Assembly (NCBI GenBank): GCA_023487865.1
Contig: JAMDBG010000032.1
Span: forward strand, 1 to 59,242
Length of the DNA stretch: 59,242 nt
Reading direction: 5' to 3'
Origin: Deltaproteobacteria bacterium
GTDB lineage: Bacteria > Desulfobacterota > Syntrophia > Syntrophales > UBA5619
In this document: positions 1 to 59,242 of the stretch, piece by piece
How positions within the stretch are numbered: the first letter of the stretch is position 1
How the letters are laid out: every line of letters begins with the position of its first letter
Position numbers and translations under genes: made by a program
The notes under the pieces: model-generated
What the model saw: only the letters and a program-made list of their open reading frames with translations
Database searches by the model: none
What the model was told of the DNA's origin: nothing

Positions 1-36
1 TTTTTTGCAAACAAACTTTTACGAAAAGAGGTAACA

Positions 37-1659
37 TTGGAAATACATACGGATTTTCTCGTTCTTGGCTCCGGCATAGCAGGACTGAGCTTTGCCATCA
101 AGGCCTCTGGGCTGGGAACTGTCGCCATGGTCACCAAACAGGACATGACCGATTCGAATACCAATATGGCGCAGGGAGGTATTGCCGTCGTTCAGGATCA
201 GGCCGACCGTTTTGAATATCACATCAATGACACACTAATTTGCGGTGGTGGCCTGTGTAATGAAGAGGTCGTCCGTTTCGTTGTCTCAGAGGGTCCCGAG
301 CGGATTCAGGAACTGGTCCAATGGGGAGTCGAATTTACCCGCTCGACCAGCAATCCTGAACAGTTCGATCTTGGTCGCGAAGGAGGCCATTCCATGCGAC
401 GGGTCATCCATGCCAAAGATTTGACCGGTCGGGAAATTGAACGAGCGCTGAACGAAAAGGCAGGACAGGAAAAGAATATCCGGATCTTTGAAAATCACAT
501 CGCAATTGACCTGATTATGAAATCTTCGGTCCTGGGCCAGAAAATTGAACGGGGCGACAGGTGCCTTGGCGCCTATGTTCTAGATATTACTAATAATATA
601 GTCCACACCTTCCGGGCAAAATTCATCATGTTGGCGACCGGCGGAGCCGGTAAGGTCTATCTGATCACGACAAATCCCGATATCGCCACTGCCGACGGAA
701 TTGCCATGGCCTATCGCGCCGGTGCGAAAATCGCCAACATGGAGTTTATCCAATTCCACCCGACCTGCCTTTACCATCCCGATGCCAAGTCATTTCTCAT
801 CAGTGAAGCGGTCCGTGGGGAGGGGGCAATCCTGAAATTGAAAAATGGCGCCACCTTCATGGAAAAATACCACGCAATGAAGAGTCTTGCACCACGCGAT
901 ATCGTCGCCAAGGCCATAGACACCGAGCTCAAGAAGTCCGGCGATGACTACGTCCTGCTGGACATCACCCATAGAGAAAAAGATTTTCTGATGTCTAGGT
1001 TTCCCAATATTTACGAAAAGTGCCTGGAGTTCGGCATTGATATGACACGAAGTCCGATCCCGGTTGTCCCTGCAGAGCATTACCTTTGCGGCGGGGTGAT
1101 GGTAAATGCCAACGGTGAAACAAGCATCGAACGTCTTTTTGCCTGTGGAGAGGTGTCTTGTACTGGACTTCACGGTGCCAACCGCCTCGCCAGCAATTCA
1201 CTACTTGAAGCGGTCGTTTTTGCACAGCGTTCTTACCTCCGCATTGCCGACCTCATGTCCAGTGCGGAGAATGAACCTCTGCCAATTCCACCGTGGGATC
1301 CGAGAGGCGCAACGGAAAGCGATGAATCGGTTGTCGTTTCTCACAACTGGGACGAGATTCGTCGCTGCATGTGGAACTATGTAGGGATTGTCCGTTCCGA
1401 CAAGCGCCTGGAGAGAGCCCAGCGCCGGATTGACCTCATCATCCGGGAAATTGAAGAATATTACAGAAATTTCATCATTACTCGGGACTTACTGGAACTG
1501 CGGAATATTGCCGTAGCCGCCAAACTGATCGTCACTTGCGCCCGGATGCGGAAAGAGAGTCGGGGGCTTCATTACAACCTCGACTACCCGGAAAAGGATG
1601 ATCGCCTCTGGTTGAAGGACACTGTCATTTCCCGCGAGGAAATGTGGCGAAAAACTTGA
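37..1659 (+). CDS. nadB: L-aspartate oxidase
   Basis: 540-aa ORF. N-terminal FAD fold DFLVLGSGIAGLS. C-terminal flavoprotein motif RLFACGEVSCTGLHGANRLASNSLLE, typical of NadB and the fumarate-reductase flavoprotein family. Confidence 0.9.
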   Translation: MEIHTDFLVLGSGIAGLSFAIKASGLGTVAMVTKQDMTDSNTNMAQGGIAVVQDQADRFEYHINDTLICGGGLCNEEVVRFVVSEGPERIQELVQWGVEFTRSTSNPEQFDLGREGGHSMRRVIHAKDLTGREIERALNEKAGQEKNIRIFENHIAIDLIMKSSVLGQKIERGDRCLGAYVLDITNNIVHTFRAKFIMLATGGAGKVYLITTNPDIATADGIAMAYRAGAKIANMEFIQFHPTCLYHPDAKSFLISEAVRGEGAILKLKNGATFMEKYHAMKSLAPRDIVAKAIDTELKKSGDDYVLLDITHREKDFLMSRFPNIYEKCLEFGIDMTRSPIPVVPAEHYLCGGVMVNANGETSIERLFACGEVSCTGLHGANRLASNSLLEAVVFAQRSYLRIADLMSSAENEPLPIPPWDPRGATESDESVVVSHNWDEIRRCMWNYVGIVRSDKRLERAQRRIDLIIREIEEYYRNFIITRDLLELRNIAVAAKLIVTCARMRKESRGLHYNLDYPEKDDRLWLKDTVISREEMWRKT

Positions 1660-1803
1660 CGGCATCATAGGCTGTTTTATCGTGACACCTATATTGAACC
1701 ATTCTTCACGACCGATATATATTCCCGGATACTCCCTTCTCTTGGACAATATCCAAATATCCCTGCAGATGACTGCAAGCAGTAGCCAAAAAGAGGCATC
1801 CTT

Positions 1804-3105
1804 TCATGCTTCTTCTCCGAAAACCCTCTTGAAGATGAAATCCACATGGGTGAGAAATTTTTCGACCTTGAATGCATTGGCCAGATCCTCCGGTTTGAGC
1901 TTCGCAATCACCTCTTCATCCCTGAGAAGCAACTCACGGAACTCAATCCCCTCCTGCCACGATCGCATCGCATTGCGCTGGACAATGGCGTAGGCCCCTT
2001 CCCTGGAGATCCCCTGTTCTATCAACTTCAGCAGGACCATCTGTGAAAAGATCACTCCTTTGGTCATCTGAAGATTCTCGAGCATTTTTTCTGGATAGAT
2101 GACGAGCTGTGAAATCAATCCAGTGAAACGGGTTAACATGAAATCGAGGAGGATCGTAGCATCCGGTCCGATGATTCGCTCCACTGAGGAATGGCTGATA
2201 TCCCGCTCATGCCAGAGGGCGATATCTTCGAAGGCAGACAATGCATAAGAACGCATTAGGCGGGAAAGTCCGGATAGATTTTCCGACAGGACGGGATTTC
2301 TTTTATGGGGCATGGCGGAAGATCCCTTCTGTCCCGGGGAAAAATACTCCTCCGCCTCTCGCACCTCGGTCCGCTGGAGAAGGCGAATCTCCTGGGAAAA
2401 CTTATCCAGGGAAGAGGCAATGATGGCCAGGGTCGTGAAGTATTCAGCGTGGCGGTCTCTCTGGACAATCTGCGAAGAGACTGGGGCAGGCCTTAATCCC
2501 AGTCTCCTGCAGACATATGTTTCTATTCCGGGATCGATGAACGAGAATGTTCCCACCGCCCCGGAGAGTTTTCCCGTACTGATTGTCTCTCTGGCTCGGA
2601 TCATCCTCTCCCGGTTTCTTTCCATTTCGCTGTACCAGATTGCCATCTTCAAGCCGAACGTGATCGGTTCCGCATGTATCCCGTGCGATCGACCGATCAT
2701 GATGGTATTTTTATGATCGATGGCCTTCTTTTTAAGCGCAGCAAGAAGGGCATCCAGATCCTCAATAAGGATATCGGCGGCTTCGCGCAGGAGAAGGGCC
2801 AGAGAGGTATCGAGGACATCCGAAGAGGTCATTCCCCTGTGAAGGAAGCGGCCGTCTTCGCCGACTTTTTCCGTCACAGAGGTGAGGAAGGCAATGACGT
2901 CATGTTTCGTGGTCTTTTCAATCTCATCAATCCGGTTTACATCGAATCCTGCCCTTTCTCTGATGTTTTTAAGGGAGGCTAAAGGAATTTCTCCCCGCTC
3001 GGCCATAGCTTCACAGGCCAGAATTTCAATATCCAGCCACTTCCGGTAACGGTTCTCCGGACTCCAGATCGCGGTCATTTTTCCCCTTGCATATCTTGGT
3101 ATCAC
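1804..3105 (-). CDS. purB: adenylosuccinate lyase
   Basis: 433-aa ORF with the fumarate-lyase signature GSSAMPHKRNP. PurB-like N-terminus MIPRYARGKMTAIWSPENRYRKWLDIE. Confidence 0.9.
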   Translation of the reverse strand: MIPRYARGKMTAIWSPENRYRKWLDIEILACEAMAERGEIPLASLKNIRERAGFDVNRIDEIEKTTKHDVIAFLTSVTEKVGEDGRFLHRGMTSSDVLDTSLALLLREAADILIEDLDALLAALKKKAIDHKNTIMIGRSHGIHAEPITFGLKMAIWYSEMERNRERMIRARETISTGKLSGAVGTFSFIDPGIETYVCRRLGLRPAPVSSQIVQRDRHAEYFTTLAIIASSLDKFSQEIRLLQRTEVREAEEYFSPGQKGSSAMPHKRNPVLSENLSGLSRLMRSYALSAFEDIALWHERDISHSSVERIIGPDATILLDFMLTRFTGLISQLVIYPEKMLENLQMTKGVIFSQMVLLKLIEQGISREGAYAIVQRNAMRSWQEGIEFRELLLRDEEVIAKLKPEDLANAFKVEKFLTHVDFIFKRVFGEEA

Positions 3106-3288
3106 TGCTTCCTCCTGTTAGACCCGACACAACGTGTGTCAACGCTTTCACCTTTTCCTGATTGATAAAACTCGAATATTTAGGAAATCTGATATATATT
3201 TTTCAATGTATTATGACTCAAGATGGGAGTCAAGGATTTTGCACTGTGGGAAAGATGATTTGCTTCATATTTAATTACCATTAAAATA

Positions 3289-5274
3289 TTGACAAATATG
3301 ACCTCTCGCCGTATTTCTTACCCCTCATCTCATTACACCGATGAGAAGCGAAAGGTAGAGCTAGGTCGCATGATGTTTGACGATGTCGATTCCGGATGGG
3401 AAAACCATGTGGTGGCCCCCGAGACTTTTCTCTCTCGGATAGAACCGGGCATGAGTATCTTTCTCGGAACAGGCGTGGCCGAGCCGAGGACCATTGTAAA
3501 AAAACTGATGACGTCGGAGATGAATAATTTGACCGATCTCGAACTGGTTCAGATTGTCAGTCTCGGCGACGCCATCTCTTTTAAAAATAACGCCGGAGAC
3601 CATAAATTCCGCCTCAAAACTTTCTTCGCAGGTTGGCTCGCAAGTGAGGCAATCACCTCCGGTTCTGTCGATATGATCCCCTGTCGGTTTTCTCAGATTC
3701 CAAGACTGGTCGAGTCCGGAGCGATCCGCGTGGATGTCGCCTTTGTCCAGATCACTCCTCCAGACAGGGCAGGTTATGCCAGCCTCGGTGTATCGGTGGA
3801 CGTGGCCAAATACGCTATGGAGCGGGCCTCCATAGTTGTCGGTGAAATCAACAGCCTCGTTCCTCGAACGATGGGCAATACATTCGTCCACGTTGATGAT
3901 TTCGATTACTTGGTACGGGCCACTGAACCTCCGATCTACTTCCCCCGTTGGCCGGTCGATGACGTCATCGACCGGGTTGCAGCCAATGTCGCGTCCATTA
4001 TAGAAGATGGCAGTTGCATCGCCTTTTACTCCGGAGCCCTTTTCGAGGCACTGGGTCGGCATCTGGCTAACAAACGCCATCTCGGCGTGCATACTTACTT
4101 CTTTACGGATGCCCTCATGGACCTGATCAAATGCGGCGCGGTAACCAATAGAAGAAAGAATCATTTCCGCGACAAATCTCTAACCGCTTACGCGCAAGGA
4201 ACCCCAGAACTGATGCGGTGGCTGCATCGTAATCCTCTGGTTGAGTTCCAGGGGATTGATGTTGTCTCCGATCATCAACGGATAAGTCTCAACGATAGGA
4301 TGATCGCTATCCTCCCCGCTAGGAAAGTCGATCTCACAGGTGGCATCGCCCTGCATGTGGGCAAGGGTAATGTTACACCAAGCCCTGGCCAGGCACAGGA
4401 ATTCTTTGCCGGAGCTGAGCATTCTCGTTACGGACGGACCGTGTTTGCCCTTCCCAGCCGTAATCTGAAAAGGCAATCCAACATCCTTCTGTCTGTGGAG
4501 GAGTTCCCCAATCAGTTCACCAACCGCGAATCACTTGACCTTGTTGTAACAGAATATGGAATCGTCTCGATGACCGGAAGAACTGTGCGTGAGCGTGCCC
4601 AGGCTCTTATAGATATCGCTCATCCAGATGATCGGGCGGATTTGATTCGGCAGGCGAAAAAGGCCAATATCCTCTATGCAGATCAGATCTATCTATCGGA
4701 CTCTGGCTCTCTCTATCCGGAAAAACAGGTTCATACTCACGATTTCAAAGGAGCACTGACCGTGAAATTTCGCGCGATCAGGCCCTCCGATGAGGAGGAG
4801 ATGCGAAAGCTCTTTTACCGTTTTTCTGATACATCAGTCTACTACCGCTATTTCAGTCCGATCAAGACCATGCCCCACCGTAAGATGCAGGAGTATGTCA
4901 ACATCGATTACCAGCGAATTATGTCCATCGTCGGAATTACTGATCTGTTGGGATCGGAACGGATCATCGCAGAAGGTCGTTACGTTCGTCACCACAACCT
5001 TCCCGGTGCCGATGTAGCTTTTGTTGTAGATGAAAATTACCAGGGGCGGGGTATCGCCTCATTCCTGTTCGAAATTCTCATCCGCGCCGCCCGTGAGCAG
5101 GGAATTAAATGGTTTACAGCAGATGTAATCGCCGACAACAAAGCCATGCTCAAAGTCTTTGAGAAGGCCCCCTTTCCGATCAGTGCCGTCATGGAATCCG
5201 GTATCTATAACCTCTCGATCCCCTTCAACGATTCCGGAGAGCCGCCTGCGCACTCGAATACGGTAAAACCCTAA
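3289..5274 (+). CDS. acetyl-CoA hydrolase/transferase-like domain (degenerate) fused to a C-terminal Pat-type GNAT acetyltransferase domain
   Basis: 661 aa; TTG start at 3289 or ATG at 3298. The N-terminal ~480 aa is collinear with the paralogue at 9397 and with ACH/4-hydroxybutyrate CoA-transferase-type proteins. The C-terminal ~160 aa (FRAIRPSDEEEM..YYRYFSP..IDYQRIMS..QGRGIAS) resembles the GNAT domain of Pat/PatZ lysine acetyltransferases. Confidence 0.75.
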   Translation: MTNMTSRRISYPSSHYTDEKRKVELGRMMFDDVDSGWENHVVAPETFLSRIEPGMSIFLGTGVAEPRTIVKKLMTSEMNNLTDLELVQIVSLGDAISFKNNAGDHKFRLKTFFAGWLASEAITSGSVDMIPCRFSQIPRLVESGAIRVDVAFVQITPPDRAGYASLGVSVDVAKYAMERASIVVGEINSLVPRTMGNTFVHVDDFDYLVRATEPPIYFPRWPVDDVIDRVAANVASIIEDGSCIAFYSGALFEALGRHLANKRHLGVHTYFFTDALMDLIKCGAVTNRRKNHFRDKSLTAYAQGTPELMRWLHRNPLVEFQGIDVVSDHQRISLNDRMIAILPARKVDLTGGIALHVGKGNVTPSPGQAQEFFAGAEHSRYGRTVFALPSRNLKRQSNILLSVEEFPNQFTNRESLDLVVTEYGIVSMTGRTVRERAQALIDIAHPDDRADLIRQAKKANILYADQIYLSDSGSLYPEKQVHTHDFKGALTVKFRAIRPSDEEEMRKLFYRFSDTSVYYRYFSPIKTMPHRKMQEYVNIDYQRIMSIVGITDLLGSERIIAEGRYVRHHNLPGADVAFVVDENYQGRGIASFLFEILIRAAREQGIKWFTADVIADNKAMLKVFEKAPFPISAVMESGIYNLSIPFNDSGEPPAHSNTVKP

Positions 5275-5426
5275 TCCGTACATGATCTCGCGGATCCCAT
5301 TGCAGGCATCCCTCATGAGCGAAAGCGAGCTCCTCGAATTACCCAAATCCATGTTGAATTATAAAATGTGACATGTTAGAGGTTATCCAACAATCGTTTA
5401 TTTGATATCGAATCGGGGGAGTAGGA

Positions 5427-7127
5427 ATGAAGAATTATAGCAAGTGGGTTGCCTGCCTTTTATGTATTTTTATTCTGGTCCCGTCATTGTGGGCAAAAGA
5501 GAAAAGAAGTGTCGCCGTCCTTCCTTTTTCTATCCATAGTGCGGAAAACATCGATTATATCCGACGTGGTATCAGCGATATGCTCTCCTCACGTATCTCT
5601 GTCGGTGAGAGGATAGAGGTCATCAGCCCGGATGCTATATCGACCATCCTGAAGGATACGGGTGGGAAAGAGCTTGCCACTACCGATATCTATAATCTTG
5701 GGAAAAAACTCAATGCGGATTTCGTGGTCTGGGGAAGCATAACCAAGATCGGCAACAGCTTGAGCATCGACGGAAAATTGGTTGATATCTCCACCCAAAA
5801 AGCAGCAGTGACGATTACGTCTCAGAGTCAGAACATGGATGAGGTGATCCCGAAGATCAATGATTTTGCCCGGAGGATCGAAACCCACATCGTTGGTACG
5901 CCATTACCAAGTGCAACGACTTTGGCCGCCCCAAAAGAGATCGTTGCTTCCCCGAAACCGTCCGCCCAGATGGTACGGGAATCGGAGATCATCTCCGGAA
6001 TGAAAAGCAGCAAGAAGGGAACCTTCACCGCGTCCATCAATCCAGATTTCATCAATGCCGCCCAACCTGTCGACAGCAAGAGTTTCTGGAAAAGCCAGCA
6101 ATTCTCAAACGAATTTAAGGGGATGGATATAGGGGACGTCAACGGTGATGGACTAAATGAAACAGTCATCATTGATTCACACACTGTCTTAATCTATCAA
6201 AAAAAAGGAAGTGAGTTCAAACTGGTTCAGCAGCTTGTTGGAAAATCATATCAAAACTATATAAGTGTCGACGTAGCCGATATTAACAGGAATGGCATTA
6301 AGGAGATCATCATTTCAAATTACGCCGGTGGGATTGTCGATTCTTTTATCATCGAATTCCGCAATGGAAATTTCGTCACTATCGCCTCCAATCTCCGCTG
6401 GTTTATGAGGGTCATCGATAATTCCTCTGGGGTGCCGATACTTTTAGGTCAGAGAAGGGGTATGGAGAAGCCTTTTGATACCCCGATTTATGAAATCCGA
6501 TGGCAGGGCGGGGAATATCAGGAAGGGCAGAAAATGCGCATACCGGAAGGCCTTTCAGTTTATGGACTTACCCTGGAAAAACTTGGATCAGGTGGAGCAG
6601 AAAAGATCATCGTCCTTAACCAAGATGATTATCTGAATATCTTCGAACAGACTGACAAACCCCTTTCCAGAGTCGCCATCTTCGGCGGCAGCAAAGAGTT
6701 GCTCTGGAAGAGTGAAGATGTGTTCGGCGGGAGCAATACCTATATTGATCCCATAAACGAGGGCAGGAAAGAAGTATCCGAAAATGACAATGTGATCACT
6801 TACATCAATCTTCGGATTGTCTCGTATGATACGAACAAGGATGACAAGCGTGAATTTATCGTTGTCAAAAATATCTCCACTGCTGCACGTATGTTCCAAC
6901 GAATTAAGCTCTTCACCTCCGCCGAAGTTTATAATCTGGAATGGGACGGTGTGGGTATGGTCGAAAACTGGCGAACTAAAAGGATTAGCGGCTATGTCGC
7001 GGATTATCAGTTCAAAGATATCAATAATGACGGAGAGAACGAAGTTGTCCTTGCGCTTGTACTCGCAGCGGGTGGAACCTCAAACGGAAGAAGCGTTGTC
7101 GTTTCCTACTCCCTTAAAGGTCAATAG
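5427..7127 (+). CDS. secreted protein with an LpoB/CsgG/FlgO-like N-terminal domain and FG-GAP-type repeats
   Basis: 566 aa. Signal peptide MKNYSKWVACLLCIFILVPSLWA. N-terminal VAVLPFS...ADFVVWGSITKIGNSLSIDGKLVD pattern. Three DxNxDGxxE-type loops (DVNGDGLNE, DINRNGIKE, DINNDGENE). RBS GGGGGAG upstream. Confidence 0.6.
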   Translation: MKNYSKWVACLLCIFILVPSLWAKEKRSVAVLPFSIHSAENIDYIRRGISDMLSSRISVGERIEVISPDAISTILKDTGGKELATTDIYNLGKKLNADFVVWGSITKIGNSLSIDGKLVDISTQKAAVTITSQSQNMDEVIPKINDFARRIETHIVGTPLPSATTLAAPKEIVASPKPSAQMVRESEIISGMKSSKKGTFTASINPDFINAAQPVDSKSFWKSQQFSNEFKGMDIGDVNGDGLNETVIIDSHTVLIYQKKGSEFKLVQQLVGKSYQNYISVDVADINRNGIKEIIISNYAGGIVDSFIIEFRNGNFVTIASNLRWFMRVIDNSSGVPILLGQRRGMEKPFDTPIYEIRWQGGEYQEGQKMRIPEGLSVYGLTLEKLGSGGAEKIIVLNQDDYLNIFEQTDKPLSRVAIFGGSKELLWKSEDVFGGSNTYIDPINEGRKEVSENDNVITYINLRIVSYDTNKDDKREFIVVKNISTAARMFQRIKLFTSAEVYNLEWDGVGMVENWRTKRISGYVADYQFKDINNDGENEVVLALVLAAGGTSNGRSVVVSYSLKGQ

Positions 7128-7132
7128 AAAGA

Positions 7133-7159
7133 TTGACAATATGCAAATACTGTTATAAA
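7133..7159 (+). promoter_or_regulatory. possible sigma-70 promoter upstream of the tRNA (TTGACA-N15-TATAAA)
   Basis: TTGACA at 7133-7138 and TATAAA at 7154-7159. The spacer is only 15 nt, and the site lies ~85 nt upstream of the tRNA. Confidence 0.3.
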
Positions 7160-7243
7160 AAACTTTGTTAAGTGAAAAAAAAGGGCTCTCAGCAGCAATA
7201 ACAAACCGTACATGCGGTGCGACGAGGCGCCCATAAAGACGCA

Positions 7244-7320
7244 GGCGGTGTAGCTCAGCCGGTTAGAGCATACGGCTCATATCCGTAGTGTCCGGGGTTC
7301 AATTCCCTGCACCGCCACCA
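7244..7320 (+). tRNA. tRNA with CAT anticodon (elongator Met, or Ile2 if lysidine-modified), encoded CCA end
   Basis: Hand-folded cloverleaf. Acceptor GGCGGTG/CACCGCC, D arm GCTC..GAGC, anticodon stem TACGG/CCGTA with loop CTCATAT, T arm CGGGG-TTCAATT-CCCTG. The G1-C72 pair argues against an initiator. Confidence 0.9.
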
Positions 7321-7327
7321 GATATGC

Positions 7328-7359
7328 ACAAAAGCCCGGTTCACAAACCGGGCTTTTGT
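7328..7359 (+). terminator. rho-independent terminator after the tRNA
   Basis: Hairpin ACAAAAGCCCGGT-tcacaa-ACCGGGCTTTTGT followed by T-containing sequence. Confidence 0.7.
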
Positions 7360-7382
7360 GTACTTGTCACAGAGGTCAACAA

Positions 7383-8345
7383 ATGGAAGAACCATTCCTA
7401 CCTGCTGTGTGGGCCAGAAGTCCCCATCTGCAAACCATCTTCGGCAGTCTAAGAATGCGGGCCTTGGGAAAAAACGAGATGATGGACGTCTCGCAGGAGA
7501 TGATCGTTGATGCCGGATCGGGTGTGCGTCTTTTAGGCTACCATTCTCGACAACTTGTCCGGCAGCCGAAAGGATTGATCATTCTCCTGCATGGCTGGGA
7601 AGGAAGTACCGATTCCACTTACATCATCTCTACAGGTCGTTTTTTTTACCGCCAAGGGTATGACATCTTCCGGCTCAACCTAAGGGACCATGGGAAAAGT
7701 CACCACCTCAACCAGGGACTCTTTCACGGCGCTTTGATCGATGAAACCAACCATGCGGTTGAGAATATCTCCCGTCTCCTGTCTGCAGGACCATCCTATC
7801 TTATAGGGTTTTCCCTGGGCGGAAATTTCGCTCTCCGTATTGCCCTCCGGCAATCCATCACCCCCATTGCCAATCTCAAGGAAGTCTTCTGCATAAGCCC
7901 TGCTTTGGATCCCTATAAATCCACACTAGCCATCGACGCCGGCTTTCCCGTCTATCGTCATTACTTTCTCACCAAATGGAAGCGATCTCTCCGGAAGAAA
8001 CAACGTTGCTTCCCAGACATCTATCACTTTGACAATATTCTCCATCACAACACCTGCATGGGACTGACTGAAGCCATCATGCCTTATTATACGGAATGGG
8101 GACATTATATGGATTACTTCCGCCGGTACACCCTGACTGGAGACGTCTTGTCACAACTGCCCATGAGGGTCACGATCTTCACTGCGCAAGACGATCCATT
8201 CATAGCTATCGATGATTTTCACTCTCTGCCGCGCAATGGATATCTCCGACTCTCCGTTCAGAAATATGGCGGTCATTGCGGTTTTCTGGATCCGTTTCCC
8301 CGTGGATGCTGGTATGAACGGACCATTGCCGATCTCATAGAATAG
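7383..8345 (+). CDS. alpha/beta-fold hydrolase, YheT/ABHD-like
   Basis: N-terminal ARSPHLQTIFGS motif typical of the YheT-type family. HGWEGS oxyanion region. Nucleophile elbow GFSLGGN. I prefer the ATG at 7383 over the ORF-track start 7356, which overlaps the tRNA terminator. Confidence 0.75.
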   Translation: MEEPFLPAVWARSPHLQTIFGSLRMRALGKNEMMDVSQEMIVDAGSGVRLLGYHSRQLVRQPKGLIILLHGWEGSTDSTYIISTGRFFYRQGYDIFRLNLRDHGKSHHLNQGLFHGALIDETNHAVENISRLLSAGPSYLIGFSLGGNFALRIALRQSITPIANLKEVFCISPALDPYKSTLAIDAGFPVYRHYFLTKWKRSLRKKQRCFPDIYHFDNILHHNTCMGLTEAIMPYYTEWGHYMDYFRRYTLTGDVLSQLPMRVTIFTAQDDPFIAIDDFHSLPRNGYLRLSVQKYGGHCGFLDPFPRGCWYERTIADLIE

Positions 8346-8365
8346 AATGAAGGGGGATGTGCTAA

Positions 8366-9232
8366 ATGGCTTTAGGTCCCGAACTCTTCAAACATCGGGA
8401 GAAATTTCTAGCGCGGGTTATCGAAAAACTTGGTTTATATCCTTCCAATTTCCTATCGGCATCAAAACAGATAAGTGATTCGCGAAAAACTGTTCTCCCT
8501 CGCCAGGCAGCGGGGATTCTGATCCCCCTGCTCTTTCGCTCATTTTCCTCCAACGGTCAGTCGGATGGGCAGTTCGTGTTTCAGCTGATCAAGCGCTCTT
8601 CACGCGTGTCACAACCTGGTGATCTGAGCTGTCCGGGAGGCATGGTCCATCCGATTCTGGACCGCCTGCTCCGACTACTGCTGCTTTATGGTCCCTTTTC
8701 GGTCATCCGCGGTCCGGCACGTGCATATGCATCACAAAGAGAGCCAGCCATCCGGAAAATTCAGGCCCTTTTTCTTGCAAATGCACTGCGCGAGTCTTGG
8801 GAAGAAATTGGACTTTCACCCTGCCGCGTCCATTATCTTGGACCGATCCCCACGTATAGTCTGACACTTTTCAGGCGCACGATTTTTCCGCTGGCGGGAT
8901 ATGTCGAGCAACCTGGCTCATTACGACTGAACCACGAGGTGGAGAAGATCGTGGAAATCCCTTTGGCCTCGTTCTACCGGGAGGATCTCATCGGCTGTCA
9001 TACTTTCTCCCTACCCAAATCGACCGACTCCAACGTCCCGCAATCCTTCCAATACCCGTGCCTAATCCACTGTGATTCTGATGGCAGGGAGGAGATCCTC
9101 TGGGGAGCCACCTTTCATATTCTCACACAATTCCTACGGATCGTAATGGATTACCGTCTGTCTGACTGGAGAAAAGGTCGCATCGTTCAAAGAACCTTTC
9201 ATCCCGATTATCTGAAGGGAAGGTTTTCGTAA
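8366..9232 (+). CDS. Nudix-family hydrolase, CoA pyrophosphatase (NudL/NUDT7)-like, with a split Nudix box
   Basis: LIKRSSRVSQPGDLSCPGG resembles the CoAse signature preceding the Nudix box. The REUxEExGU half is present as LRESWEEIGL, but ~36 aa further downstream than canonical. Confidence 0.55.
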   Translation: MALGPELFKHREKFLARVIEKLGLYPSNFLSASKQISDSRKTVLPRQAAGILIPLLFRSFSSNGQSDGQFVFQLIKRSSRVSQPGDLSCPGGMVHPILDRLLRLLLLYGPFSVIRGPARAYASQREPAIRKIQALFLANALRESWEEIGLSPCRVHYLGPIPTYSLTLFRRTIFPLAGYVEQPGSLRLNHEVEKIVEIPLASFYREDLIGCHTFSLPKSTDSNVPQSFQYPCLIHCDSDGREEILWGATFHILTQFLRIVMDYRLSDWRKGRIVQRTFHPDYLKGRFS

Positions 9233-9396
9233 ACCTCCTTGGCTGCAGGGCGTGGTTCATGGATTGAAGCTCCCGTTCATATTCCACTTTTTCTTGACAG
9301 AGAAACGGTATAATGGTTAGTATACCTTATTAAAGAAATATGTTCCCGTTATCCGGACCATATTGTAATGGGTTGCGGGTTGTATTGGAAAGCAAG

Positions 9397-11286
9397 ATGA
9401 AATCGCTGGAAGACTGGAAAAACCTATATCCGGAAAAGTTTGCCGAGGAAGAAGTGGTTTTCAGTCATATCCGTCGCGGCGATCACATCTTTGTCGCCTC
9501 AGGGTGCGGTGAGCCTCAATATCTTGTTCGAGCCCTTGTCCGTTATGTGGAATCCCATCCCAAGGCATTTTTTGACGCAGAGATCATTCATGTCTATTCC
9601 TTCGGAATAGCGCCATATACCGATCCAAAATTCAAACGCTACTTTCGCCATAACTCGTTTTTTATTGGAAACAACACCCGCGACCCCGTCAACCAGGGAA
9701 TGGCCGACTATACCCCGGTCTCTCTTTCCCAAGTGCCTGCACTGATTAAGAGCGGTTCTGTCCAAATCGATGTATCACTTGTGCAAACCTCTCTACCCGA
9801 TGAACACGGCTATTTGAGTCTCGGCATCAGTGTTGACATGGTCAAGGCGGCAACGGACAGATCATCTATGATTATTGCCCAGGTCAACAAATACATGCCC
9901 CGTGTTCACGGTGACGGATTCATCCACATCAAGGATGTCAACTTCATCATCCGCCATGACGAACCACTCTTGGAACTCCCGGCCATTCCCTTTAACGAAA
10001 CGACACAACGTATTGGCAACTATGTCGCCAGGCTTGTTCAAGACGGTGATACCATCCAGGTTGGATATGGAGGATTGCCGAATGCAGTCATGGCCAACCT
10101 GTACAATAAAAAGCATCTGGGAGTTCACACCGAATTACTCAGTGATGGCCTTGTAGAACTGATCAAGGCCGGAGTCATCGACAATTCGAGGAAAAAACTG
10201 AATCCGGGGAAAACTGTCGCCGCATTCTCGATGGGAAAGAAGGAAACTTACGAATTTCTTAACGACAACCCATCCATTCTGTTTCGAACTATCGATTATA
10301 CGAACGACCCGCTTAAGATTGCCCAGCAGGACAATATGGTAGCCATCAACAGCTCCCTGGAAATCGATCTCACTGGCCAGGCTACATCGGATTCGATCGG
10401 CGGAACGTTTTACAGTGGTATTGGCGGTCATCATGATTTCATGCGTGGCGCCCTTCTGTCGAATGGTGGCCGGACTATCCTCGCGATGAAGTCCACGGCC
10501 GTGAATGAAACGGTCTCACGAATCGTTCCCTCTTTGCGTGAATCTGCTGGTATCACTTTAAATCGTGGTGATGCCAGATATGTAGTGACTGAATATGGCA
10601 TCGCCTATCTCCACGGGAAAAATATTCGGGAAAGAGCGATGTCGCTCATTTCCATTGCCCATCCCAAGTTTCGCCCCTGGCTTATCGCTGAAGCAAAAAA
10701 ACGGGGGATTATATACCGCGATCAGGCTTTCATCCCGGGGAAAAGTGGCGAATACCCCGAGAATTTAGAAACTCACCGGACTACGAATACTGGTTTGCAG
10801 ATCTTCCTCCGCCCTGTCAAAATCAACGATGAACCCTTGATCAAAGATTTCTTTTATTCGCTGTCCGACAAGAGTCTCAATCGACGTTTCCTTTCCATGC
10901 GGAAGGACATGCCACACGAACGTCTGCAGGATTTTGTCATCATTGATTATACCAAAGAGGTTGTCATACTCGCCATCATCGGTTCCGAGGATAGTGAGGT
11001 GATTGTCGGTGTTGGTCAATACGGCATTGACGAAGAATCCCATACCGCAGAGGTTGCCTTTGCCATTCGCGACGACTATCATAACCGCGGCATCGGGACG
11101 GTAATGCTCTCCTACCTGACCTACATCGCCCGCCGGGAAGGGCTGTTGGGCTTCACTGCGGAAGTACTAATCGACAACAAACCGATGCTCCATGTATTTG
11201 AAAATGGCGGTTTCGATATTACGAGAAAAAGTGATGCAGGGGTGTATGATTTGAAAATGGCCTTCAAAGAAGAGGTGAAACAATAA
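9397..11286 (+). CDS. acetyl-CoA hydrolase/transferase domain (catalytic motifs intact) fused to a C-terminal Pat-type GNAT domain
   Basis: ATG at 9397 (MKSLEDWKNLY) with GGAAAG upstream. Family motifs IQVGYGGLPNAV, LGVHTELLSDG, NSSLEIDLTGQ and SGIGGHHDF. C-terminal GNAT (LRPVKINDEPL..LNRRFLS..IDYTKEV..HNRGIGT) is paralogous to 3289..5274. Confidence 0.8.
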   Translation: MKSLEDWKNLYPEKFAEEEVVFSHIRRGDHIFVASGCGEPQYLVRALVRYVESHPKAFFDAEIIHVYSFGIAPYTDPKFKRYFRHNSFFIGNNTRDPVNQGMADYTPVSLSQVPALIKSGSVQIDVSLVQTSLPDEHGYLSLGISVDMVKAATDRSSMIIAQVNKYMPRVHGDGFIHIKDVNFIIRHDEPLLELPAIPFNETTQRIGNYVARLVQDGDTIQVGYGGLPNAVMANLYNKKHLGVHTELLSDGLVELIKAGVIDNSRKKLNPGKTVAAFSMGKKETYEFLNDNPSILFRTIDYTNDPLKIAQQDNMVAINSSLEIDLTGQATSDSIGGTFYSGIGGHHDFMRGALLSNGGRTILAMKSTAVNETVSRIVPSLRESAGITLNRGDARYVVTEYGIAYLHGKNIRERAMSLISIAHPKFRPWLIAEAKKRGIIYRDQAFIPGKSGEYPENLETHRTTNTGLQIFLRPVKINDEPLIKDFFYSLSDKSLNRRFLSMRKDMPHERLQDFVIIDYTKEVVILAIIGSEDSEVIVGVGQYGIDEESHTAEVAFAIRDDYHNRGIGTVMLSYLTYIARREGLLGFTAEVLIDNKPMLHVFENGGFDITRKSDAGVYDLKMAFKEEVKQ

Positions 11287-12321
11287 ATGCACAAGTTTGT
11301 AGTTACATCACTGCGTCAGGGCGCAGGCAAAACAAGCATGATCATCGGCATTGCGAAGGCCTTGAACAGATCAATTGGTTATATCAAACCCTTGGGGGAA
11401 AGGTTTCTTTATCGGAAAAAAAGACTTTGGGACTATGACGCCGCCCTAGTCACCAATATCTTCGGCCTGAAAGAGAATCCGGAAGAGATGAGTATCGGTT
11501 TTCACCATTCGAAGCTCCGCTACATATTTGACGAAAAGACCACTGGTGAAAAACTTCATGAACTTCTGGATAGCGTTGGGGCAGGAAAAGATATTTTCTT
11601 GGCCGAATGCGGTAAGGATATCACTTACGGCACCTCCGTCCACCTGGACGCCATTTCGGTTGTCGAGCAGCTCGACGCCCAGCTGATTATCGTGACCAGT
11701 GGCGATGAGGATACAATCCTTGACGATTTGATCTATCTCAAAAAATATGTCCGTCCACGTGAATATCGATTAAAGGGAATCATCATCAACAAGGTAGCCA
11801 ATGTAACTGATTTTTGCAGTACGAGACTTCCCCAGATCAACAAGTACGGAATTGATGTGCTTGGCATTGTCCCCTTTAACAAGGAGCTCTCTTATTTCTC
11901 CTTGAGTTATTTAGCCGACCGCCTGTTCGCCAAGGTCATCACCGCTGAAGATAATCTGAATCGCACCGTCAAGAATACCTTCATCGGTGCCATGTCGGTG
12001 GACGTTGCCCTGAAGGACCCCCTATTCCGGGAAGAATCCAAGATTGTCATCACAAGCGGCGACCGGAGTGACATGATTACGGCTGCCATGGAGAGCAATG
12101 CCCTAGCGGTCATCCTTACCAATAACATTCTACCGCCAGCCGACCTTATTGCACAGGGAACCCGACTGACGATCCCCCTGCTTCTGGTTTCTGCTGACAC
12201 ATACGAGACCGCCCGACAGATCGAAAACATGGAACCCCTTTTGACAAAAAACGACAGCAACAAAATCACCCTGATAGAAGAGATGGTCAAGAACCACATC
12301 AACCTCGAAACCCTGAAGTAG
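11287..12321 (+). CDS. phosphotransacetylase N-terminal-like protein (P-loop/BioD-like plus DRTGG domain), no PTA catalytic domain
   Basis: 344 aa. N-terminal P-loop-like VTSLRQGAGKTS. C-terminal VITSGDRSDMITAAMESNALAVILTNN matches the DRTGG motif. The ATG directly abuts the stop of the upstream gene (TAAATG). Confidence 0.7.
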   Translation: MHKFVVTSLRQGAGKTSMIIGIAKALNRSIGYIKPLGERFLYRKKRLWDYDAALVTNIFGLKENPEEMSIGFHHSKLRYIFDEKTTGEKLHELLDSVGAGKDIFLAECGKDITYGTSVHLDAISVVEQLDAQLIIVTSGDEDTILDDLIYLKKYVRPREYRLKGIIINKVANVTDFCSTRLPQINKYGIDVLGIVPFNKELSYFSLSYLADRLFAKVITAEDNLNRTVKNTFIGAMSVDVALKDPLFREESKIVITSGDRSDMITAAMESNALAVILTNNILPPADLIAQGTRLTIPLLLVSADTYETARQIENMEPLLTKNDSNKITLIEEMVKNHINLETLK

Positions 12322-12335
12322 TTGTGAGGTATTAC

Positions 12336-13691
12336 ATGAATCCTGAAATCTTTCGAGAGTATGATGTTCGCGGTGTTGTCAACAGAGACCTTAACCCTGA
12401 CGTAGTCTATCTCCTGGGTCGGGCAATTGGGACCTATGCTATACACCACAATGTTCGGCAGATGAGTTTGGGTAGGGATTGCCGTATTAGCTCGGAAACC
12501 TATCAGGATGCAGTCAGCAGAGGATTAATGGCCGCGGGTGTGGATATCATCGATATTGGCCTGTGTGCTACTCCTATGCTTTATTTCTCTATCCGTCATC
12601 TCGGAGTCGACGGCGGCGTCATGATTACAGGAAGCCACAATCCGCCTGACTTCAACGGCTTCAAGATCTGTATCGGTCCGGATACGATTTACGGGGAAGA
12701 GATCCAGAATTTGAGGCTGATTATCGAAAGCGAGACCTACACGGCAGGTAAAGGAAACATTCGGCGAGAGGAGATCTCCGGCAAATACCAAGATTATCTT
12801 TTCCGGAATGTCTCGGTTGGAAAAAATTTGAAAGTGATCGTTGACGCAGGAAACGGAGTTGGAGGTTTCTTTGCTCTGCCCATCCTTCGCCGCTACGGGT
12901 GCGATGTAACCGATCTATACTGCGATCCGGATGGCCATTTCCCCAACCACTTTCCCGATCCAACCATCCCGGAAAATCTCCGGGAGCTGATACGTCTCGT
13001 AAGCTCAGGGAAGGCTGACGCCGGTATCGCTTACGACGGGGATGCCGACCGGCTCGGCGTGATCACCGACCGTGGAGAAGTTCTCTGGGGTGACGAATTG
13101 CTGCTCCTCTTTGCCCGCTACATATTGAAAAAGAATCCCGGCGCAGCAATCATCGGTGAGGTCAAATGCTCCCAAAAACTTTACGACGACATCACAGAGA
13201 ATGGCGGACGGGCAATTATGTGGAAGGCCGGTCACTCGTTGATCAAGGGAAAAATGAAAGAAGAGAAGGCTCTTCTTGCAGGAGAGATGAGCGGACATAT
13301 CTTTTTCGCCGATCGTTATTTCGGCTATGACGACGCCATCTATGCCTCCCTCCGAATGCTTGAGATCCTTTCTGAAACCGGGATGAAACTGAGTGAACTC
13401 CTCGCTGATGTTCCCAAGACCTTCACGACGCCCGAGATCCGTGTGGACTGCCCAGACCGGATCAAGTTCCGTGTTGTCGAGGCCGTCAAGGAACGCTTCC
13501 TTAAGACCCATGATATCATCTCGATTGACGGGATCCGGATACCTTTCGGCGATGGATGGGGATTGCTGAGAGCCTCGAACACCCAGCCGGTTCTTGTTCT
13601 CCGTTTCGAAGCCACCTCGGAGGAACGCCTCAGCGCCATCCGCAGCAACATTGAAGGGGTTCTGAACGGGGTTTTGAAGTCTTTTAACTGA
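12336..13691 (+). CDS. phosphomannomutase/phosphoglucomutase
   Basis: Active-site TGSHNP, Mg-binding DGDADR and sugar-binding GEMSGH motifs. ATG at 12336 with GTGAGG RBS; the ORF-track GTG at 12324 is less likely. Confidence 0.9.
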   Translation: MNPEIFREYDVRGVVNRDLNPDVVYLLGRAIGTYAIHHNVRQMSLGRDCRISSETYQDAVSRGLMAAGVDIIDIGLCATPMLYFSIRHLGVDGGVMITGSHNPPDFNGFKICIGPDTIYGEEIQNLRLIIESETYTAGKGNIRREEISGKYQDYLFRNVSVGKNLKVIVDAGNGVGGFFALPILRRYGCDVTDLYCDPDGHFPNHFPDPTIPENLRELIRLVSSGKADAGIAYDGDADRLGVITDRGEVLWGDELLLLFARYILKKNPGAAIIGEVKCSQKLYDDITENGGRAIMWKAGHSLIKGKMKEEKALLAGEMSGHIFFADRYFGYDDAIYASLRMLEILSETGMKLSELLADVPKTFTTPEIRVDCPDRIKFRVVEAVKERFLKTHDIISIDGIRIPFGDGWGLLRASNTQPVLVLRFEATSEERLSAIRSNIEGVLNGVLKSFN

Positions 13692-13860
13692 GTAGTCCTT
13701 CCGCGGAAGCATGTATACTCGGCTACAATTTTCAAGTGTCCATTGTCATTACACTTCCGCGATTGTGACTTGCAATGACGGTTGGTCATTTCAGCCTGGC
13801 ATCTGAATCATTAAAAAAGCAGAATACACATCTATGTTTGCTATCTGATTGTTTTACTGG

Positions 13861-14625
13861 CTATGGGAGAAGGATAATACTTATTCGTCTATTCCTAAGA
13901 TCTTTGGTATTTTCTTTGATGAGAGGATCCTGGTCAGCATAACCAACGACCTTGGCGATTCTGTTGGGATCAACCCCATTGTTTTCAAGCTCCCTTCTGG
14001 CCGCGGACGCTCTTGATGTGGACAGTTCCCAGTTCGTTTTTTGAGCGCCCTTGAATGGAGCAGAGTCCGTATGACCCTCAATGGTGATGCGATTCGGCTT
14101 TTCTCTGAGATTTTCGGAAACCAATCTGATGATCTGACGTGCCTTTTCCGTCGGTTCAGCACTGCCGGACCGAAATATCTCACTGCCCTCGTTATCGACA
14201 ATCTGAATTTTAAGACCCTCTTTGGTCGTTTCAATCAAAACCTGATTTTTAAGAGCTTGCAGTTTATCATCAATGGCGCTCCGCATTATCTTTGCCAATT
14301 CTTCGGTAGTCACTTTTTTTTCCGCTTTCACCCTGGCTGATTCAGTCTGCACAGAACGCCCCACATTTAAAATGCCGTTTGATTTATCCAAAATGGATGT
14401 ACCGGACTGTTGAGGTTGATCCTTAAATATGCTGAATGTATTAAAATATTGAGATAGCGCAGCTTTGCTTTCAGGTGAAGTCATGGACAGCAGCCACAGG
14501 AGGAGAAAAAAAGCCATCATGGCTGTTACGAAGTCCGCATAGGCAACTTTCCATGAGCCGCCGTGATGCCCCCCATGTGTTTTTTTGTTCACTTTGCGAA
14601 TGATGATTTTTGAACGATCTTCCAT
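13861..14625 (-). CDS. motB: flagellar stator protein MotB (OmpA-like C-terminus)
   Basis: WKVAYADFVTAMMAFFLLLW transmembrane segment with the conserved Asp. C-terminal GHTD..NWELSTSRA..NRRI OmpA-like peptidoglycan-binding motif. Confidence 0.9.
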   Translation of the reverse strand: MEDRSKIIIRKVNKKTHGGHHGGSWKVAYADFVTAMMAFFLLLWLLSMTSPESKAALSQYFNTFSIFKDQPQQSGTSILDKSNGILNVGRSVQTESARVKAEKKVTTEELAKIMRSAIDDKLQALKNQVLIETTKEGLKIQIVDNEGSEIFRSGSAEPTEKARQIIRLVSENLREKPNRITIEGHTDSAPFKGAQKTNWELSTSRASAARRELENNGVDPNRIAKVVGYADQDPLIKENTKDLRNRRISIILLP

Positions 14626-14627
14626 GA

Positions 14628-15482
14628 TTACTTCTTCTTACGAAGGGATTCTTCGATTTCAGCAAATGACGGTTGGACATTTTCCGGAATGACCCGTCGA
14701 CCGAATTCAACTGCCACTTTCGGCGCTGATCCTCCAAGAAATGAGATCAAAGCAACCTTAAGAACATTTAAGTAATTCATCTTCTCTCCGGCAGCGTGCT
14801 CAAGATTTTTCCCGATAGGGCCTACAAATCCATAGCTTAGCAACACTCCAAGAAATGTTCCTAGCATTGCCGCACCTACACTCGCCCCTAAAACTTCAGG
14901 AGGTTCTTTCATTTTTCCCATTGTGAGCACGATCCCCAATACAGCAGCAACAATACCGAGCGCAGGAAGAGCGTCTGCAACAAAGGTGATCGCCTTAGAT
15001 GGAGCTAAGATTTCTTCGTGATAAGTTTCCAGTTCCGTGTCTATAAGAGCATCCAGTTCATGAGCCGCGATGGTTGTGGTCATCACTATTCTTAATGTAT
15101 CCGTTATGAGATTTATCGCACGATGATTATTTAATATTTTTGGATATTTATTAAATAGGGAACTTTTTTCGGGATCATCTACATCGGACTCAATGGAAAC
15201 CAGGCCTTGCTGTCTGATTTTGTAAAATACACCATTCAGCAACATCAGGGCATCGATGTAGTCTTCTTTGTTGTGGGAAGAGCTTGATAAAATGCCCAAG
15301 AGAGATCCCACTGTCGCTTTGATGACCTTTAAAGGATTGCTGATCAGAAACGAGCCTAGGGCTGCTCCGCCAATGATTAACAGTTCAACAGGCTGGAAAA
15401 GGACAGAAAGATTTCCATGTTCCAGTATATAGCCGCCAATGACGGAAGAGAGTACGACGATGATCCCCAAAATAAAAAACAT
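14628..15482 (-). CDS. motA: flagellar stator protein MotA
   Basis: 284 aa. N-terminus MFFILGIIVVLSSVIGGYILEHGNL. C-terminal MotA/TolQ/ExbB channel region ALPALGIVAAVLGIV. Sits 2 nt upstream of motB. Confidence 0.9.
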   Translation of the reverse strand: MFFILGIIVVLSSVIGGYILEHGNLSVLFQPVELLIIGGAALGSFLISNPLKVIKATVGSLLGILSSSSHNKEDYIDALMLLNGVFYKIRQQGLVSIESDVDDPEKSSLFNKYPKILNNHRAINLITDTLRIVMTTTIAAHELDALIDTELETYHEEILAPSKAITFVADALPALGIVAAVLGIVLTMGKMKEPPEVLGASVGAAMLGTFLGVLLSYGFVGPIGKNLEHAAGEKMNYLNVLKVALISFLGGSAPKVAVEFGRRVIPENVQPSFAEIEESLRKKK

Positions 15483-15488
15483 CGATGA

Positions 15489-16037
15489 CTATCTCCTTTT
15501 TTCCCGGATGATTTCTCTTTCTCTTTCAAAGACGAAACGGATGATTTCATCCCTCACTGAAGAATCCATATGCACGTAACGAACGGCAGTGAAGTATTTA
15601 TCAAGTTGTTTTTCAGACTTGGTTATCTCGCCATAGACTGACATGGCAACAGGTTGATTCCATGTGAGCATGATCTTTATTTCCAGAATCTCACCCAGGG
15701 GAATAGGTTTGGTCAATAAAAAACTCATCCCGCCCCCGCTGATATTGATAGTTTTGAAAGGAAGCCCGAAGTATCCTTCGCGCTGGAGAGTCATGAGACG
15801 AATGATGGTATCAAGCTTTGCATTAAGTATTTGAAGCCATTCTCCAAAAATATAATCATAGTCTCCGATATTCTGAACCGGCCTAATGTCGGATGTGGCA
15901 GTGTTGCCGGAAATTCTCGCCTGAATGTGGCATTTTTCATCATCAGCCACTATCCGATAGTCGAAAGGGATATATACGTCAACCCTTGAATATTCACGCC
16001 TCTGTATCTGTTCTTCACCCGCTTCATCCATACCCAA
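15489..16037 (-). CDS. PilZ-domain protein (putative c-di-GMP receptor) co-transcribed with motAB
   Basis: RREYSR (RxxxR) at aa 13-18 and NISGGG (D/NxSxxG) at aa 98-103. The stop lies 6 nt before the motA start. Confidence 0.75.
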   Translation of the reverse strand: MGMDEAGEEQIQRREYSRVDVYIPFDYRIVADDEKCHIQARISGNTATSDIRPVQNIGDYDYIFGEWLQILNAKLDTIIRLMTLQREGYFGLPFKTINISGGGMSFLLTKPIPLGEILEIKIMLTWNQPVAMSVYGEITKSEKQLDKYFTAVRYVHMDSSVRDEIIRFVFEREREIIREKRR

Positions 16038-16212
16038 TTGGATCCTTTCTCCAAAGCAACAAACACAACGAGATGCTACACTCTCCAGATGTTAAAATGT
16101 CTCAGCAATATACCCATTTACTATATCGTATTAAAAGGATGTCTCTCAAAATGGGCCGCTGAAACATATCAGCTGCATATTATGAGGGTGATTAAAATGT
16201 ACTATTAATGCA

Positions 16213-16228
16213 TGCAAGGGTGGTGCCA
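16213..16228 (-). promoter_or_regulatory. sigma-54 promoter (TGGCAC-N5-TTGCA) for pilZ-motA-motB
   Basis: The minus strand reads TGGCACCACCCTTGCA, a perfect GG-N10-GC match. It lies ~175 nt upstream of the pilZ start. Confidence 0.7.
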
Positions 16229-16373
16229 TAAGAACGACTATATAGATAAAATAGGTGATTATGGGTCTCCGGTGTCAAGCTTTTAATCACCATAAAATAA
16301 TTGCACCGAAGCGGATATCTTCGGTATATACTTTGCATAAGTAAAGAGTGATCTTTATCACCGGGAGGGTCAT

Positions 16374-17879
16374 TTGAAAAAAATTGTTTTTGTACTTAGT
16401 TATTTATCATTCGCTACCATCGTATATGCTGACAATCAGATATATGCTGTCCAGGTATTAAAGGCAAAACAATATGAAAACGCCGTTAATTTTTATTTGC
16501 AGTTGAAAGACCATCAAGATGTCAGGATCGAAAAAATAAATGACGCTTTTGTCGTGCGTGTTGGAATTCATCAGACGAAAACTAAAGCCTTATCGTTATT
16601 AAAGCAACTAAAACAGACGCATACAGATGCATTTCTCATAAAATACGATATTGAAAAAAGAAATATTGTACAGGGGAAATATCCTCATAATGACCACCAG
16701 AAAACGCAAAAAATCCCTGCTATCCCATCGATAAACCGAATGGCAAATGATTCTGATGGTTTACCAACTCCGCCCTCGGCTGATACTCCCATTTCTGTTG
16801 TAGGCCAAAGCGCTGAATTAACCAAAGCAATTGATGATGCGAAGCAAACATCCCAAATTCCCAAAAAATTACAGGAAATTTTGAAACAACCGATGGGGAC
16901 CGAGGAAGATTTTCTAAAGGAGGGTATGCAGAGTTATCATGATGGAAAACATGAAAATACGGTTAGTTTACTTTCAAAATACGTAAGCCTTGCTCCGAAA
17001 AGTAAACAGCGCGGAGCTGCGCTGCTTTTAATAGGCAAGAGCTTTGAACAAATGAAAAGACCTAAATCTGCGCTAGATATCTACGGCCGAATCATCGAAC
17101 AATATCCTGATAGTCTGGAATCATTGTTCAGCATCGTCGCGATGGCGGACATAAGCGTTACCAATCCTGGCTCACATTATCCCATTGGGAAGACAGGAGC
17201 TGAATATGTCAAGAATCCTGTTTCCGCATACGATACCGTTCTCTTGAAAAATGTCCCAGCGCCCATGATTGAACATATTCAATATCAAAAAGGACTTGCC
17301 TTATGGAAGCTCAAACATTACGAGCAAGCCCGGCAAACACAGGCAGATTTTTTAAAGAAATTCCCTAATACCGCATACCATAAAGATGTCATCAGGATGT
17401 TAAAAGACAGCACCGCAGTTTTAATTAATAAATACAGCGATTTGGAAGATCACGTTTCTGTGGCAAATCTTTTCTTTCAGGGGTGGAAAAATGGATTGAT
17501 CACAACAGAAGATGTCGACACACTGTTGAAATCCTCATCCAGTCTATTCTATTTGGGTCTTCATGATGATTCATTAAAAATTCTCAATACCCTTAAGAAA
17601 AGTGCCATGGGGAAGGCATCTGCTGACATTGATAAAGCAGTAGCCGAAATTGAGAAGAAAAAGGCTATCGGTTTGATGGATTATCTGCCGTCGGATGCAA
17701 AATGGAATAAATTCCAAACCGGCCGAGAATATCTTAGCGCGAATAACCTCACAAATGCTGAACAGACCTTCTCTGAGTTGAAAAAATCAGACGGTGATCC
17801 ATTTTGGTCCAAAATAACGGAATATGCTCTCGATGAAAACAGGTGGATTCAGAAATATCGGTGGCCCGCCGAAAAATAA
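16374..17879 (+). CDS. SPOR-domain plus TPR (YbgF/CpoB-like) periplasmic protein
   Basis: TTG start with GGGAGGG RBS and a signal peptide. IYAVQVLKAKQYENAVNFYLQL...FVVRVGIHQTKTKALSLLKQLK matches the SPOR pattern. The C-terminal half has TPR-like repeats (..IIEQYPDS.., ..FLKKFPNT..). Confidence 0.65.
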   Translation: MKKIVFVLSYLSFATIVYADNQIYAVQVLKAKQYENAVNFYLQLKDHQDVRIEKINDAFVVRVGIHQTKTKALSLLKQLKQTHTDAFLIKYDIEKRNIVQGKYPHNDHQKTQKIPAIPSINRMANDSDGLPTPPSADTPISVVGQSAELTKAIDDAKQTSQIPKKLQEILKQPMGTEEDFLKEGMQSYHDGKHENTVSLLSKYVSLAPKSKQRGAALLLIGKSFEQMKRPKSALDIYGRIIEQYPDSLESLFSIVAMADISVTNPGSHYPIGKTGAEYVKNPVSAYDTVLLKNVPAPMIEHIQYQKGLALWKLKHYEQARQTQADFLKKFPNTAYHKDVIRMLKDSTAVLINKYSDLEDHVSVANLFFQGWKNGLITTEDVDTLLKSSSSLFYLGLHDDSLKILNTLKKSAMGKASADIDKAVAEIEKKKAIGLMDYLPSDAKWNKFQTGREYLSANNLTNAEQTFSELKKSDGDPFWSKITEYALDENRWIQKYRWPAEK

Positions 17880-17990
17880 TAGTATTCAGAAAACAATGGA
17901 CTTAACAAATGTTGAGGAAATATTACCCTCATACAAAATGTAAATGTCAGATATCAATCTAATAACTTCTAGTTGAGTGAATCTTAAACG

Positions 17991-19079
17991 ATGATAATCA
18001 ACAGTTATGTCCATATTTTTGAAAGTATCCCCGTGGGAGTCATGGTCATTGATCTATACGGGCATATTCTAACTGTTAACAAATATGCAAAATCCATTCT
18101 GAATATAACAGATACATCCATCAACAAGAAGCATATTCATACCCTCTTGGGGGATCAGGATTCCATCTCCACAGAGAATATACTTCATACCGAGCATTTT
18201 AGAAAAACATGCAGTTCAAAAATCAGGTATAAAGACAAAATATTGGAAATAATAGGCGGACCGCTGAATGGGAGAAAAGGTATCTTGTTGGGAGCTGTCA
18301 TTACTTTAAAAGATATCACAGAAATAGAAAAAAAACAGGCTCTGGAAAGAAAGAAGGAAAAGTATACCGTCATGGGGGAATTATCATCAGATATGGCCCA
18401 TGAAATCAGAAATCCTTTGGGAAGTATCGAACTGCTTGCTTCTCTGCTCAAAAAGGAATCAAAACGGAAAAAGGATATCAACCGGGCTAATCAGATCATA
18501 GCTGCTGTCAAGACCATGGAAAATAAAATTTCTCAACTGATCCATCTTTCCAAAACAAAACAGATTCCGGTCACGAATGTGAATATTCATAATGTCTTGA
18601 AAGACATCTTGCTTTTTTCGGAAAAGATCATTGATGGGGGAACGGTTATTTTATCGGCTCAGTATGCAGGCATTGAGCCCGTTATTGAATGCAATCCCGA
18701 CATGATGAAACAGGTTTTTCTTAATCTCATTCTTAATGCACTACAGGAAACCAGCCGCCTTGATATCGTAACCCATTATCTTCAAGACTCCAGGATGATT
18801 GAAATCTTTTTCATCGAAAAGAGTGAATCCGCTCTGGAGAACATTAGATCCGACATATTAAATCATCTATCACGAACAAAAAAGAAAAATTGGTGCCTTG
18901 GACTTGCTATCGTACATAATATCGTAAATATGTATAAAGGATATATAAGGGTTGAATATTTGGAAAAGGTTGGAACTGCCTTTGTTCTTTCCTTTCCTCT
19001 GGTCAGAGCAGAAACATCAGAACACGACAAAATCTATGATCCCATTGAGAATATGAAAGGAACGCATGAAGAAAAATAG
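17991..19079 (+). CDS. cytoplasmic PAS-domain sensor histidine kinase (FlrB/FleS-like)
   Basis: H-box SSDMAHEIRNPLGSI, N-box LNLILNALQE, G-box GLGLAIVHNIV. No transmembrane segment. Overlaps the downstream response regulator by 14 nt. Confidence 0.85.
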   Translation: MIINSYVHIFESIPVGVMVIDLYGHILTVNKYAKSILNITDTSINKKHIHTLLGDQDSISTENILHTEHFRKTCSSKIRYKDKILEIIGGPLNGRKGILLGAVITLKDITEIEKKQALERKKEKYTVMGELSSDMAHEIRNPLGSIELLASLLKKESKRKKDINRANQIIAAVKTMENKISQLIHLSKTKQIPVTNVNIHNVLKDILLFSEKIIDGGTVILSAQYAGIEPVIECNPDMMKQVFLNLILNALQETSRLDIVTHYLQDSRMIEIFFIEKSESALENIRSDILNHLSRTKKKNWCLGLAIVHNIVNMYKGYIRVEYLEKVGTAFVLSFPLVRAETSEHDKIYDPIENMKGTHEEK

Positions 19080-20448
19080 AATCCTCATTGTGGATGATGA
19101 TCATGCAATGAGACTTGCCCTGTCGGAATCTCTTGAAAGCTGTGGTTATGATATAGATGCGGCAGAAAACGGTAATGAAGCGCTTAGTCTATTCAATAAA
19201 AGGAAATTCGACTTAGTCGTAACCGATATGAAAATGCCAGGGATGACGGGCATTGAAGTATTACAGGGCGTCAAAAAAATGTCGCCAGATATTCCGGTCA
19301 TCCTTATAACAGCATATGGCACCGTCAACACAGCTGTTGAAGCTATGAAAGAGGGAGCTGCTGAGTTCATCATGAAACCATTTTCGTTGGATGATCTCGA
19401 AACCGTTGTCAAGAATGTTATAAGTACTTACAAAACAGAAGCATCACACAAACAGGAATTGCCCCACACCCCACAAAGAATTATCACCAAAGATCCTAAG
19501 TTGATCGCTATCATGGATATGCTCAAGAATGTTGCAAAAAGTAAATCCAGCATAATGATTCAAGGTGAAAGCGGCACCGGAAAGGAGCTTTTAGCGAAAT
19601 ATGTTCACGAACATAGCAACCGTCGGAACCATCCCTTTGTTGCCGTTAACTGCGCAGCCATTCCTCATAACCTACTTGAAAGTGAAATGTTTGGTTATGA
19701 AAAAGGGGCGTTTACCGGTGCATCACTAAGAAAGTTGGGAAAATTCGAGATTGCCCACACAGGAACGTTGCTCCTTGACGAAGTCAGTGAAATGGAAATT
19801 CACTTGCAGGCAAAACTCCTTAGAGTCATTCAGGAATCGGAAGTTGACCGCTTGGGTGGAAATTCCCCCATTCCTATTGATGTCAGGATTATATCCACAA
19901 CCAATATCAATCTAGCTTCAGCCATTAGCAATAAAACATTCCGTGGTGACCTTTACTACCGACTCAATGTGATACCCGTCAAAATTCCGCCACTCAGAGA
20001 GAGAAATGGTGACATTTTGTACTTGGCTGATCATTTCCTAGAAAAATTCGGTAAGGAAAAAGGGATTAATAAACCCACTCTCTCGGATAAGGCGGCTGCT
20101 TTTTTAACGACATACTCCTTCCCCGGCAATGTCAGAGAGTTGGAAAACATCATTGAAAGGGCGGTGTTAATGACGGATTGTGGCTATATTACTCAGGAAT
20201 CCCTCTGCCTAGAATCCCTTGATACAAGTGAAACAGGTCAACCGTGCGAATTGGAACCCCCGCCAATTATTAACACGACATCCCTAAATACGACAAAAAC
20301 TCTAAAGGACAGTGAAAGGGAAATAATCTGTGACACACTGAACAGAGTCGACGGAAATAAAACAAAGGCTGCAAAACTCTTAGGGATCAGCGTTCGAACG
20401 CTCTGGAATAAAGTGAATGAATATGGCATGACAGACAGCGGAAACTAA
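19066..20448 (+). CDS. sigma-54-dependent response regulator (NtrC family, FlrC/FleR-like)
   Basis: REC domain (DLVVTDMKMPGMTG). AAA+ Walker A GESGTGKE. Sigma-54 contact loop GAFTGA. C-terminal Fis-type HTH GNKTKAAKLLGISVRTLWNK. Confidence 0.9.
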   Translation: MKKNRILIVDDDHAMRLALSESLESCGYDIDAAENGNEALSLFNKRKFDLVVTDMKMPGMTGIEVLQGVKKMSPDIPVILITAYGTVNTAVEAMKEGAAEFIMKPFSLDDLETVVKNVISTYKTEASHKQELPHTPQRIITKDPKLIAIMDMLKNVAKSKSSIMIQGESGTGKELLAKYVHEHSNRRNHPFVAVNCAAIPHNLLESEMFGYEKGAFTGASLRKLGKFEIAHTGTLLLDEVSEMEIHLQAKLLRVIQESEVDRLGGNSPIPIDVRIISTTNINLASAISNKTFRGDLYYRLNVIPVKIPPLRERNGDILYLADHFLEKFGKEKGINKPTLSDKAAAFLTTYSFPGNVRELENIIERAVLMTDCGYITQESLCLESLDTSETGQPCELEPPPIINTTSLNTTKTLKDSEREIICDTLNRVDGNKTKAAKLLGISVRTLWNKVNEYGMTDSGN

Positions 20449-20450
20449 TC

Positions 20451-20466
20451 TGGTATGTAGCTTGCA
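20451..20466 (+). promoter_or_regulatory. sigma-54 promoter (TGGTAT-N5-TTGCA) for the flgB operon
   Basis: TGGTATGTAGCTTGCA with GG-N10-GC spacing. It lies 22 nt upstream of the flgB ATG and is followed by the AGGAGG RBS. Confidence 0.7.
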
Positions 20467-20487
20467 AAGATATTTTTCAGGAGGATT

Positions 20488-20862
20488 ATGGACATTCTAT
20501 TTAATAAGACAATGGATCTGCTGTCCGGCATGTTGGATTATCGATCAAAGCGTCATAAGATTATCGTATCAAACATAGCCAATATCGATACTGAAGATTT
20601 CAAACCATCAGATATTTCTTTTAAAACCGAATTTGAAAAGACCGGCTCCATACAGATGACCACAACGGATCCTGGACACATGGGCTGGATGGGCAGTAAA
20701 AACGGTCCCGTTTCTTTTGAGATTAAAACATCTGAAGAAAAGGTAAAAATTGATACGGAAATGGCTAACTTGGCAGAAAATCATTTGATGTATAACATGA
20801 CTGTCGATATGCTGGCGAGAAAATTCAGAGGAATCAACATGGTATTAAAGGAGACCAAATAA
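20488..20862 (+). CDS. flgB: flagellar basal-body rod protein FlgB
   Basis: 124 aa; VSNIANIDTEDFKP rod-protein N-terminal motif; position before flgC. Confidence 0.9.
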   Translation: MDILFNKTMDLLSGMLDYRSKRHKIIVSNIANIDTEDFKPSDISFKTEFEKTGSIQMTTTDPGHMGWMGSKNGPVSFEIKTSEEKVKIDTEMANLAENHLMYNMTVDMLARKFRGINMVLKETK

Positions 20863-20863
20863 T

Positions 20864-21289
20864 ATGGATTTAACGACATCTCTAAAAATTTGCGGATCCG
20901 GCCTTGCCGCTCAGAGAGCAAAGCTGGATATTGTCACATCAAACCTGGCCAATGTTAATACGACACGCACTTCGGAAGGAGGACCGTACAGAAAAAAGAC
21001 CATAGCACTTGCAGCCGAAACCGTTGCCGGTAATTTTGATTCGACGATAAAAGAAGCCGTCAGATCCGTTAAGATCGATGAGGTCAAGGAAGACGCAAAC
21101 AGCATTAAAATGGTTTATGATCCGTCCCACCCCGATGCCGATGCAAAAGGCTATGTGGCTATGCCGAATATCAATATCATGGCGGAAATGGCGGATATGA
21201 TCACGGCAAGTCGTGCTTATGAGGCCTGTGTAACGGCTTTTGATTCGACCAAAAACATGACCTTGAAAACATTGGAAATGGGACGATAG
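20864..21289 (+). CDS. flgC: flagellar basal-body rod protein FlgC
   Basis: 141 aa; SGLAAQRAKLDIVTSNLANVNTTRT and C-terminal ASRAYEACVTAF motifs. Confidence 0.92.
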   Translation: MDLTTSLKICGSGLAAQRAKLDIVTSNLANVNTTRTSEGGPYRKKTIALAAETVAGNFDSTIKEAVRSVKIDEVKEDANSIKMVYDPSHPDADAKGYVAMPNINIMAEMADMITASRAYEACVTAFDSTKNMTLKTLEMGR

Positions 21290-21313
21290 TCGGCATTATC
21301 AAAAGGAGACATC

Positions 21314-21613
21314 ATGAATAACATGGCCATCAGCAATAACCAGATCGTTTCCGTTGCGAGCCTTAGGGAAGGACAAACGAATACTAAATCTGCAAAAGGA
21401 TTTTCAGATGTCCTTTTTAATGCTGTTAAAGAAGTTAACAATTTGCATCAAACAGCGGATAAAGCTATCCAAAATGTTCAAGCAGGCAATACAGGCGGGC
21501 TGCATGAAGCGATGATTGCCCTTGAAAAAGCAGATGTTTCCTTCCGGACAATGTTAACCGTCAGAAACAAACTCATTGAAGCATATCAGGAAATTATGAG
21601 GATGCAGGTATAA
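21314..21613 (+). CDS. fliE: flagellar hook-basal body complex protein FliE
   Basis: 99 aa; FSDVLFNAVKEVN...LHEAMIALEKADVSFRTMLTVRNKLIEAYQEIMRMQV is typical FliE. Confidence 0.9.
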   Translation: MNNMAISNNQIVSVASLREGQTNTKSAKGFSDVLFNAVKEVNNLHQTADKAIQNVQAGNTGGLHEAMIALEKADVSFRTMLTVRNKLIEAYQEIMRMQV

Positions 21614-21619
21614 TAAACC

Positions 21620-23182
21620 ATGAATCCAATGGCATATCTTGAAAGAATTTGGCAGGGTTTCGGCGCATTGCCCGGCCCAAGAAAAATGACCCTCCTCATT
21701 GTGTCCGTCCTAGTTATTGCCAGTATAATGACTTTTGTCCATTTCACAAATCAAGAGGATTATCGTATTCTTTTTTCTAATTTGACCAATGAGGACGCTT
21801 CAAACATCGTGACCAAGTTGAAAGAAAAAAAAGTGCCTTATCAAATATCCGCTTCTGGAGACACAATCTCTGTTCCTTCAGGGCAGGTTTCTGAACTCAG
21901 ATTAGAACTCGCTGCAGCAGGTCTTCCCCACGGCGGCGGAGTCGGCTTTGAAATCTTTGACAATAAAACCTTCGGGGCGACTGAATTTGAACAGCAGCTT
22001 AATTATCGACGGGCGCTGCAGGGTGAGCTGTCTCGTACAATCAATAGTCTCGATGAAATTCAACAATGCCGGGTGCATATAGTCCTCCCAAAGGAATCCT
22101 TATTCATCGAACAGCAAAAGAAACCCACGGCTTCAGTTACCATAAAACTAAAAGCAGGCAGGAAATTAAAAGCACCTCAAATAGACGGAATTGGACATCT
22201 GGTAGCAAGCAGTGTTGAAGGATTGAGTTCTGATGATGTAATGATCGTTGACAACCAGGGAAACATCTTGTCAAAAAAACAGGGGGATTCCAAGCTAGCC
22301 CGACTCTCATCTTCTCAGATCGAATATCAGCGAAATCTCGAGAAGGACATGGCAAACCAGATCCAATCCCTTCTTGAAAATGTAGTTGGCTACGGCAAGG
22401 CCGTGGTTAGGGTGAACACCGACCTGGACTTCAGAATAATGGAAAAAACTGAAGAATTTTATGATCCTGAATCACCGGTCGTCAGGAGTACTCAGAAACA
22501 AATGGACAAGGCAACCGGGCCTGCCCCTGCATCCAACAAGACCCCCGGCAATGCAGAACCTATCAGACCGGAAAAGGAAAAAACGGATGAGACCGTGAAT
22601 TACGAGATAAACAAGACAATCAGCAAAACGGTGATGCCTGTGGGTGAAATTAAAAAAATATCCATCGCCGTATTGGTCGACGGAATATATCAAAAAAACG
22701 AAAAGGGTGACGTGACATATCAGGAAAGACCGAAAAAAGAACTTGAATCCTTCGAAGATCTGGTCAGGAAATCATCCGGTTTTAACTCACAAAGAGGTGA
22801 TCAGGTTGTTGTGACCAGCATGCCGTTTAATCGGCCCGATTCAGAACAGGGAATGACGGGACAAACATGGCAGGACAAAGTCGCACCCGCAGTCCCAATC
22901 ATAAAATATGTGGTGCTAATAACGGGAATATTGCTGGTGTTTCTGTTTATCATCCGACCACTTGTCAGGAATATGATCAATAACACGCATGGAATCAAGG
23001 AAAACATGCAGCCACAGATTCCCTCGGATACCGGTGTTTCTGTCTCATTGAGTGGGTCGTCACCAACACTGTCCCTGTCTCAATTTGAAAATAAATCTCT
23101 CAATGAGATGGATTTGGCCAAACAGCTCGCCGGTGCTGATTCGAAAAAATTTGCTGAATTGCTAAGGAATTGGCTGAAATGA
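21620..23182 (+). CDS. fliF: flagellar MS-ring protein FliF
   Basis: 520 aa; N-terminal TM segment, YRILFSNLTNEDASNIVTKLKEKKVPYQ, second TM segment near the C-terminus. Confidence 0.93.
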   Translation: MNPMAYLERIWQGFGALPGPRKMTLLIVSVLVIASIMTFVHFTNQEDYRILFSNLTNEDASNIVTKLKEKKVPYQISASGDTISVPSGQVSELRLELAAAGLPHGGGVGFEIFDNKTFGATEFEQQLNYRRALQGELSRTINSLDEIQQCRVHIVLPKESLFIEQQKKPTASVTIKLKAGRKLKAPQIDGIGHLVASSVEGLSSDDVMIVDNQGNILSKKQGDSKLARLSSSQIEYQRNLEKDMANQIQSLLENVVGYGKAVVRVNTDLDFRIMEKTEEFYDPESPVVRSTQKQMDKATGPAPASNKTPGNAEPIRPEKEKTDETVNYEINKTISKTVMPVGEIKKISIAVLVDGIYQKNEKGDVTYQERPKKELESFEDLVRKSSGFNSQRGDQVVVTSMPFNRPDSEQGMTGQTWQDKVAPAVPIIKYVVLITGILLVFLFIIRPLVRNMINNTHGIKENMQPQIPSDTGVSVSLSGSSPTLSLSQFENKSLNEMDLAKQLAGADSKKFAELLRNWLK

Positions 23183-24174
23183 TCAATGAAGAAAAAGCCG
23201 CTATTATGCTTCTGTCTCTGGATGAAGACATAGCCGCCGGGGTTATGAAGAATCTTCGTCCGTCTGAAATCAAGCGTATCGGTAAATATATGAATCGTAT
23301 TACGACTATTCCCTCAGAAACCATGAACACGGTTGCCAAGGAATTCATATCACTGGCGAAGGAAAGAGGCGGTAGTCTTTCTGTAGGAGATGATAGTATA
23401 AAAAACATTATCACCAAGGCGTTGGGAGAAAAAAGTGCCCAAGAACTGTTGTTAGAAGTCGCTAATAGCAAATCCTCTGATAATCCCATTACCGATAAGC
23501 TCAGGGACATGGACCCGAAAATCTTGATGGAATTTACGAAGACAGAACATCCCCAAACGATTGCCATGATCCTTGCTCATATGTCTCCGGAGCAGGCGGC
23601 AATCATGCTGGAGGGGTTTTCTGGTCCCATGCAGATCGAGATTGCGAAAAGAATGTCTACTTTAAAGAGCGTCCCACACGAGTTCTTGGAGGATGTGGCC
23701 AAAACCCTCGAAAAGGAGCTTATAACGGAAAACAGCACGGACCAGCAGGTTGGTGGGGTCAAGTTCATGTCAGAAATCCTTAACCGAATGAGCAGGGCAA
23801 GCGAGAATACCATTCTCACTTCGCTTGAGGATGAAGACGCTGAATTGGCTGCTCAATTGAGAGGGCTCATGTTCACATTTGAAGATGTCCTGAAAATCGA
23901 TGATAAAAGTCTTCAAGAACTTCTGCGCGAAATATCCACAGAGGACTTATCGAAGGCAATGAAAATGATTGACGAAAGTATGAGGGAAAAAATATATCGT
24001 AACATGTCGAGACGCGGCGCGGAAATGTTGAAGGAGGACATTGAAATGATGCCTCCCATCCGCTTGTCCGAAGTGGAGGCAAGCCAGAGAACCATTCTTG
24101 ATGTGACCAAGAAATTGGAAGCCGAAGGACGAATTATGATCCTGCGAGGCGGTGAGGAAGATACATTTGTTTGA
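23170..24174 (+). CDS. fliG: flagellar motor switch protein FliG
   Basis: 334 aa; AAIMLLSLDEDIAAGVMKNL, EIAKRMSTL and MFTFEDV motifs; overlaps the fliF stop. Confidence 0.93.
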   Translation: MAEMINEEKAAIMLLSLDEDIAAGVMKNLRPSEIKRIGKYMNRITTIPSETMNTVAKEFISLAKERGGSLSVGDDSIKNIITKALGEKSAQELLLEVANSKSSDNPITDKLRDMDPKILMEFTKTEHPQTIAMILAHMSPEQAAIMLEGFSGPMQIEIAKRMSTLKSVPHEFLEDVAKTLEKELITENSTDQQVGGVKFMSEILNRMSRASENTILTSLEDEDAELAAQLRGLMFTFEDVLKIDDKSLQELLREISTEDLSKAMKMIDESMREKIYRNMSRRGAEMLKEDIEMMPPIRLSEVEASQRTILDVTKKLEAEGRIMILRGGEEDTFV

Positions 24175-24188
24175 TCTTGTAGGTTGCC

Positions 24189-24632
24189 GTGTTTAACTTT
24201 AAATTGCAGAGCATCCTAAATGTCAGGAAAACACAGGAAGATAAACTCCTACAGGAATTCTCCGAGAAGCAAAAGGATCTTCGTAAGGAACATGAACACC
24301 TCAAATTGATACAACAAGAAAAAAAACTGCTTATCGATGAGCTCAGAAATGTTCAAGGTAAAACCGTGAATGTCACTGAAATTGCAATGAATACAGAAGG
24401 CATTAAAAGACATCAGAAAAGCGAAACTCTGCAGAAGGAACAAGTAAGGGAAGCCCAAAAAAAGATGGAAGAAAAAAGAGAAGCCCTGTTTGAGGCCATA
24501 AAAAGAAGAAAAACTATGGAAACCCTTAAATCCAAGCAGTTTGAACTGCATCAGTCCGAGGCCAACCTGCTCGAGAGGACGGCGATTGATGAAATGGCTA
24601 TTGTCCGTCACAACAGGAGGGAGCAAGAGTGA
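24189..24632 (+). CDS. fliJ: flagellar export protein FliJ
   Basis: 147-aa coiled-coil protein; GTG start. N-terminus FKLQSILNVRKTQEDKLLQEF is FliJ-like. Call is by motif and position. Confidence 0.7.
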   Translation: MFNFKLQSILNVRKTQEDKLLQEFSEKQKDLRKEHEHLKLIQQEKKLLIDELRNVQGKTVNVTEIAMNTEGIKRHQKSETLQKEQVREAQKKMEEKREALFEAIKRRKTMETLKSKQFELHQSEANLLERTAIDEMAIVRHNRREQE

Positions 24633-25234
24633 AAAGATTCGTAATCGCCTGCCAGATCGTTATTATTACTCTTTTTATTATAAAAATGTATTTTCTTGTG
24701 GAAGCTCTACAGATCATCTCAATACCATCGTATTTCTCAATGGATCACTTCGGCCAAGCGATCGCTCAGACAACAACAACTCCCATCCCTCCAATTAAAG
24801 AGGTAAAGGATATTACAGAAGATCCTCTCCAAAAAGAACGTGACCTTGTCGATTTCCTGCAAAAAAAACAGAAGGCTTTGGACACTCGGGAAGGCCTTAT
24901 TAAGGCAGAAGAGCAAAAAATTGTCGCATTGAAGAAAGAAATTATGGAAAAAATTGATGCGCTGAAGGCACTTGAATCTCAGCTCAGTTCTAGACTGGAT
25001 GCAGATAAATTAAACGATGTCAAAAGGTTAAAGGAACTTGCCAAAGTCTATGAAGCGACTCCACCGCAAAAAGCGGCCGCAATGCTCGAAAAATTAGAGC
25101 TCAGGACAGCGGCCGGGATAACCATCAATATGAAACGTGATAAGGCCGGCTTGATTTGGGGCTATCTCACCCCACAAAAGGCTGTTGCCATTACAAATGA
25201 AATCACCCGAACAGTCCGTTTAACCGCTGAATAG
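24629..25234 (+). CDS. membrane-anchored MgtE-N-like flagellar protein (YlxF/FlbB/MotE-like)
   Basis: GTG start overlapping the fliJ stop (GTGA). N-terminal TM segment, coiled coil, C-terminal PPQKAAAMLEKL...ITINMKRDKAGLIWGYLTPQKAVAI. Same fliJ-ylxF-fliK position as the Bacillus fla/che operon. Confidence 0.7.
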   Translation: MKRFVIACQIVIITLFIIKMYFLVEALQIISIPSYFSMDHFGQAIAQTTTTPIPPIKEVKDITEDPLQKERDLVDFLQKKQKALDTREGLIKAEEQKIVALKKEIMEKIDALKALESQLSSRLDADKLNDVKRLKELAKVYEATPPQKAAAMLEKLELRTAAGITINMKRDKAGLIWGYLTPQKAVAITNEITRTVRLTAE

Positions 25235-25404
25235 ACACCTGCCGGTATTATTTTCTTACCCTATTTCTCATACCTTCAAGGGACCCGGAAGAAATTGCCG
25301 GATCCTCCTGCTTGTTTATTCTCAGTAATTATAAGTATCTGTATATACAGCTCTATTTTTATGGCATGGATATTGATATCTCCATAGTTCGGAAAGGATC
25401 CGAT

Positions 25405-27243
25405 ATGGAAAACACAACAATGGATATGCAAACTTCCCTGAACGCAAAAGGAGCCAGCAGCCTATTCATGAAGGAGCATGATAAATCGCCCACAGGGAGT
25501 CGACATGGCCAGAGTACAGCCTTTATCTGCCTTCTGGATGCAAAGACTGCCCAAACGATTAATGATGAATCTGATGTTGAAAAGATCAAGGAAGGCTCTG
25601 TTTTTGAAACAACAAACTCCGACTTTACAGGTATGTCGACGCTTGTCCCTTTACCAGTTGAAACGGTACACAAATTATGGAATGACGCACCCCATTGCTG
25701 TAATGATGACATAAAGTCACTCCCTCTGGCGGTTGATGCACAGTTGGTCGCCTTCTCGCTTCCCGCGATAAAGACCTCAAAGGCTAAGACTGGGGATGCA
25801 ATGAAACCGTCTGTGCTTGTACTCACTGAAATGAAAAACCACCCTCAGACTCTAATACAGCATTCTTCCGGTGAAAAATCACAAATAACCGTACCGTTGG
25901 GAAATAAGTCTCTTCTATCATCTGATAATGCGCAGCTGTTTCATTCATCAACCACAATTGAAAATAATACAGAAAGTTTGTTGGAAAGCGAGCGGAGAGA
26001 AACCATTCCACAAACAGAAAAGGTATCTGGTCAACCAAACAAAAGCTTCGGTAGTTCAACCGTCTACAAAACGACATCGACGCCTGCATTCGAAGATAAA
26101 GTCAACCGCGAAATGGTCCAATCAGTTGCCGACCAGACAACAATGGCTCCAAACATTATGACCAGAAACAATATGAAATCGACCATTCCGTTAAACACGA
26201 ATATCAAAGATCAGGTTATCCAGGCTCAGACAAATAACAGTGCACGTGAAACAGTGTCGGTGGTTTCGGGCACGACTAACGTCGATACCCCACTGCCCGA
26301 ATTGGATTCCTCATCTGGTGATCGTGTGACTAACCACATCCGGTCAGAGAAATCAGAGCACCGAACAGAAGCAGAATCCATAAATCACGTGGCAGAAGGA
26401 TTGCGACAAAAAGACAACAAGTCAGCGGTTGATGGCATCTTCTCAGAACTTCGCCGAATGACCATCTCCCATCGCGATAACAAAACAGACATGGCAGTCC
26501 AGAAGGAAGGGCGGTACATTGCCACAGCAACGCAAAAGCCGGCTCCTGCCGCTAACGACAGAGTCGCCGGGATAGGGCAAGCTATAAATGATTTCCATGT
26601 TGAATTGCCTGATAAGGCTGTTTTCATGAAAAGCTCTCCTGCTGGGACCAATGCCGCCGATCAGGGCGATCAGCAGATATGGAATGGTGCACCAGACCAC
26701 TACCGCAAGACAACGAACACGAACCGGGATGAGCTCCCCTTGCGCACGGATATGGCTAATATCCCCTCCACACATGGAAACCGGTTGTCTGCAACTAACG
26801 GTCCTGCAGAAATCAACACCCAGGCCGTAATCGACCAAATCCTCGATGCAAAACAGTCCCTGAACAATGGTTTTGGACGTGTCCGGATCACCCTGGATCC
26901 TCCGAACCTTGGAACCGTTAATCTTGAAATCGTTGTCCGCAAAGAACGGGTAGAAGTTGTTATAACCGCCGACAACTCTGGCGTACAGCAGGCCTTGCAG
27001 TCCCGTGTAGATGATATCCGCACCGCTCTGCAACGTCAGGATCTTAAGATTGAAATATTTCAGGTACTCCTGCAGGATAACACTGCAAACCAGCAACATG
27101 CGAATGGCAGTGATACGTTCGGACAGCGCCAGGAACACCAGTCAAGACAGAATTTTATGGACGACAACATCCCCGTCCAGCCCCTGATCCAGCCCATTAG
27201 GGAATCTGAAAGGGCAAGGGGACTTGTCAGCATATTTGTTTAA
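25405..27243 (+). CDS. fliK: flagellar hook-length control protein FliK
   Basis: C-terminal Flg_hook-type domain RVRITLDPPNLGTVNLEIVVRKERVEVVITADNSGVQQALQSRVDDIRTALQ. Long S/T/N/Q-rich N-terminal ruler. Start uncertain: ATG 25405 has an AAAGGA RBS; alternatives are 25366 and 25312. Confidence 0.8.
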   Translation: MENTTMDMQTSLNAKGASSLFMKEHDKSPTGSRHGQSTAFICLLDAKTAQTINDESDVEKIKEGSVFETTNSDFTGMSTLVPLPVETVHKLWNDAPHCCNDDIKSLPLAVDAQLVAFSLPAIKTSKAKTGDAMKPSVLVLTEMKNHPQTLIQHSSGEKSQITVPLGNKSLLSSDNAQLFHSSTTIENNTESLLESERRETIPQTEKVSGQPNKSFGSSTVYKTTSTPAFEDKVNREMVQSVADQTTMAPNIMTRNNMKSTIPLNTNIKDQVIQAQTNNSARETVSVVSGTTNVDTPLPELDSSSGDRVTNHIRSEKSEHRTEAESINHVAEGLRQKDNKSAVDGIFSELRRMTISHRDNKTDMAVQKEGRYIATATQKPAPAANDRVAGIGQAINDFHVELPDKAVFMKSSPAGTNAADQGDQQIWNGAPDHYRKTTNTNRDELPLRTDMANIPSTHGNRLSATNGPAEINTQAVIDQILDAKQSLNNGFGRVRITLDPPNLGTVNLEIVVRKERVEVVITADNSGVQQALQSRVDDIRTALQRQDLKIEIFQVLLQDNTANQQHANGSDTFGQRQEHQSRQNFMDDNIPVQPLIQPIRESERARGLVSIFV

Positions 27244-27263
27244 CTTTTCAGGAGGCACTTCTT

Positions 27264-28007
27264 ATGGACAGTAACATCTTCACCGGAATCGATACCATCG
27301 CCAGCCAAAGCGTCACGTCCCAGACGACCAAGACAAAAACCCTCGGTAAAGATGATTTCATGAAACTGCTGCTCGCCCAGTTGAAAAACCAAGATCCCCT
27401 GAAACCAATAGACGGGACGGATTTTGCGGCACAACTGGCGCAGTTTTCCAGTCTGGAGCAACTGAGCAACATGAATACCGAGCTCAAGAACCAGAGCCTA
27501 AGCCAGATGACGATGAACTACGCCCAATCCGTTAATATGATAGGGAAGGAAGTCGTCACAAATTCAGGCAATTCCCTGATGGTAAGTGGCCCTACTACCG
27601 ATCTGAACTACAAATTGGCGACAGACGCGCAGAGTGTAACCATCACCATCCTCGACAAAGAAGGTAAAGTGGTGAAAACCTTGGATGTGACAGCCCAGAA
27701 AGCAGGCATGAACAAGGTGACATGGGACAGCTCCGATATTGAAAAAGGGGATTATACCTTCCAGGTGATCGCAAAGGATAGCAAAGGTCAAACCGTATCG
27801 GTGGATGTGATGACCAGCGGACTGGTGACTGCAGTACACTTCCGGAACAATCAAATCTTGGCGACGGTAAACGGTAAGGAAATACCCCTGAGCAGCATTA
27901 TTGAAGTTAAACAGCCGGAAACCCCGCTTAACAACCCTATTGATGGACCACAACCGGCAATCCCGTTGAGCAGCATTGTCGACGCAATAAAACAGGTACA
28001 ATCATAA
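27264..28007 (+). CDS. flgD: flagellar hook assembly (capping) protein FlgD
   Basis: DDFMKLLLAQLKNQDPLKPIDGTDFAAQLAQFSSLEQL is the canonical FlgD N-terminal motif. Confidence 0.92.
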   Translation: MDSNIFTGIDTIASQSVTSQTTKTKTLGKDDFMKLLLAQLKNQDPLKPIDGTDFAAQLAQFSSLEQLSNMNTELKNQSLSQMTMNYAQSVNMIGKEVVTNSGNSLMVSGPTTDLNYKLATDAQSVTITILDKEGKVVKTLDVTAQKAGMNKVTWDSSDIEKGDYTFQVIAKDSKGQTVSVDVMTSGLVTAVHFRNNQILATVNGKEIPLSSIIEVKQPETPLNNPIDGPQPAIPLSSIVDAIKQVQS

Positions 28008-28034
28008 AACCCAATAGAAGGAGGATTAGAGAAT

Positions 28035-29261
28035 ATGGGAAGCGCAATATCAATCGGTCAGACTGGTCTCGCGGCCAGTTCAAAACAGATGGAGGTGATC
28101 GGCAACAATTTAGCGAACTCCAACACGGTAGGCTTCAAAGCCAGTAATACTTTATTTGCTAATATGATGAACCAGGGTCTATCCAGTGCCGGATCCTTGG
28201 CCGCCGGACAGGGAGTCGCGGTCACCAGCATGCCGACCCAGTTCGCGCAGGGGTCTTTTGAAAACACAAGCAGTGCCACTGATATGGCCATCGACGGTGA
28301 AGGATTCTTCATGCTGAAGGATACCAGCGGTACCATACTCTATTCTCGAGCAGGCGCGTTTCACATCGATAAAGAGGGCAATCTTGTAGATGGCAAAGGA
28401 TTCAAAGTACAAGGTTATTCGATAGAAGATGACATTTTATCGACTGTACCAGGAAATATCTTTCTGCAGAAAGCCAAGGATGCTACACCGACAAAAGAGA
28501 TAAGCTTCGGGGCCAATTTTAATGAAACCACTGCTGTTGCAGGAGAATTCAACGTGTCACAGAGCGTTTATGACTCAAAAGGGGGAGCCCATACCTTGTC
28601 TTTCACCTTTACGAAGACAGCCACAGCAGGCGAATGGACTTATACGGTGACATTTGATGGCGTAGCCACCGGGGCAGGCAATAATGGTACCATACAATTC
28701 GCAGCGGACGGCACTTATACACCCGTGGCTGATAGGACGATTACCATCAATAGCGCCGATCCGCTCATCGCCGCCAAACTCAAGGGTGCGACGATCGGAA
28801 CCGCAGGTGCTATTACTTGGGCTCTCTTCACCAAACCCACTGAGGAACTTACCGGTTATGCCAGCACCTCTGTCGTCAGATCTCTCAATTCCGACGGCTT
28901 CGCCTCCGGAGACCTGAGGAGTTTAAGCATTGACAGCAACGGGGTCATTAGTGGCGTGTATACAAATGGCGAAGTTGTAGAACTGGCTCAGGTCTGCTTG
29001 GCAAACTTTGAGGACCAAACCATGCTCAAGAAGAATGGGAACTATTTCGGGGAAACTTCCGGTTCCGGGAAAGCCACACCGAATCCTGCGGGAACCGCTG
29101 GACTCGGTGAAATCCAGGCTTACTCCCTTGAGGTTTCCAACACAGATGTCGCCAAGGAATTTATCAATATGATCACGGCTCAACGAGCCTACCAGGCCAG
29201 TGCGAAAGTCATCACCACCGCCGATAATATGCTCACAGAGCTTATGAACATCAAACGTTAA
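28035..29261 (+). CDS. flgE: flagellar hook protein FlgE
   Basis: 408 aa; N-terminal GLAASSKQMEVIGNNLANSNTVGFK; C-terminal VSNTDVAKEFINMITAQRAYQASAKVITTADNML. Confidence 0.93.
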   Translation: MGSAISIGQTGLAASSKQMEVIGNNLANSNTVGFKASNTLFANMMNQGLSSAGSLAAGQGVAVTSMPTQFAQGSFENTSSATDMAIDGEGFFMLKDTSGTILYSRAGAFHIDKEGNLVDGKGFKVQGYSIEDDILSTVPGNIFLQKAKDATPTKEISFGANFNETTAVAGEFNVSQSVYDSKGGAHTLSFTFTKTATAGEWTYTVTFDGVATGAGNNGTIQFAADGTYTPVADRTITINSADPLIAAKLKGATIGTAGAITWALFTKPTEELTGYASTSVVRSLNSDGFASGDLRSLSIDSNGVISGVYTNGEVVELAQVCLANFEDQTMLKKNGNYFGETSGSGKATPNPAGTAGLGEIQAYSLEVSNTDVAKEFINMITAQRAYQASAKVITTADNMLTELMNIKR

Positions 29262-29272
29262 CATGAACCACC

Positions 29273-29306
29273 GGACAGGATCAGGAATATTTTCCTGATC
29301 CTGTCC
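29273..29306 (+). terminator. strong stem-loop after flgE (probable terminator or processing site)
   Basis: GGACAGGATCAGGA-atattt-TCCTGATCCTGTCC, a 14-bp perfect stem. No clear T-tract follows. Confidence 0.55.
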
Positions 29307-29388
29307 TCCATAAAATAAGCTTGACTGGAATCATGATTTCATATTAATAATACATATTATATAAAATTGTCCCCATCGAAGGTAATAG

Positions 29389-29634
29389 ATGGATATTAAA
29401 GTGCATGGCCTTGGAAGCTCTCCTGTCCTTCCGGCACAAAGGCTCGAACTGCCGGAACAGCAAATCCATGCCGCTTTTTATCCCCCTTTACCTTTGCGCA
29501 CTGACGAAATCATCGATTACATCGAAATTCAATCCAACAATTATCAACCGGCATCCACCCCACCCTCCTCCTATCTGATTCGCACCGACAAACCTGCCCA
29601 GGCCAAAGGAACATTCATCGACGTATGGATTTGA
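29389..29634 (+). CDS. hypothetical 81-aa protein at the position occupied by flbD in flgE-flbD-motA-motB clusters
   Basis: ORF with a weak GAAGG RBS. No convincing family motif; only a faint DEIIDYIEIQSNN resemblance to the FlbD core. Confidence 0.3.
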   Translation: MDIKVHGLGSSPVLPAQRLELPEQQIHAAFYPPLPLRTDEIIDYIEIQSNNYQPASTPPSSYLIRTDKPAQAKGTFIDVWI

Positions 29635-29730
29635 CATTCACGTCAATACTTTGACGATTTTTCTGGATGTTCTTTCTTTTTTTCATCTGAATCTCACTTG
29701 GTTACCCAATCCAATATCGCTATTGCTTCT

Positions 29731-29746
29731 TGGCATATTCCTTGCT
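29731..29746 (+). promoter_or_regulatory. sigma-54 promoter (TGGCAT-N5-TTGCT) for the second stator / fliL-fliA operon
   Basis: TGGCATATTCCTTGCT with GG-N10-GC spacing, 48 nt upstream of the GTG start at 29794. Confidence 0.7.
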
Positions 29747-29793
29747 GAATATTTAATAGCATGTAGTGCATAACATCATTCATTGAGGAATAT

Positions 29794-30570
29794 GTGGATT
29801 TTGCAACGATTATAGGGATTATCGGCGGCTTCGGCCTTGTGATCATCGCCATGGTGTCTGGGGGTGGCTTTGCTTGGTTCGTTGACTGGCCATCTGCCAT
29901 GATTGTATTGGGAGGTACCTTTGGCGCTGTCTTAATCAATTATCCCATCTCTGATGTATTGGGGGTTATCAAAGTGGCAAAAAACGCCTTTCGGGGCAAG
30001 AAACAACAGGCAGACGTTGTTATCAATCGACTTGTTGAAATGTCCAAAGTATCCCGCCGTGATGGCCTCATATCGCTCCAGAGACTGATCCAGGAAAATA
30101 AGGAAAGGGATCCCTTCCTGATTAAAGCAATCAATCTTGTTGTAGACGGTATTGATCCTCTTCATGTGTCTGATATTATGCAAACTGAGCTTGATTCTCT
30201 TTCGGAAAGACATCGGCTGGGAGCAGAAATTTTTACTACCATGGGTAATTTTGCACCGGCTATGGGTCTTGTCGGTACATTAATCGGGCTGGTCCAAATG
30301 CTCAAACAAATGAACAGTCCCGGCACAATCGGTCCGGCCATGGCTGTAGCTTTGATCACCACCTTTTATGGGGTTATCTTGGCCAATCTCGTATTTCTGC
30401 CTATTGCGGGTAAGCTTAAAACCAAAAGTTCACAGGAGCTTTTATTGAAGCAGCTTATTATTAATGGGATACTATCCATTCAATCCGGGGATAATCCAAG
30501 AGTCCTCGAGCAAAAGCTCCATTCATACATTGCTCCTCGGGAAAGAAAGTCGCGTTTTTATCATGATTAG
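29794..30570 (+). CDS. motA: second flagellar stator A subunit (MotA/PomA-like)
   Basis: 258 aa; GTG start with GAGGA RBS. MDFATIIGIIGGFGLVIIAMVSGG N-terminus. GNFAPAMGLVGTLIGLVQML and FYGVILANLVFLPIAGKL channel helices. Confidence 0.88.
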   Translation: MDFATIIGIIGGFGLVIIAMVSGGGFAWFVDWPSAMIVLGGTFGAVLINYPISDVLGVIKVAKNAFRGKKQQADVVINRLVEMSKVSRRDGLISLQRLIQENKERDPFLIKAINLVVDGIDPLHVSDIMQTELDSLSERHRLGAEIFTTMGNFAPAMGLVGTLIGLVQMLKQMNSPGTIGPAMAVALITTFYGVILANLVFLPIAGKLKTKSSQELLLKQLIINGILSIQSGDNPRVLEQKLHSYIAPRERKSRFYHD

Positions 30571-31201
30571 ACAGACCAAACAAAATGTGATTGAACCACT
30601 TCCGCAATGGCAAACGATTTACTGTTCTCTGATGCTTCTACTCGTTGTTTTTTTTGTGATGTTGATAGCCTATTCCACTATCGATAAAGACAAGTTTATG
30701 CAAATCAAAGAACTCACACACATAGTGCAAAATATTTCGCAGCCAGTGCCGGATATGAATCATGCAATGCAATCTTTGAAGCAATTGGCAGTCAATCTGG
30801 AAATGAACAACGATTTTGCCATCATTAAAACAAATGACGGCTTCAAGGCAGTCTTCCCAAATCCGGTTCTATTTGGATCCGGGGATGCATCACTCAACGA
30901 GACTGTATATTCTGTGCTCGACGGCATCATTAGAATTGCAAAACATAACAATTTGTCGATTCAGGTAGAAGGACATACAGACAATCTGCCGATTGAAACA
31001 GCGAAATTTCCTTCGAATTGGGAATTGTCTACGATGCGGGCTGTCAATATTCTGAGATATTTACAGAACAATGGCGGCATCCCCGCGAGCAGATTGGTAG
31101 CCGTCGGCTTTGCTGAATATCAGCCGACAGCTAGCAATAACACGCCGGAAGGACGTCGAAATAATCGGCGGATTGTGATTCTTTTCAGGCCGGAAATATG
31201 A
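30563..31201 (+). CDS. MotB/PomB-like OmpA-domain protein lacking the conserved channel Asp
   Basis: The ATG at 30563 overlaps the motA stop. TM segment WQTIYCSLMLLLVVFFVML aligns with WKVAYADFVTAMMAFF but has Ser (codon 30626-30628) where the Asp should be. C-terminal VEGHTDNLP..FPSNWELSTMRA..NRRIVI OmpA-like domain. Confidence 0.8.
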   Translation: MIRQTKQNVIEPLPQWQTIYCSLMLLLVVFFVMLIAYSTIDKDKFMQIKELTHIVQNISQPVPDMNHAMQSLKQLAVNLEMNNDFAIIKTNDGFKAVFPNPVLFGSGDASLNETVYSVLDGIIRIAKHNNLSIQVEGHTDNLPIETAKFPSNWELSTMRAVNILRYLQNNGGIPASRLVAVGFAEYQPTASNNTPEGRRNNRRIVILFRPEI

Positions 31202-31803
31202 CAATACCGAACCATATGAACCAAATCCAGACAAGGACATGGCAGATGAGTTTCAACGATCTTTTGACCGTCCTGCTGACTTTCTTTATCCTCCTCGTTT
31301 CCGCGTCGGAAATAAACATAAATAAAGTCCAGGATTTATCGTTTTCTGCTGCAGATGTTTTTGGATCAAAGAAATATGAAGATCAACATAATCTGTTGAT
31401 CCGGACAATTGGTACTATGGATGGAATTAATGTTCATCCTGTTAAGGGTGGGCTCTTGATTAAACTCTCTGAATCCTTGGTTTACCAATCCGGATCAGCA
31501 GACATCATACACAAAGACATGTTAAGGGAACTGGGTAACAAACTCAGAACAGTGGCTAGAACTATCCGTGTTGAAGGACATACGGATTCAATTCCTGTCG
31601 CCAATGAAACATTCCCGTCAAATTGGGAATTATCCACTCAACGGGCTGTAAATGTAGTGAAATTTCTTGCCAACGAGTGCGGAATCGATCAGCGAAATCT
31701 ATCGGCGGCTGGATATGCCGATTCACGGCCAGTTGCCTCCAATGACAACCCTGAAGGCAGAGCGCTAAACAGACGAGTAAATATGATTGTCTCATTAAAG
31801 TGA
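31198..31803 (+). CDS. motB: MotB/PomB-like stator B subunit with the conserved Asp
   Basis: 4-nt overlap (ATGA) with the upstream gene. TM segment WQMSFNDLLTVLLTFFILLV carries Asp at codon 31258-31260. C-terminal VEGHTDSIP..FPSNWELSTQRA..NRRVNM. Confidence 0.85.
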   Translation: MTIPNHMNQIQTRTWQMSFNDLLTVLLTFFILLVSASEININKVQDLSFSAADVFGSKKYEDQHNLLIRTIGTMDGINVHPVKGGLLIKLSESLVYQSGSADIIHKDMLRELGNKLRTVARTIRVEGHTDSIPVANETFPSNWELSTQRAVNVVKFLANECGIDQRNLSAAGYADSRPVASNDNPEGRALNRRVNMIVSLK

Positions 31804-31810
31804 GGGGATT

Positions 31811-32296
31811 ATGGCAAAAGACAAAAAAGAAGTTGAGGAAGAAGAAAAACCGGTAGAACCAAAGAAAAAGTCCATATTAAAATGGATTATCATCTTATCA
31901 GTCCTTTTGGCAATCATCATAGCCGGAACAATTTCTGGATTTTACTTTTTCACAAAAACAGAGAATAAAAAGACTGCAGTCGAAAAAACAGTTGCATTAA
32001 CCGTTTGGCCGATGGATGCATTTATCATTAATATTGCCGAGACCAACGGAGAAAGATATCTGAAGATCGTCATGCAACTGGAGGTTTCCGACCCCTCTGT
32101 AATTAGCGAACTCGAGCAGCTAAAGCCGCGCCTTCGTGATAGTATACTCGATTTACTGACACCTAAAACATATAAAGAATTGATGGATCTTTCCGGAAAA
32201 CAGCGACTCCGTGAAGACATCGCAGGACGAATCAATAATATTCTTCAACGAGGTAAAGTGACTAAAGTTTATTTCACGGATTTCGTTATTCAATAA
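31811..32296 (+). CDS. fliL: flagellar basal body-associated protein FliL
   Basis: 161 aa; Lys/Glu-rich N-terminus, single TM segment, YLKIVMQLEVSD and VTKVYFTDFVIQ C-terminus typical of FliL. Confidence 0.88.
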   Translation: MAKDKKEVEEEEKPVEPKKKSILKWIIILSVLLAIIIAGTISGFYFFTKTENKKTAVEKTVALTVWPMDAFIINIAETNGERYLKIVMQLEVSDPSVISELEQLKPRLRDSILDLLTPKTYKELMDLSGKQRLREDIAGRINNILQRGKVTKVYFTDFVIQ

Positions 32297-32313
32297 CAAC
32301 AGGGAGTCTTATC

Positions 32314-33315
32314 GTGGCAAATATCTTATCTCAAGAAGAAGTTGATGCCCTGTTGAGGGGTATATCAGGTGGTGAGATTGAGACCGAAGTGGTGGACCTT
32401 CAGGGCCCTTCGGATGTCATGACCTATGACCTGACAAGTCAGGACAGGATTATCCGTGGGCGCATGCCGACATTGGAGATGACCAATGAGAAGTTTGCCA
32501 GGATGTTCCGTACAACATTATCCTCCTTGCTTCGCAAGGTTACAAGTGTGAACGCTATTTCAACCGATATGGTCAAGTTCGGGGAATTTCTAAAATCGAT
32601 TCCTGTTCCAACCAGTATGCACCTATTCAAGCTAGAGCCTTTGCGTGGCAGTGCTTTAATTATTGTTGAATCTAAAATTATCTTTATGCTTGTGGATATC
32701 ATTTTTGGCGGCTCGGGAAGAAGTGCTTTTAAAATCGAAGGTAGGGAGTTTACAGCGATTGAAAGCAACATTATCAAAAAGGTCATATTAAGTGCACTTG
32801 GTGATCTTGAGAAGGCATGGCAATCTCTTATTGGTTTGAAAGTCTCCTACCAGCGTTCGGAAATCAATCCTCAATTCGTCCAACTGGTTCCTCCAACTGA
32901 TGTCGTCATTGTGTCCAATTTTGAGATTGAGGTGGAATATTCTTCGGGCACTATTTCCGTTTGTATTCCTTATTCAACACTCGAACCGCTTCGGGATCGG
33001 TTACAGGCAGGTTATCAAAGTGAGCAACTTGAGGTCGATAAAACCTGGATTAATCGGTTTAAGGGAGGGCTGCTTGCATCAAAAATCGACCTTACCGCTC
33101 GTCTGGGAAGCACGGAAATTAATGCCGGTGAAGTCATAAGCCTAAAAAAAGGGGATGTTATTCCCCTGTCTCAATGTATGTTAGATCCGCTAAATGTCTA
33201 TGTTGAAGGGGTGCTGAAATTCAGAGGTCGCCCCGTCATCTATAAAGGCAATCAAGCGATACAAGTTTCGCAAATCATTTCAAATGACGAGGTAATTGAT
33301 TATGGAACAGAGTGA
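32314..33315 (+). CDS. fliM: flagellar motor switch protein FliM
   Basis: 333 aa; GTG start. N-terminal CheY-P docking peptide LSQEEVDALL. FliM middle domain and C-terminal SpoA-like domain. Confidence 0.92.
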   Translation: MANILSQEEVDALLRGISGGEIETEVVDLQGPSDVMTYDLTSQDRIIRGRMPTLEMTNEKFARMFRTTLSSLLRKVTSVNAISTDMVKFGEFLKSIPVPTSMHLFKLEPLRGSALIIVESKIIFMLVDIIFGGSGRSAFKIEGREFTAIESNIIKKVILSALGDLEKAWQSLIGLKVSYQRSEINPQFVQLVPPTDVVIVSNFEIEVEYSSGTISVCIPYSTLEPLRDRLQAGYQSEQLEVDKTWINRFKGGLLASKIDLTARLGSTEINAGEVISLKKGDVIPLSQCMLDPLNVYVEGVLKFRGRPVIYKGNQAIQVSQIISNDEVIDYGTE

Positions 33316-33769
33316 AATTGATGCCCTTTTAAAAAATGGTTCAATGGCCGAATCACCTGACAACCCTAAGAAAAGCGACGATGAACTTCAATGGGATGAT
33401 GTACAGAACGAGCTCGAACAATCTCAATCTCCAAAATCACCCATTGAAACCAGGGAAGTAAGTGCTGCCTCCTTCGAAGAAATTCAGAAAGGAGAAATAC
33501 CTAAATCCACACTTGATTTGGATTTTATTCTCGACATCCCCCTATTCCTAACAGTTGAATTGGGTCGCAACAGAATGTTGATAAGTGAACTCCTGCAATT
33601 GGGACAAGGATCTGTCGTTGAACTGACAAAACTGGCTGGAGAACCGATGGATGTCTATGTCAATCAGAGGCTCATTGCTCGCGGTGAAGTAGTTGTTGTC
33701 AATGAAAAATTCGGGGTTCGACTTACAGACATCGTTTCACCGGCCGAACGGATCAATAAACTGAAGTAG
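33302..33769 (+). CDS. fliN: flagellar motor switch protein FliN
   Basis: C-terminal SpoA domain LDFILDIPLFLTVELGRNRMLISELLQLGQGSVVELTKLAGEPMDVYVNQRLIARGEVVVVNEKFGVRLTDI. ATG at 33302 preferred over TTG at 33296. Confidence 0.9.
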   Translation: MEQSEIDALLKNGSMAESPDNPKKSDDELQWDDVQNELEQSQSPKSPIETREVSAASFEEIQKGEIPKSTLDLDFILDIPLFLTVELGRNRMLISELLQLGQGSVVELTKLAGEPMDVYVNQRLIARGEVVVVNEKFGVRLTDIVSPAERINKLK

Positions 33770-33780
33770 GAGAAAATTCC

Positions 33781-34170
33781 TTGGATACTATCAGCTTTTT
33801 CTGGTCATTTTTCAAAATGCTAACCGCCCTTGCGGTTGTGATCGCTTTGATGATCATGGCGATGTATTTGCTGAAAAAGTACTTCTACCAACCTTCTGCT
33901 GCAGTCAATGGGAACTCGATGATCCATATAATATCTACCTGTCATCTGAGCCCAAAAAACAGCATTCTGTTGGTCGATGTCCTTGGGCAAGTCATGTTAT
34001 TGGGTGTTTCAAATCATCAGATGTCAATACTTGGTACGATTACAGATCCTGTGGCAATGGAAAATTTAAAGAATTTTCACCTCACAAAAAAATCACTTCC
34101 CACATCCGATACCCTTTCCCGATATAAATCTCTATTGCGGAATATCGGTCAGATGAGAAAGAGTAAATAA
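33781..34170 (+). CDS. fliO: flagellar biosynthesis protein FliO
   Basis: 129 aa with a single TM segment (LTALAVVIALMIMAMYLL), located between fliN and fliP. TTG start; alternative ATG at 33817. Confidence 0.7.
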   Translation: MDTISFFWSFFKMLTALAVVIALMIMAMYLLKKYFYQPSAAVNGNSMIHIISTCHLSPKNSILLVDVLGQVMLLGVSNHQMSILGTITDPVAMENLKNFHLTKKSLPTSDTLSRYKSLLRNIGQMRKSK

Positions 34171-34173
34171 AGA

Positions 34174-34929
34174 ATGCAACATAAACACCTCACCGTCATC
34201 ATCTCCATGATACTGATCCTTCTGCCGGCTTTCTCTGCATTCGCAGAACCCATTCCCCTTCCCAATATCAGTCTGAACATTGGCGGTAATGCCGATCAGG
34301 GTAAAGCTGCAACCGTTGTTCAATTACTACTAATACTGACGGTTCTTTCGCTCGCTCCCGCTATATTGCTGATGCTCACTTCTTTTACACGGATTCTTAT
34401 TGTGCTTTCACTTCTAAGACACGCGCTCGGCACACAACAGATGCCCTCCAATCAGATCGTCATCGGTTTGGCGCTGTTCCTTACATTTTTTATTATGGCG
34501 CCTGTCTGGCAACAGGTCAATGAAGAAGCGTTGAAACCGTATTACGACGATAAGATCTCCGGAGAGGAAGCTTTCAGTCTTGCCGCCACACCGATAAAAA
34601 ATTTTATGCTGAAGCAGACCCGCGAAAAGGATCTCGCCTTGTTTGTCAGAATATCAAAAGAAAAAAGACCCGAAAAACCTTTAGATATATCATTGCCCGT
34701 ACTCATTCCCGCCTTCGTGATCAGTGAATTGAAAACGGCATTCCAAATTGGATTCTTAATTTTCCTGCCTTTTTTCATCATTGATATTGTCGTATCGAGT
34801 ATTCTCCTCTCCATGGGAATGATGATGCTACCGCCAATTATGATCAGCTTGCCATTTAAGCTACTTCTTTTTGTACTCGTCGATGGATGGTATTTGATTG
34901 TTGAATCTCTAGTGCGAAGTTTTAATTAA
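34174..34929 (+). CDS. fliP: flagellar export apparatus protein FliP
   Basis: 251 aa; signal peptide plus LTSFTRILIVLSLLRHALGTQQMPSNQIVIGLALFLTFFIMAPV. Confidence 0.95.
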   Translation: MQHKHLTVIISMILILLPAFSAFAEPIPLPNISLNIGGNADQGKAATVVQLLLILTVLSLAPAILLMLTSFTRILIVLSLLRHALGTQQMPSNQIVIGLALFLTFFIMAPVWQQVNEEALKPYYDDKISGEEAFSLAATPIKNFMLKQTREKDLALFVRISKEKRPEKPLDISLPVLIPAFVISELKTAFQIGFLIFLPFFIIDIVVSSILLSMGMMMLPPIMISLPFKLLLFVLVDGWYLIVESLVRSFN

Positions 34930-34948
34930 CCTATGGAGGAACTCGATT

Positions 34949-35218
34949 ATGAGTGTTGATTTTATTGTGGGAATAATGGCAGAAACCATAAGGATCACCT
35001 TGATGATATCTGCACCTGTACTACTTGTGGGTCTGATCGTCGGTGTTGTCATAAGTCTGTTTCAAGCCGTTACGCAGGTGCAGGAAATGACCCTTGTGTT
35101 TGTTCCTAAAATCGTTGTCTGCCTTATTACGCTGGTGGCTGTCCTCCCTTGGATGATTAATATTCTCGTATCATTCACACATAATCTGCTAACCAATATC
35201 CCCACCTATATCAAATAG
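34949..35218 (+). CDS. fliQ: flagellar export apparatus protein FliQ
   Basis: 89 aa with two TM segments; SLFQAVTQVQEMTLVFVPK motif. Confidence 0.93.
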   Translation: MSVDFIVGIMAETIRITLMISAPVLLVGLIVGVVISLFQAVTQVQEMTLVFVPKIVVCLITLVAVLPWMINILVSFTHNLLTNIPTYIK

Positions 35219-35238
35219 AGAAAATAACAGGGATAACG

Positions 35239-36009
35239 ATGATTAGCTTAGAGCAAATTTTTATATTTACTTTAGTTTTCCTAAGAATTAGTGCCCTTCT
35301 CATCATGATCCCCGTTATTGGAGAAAGGACCGTTCCTCTCCGTGTGAAAGGAGGGCTGGCAATTCTGCTTTCCCTGCTCGTTTTTCCCACTGCAGGCGTG
35401 GATATGAACAGTCTTCAAACGGGGGATGAAATCTTAGCCCTTGCCATTGCTATGATCGGCGAGGTGATGATCGGTATTGTTATCGGATTAGCAACCAAAA
35501 TCATTTTTGCAGGTATTCAGTTCGCGGGAGAAATGATTGGAATCCAGATAGGATTTTCCATCGTCAACGTCATTGATCCGGTTTCTAGTTCACAGGTGTC
35601 AATAATAGCTGAATTTCAATACCTAATCGCCTTGCTCATCTATCTTGCCGTTGATGCACACCACACATTGATATTCGCTATCGTAGATAGTTATCGCATC
35701 GTATCTCCATTCAGTTATTATTTTTCCGGATCATTAGTTAAACACATTATTATGCTTTCAAAGGAATTATTCGTATTGGCTATAAAAATCAGTGCACCAA
35801 TCATGGCGGTGCTGCTTTTCACTAACGTTGCGCTGGGTGTAGTAGCCAGAACCGTCCCTCAGATTAATGTCTTCATCGTGGGCTTTCCTGTACAGATTGC
35901 GGTAGGATTGATTGTGTTTGGACTGACAGCACCAGTATTTGTATACATAGTTCAGAGAGTGCTTTCCAGTTTAAACGTTGAGGTATACACGCTATTACGT
36001 TTTATGTAA
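35239..36009 (+). CDS. fliR: flagellar export apparatus protein FliR
   Basis: 256-aa polytopic membrane protein; FLRISALLIMIPVIGERTVPLRVK N-terminus; position after fliQ. Confidence 0.92.
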   Translation: MISLEQIFIFTLVFLRISALLIMIPVIGERTVPLRVKGGLAILLSLLVFPTAGVDMNSLQTGDEILALAIAMIGEVMIGIVIGLATKIIFAGIQFAGEMIGIQIGFSIVNVIDPVSSSQVSIIAEFQYLIALLIYLAVDAHHTLIFAIVDSYRIVSPFSYYFSGSLVKHIIMLSKELFVLAIKISAPIMAVLLFTNVALGVVARTVPQINVFIVGFPVQIAVGLIVFGLTAPVFVYIVQRVLSSLNVEVYTLLRFM

Positions 36010-36060
36010 GTCCAGCGTAAATTTCTCAACGCTTATGTCATAAAACAGACGGATTACAAC

Positions 36061-37137
36061 ATGGCAGAAGATAATAAGGATCAGGAAAAAACCGAACAGG
36101 CAACATCCAAAAGAAGGCAGGACGCGCGCGAGAAAGGGCAGGTGGCCAAAAGCCGGGAACTTGCGTCGGTTGCCGTCCTTGGGGCTTGCCTCCTCTATTT
36201 CTACTTCGACGCAACTGTCATGGCAAAACGCCTGATGGACATGATGAAAATATCTTTTCGCACATCAGGTCGACTAACTATCACCATTGATACCGTCCAG
36301 TCCCTGTTGCTTGATCTCGTTTTTCAGATATTTATCCTTTTGGGCCCCTTCCTTTTAATTGTTCTCCTTGCCGGCTTTCTTGTCAATATCCTTCAGGTGG
36401 GCTTCCTTTTCTCATCCGAGTCGATAACCCCGAAATTCTCAAAAATTGACCCGATCAAAGGTTTTCAGAGACTCTTTTCACTGCGGTCCCTGGTAGAGTT
36501 TTTTAAGGTTATTCTTAAAATGGCGGTAGTGGGAATCGTTGCTTATCTAACGATCAAAGGTGAATTCAAGATGATTACACCTTTAATTGATCTCAATGTG
36601 AGCGATATTCTGAGCTTCATTGGGAAAGTGTCTTTCAAGATCCTCTATACAACCTGCTGGGTACTGGTCATACTTGCTGTTCTTGATTATGCCTATCAGA
36701 GATGGGAACATGAAAGAAGTCTGAGGATGTCCAAACAGGAAATAAAAGAGGAAAATAGGCAAACGGAAGGGGATCCTCTCGTTAAGGGAAGGATTAAAAG
36801 GCTCCAGAGGGAAATTGCCAGAAAAAGGATGATGGCAGCTGTACCCAAGGCGGATGTCATAATCACGAACCCCACACATCTTGCCGTTGCAATTCGTTAT
36901 CAAGCCGAAATCATGAATGCGCCCTGTGTGATCGCCAAAGGTGCTGGTTTTATTGCCGAAAGAATAAAGGAGATCGCAAGGAATAACGGCGTACCCGTAA
37001 TCGAAAATAAGCCGGTGGCACAAGTATTGTATAAGATGGTGGCTGTGGAGCAGGCGATCCCCACAAATTTGTACAAGGCGATCGCTGAGATTTTGGCTTA
37101 CGTCTACTCATTAAAGCAAAAGAGGGTTTTTGTCTAA
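36061..37137 (+). CDS. flhB: flagellar export switch protein FlhB
   Basis: 358 aa; N-terminal QEKTEQATSKRRQDAREKGQVAKSRE; autocleavage site NPTH (VIITNPTHLAVAIRY). Confidence 0.95.
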   Translation: MAEDNKDQEKTEQATSKRRQDAREKGQVAKSRELASVAVLGACLLYFYFDATVMAKRLMDMMKISFRTSGRLTITIDTVQSLLLDLVFQIFILLGPFLLIVLLAGFLVNILQVGFLFSSESITPKFSKIDPIKGFQRLFSLRSLVEFFKVILKMAVVGIVAYLTIKGEFKMITPLIDLNVSDILSFIGKVSFKILYTTCWVLVILAVLDYAYQRWEHERSLRMSKQEIKEENRQTEGDPLVKGRIKRLQREIARKRMMAAVPKADVIITNPTHLAVAIRYQAEIMNAPCVIAKGAGFIAERIKEIARNNGVPVIENKPVAQVLYKMVAVEQAIPTNLYKAIAEILAYVYSLKQKRVFV

Positions 37138-39212
37138 TGGCCGATTCAATAGCGGTTAAAAAAAGTCCGTTCTCTGAAATGATGACGAGCAGCAGTGCCA
37201 TGCTGGCGATGGGTGTTATCGGCATCTTGCTTGTCATGATGGTTCCCCTGCCCACATTCATTTTGGATATTCTCCTATCGTTCAGTATTACCATATCTAT
37301 TATTATCTTGCTGATGTCCATGTATGTTTTAAAACCACTCGATTTTTCAGCATTTCCTTCCGTATTGCTGACTGTAACTCTCCTTAGGTTATCCCTGAAT
37401 GTGGCTTCGACACGCTTGATCCTGCTGCATGGTAATGAAGGTACAGGAGCTGCAGGGCAGGTCATTAAAGCTTTCGGAAGCTTTGTAGTCGGCGGCAACT
37501 ATGTTGTCGGGATGATTGTTTTTTGTGTTTTGGTTTTGATCAATTTTGTCGTGATTACCAAAGGTGCAACCAGGATTGCCGAAGTGGCGGCGAGATTCAC
37601 CCTCGACGCGATGCCCGGTAAACAGATGAGCATCGATGCCGATTTAAATACAGGATTAATTACCGATGCCGAGGCCCGCCGCCGTCGGAGAGAGATCGAA
37701 AACGAGGCGAATTTTTATGGCGCCATGGATGGGGCCAGTAAATTTGTTAGAGGAGATGCAATTGCCGGCGTCATCATCGTTCTGGTGAACATCATCGGTG
37801 GTTTCATTGTAGGTATTATGCAGCAGGGAATGCCAATAGCAGATGCTGCCCGTACATATACCCTCTTGTCAGTTGGGGATGGTCTAGTTACGCAAGTTCC
37901 GGCGCTGATTGTTTCCACAGCTGCAGGTATGTTGGTCACAAGAACGACTGCATCAGGCGAGCTCGGAGAAGAGATGAAAAAACAGCTCTTCACTCAGCCT
38001 AAAGCAATCGCACTCGCAGCAATCATGCTCTTTACGTTCGCATTGATCCCAGGGATGCCAAAGATTGCATTTATCATCGTTGCATCCTTCATGTCTGTGA
38101 TCGCCTACAGACTTCTTCAATCAGGCGAAACAGTTAAGGAAAATGAAGAAGATGTACCTGTTCCCGCCGCCGAAACATCCGCAGACTTGCTCTTTCCACT
38201 GGATCCACTGTGCCTTGAGGTCGGTTATGGACTCATACCCCTGGTGGATACCTCACAGGGCGGAGAACTGCTTAACAGAATAAAGGCTTTAAGGAAACAA
38301 TTGGCCAGTGAGATGGGTTTTATCATGCCTGCCGTTCATATCAGAGACAATCTCCAGCTTAAGCCAAATGAATACTCTTTTCTAATGAAAGGGATTGAAA
38401 TAGCGGGAGGTGAGTTGCTTCCCAACCATCGCCTTGCTATCGTACATGAAGAGAGCGGTGTCAAAATCACTGGAATTACAACAAGAGAGCCGGCATTTGG
38501 CCTTCCGGCCGTATGGATTCCGGAAAAAGAAGCCGAAAATGTCCAGGCCAAAGGTATCGTCGTCGTTGATACGGCAACCGTTGTGACCACTCATATTACT
38601 GAAATCATCAAATCCCACGTGGATGAGTTGCTGGGCCGGCAAGAGGTGCAGGCGATAATCGACAGCCTAGCTGCAAGTTACCCAAAAATTATTGAAGATT
38701 TGGTGCCCAAGGTAATCCCACTGGGAACTCTGCAAAAGGTTTTACAGAGGCTTTTGAAGGAAAGGGTCTCCATACGCGACATCCTGATGATCATCGAAAC
38801 GATGGCCGATTACCTTCCCATGACTAAAAATGTGGACATTTTAACTGGTTATGTGAGGCAGGCGCTCGGTCGAACTATTACCAGGCAATATCAGGATCGG
38901 GATAATACCATTCATGTAATGATGGTTTCTCCAGAAATCGAGGAAATCATCACCCGCTCCATTCAGCATACGGAATATGAGTCTCTGGTATCTCCTGATC
39001 CTGGCATGGTCAGAAAACTTATCGAAAACTCCCAAAAAATAATGGGAAATTTTACATCCAAGGGCCTTACCCCTATTGTCCTTACATCAGCCAATACGAG
39101 AATTCACCTGAGAAAAATCATGGAACGATTCTTCCCAAGCATTGTTGTCCTTGCCCATAATGAAATTACGGCAAATACAAATATTACCTCACTGGGAATG
39201 GTGGAACTCTGA
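37137..39212 (+). CDS. flhA: flagellar export gate protein FlhA
   Basis: 691 aa; FPSVLLTVTLLRLSLNVASTRLIL and FVRGDAIAG motifs; large cytoplasmic C-terminal domain. Confidence 0.95.
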   Translation: MADSIAVKKSPFSEMMTSSSAMLAMGVIGILLVMMVPLPTFILDILLSFSITISIIILLMSMYVLKPLDFSAFPSVLLTVTLLRLSLNVASTRLILLHGNEGTGAAGQVIKAFGSFVVGGNYVVGMIVFCVLVLINFVVITKGATRIAEVAARFTLDAMPGKQMSIDADLNTGLITDAEARRRRREIENEANFYGAMDGASKFVRGDAIAGVIIVLVNIIGGFIVGIMQQGMPIADAARTYTLLSVGDGLVTQVPALIVSTAAGMLVTRTTASGELGEEMKKQLFTQPKAIALAAIMLFTFALIPGMPKIAFIIVASFMSVIAYRLLQSGETVKENEEDVPVPAAETSADLLFPLDPLCLEVGYGLIPLVDTSQGGELLNRIKALRKQLASEMGFIMPAVHIRDNLQLKPNEYSFLMKGIEIAGGELLPNHRLAIVHEESGVKITGITTREPAFGLPAVWIPEKEAENVQAKGIVVVDTATVVTTHITEIIKSHVDELLGRQEVQAIIDSLAASYPKIIEDLVPKVIPLGTLQKVLQRLLKERVSIRDILMIIETMADYLPMTKNVDILTGYVRQALGRTITRQYQDRDNTIHVMMVSPEIEEIITRSIQHTEYESLVSPDPGMVRKLIENSQKIMGNFTSKGLTPIVLTSANTRIHLRKIMERFFPSIVVLAHNEITANTNITSLGMVEL

Positions 39213-39213
39213 T

Positions 39214-40350
39214 ATGCAAATCAAACGCTATGAAGCAATCAACATGCAGGAAGCCACGAACCGAATCAAAAAGGACCTCGGACCTGATGCAATCATTCTT
39301 TCGATGAAGAAAATATCGGAGCGACCACCTCTGATTGAGATTTTGGCTGCCCGTGATGAAAAACCAGAGTGCCGCCCCTCCCCTCATAAGCAGCTTCCTA
39401 AAGTAGACCAACAGAGTGATCCGATTTCCTGCGTCGCGAAAGAACTTCATGAACTCAAATCCAGTGTCGAGGCACTGAAACAAAAATTCTCTTATCAATG
39501 CGACATCTCTGAATTGAAGGAAACGATGAATGTTCTATTGGATAACAATTCCGCCCGATATCCCGAACATCTACGGGATGTTTACATGAGAATGATTGCC
39601 AATGGCATCTCTCGCTTTAAGGCTACAAGCTTGGTTGAAACGATTAAGAAGAATTACCCGTATGAAGACACAGCCACATATGAGAAAGGCGCCGTCATCG
39701 CGGAACAATTGATTGCCAGATCGCTCAAAAAGGATAGTCCAAAAGAGAAGCGGATCAAGGCTTTTATCGGACCGACCGGCGTTGGCAAAACAACGACCTT
39801 GGCAAAACTTGCTGCACATTACTGTATTGAAAAAAAAATGAAGGTCGGCATGATCACAACCGACACATACAGAATCGCAGCTGCCGAGCAGCTAAAGGTT
39901 TATGCTAGGATTATGGGACTTCCCATTGAGATCGCTTCTGAGAAAGATATGTTCCTGCGTTCAGTAGCAAGTTTCGCCGATAAGGACATGATCCTCGTGG
40001 ATACACCTGGACGCAATCACAATGATGATCAATGCCTCCGCGAGCTGAAAAACATCTTAGAATCGGGCGTGGAAAACATTTTACTGTTGAGTCCAACCAC
40101 GAGCAGAGAATATCTTCTGGATACGGCAAATCGCTTTAAAATATTCAATTACGATCGCATTATTCTCACAAAAGTCGATGAATGCGGTCATTTTGGATCC
40201 ATGTACGATATACTCGATGAACTTGGCAAACCCGTATCTCACCTGACAACCGGACAGAATGTTCCAAAAGATATCGAAAAAGCAAGTCCTGAGAGGCTCG
40301 CAAAGTTGATTCTTGAAAACAGATTGAATTCATATCAATTGAGAGGTTAA
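39214..40350 (+). CDS. flhF: flagellar SRP-type GTPase FlhF
   Basis: ATG 1 nt after the flhA stop. MQIKRYEAINMQEATNRIKKDLGPDAIILS N-terminus. G1 GPTGVGKTTT, DTPGR and TKVDE motifs. Confidence 0.9.
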   Translation: MQIKRYEAINMQEATNRIKKDLGPDAIILSMKKISERPPLIEILAARDEKPECRPSPHKQLPKVDQQSDPISCVAKELHELKSSVEALKQKFSYQCDISELKETMNVLLDNNSARYPEHLRDVYMRMIANGISRFKATSLVETIKKNYPYEDTATYEKGAVIAEQLIARSLKKDSPKEKRIKAFIGPTGVGKTTTLAKLAAHYCIEKKMKVGMITTDTYRIAAAEQLKVYARIMGLPIEIASEKDMFLRSVASFADKDMILVDTPGRNHNDDQCLRELKNILESGVENILLLSPTTSREYLLDTANRFKIFNYDRIILTKVDECGHFGSMYDILDELGKPVSHLTTGQNVPKDIEKASPERLAKLILENRLNSYQLRG

Positions 40351-40351
40351 T

Positions 40352-41224
40352 GTGGACCAGGCTGCTATGCTCAGACAAATCACAGTACAGAAAAAAACTG
40401 CGCTCAAAACCGCATCGAAAGAAAAAACCGTTGTCCGTAATAACAGGATCTGCGTTATTTCTATCACCAGTGGCAAGGGAGGGGTAGGAAAAACAAATAT
40501 AGCAGTCAATCTGGCCTACTTGCTTGCTGAATCGAAGAAAAAAACACTGATTCTCGATGCCGATTGCGGTCTGGCGAACATCGATCTCATCTTGGGGCTG
40601 ACACCAAAATATAATCTTTACCATGTCCTGAAAGGTGAAAAAACACTTAAGGAGACCATTATCAATGGACCTGGTGGGATTAAGATCCTCCCTTCTTCAT
40701 CGGGAATTCAAGAGATGTCAAGCTTGTCGATGGCACAAAAATTTATTTTGCAGGATGAATTGAACGCCTTACAGGCAAGACCTGACTTTATGCTGATTGA
40801 CACCTGTGCCGGCATTAATGATAATGTCTTGTATTTCAATATGATAGCAAGCGAAACCATTGTAGTGGTTACGCCGGAACCGACCTCCCTAACCGACGCC
40901 TATGCCCTGATCAAGGTCCTCTATCAACGGCATGCAAAAAAAAGGTTCAGTCTTCTGGTAAATATGGTGAAGACCCCGAATGAAGCAAAAGAGGTCTTCT
41001 TAAGAATGGCGCAAGCGACAAACCATTTCCTGAATTTGGCCATCGAACAACTTGGATATATCGCATGTGATGATAATATACCGCGAGCAGTGAAGCAACA
41101 GAAACTTTTGGCGGAACTCTATCCCGATTCGCCATCCGTGAAATCTCTCCGAGCAGTGGCTGACAAATTATGCCAGCCGAGACCAGAGCAGGAAGGTTCT
41201 GGTACCATCAACTTATTCAATTAA
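40352..41224 (+). CDS. flhG: MinD/ParA-type ATPase FlhG (FleN/YlxH)
   Basis: GTG start; deviant Walker A SGKGGVGKTN; position between flhF and fliA. Confidence 0.88.
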   Translation: MDQAAMLRQITVQKKTALKTASKEKTVVRNNRICVISITSGKGGVGKTNIAVNLAYLLAESKKKTLILDADCGLANIDLILGLTPKYNLYHVLKGEKTLKETIINGPGGIKILPSSSGIQEMSSLSMAQKFILQDELNALQARPDFMLIDTCAGINDNVLYFNMIASETIVVVTPEPTSLTDAYALIKVLYQRHAKKRFSLLVNMVKTPNEAKEVFLRMAQATNHFLNLAIEQLGYIACDDNIPRAVKQQKLLAELYPDSPSVKSLRAVADKLCQPRPEQEGSGTINLFN

Positions 41225-41225
41225 A

Positions 41226-41942
41226 GTGATGAATAGAACAGAACGCGATGAATTGATTATAAAATATGCTCCTCTCGTCAAGAATGTTGTCGGGAGATTG
41301 ACATTCAAGTTGCCTATCGATGCCTCTGATCGCGATGGACTTGTCAATGTCGGCATTATCGGATTGATGGAAGCGCTTGAGAAATTTGATAGCACAAGAA
41401 ATGTGCAGTTCGAAACCTATGCGCGCTTCCGGATTCGGGGCGCTGTTTTGGACGAATTAAGATCAAGGGACTGGGTTCCAAGATCGGTACGTCACAAAGA
41501 CAGTAAATTGGAAAAAGCCTTCCATGCGCTGAAAAAAAGCTTGGGACGCCCACCCTCTGAAGATGAGGTGGCAAATTATTTGGGGATAACCCTGGAGCAG
41601 TATTTTAAATTACTGGATGAGGCAAAAGGCATACCACTGATAAGCCAAGAAGATTTGACCCCCGACTATATCGAAGCGCACAGCGTCTCAAGTGTTGCAG
41701 AAGCCGTTGAGTGTGGCAATCCGTTGGATTTATTTGTTGGCAAAGAGCTAAAAAACCTGCTGAAGAGCACGATCGATAACCTACCTGTGAAAGAAAAAAT
41801 GGTAATTTCTTTATATTATTATGATGAGATGACCATGAAGGAAATCGGCATGATTCTCGATCTTACGGAATCCCGCGTATGTCAGTTACATACCCAGGCA
41901 ATCCTCCATCTTCGAAGTAGCCTGAAAGATTTACACCATTAG
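41226..41942 (+). CDS. fliA: flagellar sigma factor FliA (sigma-28)
   Basis: 238 aa; GTG at 41226 or ATG at 41229. Region 2 (FETYARFRIRGAVLDELR) and region 4 HTH (MTMKEIGMILDLTESRVCQLHTQA). Confidence 0.92.
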   Translation: MMNRTERDELIIKYAPLVKNVVGRLTFKLPIDASDRDGLVNVGIIGLMEALEKFDSTRNVQFETYARFRIRGAVLDELRSRDWVPRSVRHKDSKLEKAFHALKKSLGRPPSEDEVANYLGITLEQYFKLLDEAKGIPLISQEDLTPDYIEAHSVSSVAEAVECGNPLDLFVGKELKNLLKSTIDNLPVKEKMVISLYYYDEMTMKEIGMILDLTESRVCQLHTQAILHLRSSLKDLHH

Positions 41943-41959
41943 GTGTGCTTGATAAAAAC

Positions 41960-41987
41960 TAAAGTAATGATATTACTTCGCCGATAC
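41960..41987 (+). promoter_or_regulatory. sigma-28 promoter (TAAA-N16-GCCGATAC) for the orf99 / FliK-like / FlhB-CC unit
   Basis: TAAAGTAATGATATTACTTCGCCGATAC, ~45 nt upstream of the ATG at 42032. Same 16-nt spacing and TAAAGT -35 as the fliC, fliD and flgM promoters. Confidence 0.65.
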
Positions 41988-42031
41988 TGGATTATATGGG
42001 GATTTAATAAAATTTCTATAAAGGTATCGAC

Positions 42032-42331
42032 ATGGTCAGCGCGATTGAGAGACAGATCCTTCAATCGAAAGTCATTGAGCGGATCCAGCAGGTCCAGCAG
42101 CAGCATCCTGATTTGCAGCAACAGTATTTTGAAGTTCAGCTAAGTCAGGAGCGTCGCAGGATGATGAAGAAGATAAACGAATCCGAAGAGATGTACCATG
42201 TAAACATCGGCGAGGGAGGAAAAAAGCACCAGAAGGACCGACAGGAGAATCACGAAACGACAGCACCGCAAGTAGACGTGGAGTCATCAGGCGAACAGGA
42301 ATCGAACAGTCATATTGATATTAAGGTTTAA
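42032..42331 (+). CDS. hypothetical 99-aa Gln/Glu/Lys-rich protein
   Basis: ORF with an AAAGG RBS, ending 6 nt before the next gene. No recognisable motif. Confidence 0.4.
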   Translation: MVSAIERQILQSKVIERIQQVQQQHPDLQQQYFEVQLSQERRRMMKKINESEEMYHVNIGEGGKKHQKDRQENHETTAPQVDVESSGEQESNSHIDIKV

Positions 42332-42337
42332 TTTCCC

Positions 42338-43492
42338 ATGACGCCCGTCATAACGTCTCCTCAGCCCTCCAGGAAAATCATAATCCCGCAGGAAGCACAG
42401 TCGGGTTCCAAATCCACACCGACACCTCCTCTGGTCTTAGGTGAAAATCTGGACGTTCTTGTTCTCAGCAACAGTTTTAATCGCAAGGCTCTTCTACAAA
42501 TAAAAAATTCTACCCTGCTGGCCCACACTCCCCTCCCGCTTCAAAGCGGCGAAACATTGACGGTACTTGTTGATCAGCTACATCCCATGATTGTTTTACG
42601 GATGATTCTACAGGAAGATCCAGAAATTTCGAAATCAAATGAATTCCTTAAGCTTTACAGATCCAATCCTGGTGCTCTGAAGGAGGTAATCGCCACTGTA
42701 AAAGATCTTTTACATCCTGATCATTTGAAGGATTTTGCGAATTACATTTCGAAAAAAGACATTCAGAACATCATTAAGGTTCTGGATAAAATCATCATCT
42801 CTAAAAATAATATAACCAATCCCCATTTTCTTAAGGATAGCATTGTTGCTCTCGGTTTGGCTGGCGAACGGAGACTCTTGAATGCGTTATCGGATCCGAC
42901 GATTTTAATTAATGAACAAAACAGCCCGACTCTGAAAGAAATCCTGCTGAAGCTGTCATCCAAATTTGCACCGATTCATGTCGGCAGCGAATATACTGAA
43001 CACGATGGCCTGAAGGTCCGGCAATTCTCTCATTTCATTGATCAGGCTTTGAAGGTCATCGAATCGCTACAAATCGTCAATATTTTGGCGATGGAGCGGG
43101 ATGGTCTTCTTGTGCTGCAATTTCCCTTTCAATTTCAAGAGGGGATTAGAATACAGGACCTTTTTATAGAGACCGACCGGGGGAAAAATGAACAGGAAGT
43201 CGACAAGAAATATCGTATTGTCGTCTTTCTGGACATGGACACCCTTGGCGAACTTGCCGTCGACGCTGGAATTCAAGGCAGGACGCTCCAATGTACTCTA
43301 AAATGTTCTGATCAGTATGTGCTGGATTTTATGCAAACACTCCTCCCGGAACTCCAGGAAACACTATCAGGACTTGATTACACAATAGGCGGTTTGCAAT
43401 GCGTATTGGACATGAATATCCAGTCCTGGAAACGCGATTTCCTTCAGACTCACAGCATGTATTCTCAGAGCGTCATTGATGTATGCGTATGA
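42338..43492 (+). CDS. FliK-like protein (C-terminal Flg_hook-type domain, no long ruler region)
   Basis: 384 aa. C-terminal YRIVVFLDMDTLGELAVDAGIQGRTLQCTLKCSDQYVLDFMQTLLPELQETLSGLDY follows the pattern of the FliK C-terminal domain seen at 25405..27243. Overlaps the next gene by 10 nt. Confidence 0.6.
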   Translation: MTPVITSPQPSRKIIIPQEAQSGSKSTPTPPLVLGENLDVLVLSNSFNRKALLQIKNSTLLAHTPLPLQSGETLTVLVDQLHPMIVLRMILQEDPEISKSNEFLKLYRSNPGALKEVIATVKDLLHPDHLKDFANYISKKDIQNIIKVLDKIIISKNNITNPHFLKDSIVALGLAGERRLLNALSDPTILINEQNSPTLKEILLKLSSKFAPIHVGSEYTEHDGLKVRQFSHFIDQALKVIESLQIVNILAMERDGLLVLQFPFQFQEGIRIQDLFIETDRGKNEQEVDKKYRIVVFLDMDTLGELAVDAGIQGRTLQCTLKCSDQYVLDFMQTLLPELQETLSGLDYTIGGLQCVLDMNIQSWKRDFLQTHSMYSQSVIDVCV

Positions 43493-43773
43493 AAAAAGAC
43501 GAAAAAGCAGTGGCGGCCGCTTTAAAATATGATGCCGGCAAGGACATCGCTCCGAAAGTCATAGCAAAAGGACAGGGAACTGTTGCGGAAAAAATCATCG
43601 AACTGGCCAAGAAAAACAACATACCGATTAAAAGTGATCCGAGCCTTGTACAGATTTTAAGCAAGCTGGACATTGATCAACAGATCCCCATAGAACTGTA
43701 TAGAGCGGTCGCCGAAATTCTTGCCTTTGTGTATTCGGCAAATTACCGCTATCGAGAACGATCACCCGAATAA
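43483..43773 (+). CDS. stand-alone FlhB C-terminal (FlhB-CC, YlqH-like) domain protein
   Basis: 96 aa. AVAAALKYDAGKDIAPKVIAKGQGTVAEKIIELAKKNNIPIKSDPSLVQIL...IPIELYRAVAEILAFVY aligns with FlhB residues after the NPTH site (LAVAIRYQ...VIAKGAGFIAERIKEIARNNGVPVIENKPVAQVLY...IPTNLYKAIAEILAYVY). Confidence 0.8.
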   Translation: MRMKKDEKAVAAALKYDAGKDIAPKVIAKGQGTVAEKIIELAKKNNIPIKSDPSLVQILSKLDIDQQIPIELYRAVAEILAFVYSANYRYRERSPE

Positions 43774-43865
43774 TGACGGAAAAATATTCCGGCACATCCT
43801 GTTTTGGTCTCTCTGTTTTTAACCACACTTTATAAAATTGATTGAATAGACTTAATAAATTACAA

Positions 43866-43881
43866 TGGCATATGATTTGCA
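43866..43881 (+). promoter_or_regulatory. sigma-54 promoter (TGGCAT-N5-TTGCA) for flgFGAHIJ
   Basis: TGGCATATGATTTGCA with GG-N10-GC spacing, 31 nt upstream of the flgF ATG. Confidence 0.7.
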
Positions 43882-43911
43882 AACTTAATTTTAAAAAAAT
43901 TGGGGCGAAAC

Positions 43912-44622
43912 ATGGCTTACGATATTCCAGCGGTTGCTGCAGCGATGGATCAAAAAATTTTACAATTGGAACATATCACAACCAATCTGGCCAATGCAGC
44001 CACTCCTGGATTTAAAGCGGAACACCTTCTTGTCATGAACGCCTTACTTGAAGAAAGCAAAGCAGGTGATCACACCACACCTCTCACCAGTCTTGTCGTT
44101 GATTTCGGCCAGGGCATCTCTCAAAAAACAGATAATCCGCTGGACGTTAGTCTTCAGGGGGATGGATTTTTCGTTGTGCAAACCAAAGAAGATTTGGCCT
44201 ACACCAGAAAAGGGGACTTTACTGTCAACAGCCGCAACCAGATGGTAACGCAGTCAGGGTATCCCGTGGTCGGAGAAGGAGGCCCGATAGTACTTGGAAA
44301 CGGCAAAATTCACATCAGTGAGGATGGCTCTGTTTTTGTTGATGAAGGTCAAGTCGGTAAACTTAAAATTGTCGATTTCGTAAATCGACAGACCCTGAGA
44401 AATATTGGCGGTGGATTGTATCTTGATGAGGGGGAAGCAGGCATTAAGAAAGTAGATAAACCTCATATTTCGTCTGGCTCCATAGAATTGTCCAACGTCA
44501 ACGTCATAAGCGAAATGGCGGAGATGATCAATATTCATCGTACCTTTGAAACCTATCAAAAGATCATCCAGCAATTGACCGAGCAAGACAAATTATCGAC
44601 CAATCGTGTCGGTAAAGTGTAA
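43912..44622 (+). CDS. flgF: flagellar basal-body rod protein FlgF
   Basis: ATG at 43912. ITTNLANAATPGFKAEH N-terminal rod motif. C-terminal LSNVNVISEMAEMINIHRTFETYQKII. Confidence 0.88.
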   Translation: MAYDIPAVAAAMDQKILQLEHITTNLANAATPGFKAEHLLVMNALLEESKAGDHTTPLTSLVVDFGQGISQKTDNPLDVSLQGDGFFVVQTKEDLAYTRKGDFTVNSRNQMVTQSGYPVVGEGGPIVLGNGKIHISEDGSVFVDEGQVGKLKIVDFVNRQTLRNIGGGLYLDEGEAGIKKVDKPHISSGSIELSNVNVISEMAEMINIHRTFETYQKIIQQLTEQDKLSTNRVGKV

Positions 44623-44642
44623 TTAAAACAAGGGAGGCTCTC

Positions 44643-45428
44643 ATGATCAGATCATTATTTACAGCCGCAACAGGAATGTCGGCTCAACAAATTGAGCAGG
44701 ATGTCATCGCCAACAACTTGGCTAATGTGAATACCACGGGTTTCAAAAAATCCCGTGCTAACTTCCAGGATCTGATGTACCAGATCTACTCAAAAGCTGG
44801 AGCAACCTCTTCGACAGGTGTCCAACTCCCCGCAGGGATAGAGATTGGCATGGGCGTCAAACCCATTTCCACACAGAAGATATTCAGTCAGGGTGACTAC
44901 CAGCAGACCGGCAATCCCTTTGACTGGGCGATCGAGGGGGATGGCTTTTTCCAGTTGGATGATGGTAACGGCGGGATTGCTTACACGCGCGCAGGGAGTT
45001 TTAAAATCAACAAGGACTCCAACATCTGTAATTCAGAAGGACTTTTGCTGACACCTGCGCTCAGCGTGCCACAGGGCACTGTGGTCATTACCGTTGACAA
45101 ATCAGGTCAAGTGACGGCAACGGACAGTAAGGGGACGATGACCCAAATCGGCCAACTTCAGATTGCGACCTTTATTAATCCTGCCGGCCTGACTAGTGAA
45201 GGCCGTAATCTCTATGCCAAGACTGACGCATCCGGTGAAGCCAGTGTTGGCAATCCAGGTATCGAAGGCAAGGGAACCATTTCGCAATATTTCCTGGAGA
45301 TGTCCAATGTCAATGTGATCGATGAGATGGTCAAGATGATCACCGGGCAACGGGCATACGAAATCAACTCCAAGTCCGTCCAGACAGCAGATGCAATGCT
45401 TGGTATTGTCAACAGTCTGAAGAGGTAA
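44643..45428 (+). CDS. flgG: flagellar distal rod protein FlgG
   Basis: 261 aa; MIRSLFTAATGMSAQQIEQDVIANNLANVNTTGFKKSR; C-terminal MSNVNVIDEMVKMITGQRAYEINSK. Confidence 0.94.
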   Translation: MIRSLFTAATGMSAQQIEQDVIANNLANVNTTGFKKSRANFQDLMYQIYSKAGATSSTGVQLPAGIEIGMGVKPISTQKIFSQGDYQQTGNPFDWAIEGDGFFQLDDGNGGIAYTRAGSFKINKDSNICNSEGLLLTPALSVPQGTVVITVDKSGQVTATDSKGTMTQIGQLQIATFINPAGLTSEGRNLYAKTDASGEASVGNPGIEGKGTISQYFLEMSNVNVIDEMVKMITGQRAYEINSKSVQTADAMLGIVNSLKR

Positions 45429-45431
45429 GTT

Positions 45432-46145
45432 TTGAAACGCTTTATTTTTCTGACAACGGTCATTGTGATGGGTATGGCCTTTTTCAACGCCGAATCTCGC
45501 GCGATGAATACAGCAGGCTCTTATTCCATTCATGATGCAGTTCGACAATATATTGAGGGGAACATACCATGGCCGCCAGATACGGTTCGCGTGGACTTCC
45601 TGTCAGTAGAAAAAGAATCCACCACACAGAATCACAATACCACACTAAGGGTTGAACCCGTCGGCAACCCAGACTTCATTGGTGATATGGTCTTTTTAGT
45701 CAAAACTTTCAAAGGCGGCAGCCTCTTGAAAACGCAATCCGTAAGGACAAGGATCGAGGTCCTACGGGATGTCGTTGTTGCAGCAAGGGCGCTTCCTTCT
45801 GGGACAACTCTGACAAATAGCGATGTGAAAACTATTCGGAAATGGGTCCGACGAATTCACCCTCAGTCTTTGTCCTCTATCCAGTCGGCATCGGGTAAGC
45901 GGCTGATCTTACAGGTTGCCCCCGGCACGGAAATTCTTGCCACGATGTTGAAAGAAACTCCTCTGGTGAGGAAAGGAAAAATCGTGAGGATGGTTTTTAA
46001 TAACGGCCTAATGCATATTGTGACTGTCGGCCTGTCAGAAGAAGATGGTGTTGCCGGCAACATCGTCCGTGTAAAGAATATCACATCCAACAAAGTCATC
46101 TACGCCAAGGTCCTGAGCGATTCCTTGGTCGGGATAGAGTTTTAG
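45432..46145 (+). CDS. flgA: flagellar P-ring assembly chaperone FlgA
   Basis: TTG start and signal peptide. SAF-type region VVVAARALPSGTTLTNSDV. C-terminal GNIVRVKNITSNKVIYAKV. Confidence 0.85.
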   Translation: MKRFIFLTTVIVMGMAFFNAESRAMNTAGSYSIHDAVRQYIEGNIPWPPDTVRVDFLSVEKESTTQNHNTTLRVEPVGNPDFIGDMVFLVKTFKGGSLLKTQSVRTRIEVLRDVVVAARALPSGTTLTNSDVKTIRKWVRRIHPQSLSSIQSASGKRLILQVAPGTEILATMLKETPLVRKGKIVRMVFNNGLMHIVTVGLSEEDGVAGNIVRVKNITSNKVIYAKVLSDSLVGIEF

Positions 46146-46153
46146 GAGGCAGC

Positions 46154-46846
46154 ATGAAAATACACTTTATAGGCCTCTCGTTATTGGCTCTATTATGCAG
46201 TTGCTCTTTCTACGGCACCCGCCCGGATGCTATACAACCACAAGCAAAGACTCTTCCGGTTCCGATTGTAAAGCCTGATCACTCTCCGGGTTCGCTGTGG
46301 CCCGGGGAAAGCGGTCGGAACATGCTCTTCACTGATAACAAAGCCCGTTATGTGAACGACATTGTAACCATCATTATCGACGAGTCGTCAAGCGGGCAAA
46401 ACCAGGCCAGCACCAGTACGAGTAAAAATAGCGCTTCAAATTCAGATATCAGTGCCATGCTTGGACTGGATACCTCGATTAAGAACGCCAACTCCAATCT
46501 CGGGGGTAAGCTTTCTGTGGGAGGGACATCCGCCAGCACGCTCAAAGGAGCAGGCGATACGTCTCGTGGCGGGAAGCTGCAAGCGCGCCTGACGGCGCGT
46601 GTGGTCAAGGTGTTGGACAACGGCAACCTCCTGATTGAAGGGAGACGACAGCTGACACTCAACGCTGAAGACCAGTTCATTGTCATCACGGGTGTGATCA
46701 GATCGGAAGATATCATGGCGGATAACTGGGTCCTGTCGTCAAACATGGCGGACGCCAGAATCCTTTATACGGGAAGCGGTGTATTGACCGACAAACAGCA
46801 TCCCGGTTGGATGACACGTGCTTTAGATTGGGGGTGGCCGTTCTGA
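46154..46846 (+). CDS. flgH: flagellar L-ring lipoprotein FlgH
   Basis: Lipoprotein-type signal peptide with Cys (LLALLCSCS). LFTDNKARYVNDIVTIIIDESSSG and LLIEGRRQLTLNAEDQFIVITGVIR motifs. Confidence 0.93.
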   Translation: MKIHFIGLSLLALLCSCSFYGTRPDAIQPQAKTLPVPIVKPDHSPGSLWPGESGRNMLFTDNKARYVNDIVTIIIDESSSGQNQASTSTSKNSASNSDISAMLGLDTSIKNANSNLGGKLSVGGTSASTLKGAGDTSRGGKLQARLTARVVKVLDNGNLLIEGRRQLTLNAEDQFIVITGVIRSEDIMADNWVLSSNMADARILYTGSGVLTDKQHPGWMTRALDWGWPF

Positions 46847-48012
46847 TGAAAAAAAATTCTTTTCTTATTATACTAATCGCATTTTTTCTTCTGATGGCGG
46901 CCTTTCCACTCCAAGCCGCAAGGATCAAAGATATTTCCTCCATCGGCGGGGTTCGCGAGAATCAGTTGATCGGATATGGTTTGGTGGTTGGACTCATGGG
47001 CACTGGCGATGATGTTAAAAACGGTTTTACAAAAGAAACCATTGCCAACATGCTGAGCCGACACGGCCTCTCTATGAGGGACCGAACATTGAAATCAAAG
47101 AACATTGCTGCAGTAATGGTTACGGCCATTCTCCCGCCTTTTGCTAAGACCGGCGCCAGGATTGATGTGACGGTATCCTCCATTGGAGATGCGACAAGCC
47201 TTTCCGGCGGCCAGCTCCTGATGACTCCTTTACGGGCCGTGGACGGTGAGATCTACGCGTTGGCCCAGGGGCCCCTTGTTCTGGGCGGCTTCTCCGCCGG
47301 TGGTGCAAACGCAAGTGTGACCAAGAACCAGACAAATGTTGGGATCATCGCCAACGGTGCCTTTGTTGAACGAGAAGTAAAATATCCTTTTGGTCAAGAT
47401 CGTAAATTTACGATCAATCTATTTCAGCCGGATTTCACGACTGCAACAAAGCTGGCCGCTACCCTCGTCAACACAATCAAGGGAATAGAAGCACAGGCCA
47501 TTGATTCCGGAACCATCGCCGTCAGCCTCGGAACTTCATATGAGAGCAACATGGCCCTAACGATTGCGGCAGTGGAAAATATTGACGTATCCGTAGAAAC
47601 CGTTGCAGTTGTTGTCATGAATGAAAAAACGGGCACCGTTGTTATGGGTGAAAATGTGCGGATTTCGACGGTTGCCGTTTCACATGGCAACCTGAGCATA
47701 CAAATCAAGGAAAACATAAATGTCTCTCAGCCCCTGCCCTTCGCACCCCGTCCAACTGAAGGCAGTAAGCCTGTGGCGGACCGCAAAGAAGGAACCATTG
47801 TCGCGCCGGGCGGACAGACGGTCATAACAAAAGATACCGCTGTGAACGTGCAGGAAGAAAAAAAGCAGTTGATGGTCATCCCCAAGGGTGTCACGATCCA
47901 AGATGTGGTCATGGCCCTTAACGCCATCGGCGTTACACCGCGCGACCTGATTACCATTATTCAGACGATTAAAGCTGCCGGTGCATTGCAGGCGGATCTG
48001 AGAATTATTTGA
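46846..48012 (+). CDS. flgI: flagellar P-ring protein FlgI
   Basis: The ATG overlaps the flgH stop (TGATG). Signal peptide, then RIKDISSIGGVRENQLIGYGLVVGLMGTGD. Confidence 0.94.
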   Translation: MKKNSFLIILIAFFLLMAAFPLQAARIKDISSIGGVRENQLIGYGLVVGLMGTGDDVKNGFTKETIANMLSRHGLSMRDRTLKSKNIAAVMVTAILPPFAKTGARIDVTVSSIGDATSLSGGQLLMTPLRAVDGEIYALAQGPLVLGGFSAGGANASVTKNQTNVGIIANGAFVEREVKYPFGQDRKFTINLFQPDFTTATKLAATLVNTIKGIEAQAIDSGTIAVSLGTSYESNMALTIAAVENIDVSVETVAVVVMNEKTGTVVMGENVRISTVAVSHGNLSIQIKENINVSQPLPFAPRPTEGSKPVADRKEGTIVAPGGQTVITKDTAVNVQEEKKQLMVIPKGVTIQDVVMALNAIGVTPRDLITIIQTIKAAGALQADLRII

Positions 48013-48014
48013 TT

Positions 48015-48335
48015 ATGGACGAAATATCTTCTATTATAACAGCAGATATAAAAGCCTCGCAGATTGCGACTGGCCGAACAATTGATCCTGAACAAGAAAA
48101 GAAACTAAAAAAAGTATGTGCCGATTTCGAGTCGATGCTAGTATTCCAGTTACTCAAAACCATGCGACAAACAGTACCAAAGAACGGACTATTGAAACCA
48201 TCGCAGGGCAAGGAGACATACCAGATGATGCTGGATCAAAAGATAGCCGATGATCTGGCCAACAAAGGACAGGGACTGGGTCTGCAAACGATACTCTATA
48301 ACCAGATTACCAGGCAAAATTTTAAAAAAGATTAA
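48015..48335 (+). CDS. flgJ: rod-binding protein (FlgJ N-terminal domain only, no muramidase)
   Basis: ~106 aa. KKVCADFESMLVFQLLKTMRQT matches the FlgJ rod-binding domain. The ORF ends without a glycoside hydrolase domain. Confidence 0.8.
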   Translation: MDEISSIITADIKASQIATGRTIDPEQEKKLKKVCADFESMLVFQLLKTMRQTVPKNGLLKPSQGKETYQMMLDQKIADDLANKGQGLGLQTILYNQITRQNFKKD

Positions 48336-48360
48336 AGTCTTTGTGAAAAAATGTCGATAC
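48333..48360 (+). promoter_or_regulatory. sigma-28 promoter (TAAA-N16-GTCGATAC) for flgM-flgN-flgK-flgL-csrA-fliW
   Basis: TAAAGTCTTTGTGAAAAAATGTCGATAC, 29 nt upstream of the flgM ATG. The -35 overlaps the flgJ stop codon. Confidence 0.6.
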
Positions 48361-48388
48361 CTGGATTAAGACTAATAAGAGGTGATCT

Positions 48389-48694
48389 ATGATTTCAAAA
48401 GTAAAAGACGCTTCCGCGCAAATAGTCCAGCAGTATCAAAAGATCGACTCCGCGAAAAACGAGGATGACAAGCCTGTCGGAGCAGATAAAACTATTGCGG
48501 CCGAGAGGGTTGATCTCTCCAACAAGGCTAAAGACATTCAAAAGATAAAGCAGGTTCTGGATCAAACACCCGAGGTTCGCGATGAAAAAGTCCAGGAATT
48601 GAAGCACCAAATTGAAATTGGAAGCTATGCAATCGATCCGGGCAGAATCGCAGATAAAATGTTGGGTGAATCTCTGATTGACATCATTGTCTAA
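48389..48694 (+). CDS. flgM: anti-sigma-28 factor FlgM
   Basis: 101 aa; ERVDLSNKA...EVRDEKVQELKHQIEIGSYAIDPGRIADKML follows the FlgM pattern. Confidence 0.85.
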   Translation: MISKVKDASAQIVQQYQKIDSAKNEDDKPVGADKTIAAERVDLSNKAKDIQKIKQVLDQTPEVRDEKVQELKHQIEIGSYAIDPGRIADKMLGESLIDIIV

Positions 48695-48780
48695 GAGTGG
48701 GTCGCTAGGGTTAAATGCCCTGTTTACTATAAAATTCCCATCAAAGCGGCTGGAGGTAAATCTTCCACTGGAAGTGAGCC

Positions 48781-49290
48781 ATGAACAAAGATCTTGATTA
48801 TCTGTATAATTCACTATTACTTGCAATGGGACAGGAATATGAGCGCTATCAAGAGCTTCTCATAACGATTGAGGATGAAACTGAAATTTTAAAAAAGTGC
48901 GTCCTTGCGGATATTCTTAACTGCAACACAAAAAAAGAGATGATCCTTCTTTCATTAAACATCGCATTAGATATGCGGATTAGCGCCATCAATAAGATTG
49001 CTGAGTACTTACATATCGATAAACCTGTATCCATATCCGAAATCATTGCCCACGCGCACAACCGTATCGGGCAAAATCTGATGGATTATCAGGAAAAATT
49101 TGCCGATTTGATTACGCGGATCAACAAAGTCAATAACAATAACAAACACCTTATTACCTTTTCTCTTGCCAATGTAAACAATATTATTAGCTATATCAAC
49201 AGCTTGACATCTTCCCACCTAAATTATAACCCCGCCGGCCAAATAAAGGCCGGGAACTTGCATGGCAGGTTAATATCACAGGCAGGATGA
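48781..49290 (+). CDS. flgN: FlgN-family flagellar export chaperone
   Basis: 169-aa helical protein between flgM and flgK. N-terminal LYNSLLLAMGQEYERYQELLITIEDETEILKK is FlgN-like. Confidence 0.65.
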   Translation: MNKDLDYLYNSLLLAMGQEYERYQELLITIEDETEILKKCVLADILNCNTKKEMILLSLNIALDMRISAINKIAEYLHIDKPVSISEIIAHAHNRIGQNLMDYQEKFADLITRINKVNNNNKHLITFSLANVNNIISYINSLTSSHLNYNPAGQIKAGNLHGRLISQAG

Positions 49291-49315
49291 TGCTCCCTGC
49301 GGGAAGGATATTGAC

Positions 49316-50707
49316 ATGTCGATCAGCAACCTTTTATTGACAGCAAGAGATTCCCTATTTGCCCACAGAATGGCCATCGACATCACCGGTGGAAACGTCG
49401 CTAATGTCAACACACCAGGCTACACACGCCAGCGGCTGGACCTGAGATCTGTCGGCAGCGCCAATATCAGAGACGCCAACGCCCAGATTGGCGTTGCCAT
49501 TAACAATGTCGAACGAATCTATAACCAATACATCGAAACCCAAGTCATCGAACAAAATCAGAATTTGAGTTACAGCGACACCATGCTGCAGGGGCTCCAG
49601 AACATAGAGCGTATGCTTGATGATACAAGCGGCAATGGACTCAACGACCGTCTGAACAAGTTTTGGTCTTCCTGGGAAAACCTGTCCAACAACCCCACAG
49701 GGAAGGTGGAAAGAAACGACCTGCTCTTTGCTGCGAAAAACCTTGCCGAAACGATTAATTCCTACAAACAGAATCTCGATACTATCAACGCGGACATGAA
49801 TCGCAGCATCACAGAAACCGTTTTCCAAATCAATAATAAGGTTGAAGAGATCAGAGATCTGAACGAAAAGATCTTAGGAACGGGAAGTAATGAGCTTGAG
49901 AGTAGGAGCTCCTTACTCGACAACCGCTCCCAAGCACTGAAAGACCTTAGCAACCTGATCAACATCAGCGAGCTGGAAAATTCTGACGGCACGATCAATG
50001 TATTTCTTCCCAACGGGGAACCCCTCGTCCAGGGCAAGACAAGCCAGACTCTCGCTGTCGGACTGGATGTCAGCGGTCTATTAAGCAACATCTACTTGAC
50101 CAATAAGCCAGCCGAGTCACTCAATGGCACCCTGACCAAAGGCGAGCTCGGCGCCTTTATCGAGTTACAGAATACGGTCATCCCTAAATACGTAACATAT
50201 ATGAACGATTTTTCAGTTGCCCTTTCAACCCGCACGAATGAATTGCACACCAGTGGGTATGATGCGTACAAGAACATAGGAGTTGACTTTTTTGTCATCG
50301 CAGACATAGACAACCCATCCGGCACTATCGGTGTCAACAGCATCATTACGGACGATCCCAACAGGATTGCCGGCTCCGAGACAGTTACAGGGGATGGTGA
50401 AATTGCCCGTAGAATCGCCGCCGTTCAGAACGAACTGCTCATGGATGGCGGAACCGCGACTCTCAACAACTTCCTCGCTGCCATGGTCGGAGAGATAGGG
50501 AGCCAGGTGGCCGACGCAGAAATGGACAGCGACTACCAGACGATTATCATGAACCAGTTGGAGAACCAGCGGGAGTCCATATCCGGCGTGTCGATCGATG
50601 AAGAGATGATCCAGTTGATCAAGTATCAGATGGGCTACACAGCTGCGGGTAAGCTTGTCGTTTCAGCGGAGGATATGCTGGATACATTGATAGAACTTAT
50701 CAAGTAA
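49316..50707 (+). CDS. flgK: hook-filament junction protein FlgK (HAP1)
   Basis: 463 aa; N-terminal AIDITGGNVANVNTPGYTRQR; C-terminal SGVSIDEEMIQLIKYQMGYTAAGKLV. Confidence 0.92.
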   Translation: MSISNLLLTARDSLFAHRMAIDITGGNVANVNTPGYTRQRLDLRSVGSANIRDANAQIGVAINNVERIYNQYIETQVIEQNQNLSYSDTMLQGLQNIERMLDDTSGNGLNDRLNKFWSSWENLSNNPTGKVERNDLLFAAKNLAETINSYKQNLDTINADMNRSITETVFQINNKVEEIRDLNEKILGTGSNELESRSSLLDNRSQALKDLSNLINISELENSDGTINVFLPNGEPLVQGKTSQTLAVGLDVSGLLSNIYLTNKPAESLNGTLTKGELGAFIELQNTVIPKYVTYMNDFSVALSTRTNELHTSGYDAYKNIGVDFFVIADIDNPSGTIGVNSIITDDPNRIAGSETVTGDGEIARRIAAVQNELLMDGGTATLNNFLAAMVGEIGSQVADAEMDSDYQTIIMNQLENQRESISGVSIDEEMIQLIKYQMGYTAAGKLVVSAEDMLDTLIELIK

Positions 50708-50717
50708 GGAGTGATCT

Positions 50718-51929
50718 ATGAGAGTCACTGACACTATGAGATACAACACGGCCATCAGCAATATTTTCAATGCCCAGGCCCAGTACAACGATATCTCGGA
50801 GAAACTTGCAAGTCAGAAAAATATTAACCGGGCGTCGGATGACCCGGTCGCGGCCACAAAGCTCATCGAGATACGACGGGACAAAGCCGCAAATGAACAG
50901 TACAAGAAAAATATGGATTCCACCAATTCTTGGATTACGGCAACTGAATCCAATTTATTCGGTGCATATGATCTGCTTGTCAAGGCACAGGAAATCGCTG
51001 TAGGACAATCCACTGCAACAGCTAGTGAAACGACGCGGAAAATCATGGCCGAGAGCGTCAAGTCGCTCATCGGTGAAATGGGAAGACTGGCCAACGCGAA
51101 AATGGGATATCGTTATCTGTTTTCCGGAACACGTGACGACGTCGCGCCCTTCTCAACAGTAGCGATGGATGCAACAATCGAGGCCGCCGCCGCCGCTGCG
51201 AACAATTCATTTCAGGGAACCGTTGTATCATCCGGTACATTCACAGGCAGTACCAATAAGACCTATGTCGTCAAGATTACGGATGTGACGACCATTGGCG
51301 AGTTCCTTGGTCAGGCAGAATATCAGAGCTCAGCGGATGGTGGCAAAACGTGGAGTGCGGCCGCGACGCTCCCGGCGGGCGGTTCGGTCGACCTAGGTGA
51401 AGGCGTTACCCTCACATTTGACGATCTCGGTGCAACGGCGGGCTTTGGTGAAAATGATATTTTTTATGTGAATGCCGTTGCTCCCGGCTACTATCGAGGC
51501 AACGACGGGACTTTATCGATGCCAATCAGCCGCGGAGCGATTGTCGACTACAATATCACTGGTTCTGAAGCTTTCACCGCAGCGGGAAGCAATGGCGTAG
51601 ACATCTTCAAGACGCTCAATGACCTGAAGGACGCCCTGAGCAGCAATAACGCACAGGGCATTTCCGCCCAAATAGACAACCTGAAAAACGCGCAAAACCA
51701 GGTCACACTGAACCAGTCCCTCAGCGGTTCGAAAGCGAACTACATTGAAGTGGCGAAAAACAACCTGGAGGAAGTCGACATGCAGTTGAACTCACTGCTT
51801 TCCCAAACACAAGACGCAGACCTTGCGGATCTTTCAACCAAGCTGGCCATGAAAGAGATTGCATTACAGGCGTCTTACGCTATTGCCTCAAAAATCGGCA
51901 ACACGACAATCCTTGATATTCTTGAATAA
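50718..51929 (+). CDS. flgL: hook-filament junction protein FlgL (HAP3)
   Basis: 403 aa; MRVTDTMRYNTAISNIFNAQAQYNDISEKLASQKNINRASDDPVAA, a flagellin-like N-terminus. Confidence 0.9.
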   Translation: MRVTDTMRYNTAISNIFNAQAQYNDISEKLASQKNINRASDDPVAATKLIEIRRDKAANEQYKKNMDSTNSWITATESNLFGAYDLLVKAQEIAVGQSTATASETTRKIMAESVKSLIGEMGRLANAKMGYRYLFSGTRDDVAPFSTVAMDATIEAAAAAANNSFQGTVVSSGTFTGSTNKTYVVKITDVTTIGEFLGQAEYQSSADGGKTWSAAATLPAGGSVDLGEGVTLTFDDLGATAGFGENDIFYVNAVAPGYYRGNDGTLSMPISRGAIVDYNITGSEAFTAAGSNGVDIFKTLNDLKDALSSNNAQGISAQIDNLKNAQNQVTLNQSLSGSKANYIEVAKNNLEEVDMQLNSLLSQTQDADLADLSTKLAMKEIALQASYAIASKIGNTTILDILE

Positions 51930-51948
51930 AGTGCGGAAAGGCAAATAA

Positions 51949-52176
51949 ATGTTGATCCTGACAAGGAAGTTGGGAGAGTCCATAACCATCGGCGATGACA
52001 TCAAGATCACTTTTTTAGATATCAAGGGGAAACAGTTACGGATAGGGATAGACGCTCCTAAATATGTCTCCATCTATCGCGATGAGATCTACCAGGCTAT
52101 TCAGGAACAAAATCTCCAGGCCGCCGCATCCGATATCCAGATATCGAATGTCTGGGAAAAATTGACAGAGAAGTAA
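51949..52176 (+). CDS. csrA: carbon storage regulator CsrA (flagellar type)
   Basis: 75 aa; [48 protein letters not shown]. Confidence 0.95.
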
Positions 52177-52279
52177 TTTGACTGCCGTCTGTAGTTTGGC
52201 CAAGATTACCATACCGCTTCAGAATGATCAGCACTAAAAAGGTGAATGCATAGCGAATAATATATGAGGGGTAAGAACC

Positions 52280-52789
52280 GTGAAAATCGAAACAACACGC
52301 TTTGGCGAGATCGACATAAAAGAATCCGAACTGATTGTGATGAAGGGCCCTATTTTAGGTTTTGAACACCTCAGTCGCTTTGTACTGCTGATTCGTGACA
52401 AAGCCACACCGCTTTGTTGGTTACAGTCCGTTGAGGATCCTTCCATCGCCTTTGTGGTTATCAATCCGCGCATTATAAGGCCGGACTACAACCCGGCTAT
52501 TTTGGCGGAGGATCTTGAAATCGTGGGTATTAAAAACAGTGAAGACATCGCCTTGCTCGTCATTGTCACGGTCCGGTCTCAGCCGTTCCGGGTGACAGCC
52601 AATATCAGGGCGCCTCTTCTGATCAATGCCGAAACCAGAACGGCCCGTCAGGTCGTTCTTGACGATCCCGAATATCCGATTCAGTATGACGTCAGCGATC
52701 ACAAGGCGGATGTGAACAAAGGCTTATCAGTAACAGACGGGGAATTAACAGGAAGTGCAAGCCGTCTTGCACCACAGGCGGTAGTCTGA
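52280..52789 (+). CDS. fliW: flagellar assembly factor FliW (CsrA antagonist)
   Basis: GTG start; IETTRFGEIDIKESELIVMKGPILGFEHLSRFVLL and APLLINAETRTARQVVL motifs. Confidence 0.9.
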   Translation: MKIETTRFGEIDIKESELIVMKGPILGFEHLSRFVLLIRDKATPLCWLQSVEDPSIAFVVINPRIIRPDYNPAILAEDLEIVGIKNSEDIALLVIVTVRSQPFRVTANIRAPLLINAETRTARQVVLDDPEYPIQYDVSDHKADVNKGLSVTDGELTGSASRLAPQAVV

Positions 52790-52838
52790 TTACGAAGAAG
52801 TTTACAGACAGGATGTTGCGAAATTTTAATAATTTAAA

Positions 52839-53198
52839 TTAAACTTTCCTGTTGAAGATCATTCCTGCCAGTTCGCTCATTTTGGCATATAAACTCTGAA
52901 GTTCCTTCGCAGGGATTTCACGAACCACCTCGCCTGTATCTTTATTCACGACAGTGACTGAGATCTTTTCACCACGTTCTCCATAAGTGGAATACTGAAG
53001 ACTGACGTTCATACTGTCGATCTGTTCCTGCATACTCTCGATCATCTGTCTCATCTTTTCATTATTAACTTCTGCATCCTCAGCTGAGGCCTGTCGTGTC
53101 TGGCCAGGTCCCATCTGCGGTATAGGTACGGCTGCGATTGCCGGTTCGCCCGTTATTGCGCTATTTGTCTCCACGGCCCTGATGTCCACTTTATTCAC
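52839..53198 (-). CDS. flaG: flagellar protein FlaG
   Basis: 119 aa; NVSLQYSTYGERGEKISVTVVNKDTGEVVREIPAKELQSLYAKM matches the FlaG pattern. Confidence 0.85.
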   Translation of the reverse strand: MNKVDIRAVETNSAITGEPAIAAVPIPQMGPGQTRQASAEDAEVNNEKMRQMIESMQEQIDSMNVSLQYSTYGERGEKISVTVVNKDTGEVVREIPAKELQSLYAKMSELAGMIFNRKV

Positions 53199-53225
53199 CT
53201 CCTCTCGTTTATCTCTTTATATCTG

Positions 53226-53253
53226 CTATCGGTATTCCGCGATAAAAACTTGA
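53226..53253 (-). promoter_or_regulatory. weak sigma-28-like promoter (TCAA-N16-ACCGATAG) upstream of flaG
   Basis: The minus strand reads TCAAGTTTTTATCGCGGAATACCGATAG. It keeps the 16-nt spacing of the strong sites, but both elements are degenerate. Confidence 0.35.
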
Positions 53254-53270
53254 ATCACTCTTATGAACGA

Positions 53271-53714
53271 TCAAGAGCGCACGCTAAGGAATTTCGGTAT
53301 TCGTTGCGTTTTGTCGACATACCCTTGGATTCCTTGTCTTTGTTGGTTAATGACAGTCAGATCATTCCGTAAAGCTTCACAACTGCGGGCCGCGATGGCA
53401 GTACAAACCTGATTTGTCGAATTGATCTGTCTCAGCTTACCGCCGAGATCATCGGACATACTTGCCACCCGCTGAAAGATCGCCGAACGCTGATCGAGCG
53501 GGATTGAATGCTGGTAACGACTGATTCGTCGATCCAGTCCATCAATCTCCCCTATTAATTCTTCGCGGCATTTGATAAACCGGTCCACCTCTTCCATCTC
53601 TTCTGTTTCAATCGCATTTTTAAGAAGTTCTGTGACGGACAGGAACTCGTCGTATGCCTTGCCTTTTTCTACGAGCATCGCAAATATTTCCTCTGCAGGA
53701 CTCGCTGTTTTCAT
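53271..53714 (-). CDS. putative flagellar export chaperone (FliT/FlgN-like helical protein)
   Basis: ~147-aa helical protein between fliS and flaG; start taken at MKTASPAEEIF (53714). Assigned mainly by position and predicted helical character. Confidence 0.45.
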   Translation of the reverse strand: MKTASPAEEIFAMLVEKGKAYDEFLSVTELLKNAIETEEMEEVDRFIKCREELIGEIDGLDRRISRYQHSIPLDQRSAIFQRVASMSDDLGGKLRQINSTNQVCTAIAARSCEALRNDLTVINQQRQGIQGYVDKTQRIPKFLSVRS

Positions 53715-53742
53715 TGCATCTATCTCCAAATACAAGATCGAA

Positions 53743-54204
53743 TTAAGCGCTCCACATTCTTGCCGTTGCGACCGGGGGGGCACCAATACGGGCCGGCATC
53801 TCGACCATCATTTGGGGTCTGGCCTCACTCCTGTCAGAGGGCATGATGATCGCTTTCCATGCCGATTCAAGCTCTTCCAGCATTCGGATGATTATTGCGA
53901 ACATGTTTATATCTTTTTTAATATCGGCTTCTAGGAGGCTCCGTGTCATGTACTTATAGAGTTCGTCAAGATTTTTGGCTATGGAGCCACCCTTTTTAAA
54001 ATCCAGGGCATTGTTCAACTCACAGATGATGTCAAGCGCCTTTTGCAGGCTCTTTGCTTTTGCTTCGTACTCCTTGGCCACGTAGTGTTCTCGCGCGGTT
54101 TTCAAATTTAGAATCGCCTGACTGTAACAGATGAGGATCAATTTCTTCGGATCAGCCGTCAAGAAACTGATCTCCTGATAGGTACCCATGCCTTTTTCCA
54201 CCAT
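53743..54204 (-). CDS. fliS: flagellin-specific chaperone FliS
   Basis: KKLILICYSQAILNLKTAREH...KALDIICELNNALDFKKGGSIAKNLDELYKYMTRSLLEA follows the FliS four-helix pattern. The start could also be 54189. Confidence 0.88.
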   Translation of the reverse strand: MVEKGMGTYQEISFLTADPKKLILICYSQAILNLKTAREHYVAKEYEAKAKSLQKALDIICELNNALDFKKGGSIAKNLDELYKYMTRSLLEADIKKDINMFAIIIRMLEELESAWKAIIMPSDRSEARPQMMVEMPARIGAPPVATARMWSA

Positions 54205-54293
54205 TTCTTTATCTCCTTTTCCGGATTTCCATAGATGTATTGCTTCCGCAAATTTTGATGAAATATTTACTTTTTTTCTGTCCCTTCACTTTA

Positions 54294-57200
54294 TTATACC
54301 CACCCACTGTAGGCGGCATTGATCTGGCCAGTAAGCCAACTACTCTGGCTCTGTATTTTGCTTAAGGCCATTTCCATGGCCACGAAACGGTTCACCATCG
54401 CTTCCTGCTTCAGGGCCAACCGTGCTTCCATCTCGCTGATCTGCGTAGCATAACTGTCCACGCTATCCTGCAGAGATTCTTGCTTGAACGATGCATAGCC
54501 GCTGACGGAGTCGGTAATGTCAAAAAGGGTGTTATCGAGGAGCGCGGCTATGCCGAGCGTAAGCATTACATTGCCCGCATCGATATTGTTCGTTGTTCCC
54601 GTATATTTTATAGACAATCCGTCGGTATTGGCATTACCAACAGCACCGGTCAGAGTCTGGCCGGACCCGGTTGCCGTTTCCCCGTTGATGGTACCGGTTA
54701 CATCCAGGCCGCTATAGGTTCCGTATGTTAGGCCTAATGCCAAACCTTGGGAAATAGTGAAGCTGCTGCCGCTGCCGTAGTCGGTGTTCCTGAGCACGAG
54801 ATGACCGCTGCCGTCGTCGTCCGCGATCATGGCGAGAGCATAGCGTCCCACTATGCCGCCCGTGTTTGAGGTAAGCGCTGTTCCGAAATCAAGTCCCCTT
54901 CCCACGGGTTCGGTTATGTCCAGGGCCAGTTGACTTGTCCCCGTAAACTTATCGGTCAGCGTAATGCGCCCCGAAGAGCTGATTGAGGCCGTCACCTGGT
55001 TGGAGTAGGCGGTTTCTATCGCGGAAAGCAAATCCTGCACCGTGTCGGTCGCCGTGTTCGTGATCGTATAACTCCCCGATATCGCCGTTCCGCTCCGGGA
55101 GGTTCCGGAAAAGTTGATGACATCTCCGTTTTGCAGTGTCGTACCGTAGATGTTATCCAAAGCGGTTCCCGCCGTGATTGCTGTCACATTGTCGTCCTGT
55201 TTTAACTCCTGGCTTCCGGTGAGCGTTTGCGTATAGACGGCATTGAATTCCGTGTTTATGGCGTTCACAATGTCGGCTATGATCATGCCGCCCGTGACGG
55301 CAATGGTTGCCGCTCCGCTGCCCTGGGCTACTGTCAGCGTGTCTGTGACACCGCCGGCGGAGAGGTCTACGCTGCCGGTCGTTGTGGCTTGTGTTGCGGC
55401 GGTGGTGATGTGAACGGTATAATCCCCCGCCTTTGTGTCTTTCGTAGAGGCTATATACGCGAGGTCGGTGCTGGAAGTGGCTCCCTGGACCGTAAAGAGG
55501 GCCTTCACATCGTTGAAGTTGGTCTGCAGGTATCCCGTCAGCAAGGTATCGTCGATGGTCAAGAGCTGGTTGTTGTCAAGGTTGATGCCGATCATACCCA
55601 TGATGGAGAAATTACTGTTCACCCCCCAGATGGTCTGGGTCGTTAACGCGGAAATATCGGATTTGATGGAGGAGAGGGTCCCGTCGCCAAAGAGAACGCC
55701 GCCAGTTGTCATTTTTTCCGTATCGTAGGAAAATTGGGTATTGATGTAAGACATCAGGTCATTGTATTTGCCGACATAATCTTGAATACTCTTCTTAATA
55801 GTGTCCAGGTCTCGCCCCAATGTGAGGTTGATGGTGGTCGCGGCGTCTTCCTTGATGAGATTCAAGGTCGTGCCGGTAATCACATCCTTGATGGTATTGG
55901 AAGCATTGGTAACGGTCACTCCGTCCAAGACGATGGCGGCATCTTCACCGGCAATGATCTGTCTCTGGCGGTCGGCAGCAGTGCCGAAATCCGCATCCGC
56001 CGTCACGAATTCAAGCTTAGAGTTCGTATCCGCGATATGGTCGGTAAGGTTCACCGCAAGTACACTTCCACCGGACAGGTCGTCCACCCGGATCTTGCCG
56101 TCATTGGTCACATAGGCCAAGACGTTCCCATAACGCGTCTTGATTTCATCAAGGAGATCCTGGACGGTCGTGGAGCTTGTAATGCTGAAATTGGTGTTGA
56201 CTGCGGCGTTCGAGGTATCCGTCCCCGTCAGAGTGAGATAATCGCCGGCAGGAAATCCGCCGGTTGTAAAGGTATTGTAGCCGTCAATATCCACGAGAAC
56301 CGTGGCGGCTGTAATATTTGTGCCGTTGGAAGTCATTGAGACGCCCGAAACCTTGCCTGAGACGTCTGTGCTGCCCCGGTCCAGTATCCCCAGGGTATTT
56401 AGGATGTTGTTTGCATCGCTGAAGGTCTGGGTGCCGTCGATTTGCAGGCGATAATAGGTTATGTTATCGACACTCTCTTCGATGACGGAAGCGCTTGCCC
56501 CGGTCGGAGCCGCCGTGTTGATAGCTATTTTGATGTCCGTGAGCGACATACTGGATAGATTGATGGCTACGCTCTTGTCGCCGATGGTGACGCTACCGGA
56601 TTCTCCCGCAGCGAGGCCCAATAGCGAGCCGACGGCCGACGTTGCCGAAGTAAAGCGATCTCCCTGCGCGCCCAGGGTGATGGCGTTTTTTATCGTGGCC
56701 GCCTGATTGTCTTTCCAGCCGAAGGCCTGCACCAGATTTACAGATGAGCCGTTCAGGAGGCTGATACCCTCGGCGCCGGTTTTATCGCTGGTGAGGATCA
56801 GCCGGTAATCGTTGGTGCCAAAATTAATGACGGAGGCAGTTACCCCGGAAGGGCTGCTTCCTGTGTTCAGATTATTAATGCTGTTCGCGACGCCGGCAAG
56901 CGTATCCGTCGCGTTGGTGGTTACAACCTTTCCGTTGATGACGATGTCACCGGCATAGCCCGCCCCCAGCGCTGTTGTCTGGCTTGTAAAAGGGTTAGAG
57001 GAGAGCTTCTGTGACTGGGCCAGGTTCGTGACCTTGAGACTGTAGGTGCCGGGTGCTGATGTGGTGGTGGTGGAAACGGAAAGCAGGTCGCTTCCCTTGA
57101 CGGTGCTGCTGTTCGTGGACATAGTTGCGGCGAAGATCTGGAAGATATCAGGTTTTTTCAGCCCCGCAACCGAAGTCTTGAGGGCCAAAAGCTTGGAATT

Positions 57201-57356
57201 TGCAGTCTGCCATTCCGTGAGCTTTGTTTCTGTATCCGTCTTCTTCGCGGTCACAATATCCACTCGACGGTGTTCCACAGCCATCAACTGGTCGATCATG
57301 GATCGCCAGTCGAAACCACTCGAAAGTCCGGAAATCAGGTTTGTACTGAGTGACAC
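54294..57356 (-). CDS. fliD: flagellar filament cap protein FliD (HAP2), unusually large at 1020 aa
   Basis: N-terminal ISGLSSGFDWRSMIDQLMAVEHRRVDIVTAKK. Core IIAGEDAAIVLDGVTVTNASNTIKDVITGTTLNL. C-terminal coiled coil ISEMEARLALKQEAMVNRFVAMEMALSKIQSQSSWL. Confidence 0.9.
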   Translation of the reverse strand: MSLSTNLISGLSSGFDWRSMIDQLMAVEHRRVDIVTAKKTDTETKLTEWQTANSKLLALKTSVAGLKKPDIFQIFAATMSTNSSTVKGSDLLSVSTTTTSAPGTYSLKVTNLAQSQKLSSNPFTSQTTALGAGYAGDIVINGKVVTTNATDTLAGVANSINNLNTGSSPSGVTASVINFGTNDYRLILTSDKTGAEGISLLNGSSVNLVQAFGWKDNQAATIKNAITLGAQGDRFTSATSAVGSLLGLAAGESGSVTIGDKSVAINLSSMSLTDIKIAINTAAPTGASASVIEESVDNITYYRLQIDGTQTFSDANNILNTLGILDRGSTDVSGKVSGVSMTSNGTNITAATVLVDIDGYNTFTTGGFPAGDYLTLTGTDTSNAAVNTNFSITSSTTVQDLLDEIKTRYGNVLAYVTNDGKIRVDDLSGGSVLAVNLTDHIADTNSKLEFVTADADFGTAADRQRQIIAGEDAAIVLDGVTVTNASNTIKDVITGTTLNLIKEDAATTINLTLGRDLDTIKKSIQDYVGKYNDLMSYINTQFSYDTEKMTTGGVLFGDGTLSSIKSDISALTTQTIWGVNSNFSIMGMIGINLDNNQLLTIDDTLLTGYLQTNFNDVKALFTVQGATSSTDLAYIASTKDTKAGDYTVHITTAATQATTTGSVDLSAGGVTDTLTVAQGSGAATIAVTGGMIIADIVNAINTEFNAVYTQTLTGSQELKQDDNVTAITAGTALDNIYGTTLQNGDVINFSGTSRSGTAISGSYTITNTATDTVQDLLSAIETAYSNQVTASISSSGRITLTDKFTGTSQLALDITEPVGRGLDFGTALTSNTGGIVGRYALAMIADDDGSGHLVLRNTDYGSGSSFTISQGLALGLTYGTYSGLDVTGTINGETATGSGQTLTGAVGNANTDGLSIKYTGTTNNIDAGNVMLTLGIAALLDNTLFDITDSVSGYASFKQESLQDSVDSYATQISEMEARLALKQEAMVNRFVAMEMALSKIQSQSSWLTGQINAAYSGWV
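54912..55127 (-). repeat. FliD internal repeat module B (aa ~744-815)
   Basis: GDVINFSGTSRSGTAISGSYTITNTATDTVQDLLSAIETAYSNQVTASISSSGRITLTDKFTGTSQLALDIT. Shares GD..(6)..GT..S..A...(F/Y)xIT..T.VQDLL..I.T.Y.N..A....G.I...D...G.S.LA with module A. Confidence 0.6.
56046..56246 (-). repeat. FliD internal repeat module A (aa ~371-437)
   Basis: GDYLTLTGTDTSNAAVNTNFSITSSTTVQDLLDEIKTRYGNVLAYVTNDGKIRVDDLSGGSVLAVNLT aligns with module B. Confidence 0.6.
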
Positions 57357-57408
57357 GGTATTCTCCTTTTTGAACTTCGCTGGGAAGAAAATGCTGACTT
57401 CAGATTAA

Positions 57409-57436
57409 TTATCGGCAATCTTTGCCTGAAACTTTA
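57409..57436 (-). promoter_or_regulatory. sigma-28 promoter (TAAAGTTT...GCCGATAA, N16) for fliD-fliS operon
   Basis: The minus strand reads TAAAGTTTCAGGCAAAGATTGCCGATAA, ~53 nt upstream of the fliD ATG. Confidence 0.75.
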
Positions 57437-57530
57437 ACCTTTTGTTCCTTAACGACGAAAAGAGCAAAAAGCCTGCCAGACGAGTAGTGCGTGTAAACAA
57501 GCACCGAAGGATAACTCATCAACAAACAAC

Positions 57531-57566
57531 GGAGCCCCGCATCCTTATTCTACGATGCGGGGCTCC
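57531..57566 (-). terminator. rho-independent terminator downstream of fliC
   Basis: GGAGCCCCGCATC-loop-GATGCGGGGCTCC, a 13-bp GC-rich stem. On the minus strand it is followed by GTTGTTTGTTG. Located between the fliC stop and the fliD promoter. Confidence 0.75.
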
Positions 57567-57622
57567 TCGGTTGAAAGGTTATGTTGTCTGTTAACTCATT
57601 TCTGAACCCGAAAGACCGGCTA

Positions 57623-58738
57623 CTATTGGAACAGCGCCAGGATCTGCTGCGGCGCCGAGTTCGCCTGTGCCAACATGGCGGTACCGGCCTGGAGCAGGAT
57701 CTGGTTCTTGGTAAACGAGGTCATTTCGGCAGCCATATCCACGTCACGGATGACCGATTCTGCCGCCGTGGCGTTTTCAACGGTTGTGCTCAGTGTTGCA
57801 GCAGCGTAACCAAGCCGGTTCTGCGCTGCGCCGATCGTGCCCCGTCGCGTGTTCAGGACGCTGATCGCGCTGTCAATCGTGGTCAGGAAGGTCTGCGCCT
57901 CTGCGGCCGTATCGAGTTTGTCCGAGCTCAGGCCCAGATCACTGGTGTTAATGCCGGAGAGCAGAATACCGATACGGTCGTTGACTGTATTTTTTGCACC
58001 GACCTGGAAGTTAGAGGCGGTGGCAGCAGCCGCGATGATCGTGCCGCCGGCGGTGGAGATACTGGAGTTGACTGTTAAGGTCAAGCCCAGAGACGCGAAG
58101 TTTACTTCGCGCGTACTACCAGAAGCCGGATCGCTCACGCCATAGATGGTTTCGCTCACACGACCGGAGCCGAGAGTTGCGGAGATCGTGATGCTTTTCA
58201 CTCCTGTAGCTGTTGATGCCGCCACGACGTTATACGTTACGCCCGATTCCAGTCCAGAGACCGCCGAATATCCATCAACAGCCGTGAAGGTACCGGTGCC
58301 GGCATTGGAAACGCCGAAGCTGCCATCCAACAGTTTCGTACCGGAGTATTCCGCGGAGTTCGCGATCCGGTCGATTTCGTTGATGAGGGCATTACCTTCC
58401 GCGTTGATCTTGCCGAGGTTGGCGCTGGCATTGGATGAAGAGGCCTGGGTGGCGAGCTCTTTCAGCCTAGTCAGCATATTGGAAACCTGATCCATAGCGC
58501 CTTCCGCTACCTGCAGAAGCGAATTGGCCTCGGAGACGTTCCGGCTCGCCATCTTGTAGCTGGCGATGTCTGCGCGGAACTGCTGAGAAACGGAGAGTCC
58601 TGCCGCGTCATCCGCTGCTCTGTTGATACGATAACCTGAAGACAGCCTCTCCAGTGACTTGGAAAGCCCTGAGTCCGATATGCTCAAATTCCTGTGTGCA
58701 TTGAGCGCCGCGATATTGTTCTGAATTCTTAATCCCAT
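57623..58738 (-). CDS. fliC: flagellin
   Basis: 371 aa; N-terminal MGLRIQNNIAALNAHRNLSISDSGLSKSLERLSSGYRINRAADDAAGLSVSQ; C-terminal NQILLQAGTAMLAQANSAPQQILALFQ. Confidence 0.95.
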   Translation of the reverse strand: MGLRIQNNIAALNAHRNLSISDSGLSKSLERLSSGYRINRAADDAAGLSVSQQFRADIASYKMASRNVSEANSLLQVAEGAMDQVSNMLTRLKELATQASSSNASANLGKINAEGNALINEIDRIANSAEYSGTKLLDGSFGVSNAGTGTFTAVDGYSAVSGLESGVTYNVVAASTATGVKSITISATLGSGRVSETIYGVSDPASGSTREVNFASLGLTLTVNSSISTAGGTIIAAAATASNFQVGAKNTVNDRIGILLSGINTSDLGLSSDKLDTAAEAQTFLTTIDSAISVLNTRRGTIGAAQNRLGYAAATLSTTVENATAAESVIRDVDMAAEMTSFTKNQILLQAGTAMLAQANSAPQQILALFQ

Positions 58739-58748
58739 GATCTTTTAT

Positions 58749-58782
58749 CCTCCTTGATGTGTTTTTTGTGGCATCCTTGCCA
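58749..58782 (-). promoter_or_regulatory. two candidate CsrA binding sites in the fliC leader (GGA in a hairpin loop, plus a GGA-containing SD)
   Basis: The minus-strand leader contains UGGCA-AGGA-UGCCA (plus-strand 58769-58782; GCAAGGAUGC resembles the CsrA consensus ACARGGAUGU). The Shine-Dalgarno is CAAGGAGGAU (58749-58754 region). Confidence 0.55.
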
Positions 58783-58881
58783 ATGATTTTTTTGCAATCT
58801 GATGATTGCCTGCTGGGAACCTTTTCCGTGCGAAACCTGTCTCACCTCCTTTCGAGGATTTGGCTCCTTTTGTCTGACACA

Positions 58882-58909
58882 TTATCGGCTGTATTGCGGA
58901 AATACTTTA
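58882..58909 (-). promoter_or_regulatory. sigma-28 promoter (TAAA-N16-GCCGATAA) for fliC
   Basis: The minus strand reads TAAAGTATTTCCGCAATACAGCCGATAA, giving a leader of ~135 nt. Confidence 0.8.
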
Positions 58910-59062
58910 GATACAAATGAAAAAGAGAGGATTTATATCCTAATGTTGAGTAAAAAATATGCTACCGTATGTACTCCTGTAAATCGTCAATTCCTTTAAC
59001 AGTGGCATATATATTGCTGAAATATTCTCGATAGATAAAGAACGGATGATGAAAGGTTGTTA

Positions 59063-59242
59063 ATGGATAAACCACCTATCTTAATCGCTCAAGTTGAACC
59101 GGCCCAAAACGAAGAATGTGGGGACTATTATTACCGCACCCTGACGCCCGGCATTACGATGGCGGAGGAGACTGGCATTTATATCATTAATCTTACTAAC
59201 ATCCATCGATGCAAAGAAGAAATTATGCGCGAGGCCGACGTC
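59063..59242 (+). CDS. hypothetical protein, 5' fragment running off the window end
   Basis: ATG with an AAAGG RBS and 60 open codons to the window edge (MDKPPILIAQVEPAQNEECGDYYYRTLTPG...). Divergent from fliC; function not assignable. Confidence 0.4.
   Translation, partial: MDKPPILIAQVEPAQNEECGDYYYRTLTPGITMAEETGIYIINLTNIHRCKEEIMREADV

Follow-up and report, generated by a model that had tools for sequence, protein, structure and literature searches.

The 59,242-nucleotide stretch of a Syntrophales genome that was analysed here (contig JAMDBG010000032.1; hereafter the window) carries two large genes, A and B, in which an acetyl-CoA hydrolase/transferase (ACH) fold precedes a GNAT domain. Sequence comparison and structure modelling make it reasonably likely that both encode Pat-type protein lysine acetyl(acyl)transferases, in which the ACH fold stands in for the dead regulatory domain of Pat, which resembles an ADP-forming acyl-CoA synthetase (ACD). 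As the first-pass annotation suspected, the fusion appears not to have been described before: it is absent from the classifications of lysine acetyltransferases (KATs) in reviews of 2019, 2021 and 2025, a full-text literature search yielded no paper on it, and neither an NCBIfam model nor a solved structure covers it. The features of the two genes are the following.

3373..5274, + strand: gene A, fusion of an ACH fold and a Pat-type GNAT (633 aa; Pfam PF02550, PF13336 and GNAT; orthologues of 633 aa)
3433..4656, + strand: AbfT-type ACH/CoA-transferase fold of A, catalytically dead and well conserved (Pfam coordinates; PDB matches)
4324..4326, + strand: codon AAA of Lys318 in A, at the position of the catalytic Glu of family I CoA-transferases (alignment to AbfT structures)
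4381..4392, + strand: SPGQ of A at the place of the GXGG motif (alignment; A-type homologues)
4714..5220, + strand: Pat-type GNAT region of A (Pfam core 4777-5169; P-loop QGRGIA at 5041-5058)
9397..11286, + strand: gene B, fusion of an ACH fold and a Pat-type GNAT (629 aa; Pfam; homologues of 630-634 aa)
9427..10695, + strand: AbfT-type CoA-transferase fold of B with an intact active-site signature (Glu322 at 10360-10362; GIGG at 10417-10428)
10750..11259, + strand: Pat-type GNAT region of B (Pfam core 10801-11214; P-loop HNRGIG at 11080-11097)

In both genes Pfam recovers the ACH N domain (PF02550; 69 bits in A, 149 bits in B) and the ACH C domain (PF13336; 139 and 208 bits), followed by Acetyltransf_1 (33 and 39 bits), which is the composition that had been proposed from the sequence. 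The same proposal let A begin at 3289, from where the frame is indeed open; however, given the length of the homologues (630-634 aa), A probably starts at one of the ATG codons at 3370 and 3373, and B probably at 9397, as had been given. With an identity of 35% over the full length, GNAT included, A and B are, as judged from their sequences, two old paralogues within one large uncharacterised family. The query is covered end to end in the 120 best-listed homologues of A, in those of B and in all 80 best GTDB loci, and the AF2 model of B is confident and consists of two modules (pLDDT 93.1, pTM 0.89). The chance that the fusions are artefacts of gene calling or assembly, or decaying genes, is vanishingly small, and this explanation was rejected: both ORFs are uninterrupted, full-length homologues are plentiful in independent assemblies, the full-length model is confident and both domains are under conservation.

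The nearest solved relatives of the GNAT module are, at the level of sequence and of modelled structure, all Pat-type lysine acetyltransferases (E. coli PatZ, S. lividans PatA and mycobacterial Pat). The best NCBIfam GNAT model is that of the mycobacterial 'acetyltransferase Pat' (83 and 74 bits, RimI reaching 23 bits). A sequence search of the PDB with the GNAT region of B alone returned Pat-type enzymes as its top 8 matches (1e-16 to 5e-10) and small-molecule GNATs only at E-values of at least 1e-3; the GNAT region of A has PDB matches to the GNAT of SlPatA (1.4e-17), to PatZ (1.1e-15) and to MsPat (3.2e-15). Foldseek agrees, since ranks 1-10 for the GNAT-only model of B are Pat-type (PatZ 9it0 at 1.9e-18, SlPat 4u5y at 4.3e-17), with query-normalised TM-scores of 0.60-0.85 (six best 0.75-0.85; PatZ 9it0 0.85) versus 0.51-0.67 for other GNATs, while the model of B has SlPat 4u5y (target-normalised TM 0.93) and PatZ as its best GNAT matches. 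The earlier claim of a Pat-type rather than a small-molecule GNAT thus holds by all three routes. The alignment of the GNAT of B to PatZ spans the YPxxLE segment to the catalytic Glu of AE(V/F)A, and Glu552 of B (11050-11052), which matches E809 of PatZ, is Glu in 119/119 B-type homologues. Two observations were counted against the favoured reading: the GNAT shares only 25-28% identity with Pat-type enzymes, and in A the general-base position is occupied by Asp instead of Glu (Asp547, 5011-5013; across 121 A-type homologues D in 105, E in 10 and another residue in 6).

The two ACH modules had been treated as equivalents, which does not hold, because the site is conserved in a dead state in A and intact in B. 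The best PDB matches of the ACH part of A are 4-hydroxybutyrate CoA-transferases (9vag 7.5e-73, 3eh7 5.5e-69), and its segment ARKVDLTG aligns with AIEVDLTGQ of the AbfT structures. The catalytic Glu is replaced by Lys in 121/121 A-type homologues, and the second Gly of GXGG is kept in none of these 121, which have Q, H or E instead. Nevertheless, this dead domain is at least as conserved as the GNAT of A (76-78% versus 72% identity among orthologues). The ACH part of B matches 3eh7 (1.3e-117) and 9vag (1.5e-117) in sequence and AbfT 3gk7 in structure (Foldseek E 1e-54, target-normalised TM 0.93, rmsd 1.4), and of its B-type homologues 118/119 keep the Glu and 118/119 the GG (G344 in 118/119, G345 in 119/119). 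That the CoA-transferase signature is complete in B as well as in its 119 close homologues speaks for actual catalysis and not just for sensing, and was likewise counted against the favoured reading.

Fusions are present in many bacterial and archaeal phyla, and 70 representatives (50%-identity clusters) were compared. The catalytic Glu is kept in 26 and Glu plus GG in 15 of the 70, versus Glu plus GG in 28/47 stand-alone ACH proteins (Fisher p = 4e-5), whereas 67/70 have E or D as the GNAT acid and 66/70 retain the Gly of the loop. Across the fusions the ACH module is thus, as far as its residues tell, often non-catalytic and the GNAT constant. The loci discussed below were drawn by patterns in which the catalytic position has to be E or Q, so that active-site counts are biased within the loci but not within the representative set. 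This distribution bears on two other explanations. That the proteins are mainly CoA-transferases, with the GNAT as a non-catalytic acetyl-CoA-binding or auto-acetylating regulatory appendage, would suit the complete signature of B and its strong similarity to AbfT (1e-117), but is very unlikely in view of the 15/70 intact transferase sites against 67/70 and 66/70 for the GNAT acid and P-loop Gly, and of the loss of Glu in 121/121 A-type proteins. Alternatively, mainly in the B-type, the CoA-transferase domain might make a non-acetyl acyl-CoA from acetyl-CoA and a free acid (e.g. butyryl-, crotonyl- or 4-hydroxybutyryl-CoA) as donor for the fused GNAT, in which case the lysine marks would report the free-acid pool. 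This extends rather than excludes the favoured reading, and is consistent with Glu322 and GXGG (each 118/119 in the B-type), with the compact model of B (pTM 0.89), with the kinship to acyl-CoA:acetate transferases of the AbfT/RipA type and with the many kinds of acyl-lysine in Syntrophus relatives, for which no acyltransferase was named (PMC8942843). However, as 55/70 diverse fusions lack Glu plus GG, donor synthesis cannot be the general function of the family, and we consider it rather unlikely.

The genes around A and B in the window are listed below.

5427-7127, + strand: FG-GAP repeat gene, between A and B
7244-7320, + strand: tRNA-Met gene, between A and B
7356-8345, + strand: YheT-like alpha/beta hydrolase, between A and B
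8366-9232, + strand: divergent CoA-diphosphatase-like Nudix, between A and B
11287..12321, + strand: Pta-N-terminal-like protein (AAA_26 + DRTGG; NCBIfam PRK05632 positions 3-366 of 708)
12324..13691, + strand: phosphogluco/phosphomannomutase, PGM/PMM (Pfam PGM_PMM I-IV; NCBIfam PgmG 500 bits, cut-off 600)

The first-pass annotation, which left the FG-GAP and tRNA-Met genes unmentioned, saw A and B as bracketing a CoA-related module. Searches of the Pfam/NCBIfam type gave no link of the alpha/beta hydrolase to CoA; the Nudix does have an affinity to CoA diphosphatases, the only matches of its orthologue profile, but these are weak (2.5e-8, 1.6e-4, 0.27) and the gene is divergent. Homologues of the FG-GAP, hydrolase and Nudix-like genes are confined to the fusion loci of close relatives within the Syntrophales (L001, L003, L004), with 0 of the other 79 loci having them, and the tRNA gene interrupts the stretch; the genes between A and B (5427..9232) are lineage-specific and stand outside the conserved system. 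The Pta-N-terminal-like gene, in contrast, was recognised correctly and is the sole neighbour in the window that recurs elsewhere as a partner. It corresponds to the N-terminal half of class II Pta, Pfam and NCBIfam detect no PTA_PTB catalytic domain in it, and its ATG abuts the stop of B (TAAATG). The PGM/PMM gene begins 2 nt further on and is probably in one operon with B.

Conserved partners were counted in 82 loci from many phyla (83 fetched for the Pta-N-like homologues). Across phyla, the ADP-forming acyl-CoA synthetase and the HDAC-type deacetylase are the strongest of them. In the window, genes for an acyl-CoA synthetase or a deacetylase are lacking close to A and B, so that the putative targets are deduced from other genomes, with fusions mostly 42-67% identical to B, which is a further point against the favoured reading. 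The ACD is found in 27/82 loci, mostly adjoining and on the same strand, with the SHTGSLAG phosphohistidine motif kept in 22/23 full-length copies. Hist_deacetyl occurs in 13 loci, in 8 directly downstream of the fusion, is class-I HDAC-like (HDAC8 1e-62) and is even fused to the C-terminus of the fusion protein in P0293 and P0299. Pta-N-like homologues, partners of B-like fusions, were found in 12-15 loci (15 of the 83 fetched), in 13 on the strand of the fusion and no more than about 3 kb downstream of it, mostly following an ACD gene, and in 2 (L034, L015) upstream. Bona fide Acs is present in 6 loci and a PGM homologue in 9. No lysine acetyltransferase is known to act on an ADP-forming ACD, and the two genes could be neighbours through a common metabolism, without one product being the substrate of the other.

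GNATs are promiscuous and the HDAC fold includes acetylpolyamine amidohydrolases. The fusion might therefore N-acylate a small molecule (polyamine, amino acid or amino sugar) in a CoA-ester pathway, with the neighbouring HDACs as metabolite amidohydrolases, a view to which the GlmM-like PGM/PMM gene after B, recurring in 9 loci, would also fit. We nevertheless hold it distinctly unlikely: the nearest relatives in sequence and structure are exclusively protein KATs, with matches that take in the N-terminal extension of the Pat GNAT; the HDACs are class-I-like (HDAC8, Rpd3, HDAC1-3), class-II HDAC6 ranking lower and no acetylpolyamine amidohydrolase appearing among the matches listed; and the partners are acyl-CoA synthetases, of which the AMP-forming Acs is the classic Pat substrate.

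Among known systems, the type I/II Pat enzymes (PatZ/YfiQ, S. enterica Pat, S. lividans PatA) come closest: their GNAT is homologous and the nearest relative, with catalytic Glu and P-loop shared, and the fusions, like them, are large multidomain proteins whose non-GNAT part derives from an acyl-CoA enzyme and often has lost catalytic residues, with a genomic link to acetyl-CoA synthetases. As the first-pass annotation recognised, another CoA-binding fold stands where they have an ADP-forming acyl-CoA-synthetase-like module (700-900 aa), here a family I CoA-transferase fold of the AbfT type (~450 aa); moreover, the regulatory part of the B-type still looks catalytically competent, and beside the fusion there is often the gene of a separate ACD that is apparently active. 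Type III KATs (the mycobacterial cAMP-Pat Rv0998/MSMEG_5458, the ACT-domain PatB, the NADP+-binding Kat of M. xanthus) include MtPat and MsPat, which are among the top GNAT matches, but the regulatory domain of the fusion is of an unlisted kind, much larger and enzyme-derived. The scheme that lists only cAMP, ACT and NADP+ regulatory domains for this type would file the fusion there (PMC6456759), so that 'outside the usual classification', although right in that the KAT reviews do not list it, is overstated. The ACH-type family I CoA-transferases AbfT, Yersinia RipA and AarC/Ach1 have the fold of the N-terminal ~450 aa, and their catalytic Glu and GXGG motif are kept in B and missing in A; these enzymes stand alone, and none of the solved-structure matches bears a GNAT. 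In B. subtilis, AcuA and AcuC (a GNAT and a class-I-like HDAC) control AcsA, and in many fusion loci writer, HDAC-type eraser and acetyl-CoA synthetase similarly adjoin; however, AcuA has a single domain and belongs to a different GNAT subfamily, the window has no eraser, and the synthetase next to the fusion is mostly ADP-forming.

In the favoured reading, Pat-type acylation of proteins, the C-terminal GNAT would be the constant catalytic part, holding the acyl-CoA on its Q/H-x-x-G-x-G/A loop and acylating a lysine of the target by means of the acid equivalent to Glu809 of PatZ (Glu552 in B, Asp547 in A). The N-terminal fold, similar to 4-hydroxybutyrate CoA-transferase, may bind acyl-CoA or CoA and act as regulator and scaffold for the GNAT, for which PatZ provides a precedent, as its dead ACD-like domain binds acetyl-CoA and allosterically turns the GNAT on (PMC12184503; PMC8556138). 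In A, with Lys for Glu and without GXGG, this module would be a conserved pseudoenzyme, whereas B, with its signature intact, may also catalyse acyl exchange of CoA esters with free acids. The Pta-N-terminal-like protein, whose gene follows B directly, probably serves as a regulatory partner, and the neighbourhoods elsewhere suggest as likely targets the enzymes of acetate/acetyl-CoA interconversion, ACD (ADP-forming) and Acs (AMP-forming), and as likely eraser the class-I HDAC-like deacetylase. The family probably regulates acetyl-CoA/acetate enzymes through the reversible acetylation of their lysines.

Two genes of the window, here called A and B, encode proteins in which an acetyl-CoA hydrolase/transferase (ACH) fold is joined to a C-terminal GNAT domain. 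ORF calling placed them within the following long reading frames:

3289-5274, forward strand, long ORF carrying gene A
9340-11286, forward strand, long ORF carrying gene B

Because the homologues of both proteins are 630-634 residues long, the starts probably lie at 3370 or 3373 for A and at 9397 for B. As the first-pass annotation had anticipated, a Pfam search recovered in both proteins the two ACH halves (PF02550, PF13336) and, behind them, GNAT models, all above the Pfam cut-offs. A and B share 35% identity over their entire length, the GNAT region included, and to judge from this comparison they are old paralogues that were fused already before their divergence. An artefactual origin of the fusions was weighed and rejected. 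A promoter and terminator scan of positions 3000-14000 yielded a number of sites not above that found in shuffled sequence; the single 10/12 promoter-like site 5' of B (9294-9323) comes from this same scan, which did no better than shuffled sequence.

The GNAT domains are of the Pat type, as had been proposed from the bare sequence, and not of the small-molecule type, and three comparisons agree on this point. In NCBIfam, the best match of the GNAT region is the mycobacterial 'acetyltransferase Pat' (83 and 74 bits, RimI reaching 23 bits). When the last 189 residues of B were compared to all PDB sequences with phmmer, the first 8 matches were all Pat-type protein acetyltransferases (S. lividans PatA GNAT at 1e-16, E. 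coli PatZ at 5e-14, and also M. tuberculosis Rv0998 and M. smegmatis Pat), small-molecule GNATs appearing at E >= 1e-3 only; the alignment with PatZ spans the N-terminal YPxxLE extension and the glutamate of the AE(F/V)A motif (PatZ E809). An AlphaFold2 model of the GNAT region (pLDDT 93) retrieved Pat-type proteins at ranks 1-10 in Foldseek (PatZ at 1.9e-18, TM 0.85, rmsd 2.0), with non-Pat GNATs following from 3e-9 (TM 0.51-0.67). To count active-site residues, 240 homologues (identity >=67%) of A and B were aligned with MAFFT. The acetyl-CoA loop (Pat consensus Q/R-x-x-G-x-G/A) reads QGRGIA in A and HNRGIG in B, and its central glycine is invariant across the 240 homologues. At the position of PatZ E809 (MsPat E234) B has Glu552, and a glutamate is present in 119/119 B-type homologues; in A the position is taken by Asp547 (D in 105, E in 10 and another residue in 6 of the 121 A-type homologues), which appears to be a conservative change.

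In the case of the ACH module, both proteins belong to the 4-hydroxybutyrate CoA-transferase group, B being close (1e-117 over its first ~450 residues) and A more distant (7.5e-73). A model of full-length B (pLDDT 93.1, pTM 0.89) places its ACH part on AbfT (3gk7; target-normalised TM 0.93, rmsd 1.4); the structure comparisons with AbfT and with the PatZ GNAT proposed at first pass both bear out the assigned folds. What the first-pass annotation had missed is that the transferase site is intact in B and dead in A. The signature of B is complete, with Glu322 as the catalytic residue of the x-E-[IV]-D-L-T-G-Q motif and GIGGHH for GXGG(Q/H), whereas A has Lys318 at the position of the catalytic glutamate (RipA E249; ARKVDLTG versus AIEVDLTGQ) and SPGQAQEF in the place of GXGG(Q/H). 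The contrast holds for the respective homologues: the A type has a lysine at the catalytic position in 121/121 and the second glycine of GXGG in 0/121 cases, the B type has the glutamate in 118/119 and both glycines in 118/119. Among A orthologues the mean pairwise identity is 76-78% for the ACH domain versus 72% for the GNAT; since the dead domain is thus no less conserved than the GNAT, it has presumably been retained for some non-catalytic purpose. B possibly performs real CoA-transferase chemistry, and may in this way supply acyl donors.

A search with B against 1.84 billion cluster representatives yielded 19,281 matches at E <= 1e-3, and the best 150 of these comprised 70 fusions of full length, each from a different 50%-identity cluster, and 47 stand-alone ACH proteins. 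Active-site frequencies were taken from this representative set; the loci fetched from other genomes (L numbers) were retrieved by patterns that admit only E or Q as the catalytic residue. The catalytic glutamate is present in 26/70 fusions and the glutamate together with both glycines in 15/70, as compared to 28/47 of the stand-alone proteins (Fisher p = 4e-5), while the GNAT acid (E or D) is kept in 67/70 and the P-loop glycine in 66/70 fusions. These frequencies argue that the GNAT is the constant catalytic part of the family and that the transferase site has been lost many times. In a neighbour-joining tree built on the ACH region, 72 fusions and 47 stand-alone proteins did not fall into two separate groups; the best split sets apart only 31/47 stand-alone proteins, some of the short 'stand-alone' entries being possible fragments.

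The representative set (P numbers) also holds several variants. A glutamine replaces the catalytic glutamate, with GXGG intact, in 16/47 stand-alone ACH representatives (e.g. P0298, P0312 and P0316), and the same replacement occurs in the fusion loci L010-L012, L018, L020, L023, L024, L033 and L034, in fusions 60-65% identical to B. Glutamine is unable to form the glutamyl-CoA thioester. Two proteins are triple fusions of ACH, GNAT and Hist_deacetyl domains (P0293, 1013 aa; P0299, 955 aa), two others (P0248 and P0251, ~960 aa) carry an N-terminal 4Fe-4S dicluster region in front of ACH-GNAT, and in P0362 (703 aa) ACH is joined to an enoyl-CoA hydratase and GNAT is absent.

Bacterial lysine acetyltransferases (KATs) are now grouped in five types. 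The regulatory domains that Christensen et al. 2019 (PMC6456759) and Lammers 2021 (PMC8556138) list in their classifications, and those in a 2025 structural survey of PatZ (PMC12184503), are ACD-like (i.e. resembling ADP-forming acyl-CoA synthetases, ACDs), cAMP, ACT and NADP+ only, and a type with a CoA-transferase fold appears in none of the three. The domains that make up the regulatory module of type I/II KATs (CoA_binding_2, Succ_CoA_lig and ATP-grasp_5) were found in neither A nor B, so that the earlier proposal of a replacement of this NDP-forming acyl-CoA-synthetase-like module by another fold, here ACH, is upheld. The further proposal, that the fusions fall outside the usual classification, stands only in part: ACH is indeed absent among the described regulatory domains, but the order of a non-ACD domain at the N-terminus and a GNAT at the C-terminus is that of the type III KATs (PMC6456759). 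The described members of that type carry a cAMP, ACT or NADP+ regulatory domain instead of an ACH fold, and within the present scheme the fusion can be placed as a type III-like KAT whose regulatory domain is new and derived from an enzyme. In Pat, the ACD-like domain has lost its catalytic histidine and is still able to bind acetyl-CoA and to activate the GNAT (PMC8556138; PMC12184503). Just as Pat combines a dead ACD-like domain with a working GNAT, the ACH-GNAT family combines a decayed transferase site with a kept GNAT, and by analogy this would be a parallel example of a metabolite sensor recruited from an enzyme fold.

No NCBIfam model or solved structure covers the ACH-GNAT fusion, and a full-text literature search, with subscription journals mostly outside its reach, returned no paper on it; the supposition that it is not an already characterised and named family is thereby sustained. 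Its homologues bear generic database names only ('GNAT family N-acetyltransferase', 'acyl-CoA hydrolase/GNAT'). The domain pair is recorded by annotation pipelines, and the architecture has therefore, as far as can be told, been seen but not studied. The survey of its conservation suggested at first pass was carried out on one genome per GTDB species with a 14-sequence alignment, and recovered at least 589 relatives, the best 80 of which match the query over its whole length, with 42-83% identity. Among the bacterial sources are Syntrophales and other Desulfobacterota, Nitrospirota, Thermotogota, Bacillota, Acidobacteriota, Planctomycetota, Verrucomicrobiota, Chloroflexota, Spirochaetota, Fibrobacterota and Elusimicrobia; the archaeal ones include Thermoplasmatota, Methanosaeta, Methanomicrobia, Hodarchaeota (Asgard), Bathyarchaeia and Crenarchaeota.

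To characterise the genome context, ORFs were called in 82 loci, the 4 genes flanking the fusion to either side were clustered and the cluster representatives annotated. The commonest neighbour, found in 27/82 loci and mostly adjoining the fusion on the same strand, is an ACD of ~700 residues (CoA_binding_2, Succ_CoA_lig, Ligase_CoA_2 and ATP-grasp_5). Its SHTGSLAG phosphohistidine motif is retained in 22/23 full-length copies, and the closest solved structures are true ADP-forming ligases, with PatZ ranking behind. It is followed by a Hist_deacetyl protein of ~378 residues (13 loci, directly downstream in 8) that resembles class I HDACs (HDAC8 at 1e-62, Rpd3, HDAC1-3), by a Pta-N-terminal-like protein with AAA_26 and DRTGG domains (PtaN; 12-15 loci) and by the AMP-forming acetate-CoA ligase Acs (6 loci; 1013 bits versus a cut-off of 657). 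Two gene orders recur across phyla, namely fusion-ACD-PtaN in a B-like clade (60-67% identity) of bacteria and archaea, and ACD-fusion-HDAC in a clade at 42-46% identity. The same writer-eraser-synthetase gene signature characterises the reversible acetylation systems Pat/CobB-Acs and AcuA/AcuC-AcsA, and by this analogy the presence of a putative writer, an eraser and acetyl-CoA synthetases side by side, and at times fused, would be a signature of reversible lysine acetylation.

Cassettes of the order fusion-ACD-PtaN were seen in L008, L009, L012, L018, L020, L026, L031 and L033, with fusions 55-67% identical to B. Their occurrence in Desulfobacterota, Thermotogota, Aminicenantes, Thermoplasmatota and Hodarchaeota suggests that the cassette has spread horizontally among anaerobes of both domains. 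A Cytidylate_kin2-family protein (~217-236 aa) lies beside the fusion in 4 loci (L078, 9763-10413, and three others).

The window itself and the fetched locus L001 are without an ACD, and a PtaN-like gene (11287-12321, forward strand) begins on the base right after the stop codon of B. Its product has AAA_26 and DRTGG only; because PTA_PTB, the catalytic domain, is absent and the match to the Pta model is confined to positions 3-366 of 708 (106 bits versus a cut-off of 418), it is a stand-alone Pta-N-terminal-like protein, like D. vulgaris DVU3031 (PMC4481167), and not a full class II phosphotransacetylase. Further downstream lies a phosphogluco/phosphomannomutase gene (12324-13691), relatives of which are also found near the fusion in L001, L004, L025, L034, L037, L061, L064, L065 and L073; these 9 fetched loci are more than would be expected of a gene that each genome has in 2-3 copies. 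The other three quarters of the window (13861-59242) form a motility region, with a flagellar cluster from 13.8 kb, encoding MotA/MotB, PilZ, a PAS histidine kinase and a sigma-54 response regulator, FliF, FliG, FliK, FlgE, FlhB, FlhA, FlhF, FlgI, FlgK, flagellins, FliW and a FliD-like cap protein of unusual length (1020 aa; 54294-57356, reverse strand).

Between A and B lie genes for an FG-GAP repeat protein, a tRNA-Met, a YheT-like alpha/beta hydrolase and a divergent Nudix protein, and the first-pass annotation had read A and B as bracketing a CoA-handling module. The features that bear on this are:

7244-7320, forward strand, tRNA-Met (CAT), between the FG-GAP and alpha/beta hydrolase genes (Rfam 67.8 bits; ARAGORN)
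5427-7127, FG-GAP repeat gene of the window
4108-5817, FG-GAP repeat gene of L001
12830-14572, FG-GAP repeat gene of L003
1765-3699, FG-GAP repeat gene of L004

Only in L001, L003 and L004, which are all close relatives within the Syntrophales, do homologues of the FG-GAP, hydrolase and Nudix genes occur together with the fusion, and the interval is, because of the tRNA gene, not one operon; on these two grounds the bracketed module was rejected as part of a conserved system. At the gathering threshold, Rfam detected tRNA only and no regulatory RNA in the window. In every Syntrophales locus examined, even in the more distant L003, which is without B, the gene of the FG-GAP repeat protein (~570 aa) lies 3' of the A-type gene. 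In the Nudix protein (8366-9232) the motifs RESWEEIGL and LIKRS..PGD..CPGG are visible, and the profile of its orthologues matches CoA diphosphatases only, and weakly (AtNUDX11 at 2.5e-8, NUDT7 at 1.6e-4); the Pfam and NCBIfam scores of the protein lie below the family cut-offs (17.8 bits in Pfam; 23.7 bits versus 134 in NCBIfam). An insertion of ~40 residues, conserved in three orthologues, splits its Nudix box between the PGG motif and RESWEEIG.

On the basis of sequence, structure prediction and gene context we infer a general model, which we consider rather probable, in which the ACH-GNAT fusion is a lysine acetyltransferase of acyl-CoA synthetases. The GNAT would acetylate lysines of these synthetases, for which its proximity to genes for Acs, ACD and HDAC speaks indirectly; the ACH module would bind acyl-CoA or CoA and gate or scaffold the GNAT, in the manner of the ACD-like domain of PatZ; HDAC-type enzymes would remove the mark and the PtaN-like protein would modulate B. 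A version in which B makes the acyl donors for its own GNAT has a much lower probability than the general model. Unlikely, too, in our estimation, is a joint reading in which ACH-GNAT writers, HDAC-type erasers and Pta-N-like modulators form a widespread system that controls ADP- and AMP-forming acyl-CoA synthetases in bacteria and archaea through reversible lysine acylation, and in which the CoA-transferase module does more than bind passively. The B-type module would then charge itself with CoA or use free acids to build acyl-CoA donors other than acetyl-CoA, the mark written thus tracking the acid/acyl-CoA pool, and the strictly conserved lysine of the A type, at the former glutamate position, could be acylated by bound acyl-CoA and act as a slow sensor. 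If true, this joint reading would provide the missing enzymatic route to the diverse acyl-lysine proteome of syntrophs.

The ACH-GNAT family extends over many anaerobic bacterial and archaeal phyla and is linked to enzymes that make ATP from acetyl-CoA. We know of no description of post-translational control of ADP-forming acetyl-CoA synthetase; if the function proposed in the general model is true, such control would be indicated, and a major class would be added to the KATs. A study of the Syntrophus acyl-proteome calls the regulation of acyl-lysine modifications unknown (PMC8942843), and the fusions would then offer specific candidates for the writers of the acyl-lysine marks that are abundant in syntrophic bacteria.

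Follow-up and report, generated by a model that had tools for sequence, protein, structure and literature searches.

The stator locus in the main flagellar operon of the 59,242-nt stretch of DNA analysed here (the window) encodes one MotA and two tandem MotB paralogues, the first of which (B') lacks the ion-binding aspartate that the second (B) carries. B' belongs to an old, conserved and undescribed family of Asp-less proteins encoded next to an ordinary MotB; this suggests a motor unit that by nature has a single ion site. Because of gene order, translational coupling and conservation, we infer a B'/B heterodimer: motA-motB'-motB would constitute one stator system, whose heterodimeric stalk within MotA5 presents one carboxylate, and we give this sequence-based reading an about even chance of being right.

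All genes of the locus lie on the forward strand. motA (29794-30570) encodes a PomA-like stator A subunit of 258 aa and extends from a GTG start to a TAG stop at 30568-30570. motB' (30563-31201; 212 aa) starts with ATG at 30563, overlapping motA by 8 nt, and is followed by motB (31198-31803; 201 aa), whose start shares a 4-nt ATGA overlap with the motB' stop; fliL (31811-32296; Pfam FliL, 89 bits) is situated directly 3' of motB. The original prediction of motA and two tandem motB paralogues with overlapping stop and start codons was correct in its coordinates, and the two plug/transmembrane strings that it quoted, WQTIYCSLMLLLVVFF and WQMSFNDLLTVLLTFF, are both present. A longer motB' version starting at 30464, as given in the ORF listing, was rejected, since its overlap with motA would reach 107 nt and the homologues start with MIRQTK. 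An 81-aa ORF at 29389-29634 was considered as FlbD and discarded because it has neither a Pfam match nor similarity to FlbD of locus L083. Scanning of 29200-32400 for promoters and terminators gave nothing interpretable, with promoter-like sites at or below the shuffle expectation, and zero coverage of the locus in three small metatranscriptomes (the only ones at hand, from a related study) is uninformative on expression.

MotA scored 103.5 bits with Pfam MotA_ExbB, had PomA as its best NCBIfam match (282 bits) and aligned over the full length with PomA of V. alginolyticus (8bri; 213 bits). Equivalents of PomA R88, P151, T158, T185/T186 and P199 are retained and E96 is replaced by Gln. The A-subunit features are all present, namely the MotA_ExbB fold, the channel Pro and Thr residues and the rotor-facing Arg, and by these features MotA is classed as an intact ion-conducting A subunit.

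The transmembrane helix of B' in its AlphaFold2 model (QWQTIYCSLMLLLVVFFVMLIAYS, residues 15-38, 30605-30676) includes no acidic residue. In phmmer alignments to solved MotB and PomB proteins, B' Ser22 (codon 30626-30628) falls on the Asp of B. subtilis MotB 'YAD' (6ysl), C. sporogenes MotB 'FSD' (6ysf) and V. alginolyticus PomB 'FAD' (8bri), while Asp21 of B, the ion-binding carboxylate (codon 31258-31260), aligned to the same Asp in all three. Both codons are where they had originally been placed. In a MAFFT alignment of 30 sequences the membrane helix was ungapped and Ser22 fell into the column in which 18 MotBs carry Asp and to which Asp21 of B also aligned, so that both types of alignment bear out the replacement of Asp by Ser in the upstream paralogue. 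An alternative acidic residue in the B' membrane helix was looked for in this 30-sequence alignment and not found. Compared to canonical MotB, PomB and MotS, B' thus carries Ser (in the family also Gly, Ala or Asn) in place of Asp, and moreover Leu in place of the conserved Thr three residues further on.

In its overall plan B' equals the canonical MotB, PomB and MotS of MotA5B2 stators, with a basic N-terminal tail, helix, plug, linker and OmpA-like domain, and motB', like canonical stator B genes, directly follows motA in a flagellar operon. Pfam matches exceeded the gathering scores for both paralogues (B', MotB_plug 32.4 bits and OmpA 74.8 bits; B, MotB_plug 35.7 bits and OmpA 58.6 bits; MotB_plug cut-off 24), and none of the NCBIfam models reached its cut-off with B'. 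The AlphaFold2 model of B' (pLDDT 91.5) comprises helices at residues 15-38 and 42-56, the latter representing the plug helix (30686-30730; Pfam MotB_plug match at residues 15-49). The OmpA-like peptidoglycan-binding domain corresponds to residues 103-202 (30869-31168; Pfam OmpA match 103-202) and conserves the motifs EGHTDN, FPSNWELS and NRR; the periplasmic domain of the model superposes on MotS 9ljl (TM 0.88, rmsd 2.0 Å) and also on PomBc and H. pylori MotB. The OmpA matches and this superposition agree with the earlier statement that both paralogues keep intact peptidoglycan-binding domains. B' and B are 32% identical and their helices differ throughout. Of the features of a stator B subunit, B' possesses the single N-terminal membrane helix with plug and the stator-type OmpA domain and lacks the conserved Asp near the cytoplasmic helix end; it is MotB-like by architecture, yet a non-canonical MotB. 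With basic tail, helix, plug and peptidoglycan-binding domain, it retains what MotB needs for the MotA pentamer and the cell wall.

Among relatives of B' with 61-100% overall identity the helix motif QWQTIYCSLMLLLVVFF is almost invariant, and the Asp-less state is common to every full-length close relative. Of the 128 nearest cluster representatives at 50% identity that have a helix match, 38 lack the Asp as well, and these 38 have W-[QE]-x-[IV]-Y-[CST]-[SGA] as their consensus. Being found in the close relatives as well as in these cluster representatives, the Asp-less state is far beyond chance. The top matches of a family profile, where they included the helix, were without exception devoid of Asp (115 of 115; 56 Ser, 56 Gly and 3 Ala), and the range at this position over the family is Ser, Gly, Ala or Asn. 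Tyr20 is nearly invariant, much of the family has Cys, Ser or Thr at position 21, and the plug motif YS-x-[IV]-[DE]-x-x-K is kept throughout; conservation within B' is highest in the MotB-type membrane helix and plug, which align without gaps to real MotBs.

The wider family occurs in Thermodesulfobacteriota and Nitrospirota, and a search for a named cultured strain carrying it found none. This multi-phylum reach is not visible from the window sequence alone. The best match of the Nitrospira B' is a Desulfobacterota B' (152 bits, gapless), and that of the Nitrospira B is a Desulfobacterota B (156 bits). Since B' and B each best-match their own counterpart across these groups, the duplication appears to be old, with orthology judged by reciprocal BLASTP bit scores, which are weaker evidence than a bootstrapped tree. 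A Clostridia tandem (L006) was rejected as a member of the same family, as its bit scores indicate an independent duplication. Judged from these comparisons, B' is under strong constraint and conserved in two phyla.

An Asp-bearing B directly follows B' in 13 of 13 loci examined (the window, L001-L003, L067, L078, L081-L083, L085 and L087-L089), and B' was never found without this second gene in them. A genome scan was dominated by generic OmpA-domain patterns, and close relatives made up only 3 of its 80 loci. B' adjoins motA in a motility locus, the order motA-B'-B-fliL being common to the window and the 12 other loci, the overlap of B' stop and B start is frequently 4 nt, and fliL follows the pair in all Desulfobacterota-type loci examined. 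The B'-B pair is intact in L087 though motA is reduced to a remnant, and in the Nitrospira locus L067 it is intact in a differing surrounding operon. Hence both the Asp-less paralogue and the tandem order are conserved in relatives, across phyla, and within this sample of 13 loci the pairing is, to all appearances, obligate. At the Asp of B we noticed the motif FND, which is usual among the partner B genes of the other loci and absent from the single MotBs (about 60) of that sample. This suggests that the partners B' and B are co-adapted.

The window likewise resembles dual-stator bacteria in having two stator loci, the triad in the flagellar operon and a pilZ-motA-motB locus on the reverse strand (13861-16037), which had been part of the original prediction and proved to be real. 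It is composed of pilZ (15489-16037; Pfam PilZ), a second motA (14628-15482; Pfam MotA_N and MotA_ExbB) and a second motB (13861-14625; Pfam MotB_plug, 69.9 bits, and OmpA) with the canonical AYAD motif including the Asp. By its gene content it is a second, canonical stator locus, and such pilZ-motAB units would provide a separate, c-di-GMP-linked stator set. Dual stators are established in Pseudomonas (MotAB and MotCD), Shewanella (PomAB and MotAB) and Bacillus (MotAB and MotPS). To our knowledge, the known dual stators are complete pairs of A and B subunits, each with the Asp, and none includes an extra Asp-less B in its locus.

Tandem B genes are present in the Aquifex aeolicus operon, where motA is followed by motB1 and motB2 (PMC4525482). 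The N-terminal and membrane regions of the two Aquifex proteins are 97% identical and differ only at residue 20 (Gly/Ser), and each is functional with MotA as a chimera (PMC4525482). The tandem order is alike, but in our locus the helices differ throughout and only B has the Asp. In the Myxococcus gliding motor AglR-AglQ-AglS, too, one A-type gene is accompanied by two B-type genes that differ from each other, and in its predicted 5:2 assembly AglR5:AglQ:AglS the B-type insert is a heterodimer (PMC11761067), which provides a precedent for a B'/B heterodimer. This motor differs in being non-flagellar, of the TolQ/TolR type and without an OmpA domain, and its AglQ/AglS heterodimer is likewise only predicted.

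In the heterodimer that we propose, B' and B would form the stalk in the MotA5 ring (A5:B'1:B1) with one carboxylate instead of two, and of both the plug and the cell-wall anchor B' would provide one half. According to the 5:2 rotary model, the two Asp take turns in two positions, one hydrated and accepting ions, the other buried with a bond to a Thr of MotA (bioRxiv 10.64898/2026.04.14.718414). The neutral residue of B' could enter the buried position without ion uptake, and ion coupling would then take place only at every second 36-degree sub-step. For each turn of MotA5 this would mean the passage of some 5 ions in place of 10 and, per unit, a correspondingly lower maximal torque. Variation between Ser, Gly, Ala and Asn at the B' Asp position implies that no specific chemistry is required there, which fits a passive role in the heterodimer and equally fits a non-conducting unit.

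Such a non-conducting unit is the core of a different arrangement that we regard as unlikely, in which one MotA serves two homodimeric units, an active A5B2 and an A5B'2 that binds rotor and cell wall without passing ions and whose function would be braking, place-holding or a load- and signal-dependent control of how many active units engage. Having kept helix, plug and peptidoglycan-binding domain, B' could fill a MotA ring alone, and the lack of conserved chemistry at its Asp position would suit this role. E. coli MotB with an Asp-to-Asn change assembles and does not conduct, which also speaks for two separate units. This variant, D32N, is non-functional and dominant-negative, which could mean that mixed dimers are dead and so counts against the heterodimer. 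However, a regulator has no obvious need of a fixed gene order, of frequent translational coupling or of the partner-specific FND, and a plug would be superfluous in a unit that never conducts, yet it is conserved.

Placing B' outside the MotA ring, as a membrane-anchored, wall-binding scaffold that recruits or stabilises A5B2 in the manner of MotY and the T ring or of FliL, appears still less probable to us. B' is encoded beside fliL and its OmpA-like domain is intact; periplasmic scaffolds with OmpA domains are known, and MotY and T-ring accessories have, like B', a stator-associated OmpA-like peptidoglycan-binding domain, MotY being among the weak phmmer matches to both B' and B. Nevertheless, MotY-type proteins lack a MotB-type membrane helix and plug, whereas B' has both, and precisely these are its most conserved parts, gapless to real MotBs, although less constraint would be expected for a plain anchor. 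This argues against the MotY-like auxiliary that had initially been considered an option. B' seems made for the MotA ring: it has kept the plug and the MotB-type helix, both confidently predicted, and its periplasmic domain is stator-like. The evidence favours a location inside the ring, either as part of a heterodimeric stalk or in a non-conducting unit.

We consider it very improbable that B' itself carries an ion at a non-carboxylate site, for instance the Tyr-Cys-Ser cluster, making both chains ion-coupled. The near-invariant Tyr20 and the Cys, Ser or Thr at position 21 in much of the family would be in line with such a site. Against it, about half of the family has Gly or Ala at the Asp position and the Cys gives way to Ser or Thr, so that no single protonatable group is conserved; the helix is devoid of acidic residues and the Thr at +3 is lost as well. 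Finally, although B' lacks a residue thought to be essential for MotB function, its interpretation as a decaying or dispensable motB duplicate can practically be dismissed in view of the intact reading frame, a helix that hardly varies among hundreds of relatives, reciprocal best matches in two phyla, the high-confidence predicted fold and the constant pairing with B.

In the searchable literature, coverage of which is incomplete, we found no description of the family among work on Asp-less MotB, MotB paralogues, MotB heterodimers or Desulfobacter stators, and a 2025 paper on MotAB evolution contains no mention of the aspartate or of tandem genes. At least one earlier survey of MotB left out, by design, sequences without the Asp (PMC7787011). 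Because of this exclusion, and because its members are annotated plainly as 'MotB' or 'OmpA family protein', the family has probably been missed so far.

The ion-binding Asp of MotB is regarded as universal and essential, and rotary models need two of them taking turns. With the B'-B family, nature offers a test of whether a stator unit can do with a single carboxylate, and any role of B', be it half of a stalk, a non-conducting unit or an anchor, bears on the coupling of ion flow to rotation and on the tuning of stator number and cost. That many Thermodesulfobacteriota and some Nitrospirota run their flagella on a natural single-carboxylate MotA5:B'1:B1 stator is a broader proposal, which we advance with somewhat more hesitation and at slightly below even chance. 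If A5:B'1:B1 is true, the two-Asp alternation of the 5:2 rotary model would not be obligatory, and these bacteria would have a rotation mode of low ion cost and lower torque, possibly suiting energy-limited anaerobes.

Downstream of motA (29794-30570), the window carries two motB-like genes: B' (212 aa), whose ATG at 30563 lies 8 nt before the motA stop and which extends to 31201, and B (201 aa, 31198-31803), which overlaps B' in an ATGA stop/start and is followed by fliL (start at 31811). Both proteins matched Pfam MotB_plug and OmpA above the gathering thresholds. In phmmer alignments with B. subtilis MotB, C. sporogenes MotB and V. alginolyticus PomB, all of solved structure, Ser22 of B' (30626-30628) aligned with the ion-binding Asp, as did Asp21 of B (31258-31260), at the codons given in the original prediction, which had reported Ser in place of this Asp. 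When 12 B'-type proteins, 12 partner B proteins and 6 single MotBs were aligned with MAFFT, the membrane helix contained no gaps. The Asp column was D in all 18 non-B' rows and read S,S,S,S,S,S,G,G,N,S,S,N in the 12 B' rows; the residue at this position of B' needs only to be small and neutral. Furthermore, ordinary MotBs conserve a Thr at +3 from the Asp, and B' has Leu there. The alternative acidic residue named in the prediction as the case against Asp loss was looked for and was absent from each of the 12 B' helices, so that the loss stands.

The three genes sit midway in a large flagellar gene cluster. It opens with genes for a PAS histidine kinase and a sigma-54 response regulator, flgB (assigned by position only, without Pfam match), flgC, fliF, fliG and fliJ, continues with fliK, flgD, flgE, motA, the two motB-like genes, fliL, fliM, fliN, fliO, fliP, fliQ and fliR, and is completed by flhB, flhA, flhF, flhG, fliA, flgF, flgG, flgA and flgH. 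The kinase and the sigma-54-dependent regulator (17991-20448, +) resemble an FlrBC/FleSR pair and lie directly 5' of flgB-flgC. fliG (23170-24174) is directly followed by fliJ (24189-24632), fliH and fliI being absent from this usual in-between position. A 201-aa ORF without Pfam match (24629-25234, +) separates fliJ from fliK, and an 81-aa ORF (29389-29634, +) occupies, between flgE and motA, the position of FlbD in the metagenomic contig L083; it had no Pfam or NCBIfam match and no similarity to the L083 FlbD. A second FliK-like ORF of 384 aa follows fliA (42338-43492, +; Flg_hook 26.9 bits, below the 29.8-bit cut-off), giving the cluster two hook-length-control-like genes. DNA near-identical to 29794-31803 was found in sediment, mine tailings, mine drainage and groundwater metagenomes of several studies, which implies a wide distribution of the organism in the anoxic subsurface; coverage in three small metatranscriptomes was zero.

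Relatives of B' numbered in the thousands in a single-sequence search. The best 120 were 61-100% identical to it overall, and each one with an N-terminus kept QWQTIYCSL(M/V/I)LLLVVFF, save for one or two conservative substitutions at most, the membrane helix being the best conserved part of B'. Searching 1.84 billion cluster representatives without a word index placed all close relatives in one 50% cluster. Of the 128 representatives that came next and had a recognisable helix, 90 had Asp and 38 did not, the latter with the common consensus W-[QE]-x-[IV]-Y-[CST]-[SGA]-[LF]-x-L-I-L-V-A-F-F-x-M-L-V-S-Y-S. A profile search gave 115 helix-bearing top matches, none with Asp (56 Ser, 56 Gly, 3 Ala). 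As 36 Asp-less sequences made up the profile, this last count is in part circular, a reservation that does not apply to the two single-sequence searches. The sources, where named, were MAGs of Deltaproteobacteria, Thermodesulfobacteriota and Desulfobacterales, and no named cultured strain was among the carriers. Further Asp-less subtypes exist, e.g. TSLSVILLAFFILLN, and a Nitrospiria subfamily of about 40 clusters has the helix (L/V)MMVSLNLIL(L/V)IFF. Helix conservation, both in close relatives and in the wider Asp-less family, rules out that B' is a decaying copy. B'-type proteins are annotated as 'MotB', 'chemotaxis protein MotB' or 'OmpA family protein', and no NCBIfam model reached its cut-off for B'. 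As B' has the MotB architecture but lacks the functional hallmark of the family, we keep it apart from the canonical MotBs.

The AlphaFold2 model of B', computed with the family alignment as input, was confident (mean pLDDT 91.5) and comprised a membrane helix (15-38), a plug helix (42-56), a further helix (65-78) and an OmpA-like domain. According to Foldseek the periplasmic part is nearest to stator B subunits, with matches to B. subtilis MotS (9ljl; target TM-score 0.88, rmsd 2.0 A), Vibrio PomBc, H. pylori MotB and the D. vulgaris MotB-like protein 3khn. The adjacent MotA looks like a working ion-conducting subunit, since it aligned end to end with Vibrio PomA and keeps the equivalents of R88, P151, T158, T185/T186 and P199. 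Among the charged rotor-facing residues Arg88 is retained, and Glu96 of PomA corresponds to Gln.

Synteny was compared across 13 loci with a B'-type gene, partly picked for long contigs: the window, uncultured deltaproteobacteria (L001, L002), Syntrophaceae (L003), metagenomic contigs (L081, L082, L083, L085, L088, L089), the Desulfobacterales genome CP070694.1 (L087) and Nitrospira/Nitrospiria (L067, L078). An Asp-bearing MotB immediately followed B' in all 13. Desulfobacterota-type loci read (fliK-flgD-flgE)-motA-B'-B-fliL-fliM-fliN-fliO-fliP as far as the contig reaches, and the pair is kept in L087 even though the upstream motA is reduced to its final 55 or so codons. This motA remnant (L087 3656-3979, CP070694.1) precedes an intact B'-B-fliL-fliM operon, with benzoyl-CoA-reductase/dehydratase-type genes further upstream, indicating that a rearrangement broke the operon. 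In the Nitrospira MAG L067 (350-5969) the motA-B'-B triad lies between cheY-cheZ-DUF454-pilZ upstream and an EAL/HDOD gene downstream, a context quite unlike the flgE-fliL operon; the pilZ-motAB locus of the window shows a similar tie to c-di-GMP parts. Partner B of the Desulfobacterota loci almost always carries W-x-x-[TSP]-F-N-D, and the FND motif occurred in none of about 60 single MotBs of the same genome scan, where YAD, YGD, FAD, YSD and similar motifs stand instead. B' is a constrained, always-paired (13 loci), MotB-shaped protein without an ion-binding group. In L082 (5001-6422) the peptidoglycan-binding motifs are eroded in both B' (GHTSD, DSNWVLS, KNERLEF) and B (VEDHTAD, ASSWELS, LN-RIDL), and cell-wall binding may be relaxed in this lineage.

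B' and B of the window are only 32% identical. Nitrospira B' matched Desulfobacterales B' with 152 bits, gapless over 228 residues, compared to 138 bits for its own partner B and 121 bits for Desulfobacterales B; Nitrospira B matched Desulfobacterales B with 156 and B' with 130 bits. These reciprocal cross-phylum scores point to one old duplication, common to or exchanged between the two phyla. In the Clostridia MAG L006 (3322-4696) the order is reversed: motA is followed by an Asp-bearing MotB (TFGD) and then by one with Asn at the Asp position (LYAN). Since the two are mutual best matches (177 bits), this single MAG looks like a case of independent duplication convergent on the one-Asp arrangement.

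The motA-B'-B layout is shared with the tandem motA-motB1-motB2 of Aquifex. However, the N-terminal/membrane-helix regions of Aquifex MotB1 and MotB2 are 97% identical, differ only at residue 20, and both proteins work with MotA (PMC4525482). Known dual-stator bacteria have complete A+B pairs, and the window also encodes a second such pair, pilZ-motA-motB with a canonical AYAD MotB. In our full-text literature search, of incomplete coverage, neither Asp-less flagellar MotB paralogues nor MotB heterodimers turned up, and a prior description is possible. A MotB ancestral-reconstruction study was limited to FAD, YAD or LAD sequences (PMC7787011), which excluded the Asp-less family, and a survey of MotAB evolution from 2025 is silent on both the aspartate and tandem genes.

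We favour the interpretation that B' fills one of the two central positions in the MotA5 ring, beside B. The MotB-type helix and plug, most conserved in B', matter only inside the ring; the genes of B' and B keep a fixed order, often with translational coupling; B co-varied, as the FND motif shows; and one motA serves both. The AglR5:AglQ:AglS gliding motor, itself predicted, sets a precedent for a 5:2 machine whose B-type insert is a heterodimer (PMC11761067). Two main alternatives compete with this reading: B' may form separate A5B'2 units that conduct no ions and serve as brake or placeholder, or it may be a scaffold outside the MotA ring. E. coli MotB D32N is dominant-negative, which calls for caution about a heterodimer, although this dominance does not discriminate mixed dimers from competing dead units. 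If B' does sit beside B in the ring, the two-Asp alternating model (bioRxiv 10.64898/2026.04.14.718414) suggests a hypothetical mechanism: the ever-neutral B' residue could enter the buried, MotA-Thr-facing position without ion uptake, leaving ion coupling only for the steps with Asp21 of B, and both ion cost and maximal torque per unit would be roughly halved. It is tempting to speculate that such a half-cost stator is tied to the energy-limited lifestyle of these anaerobes.
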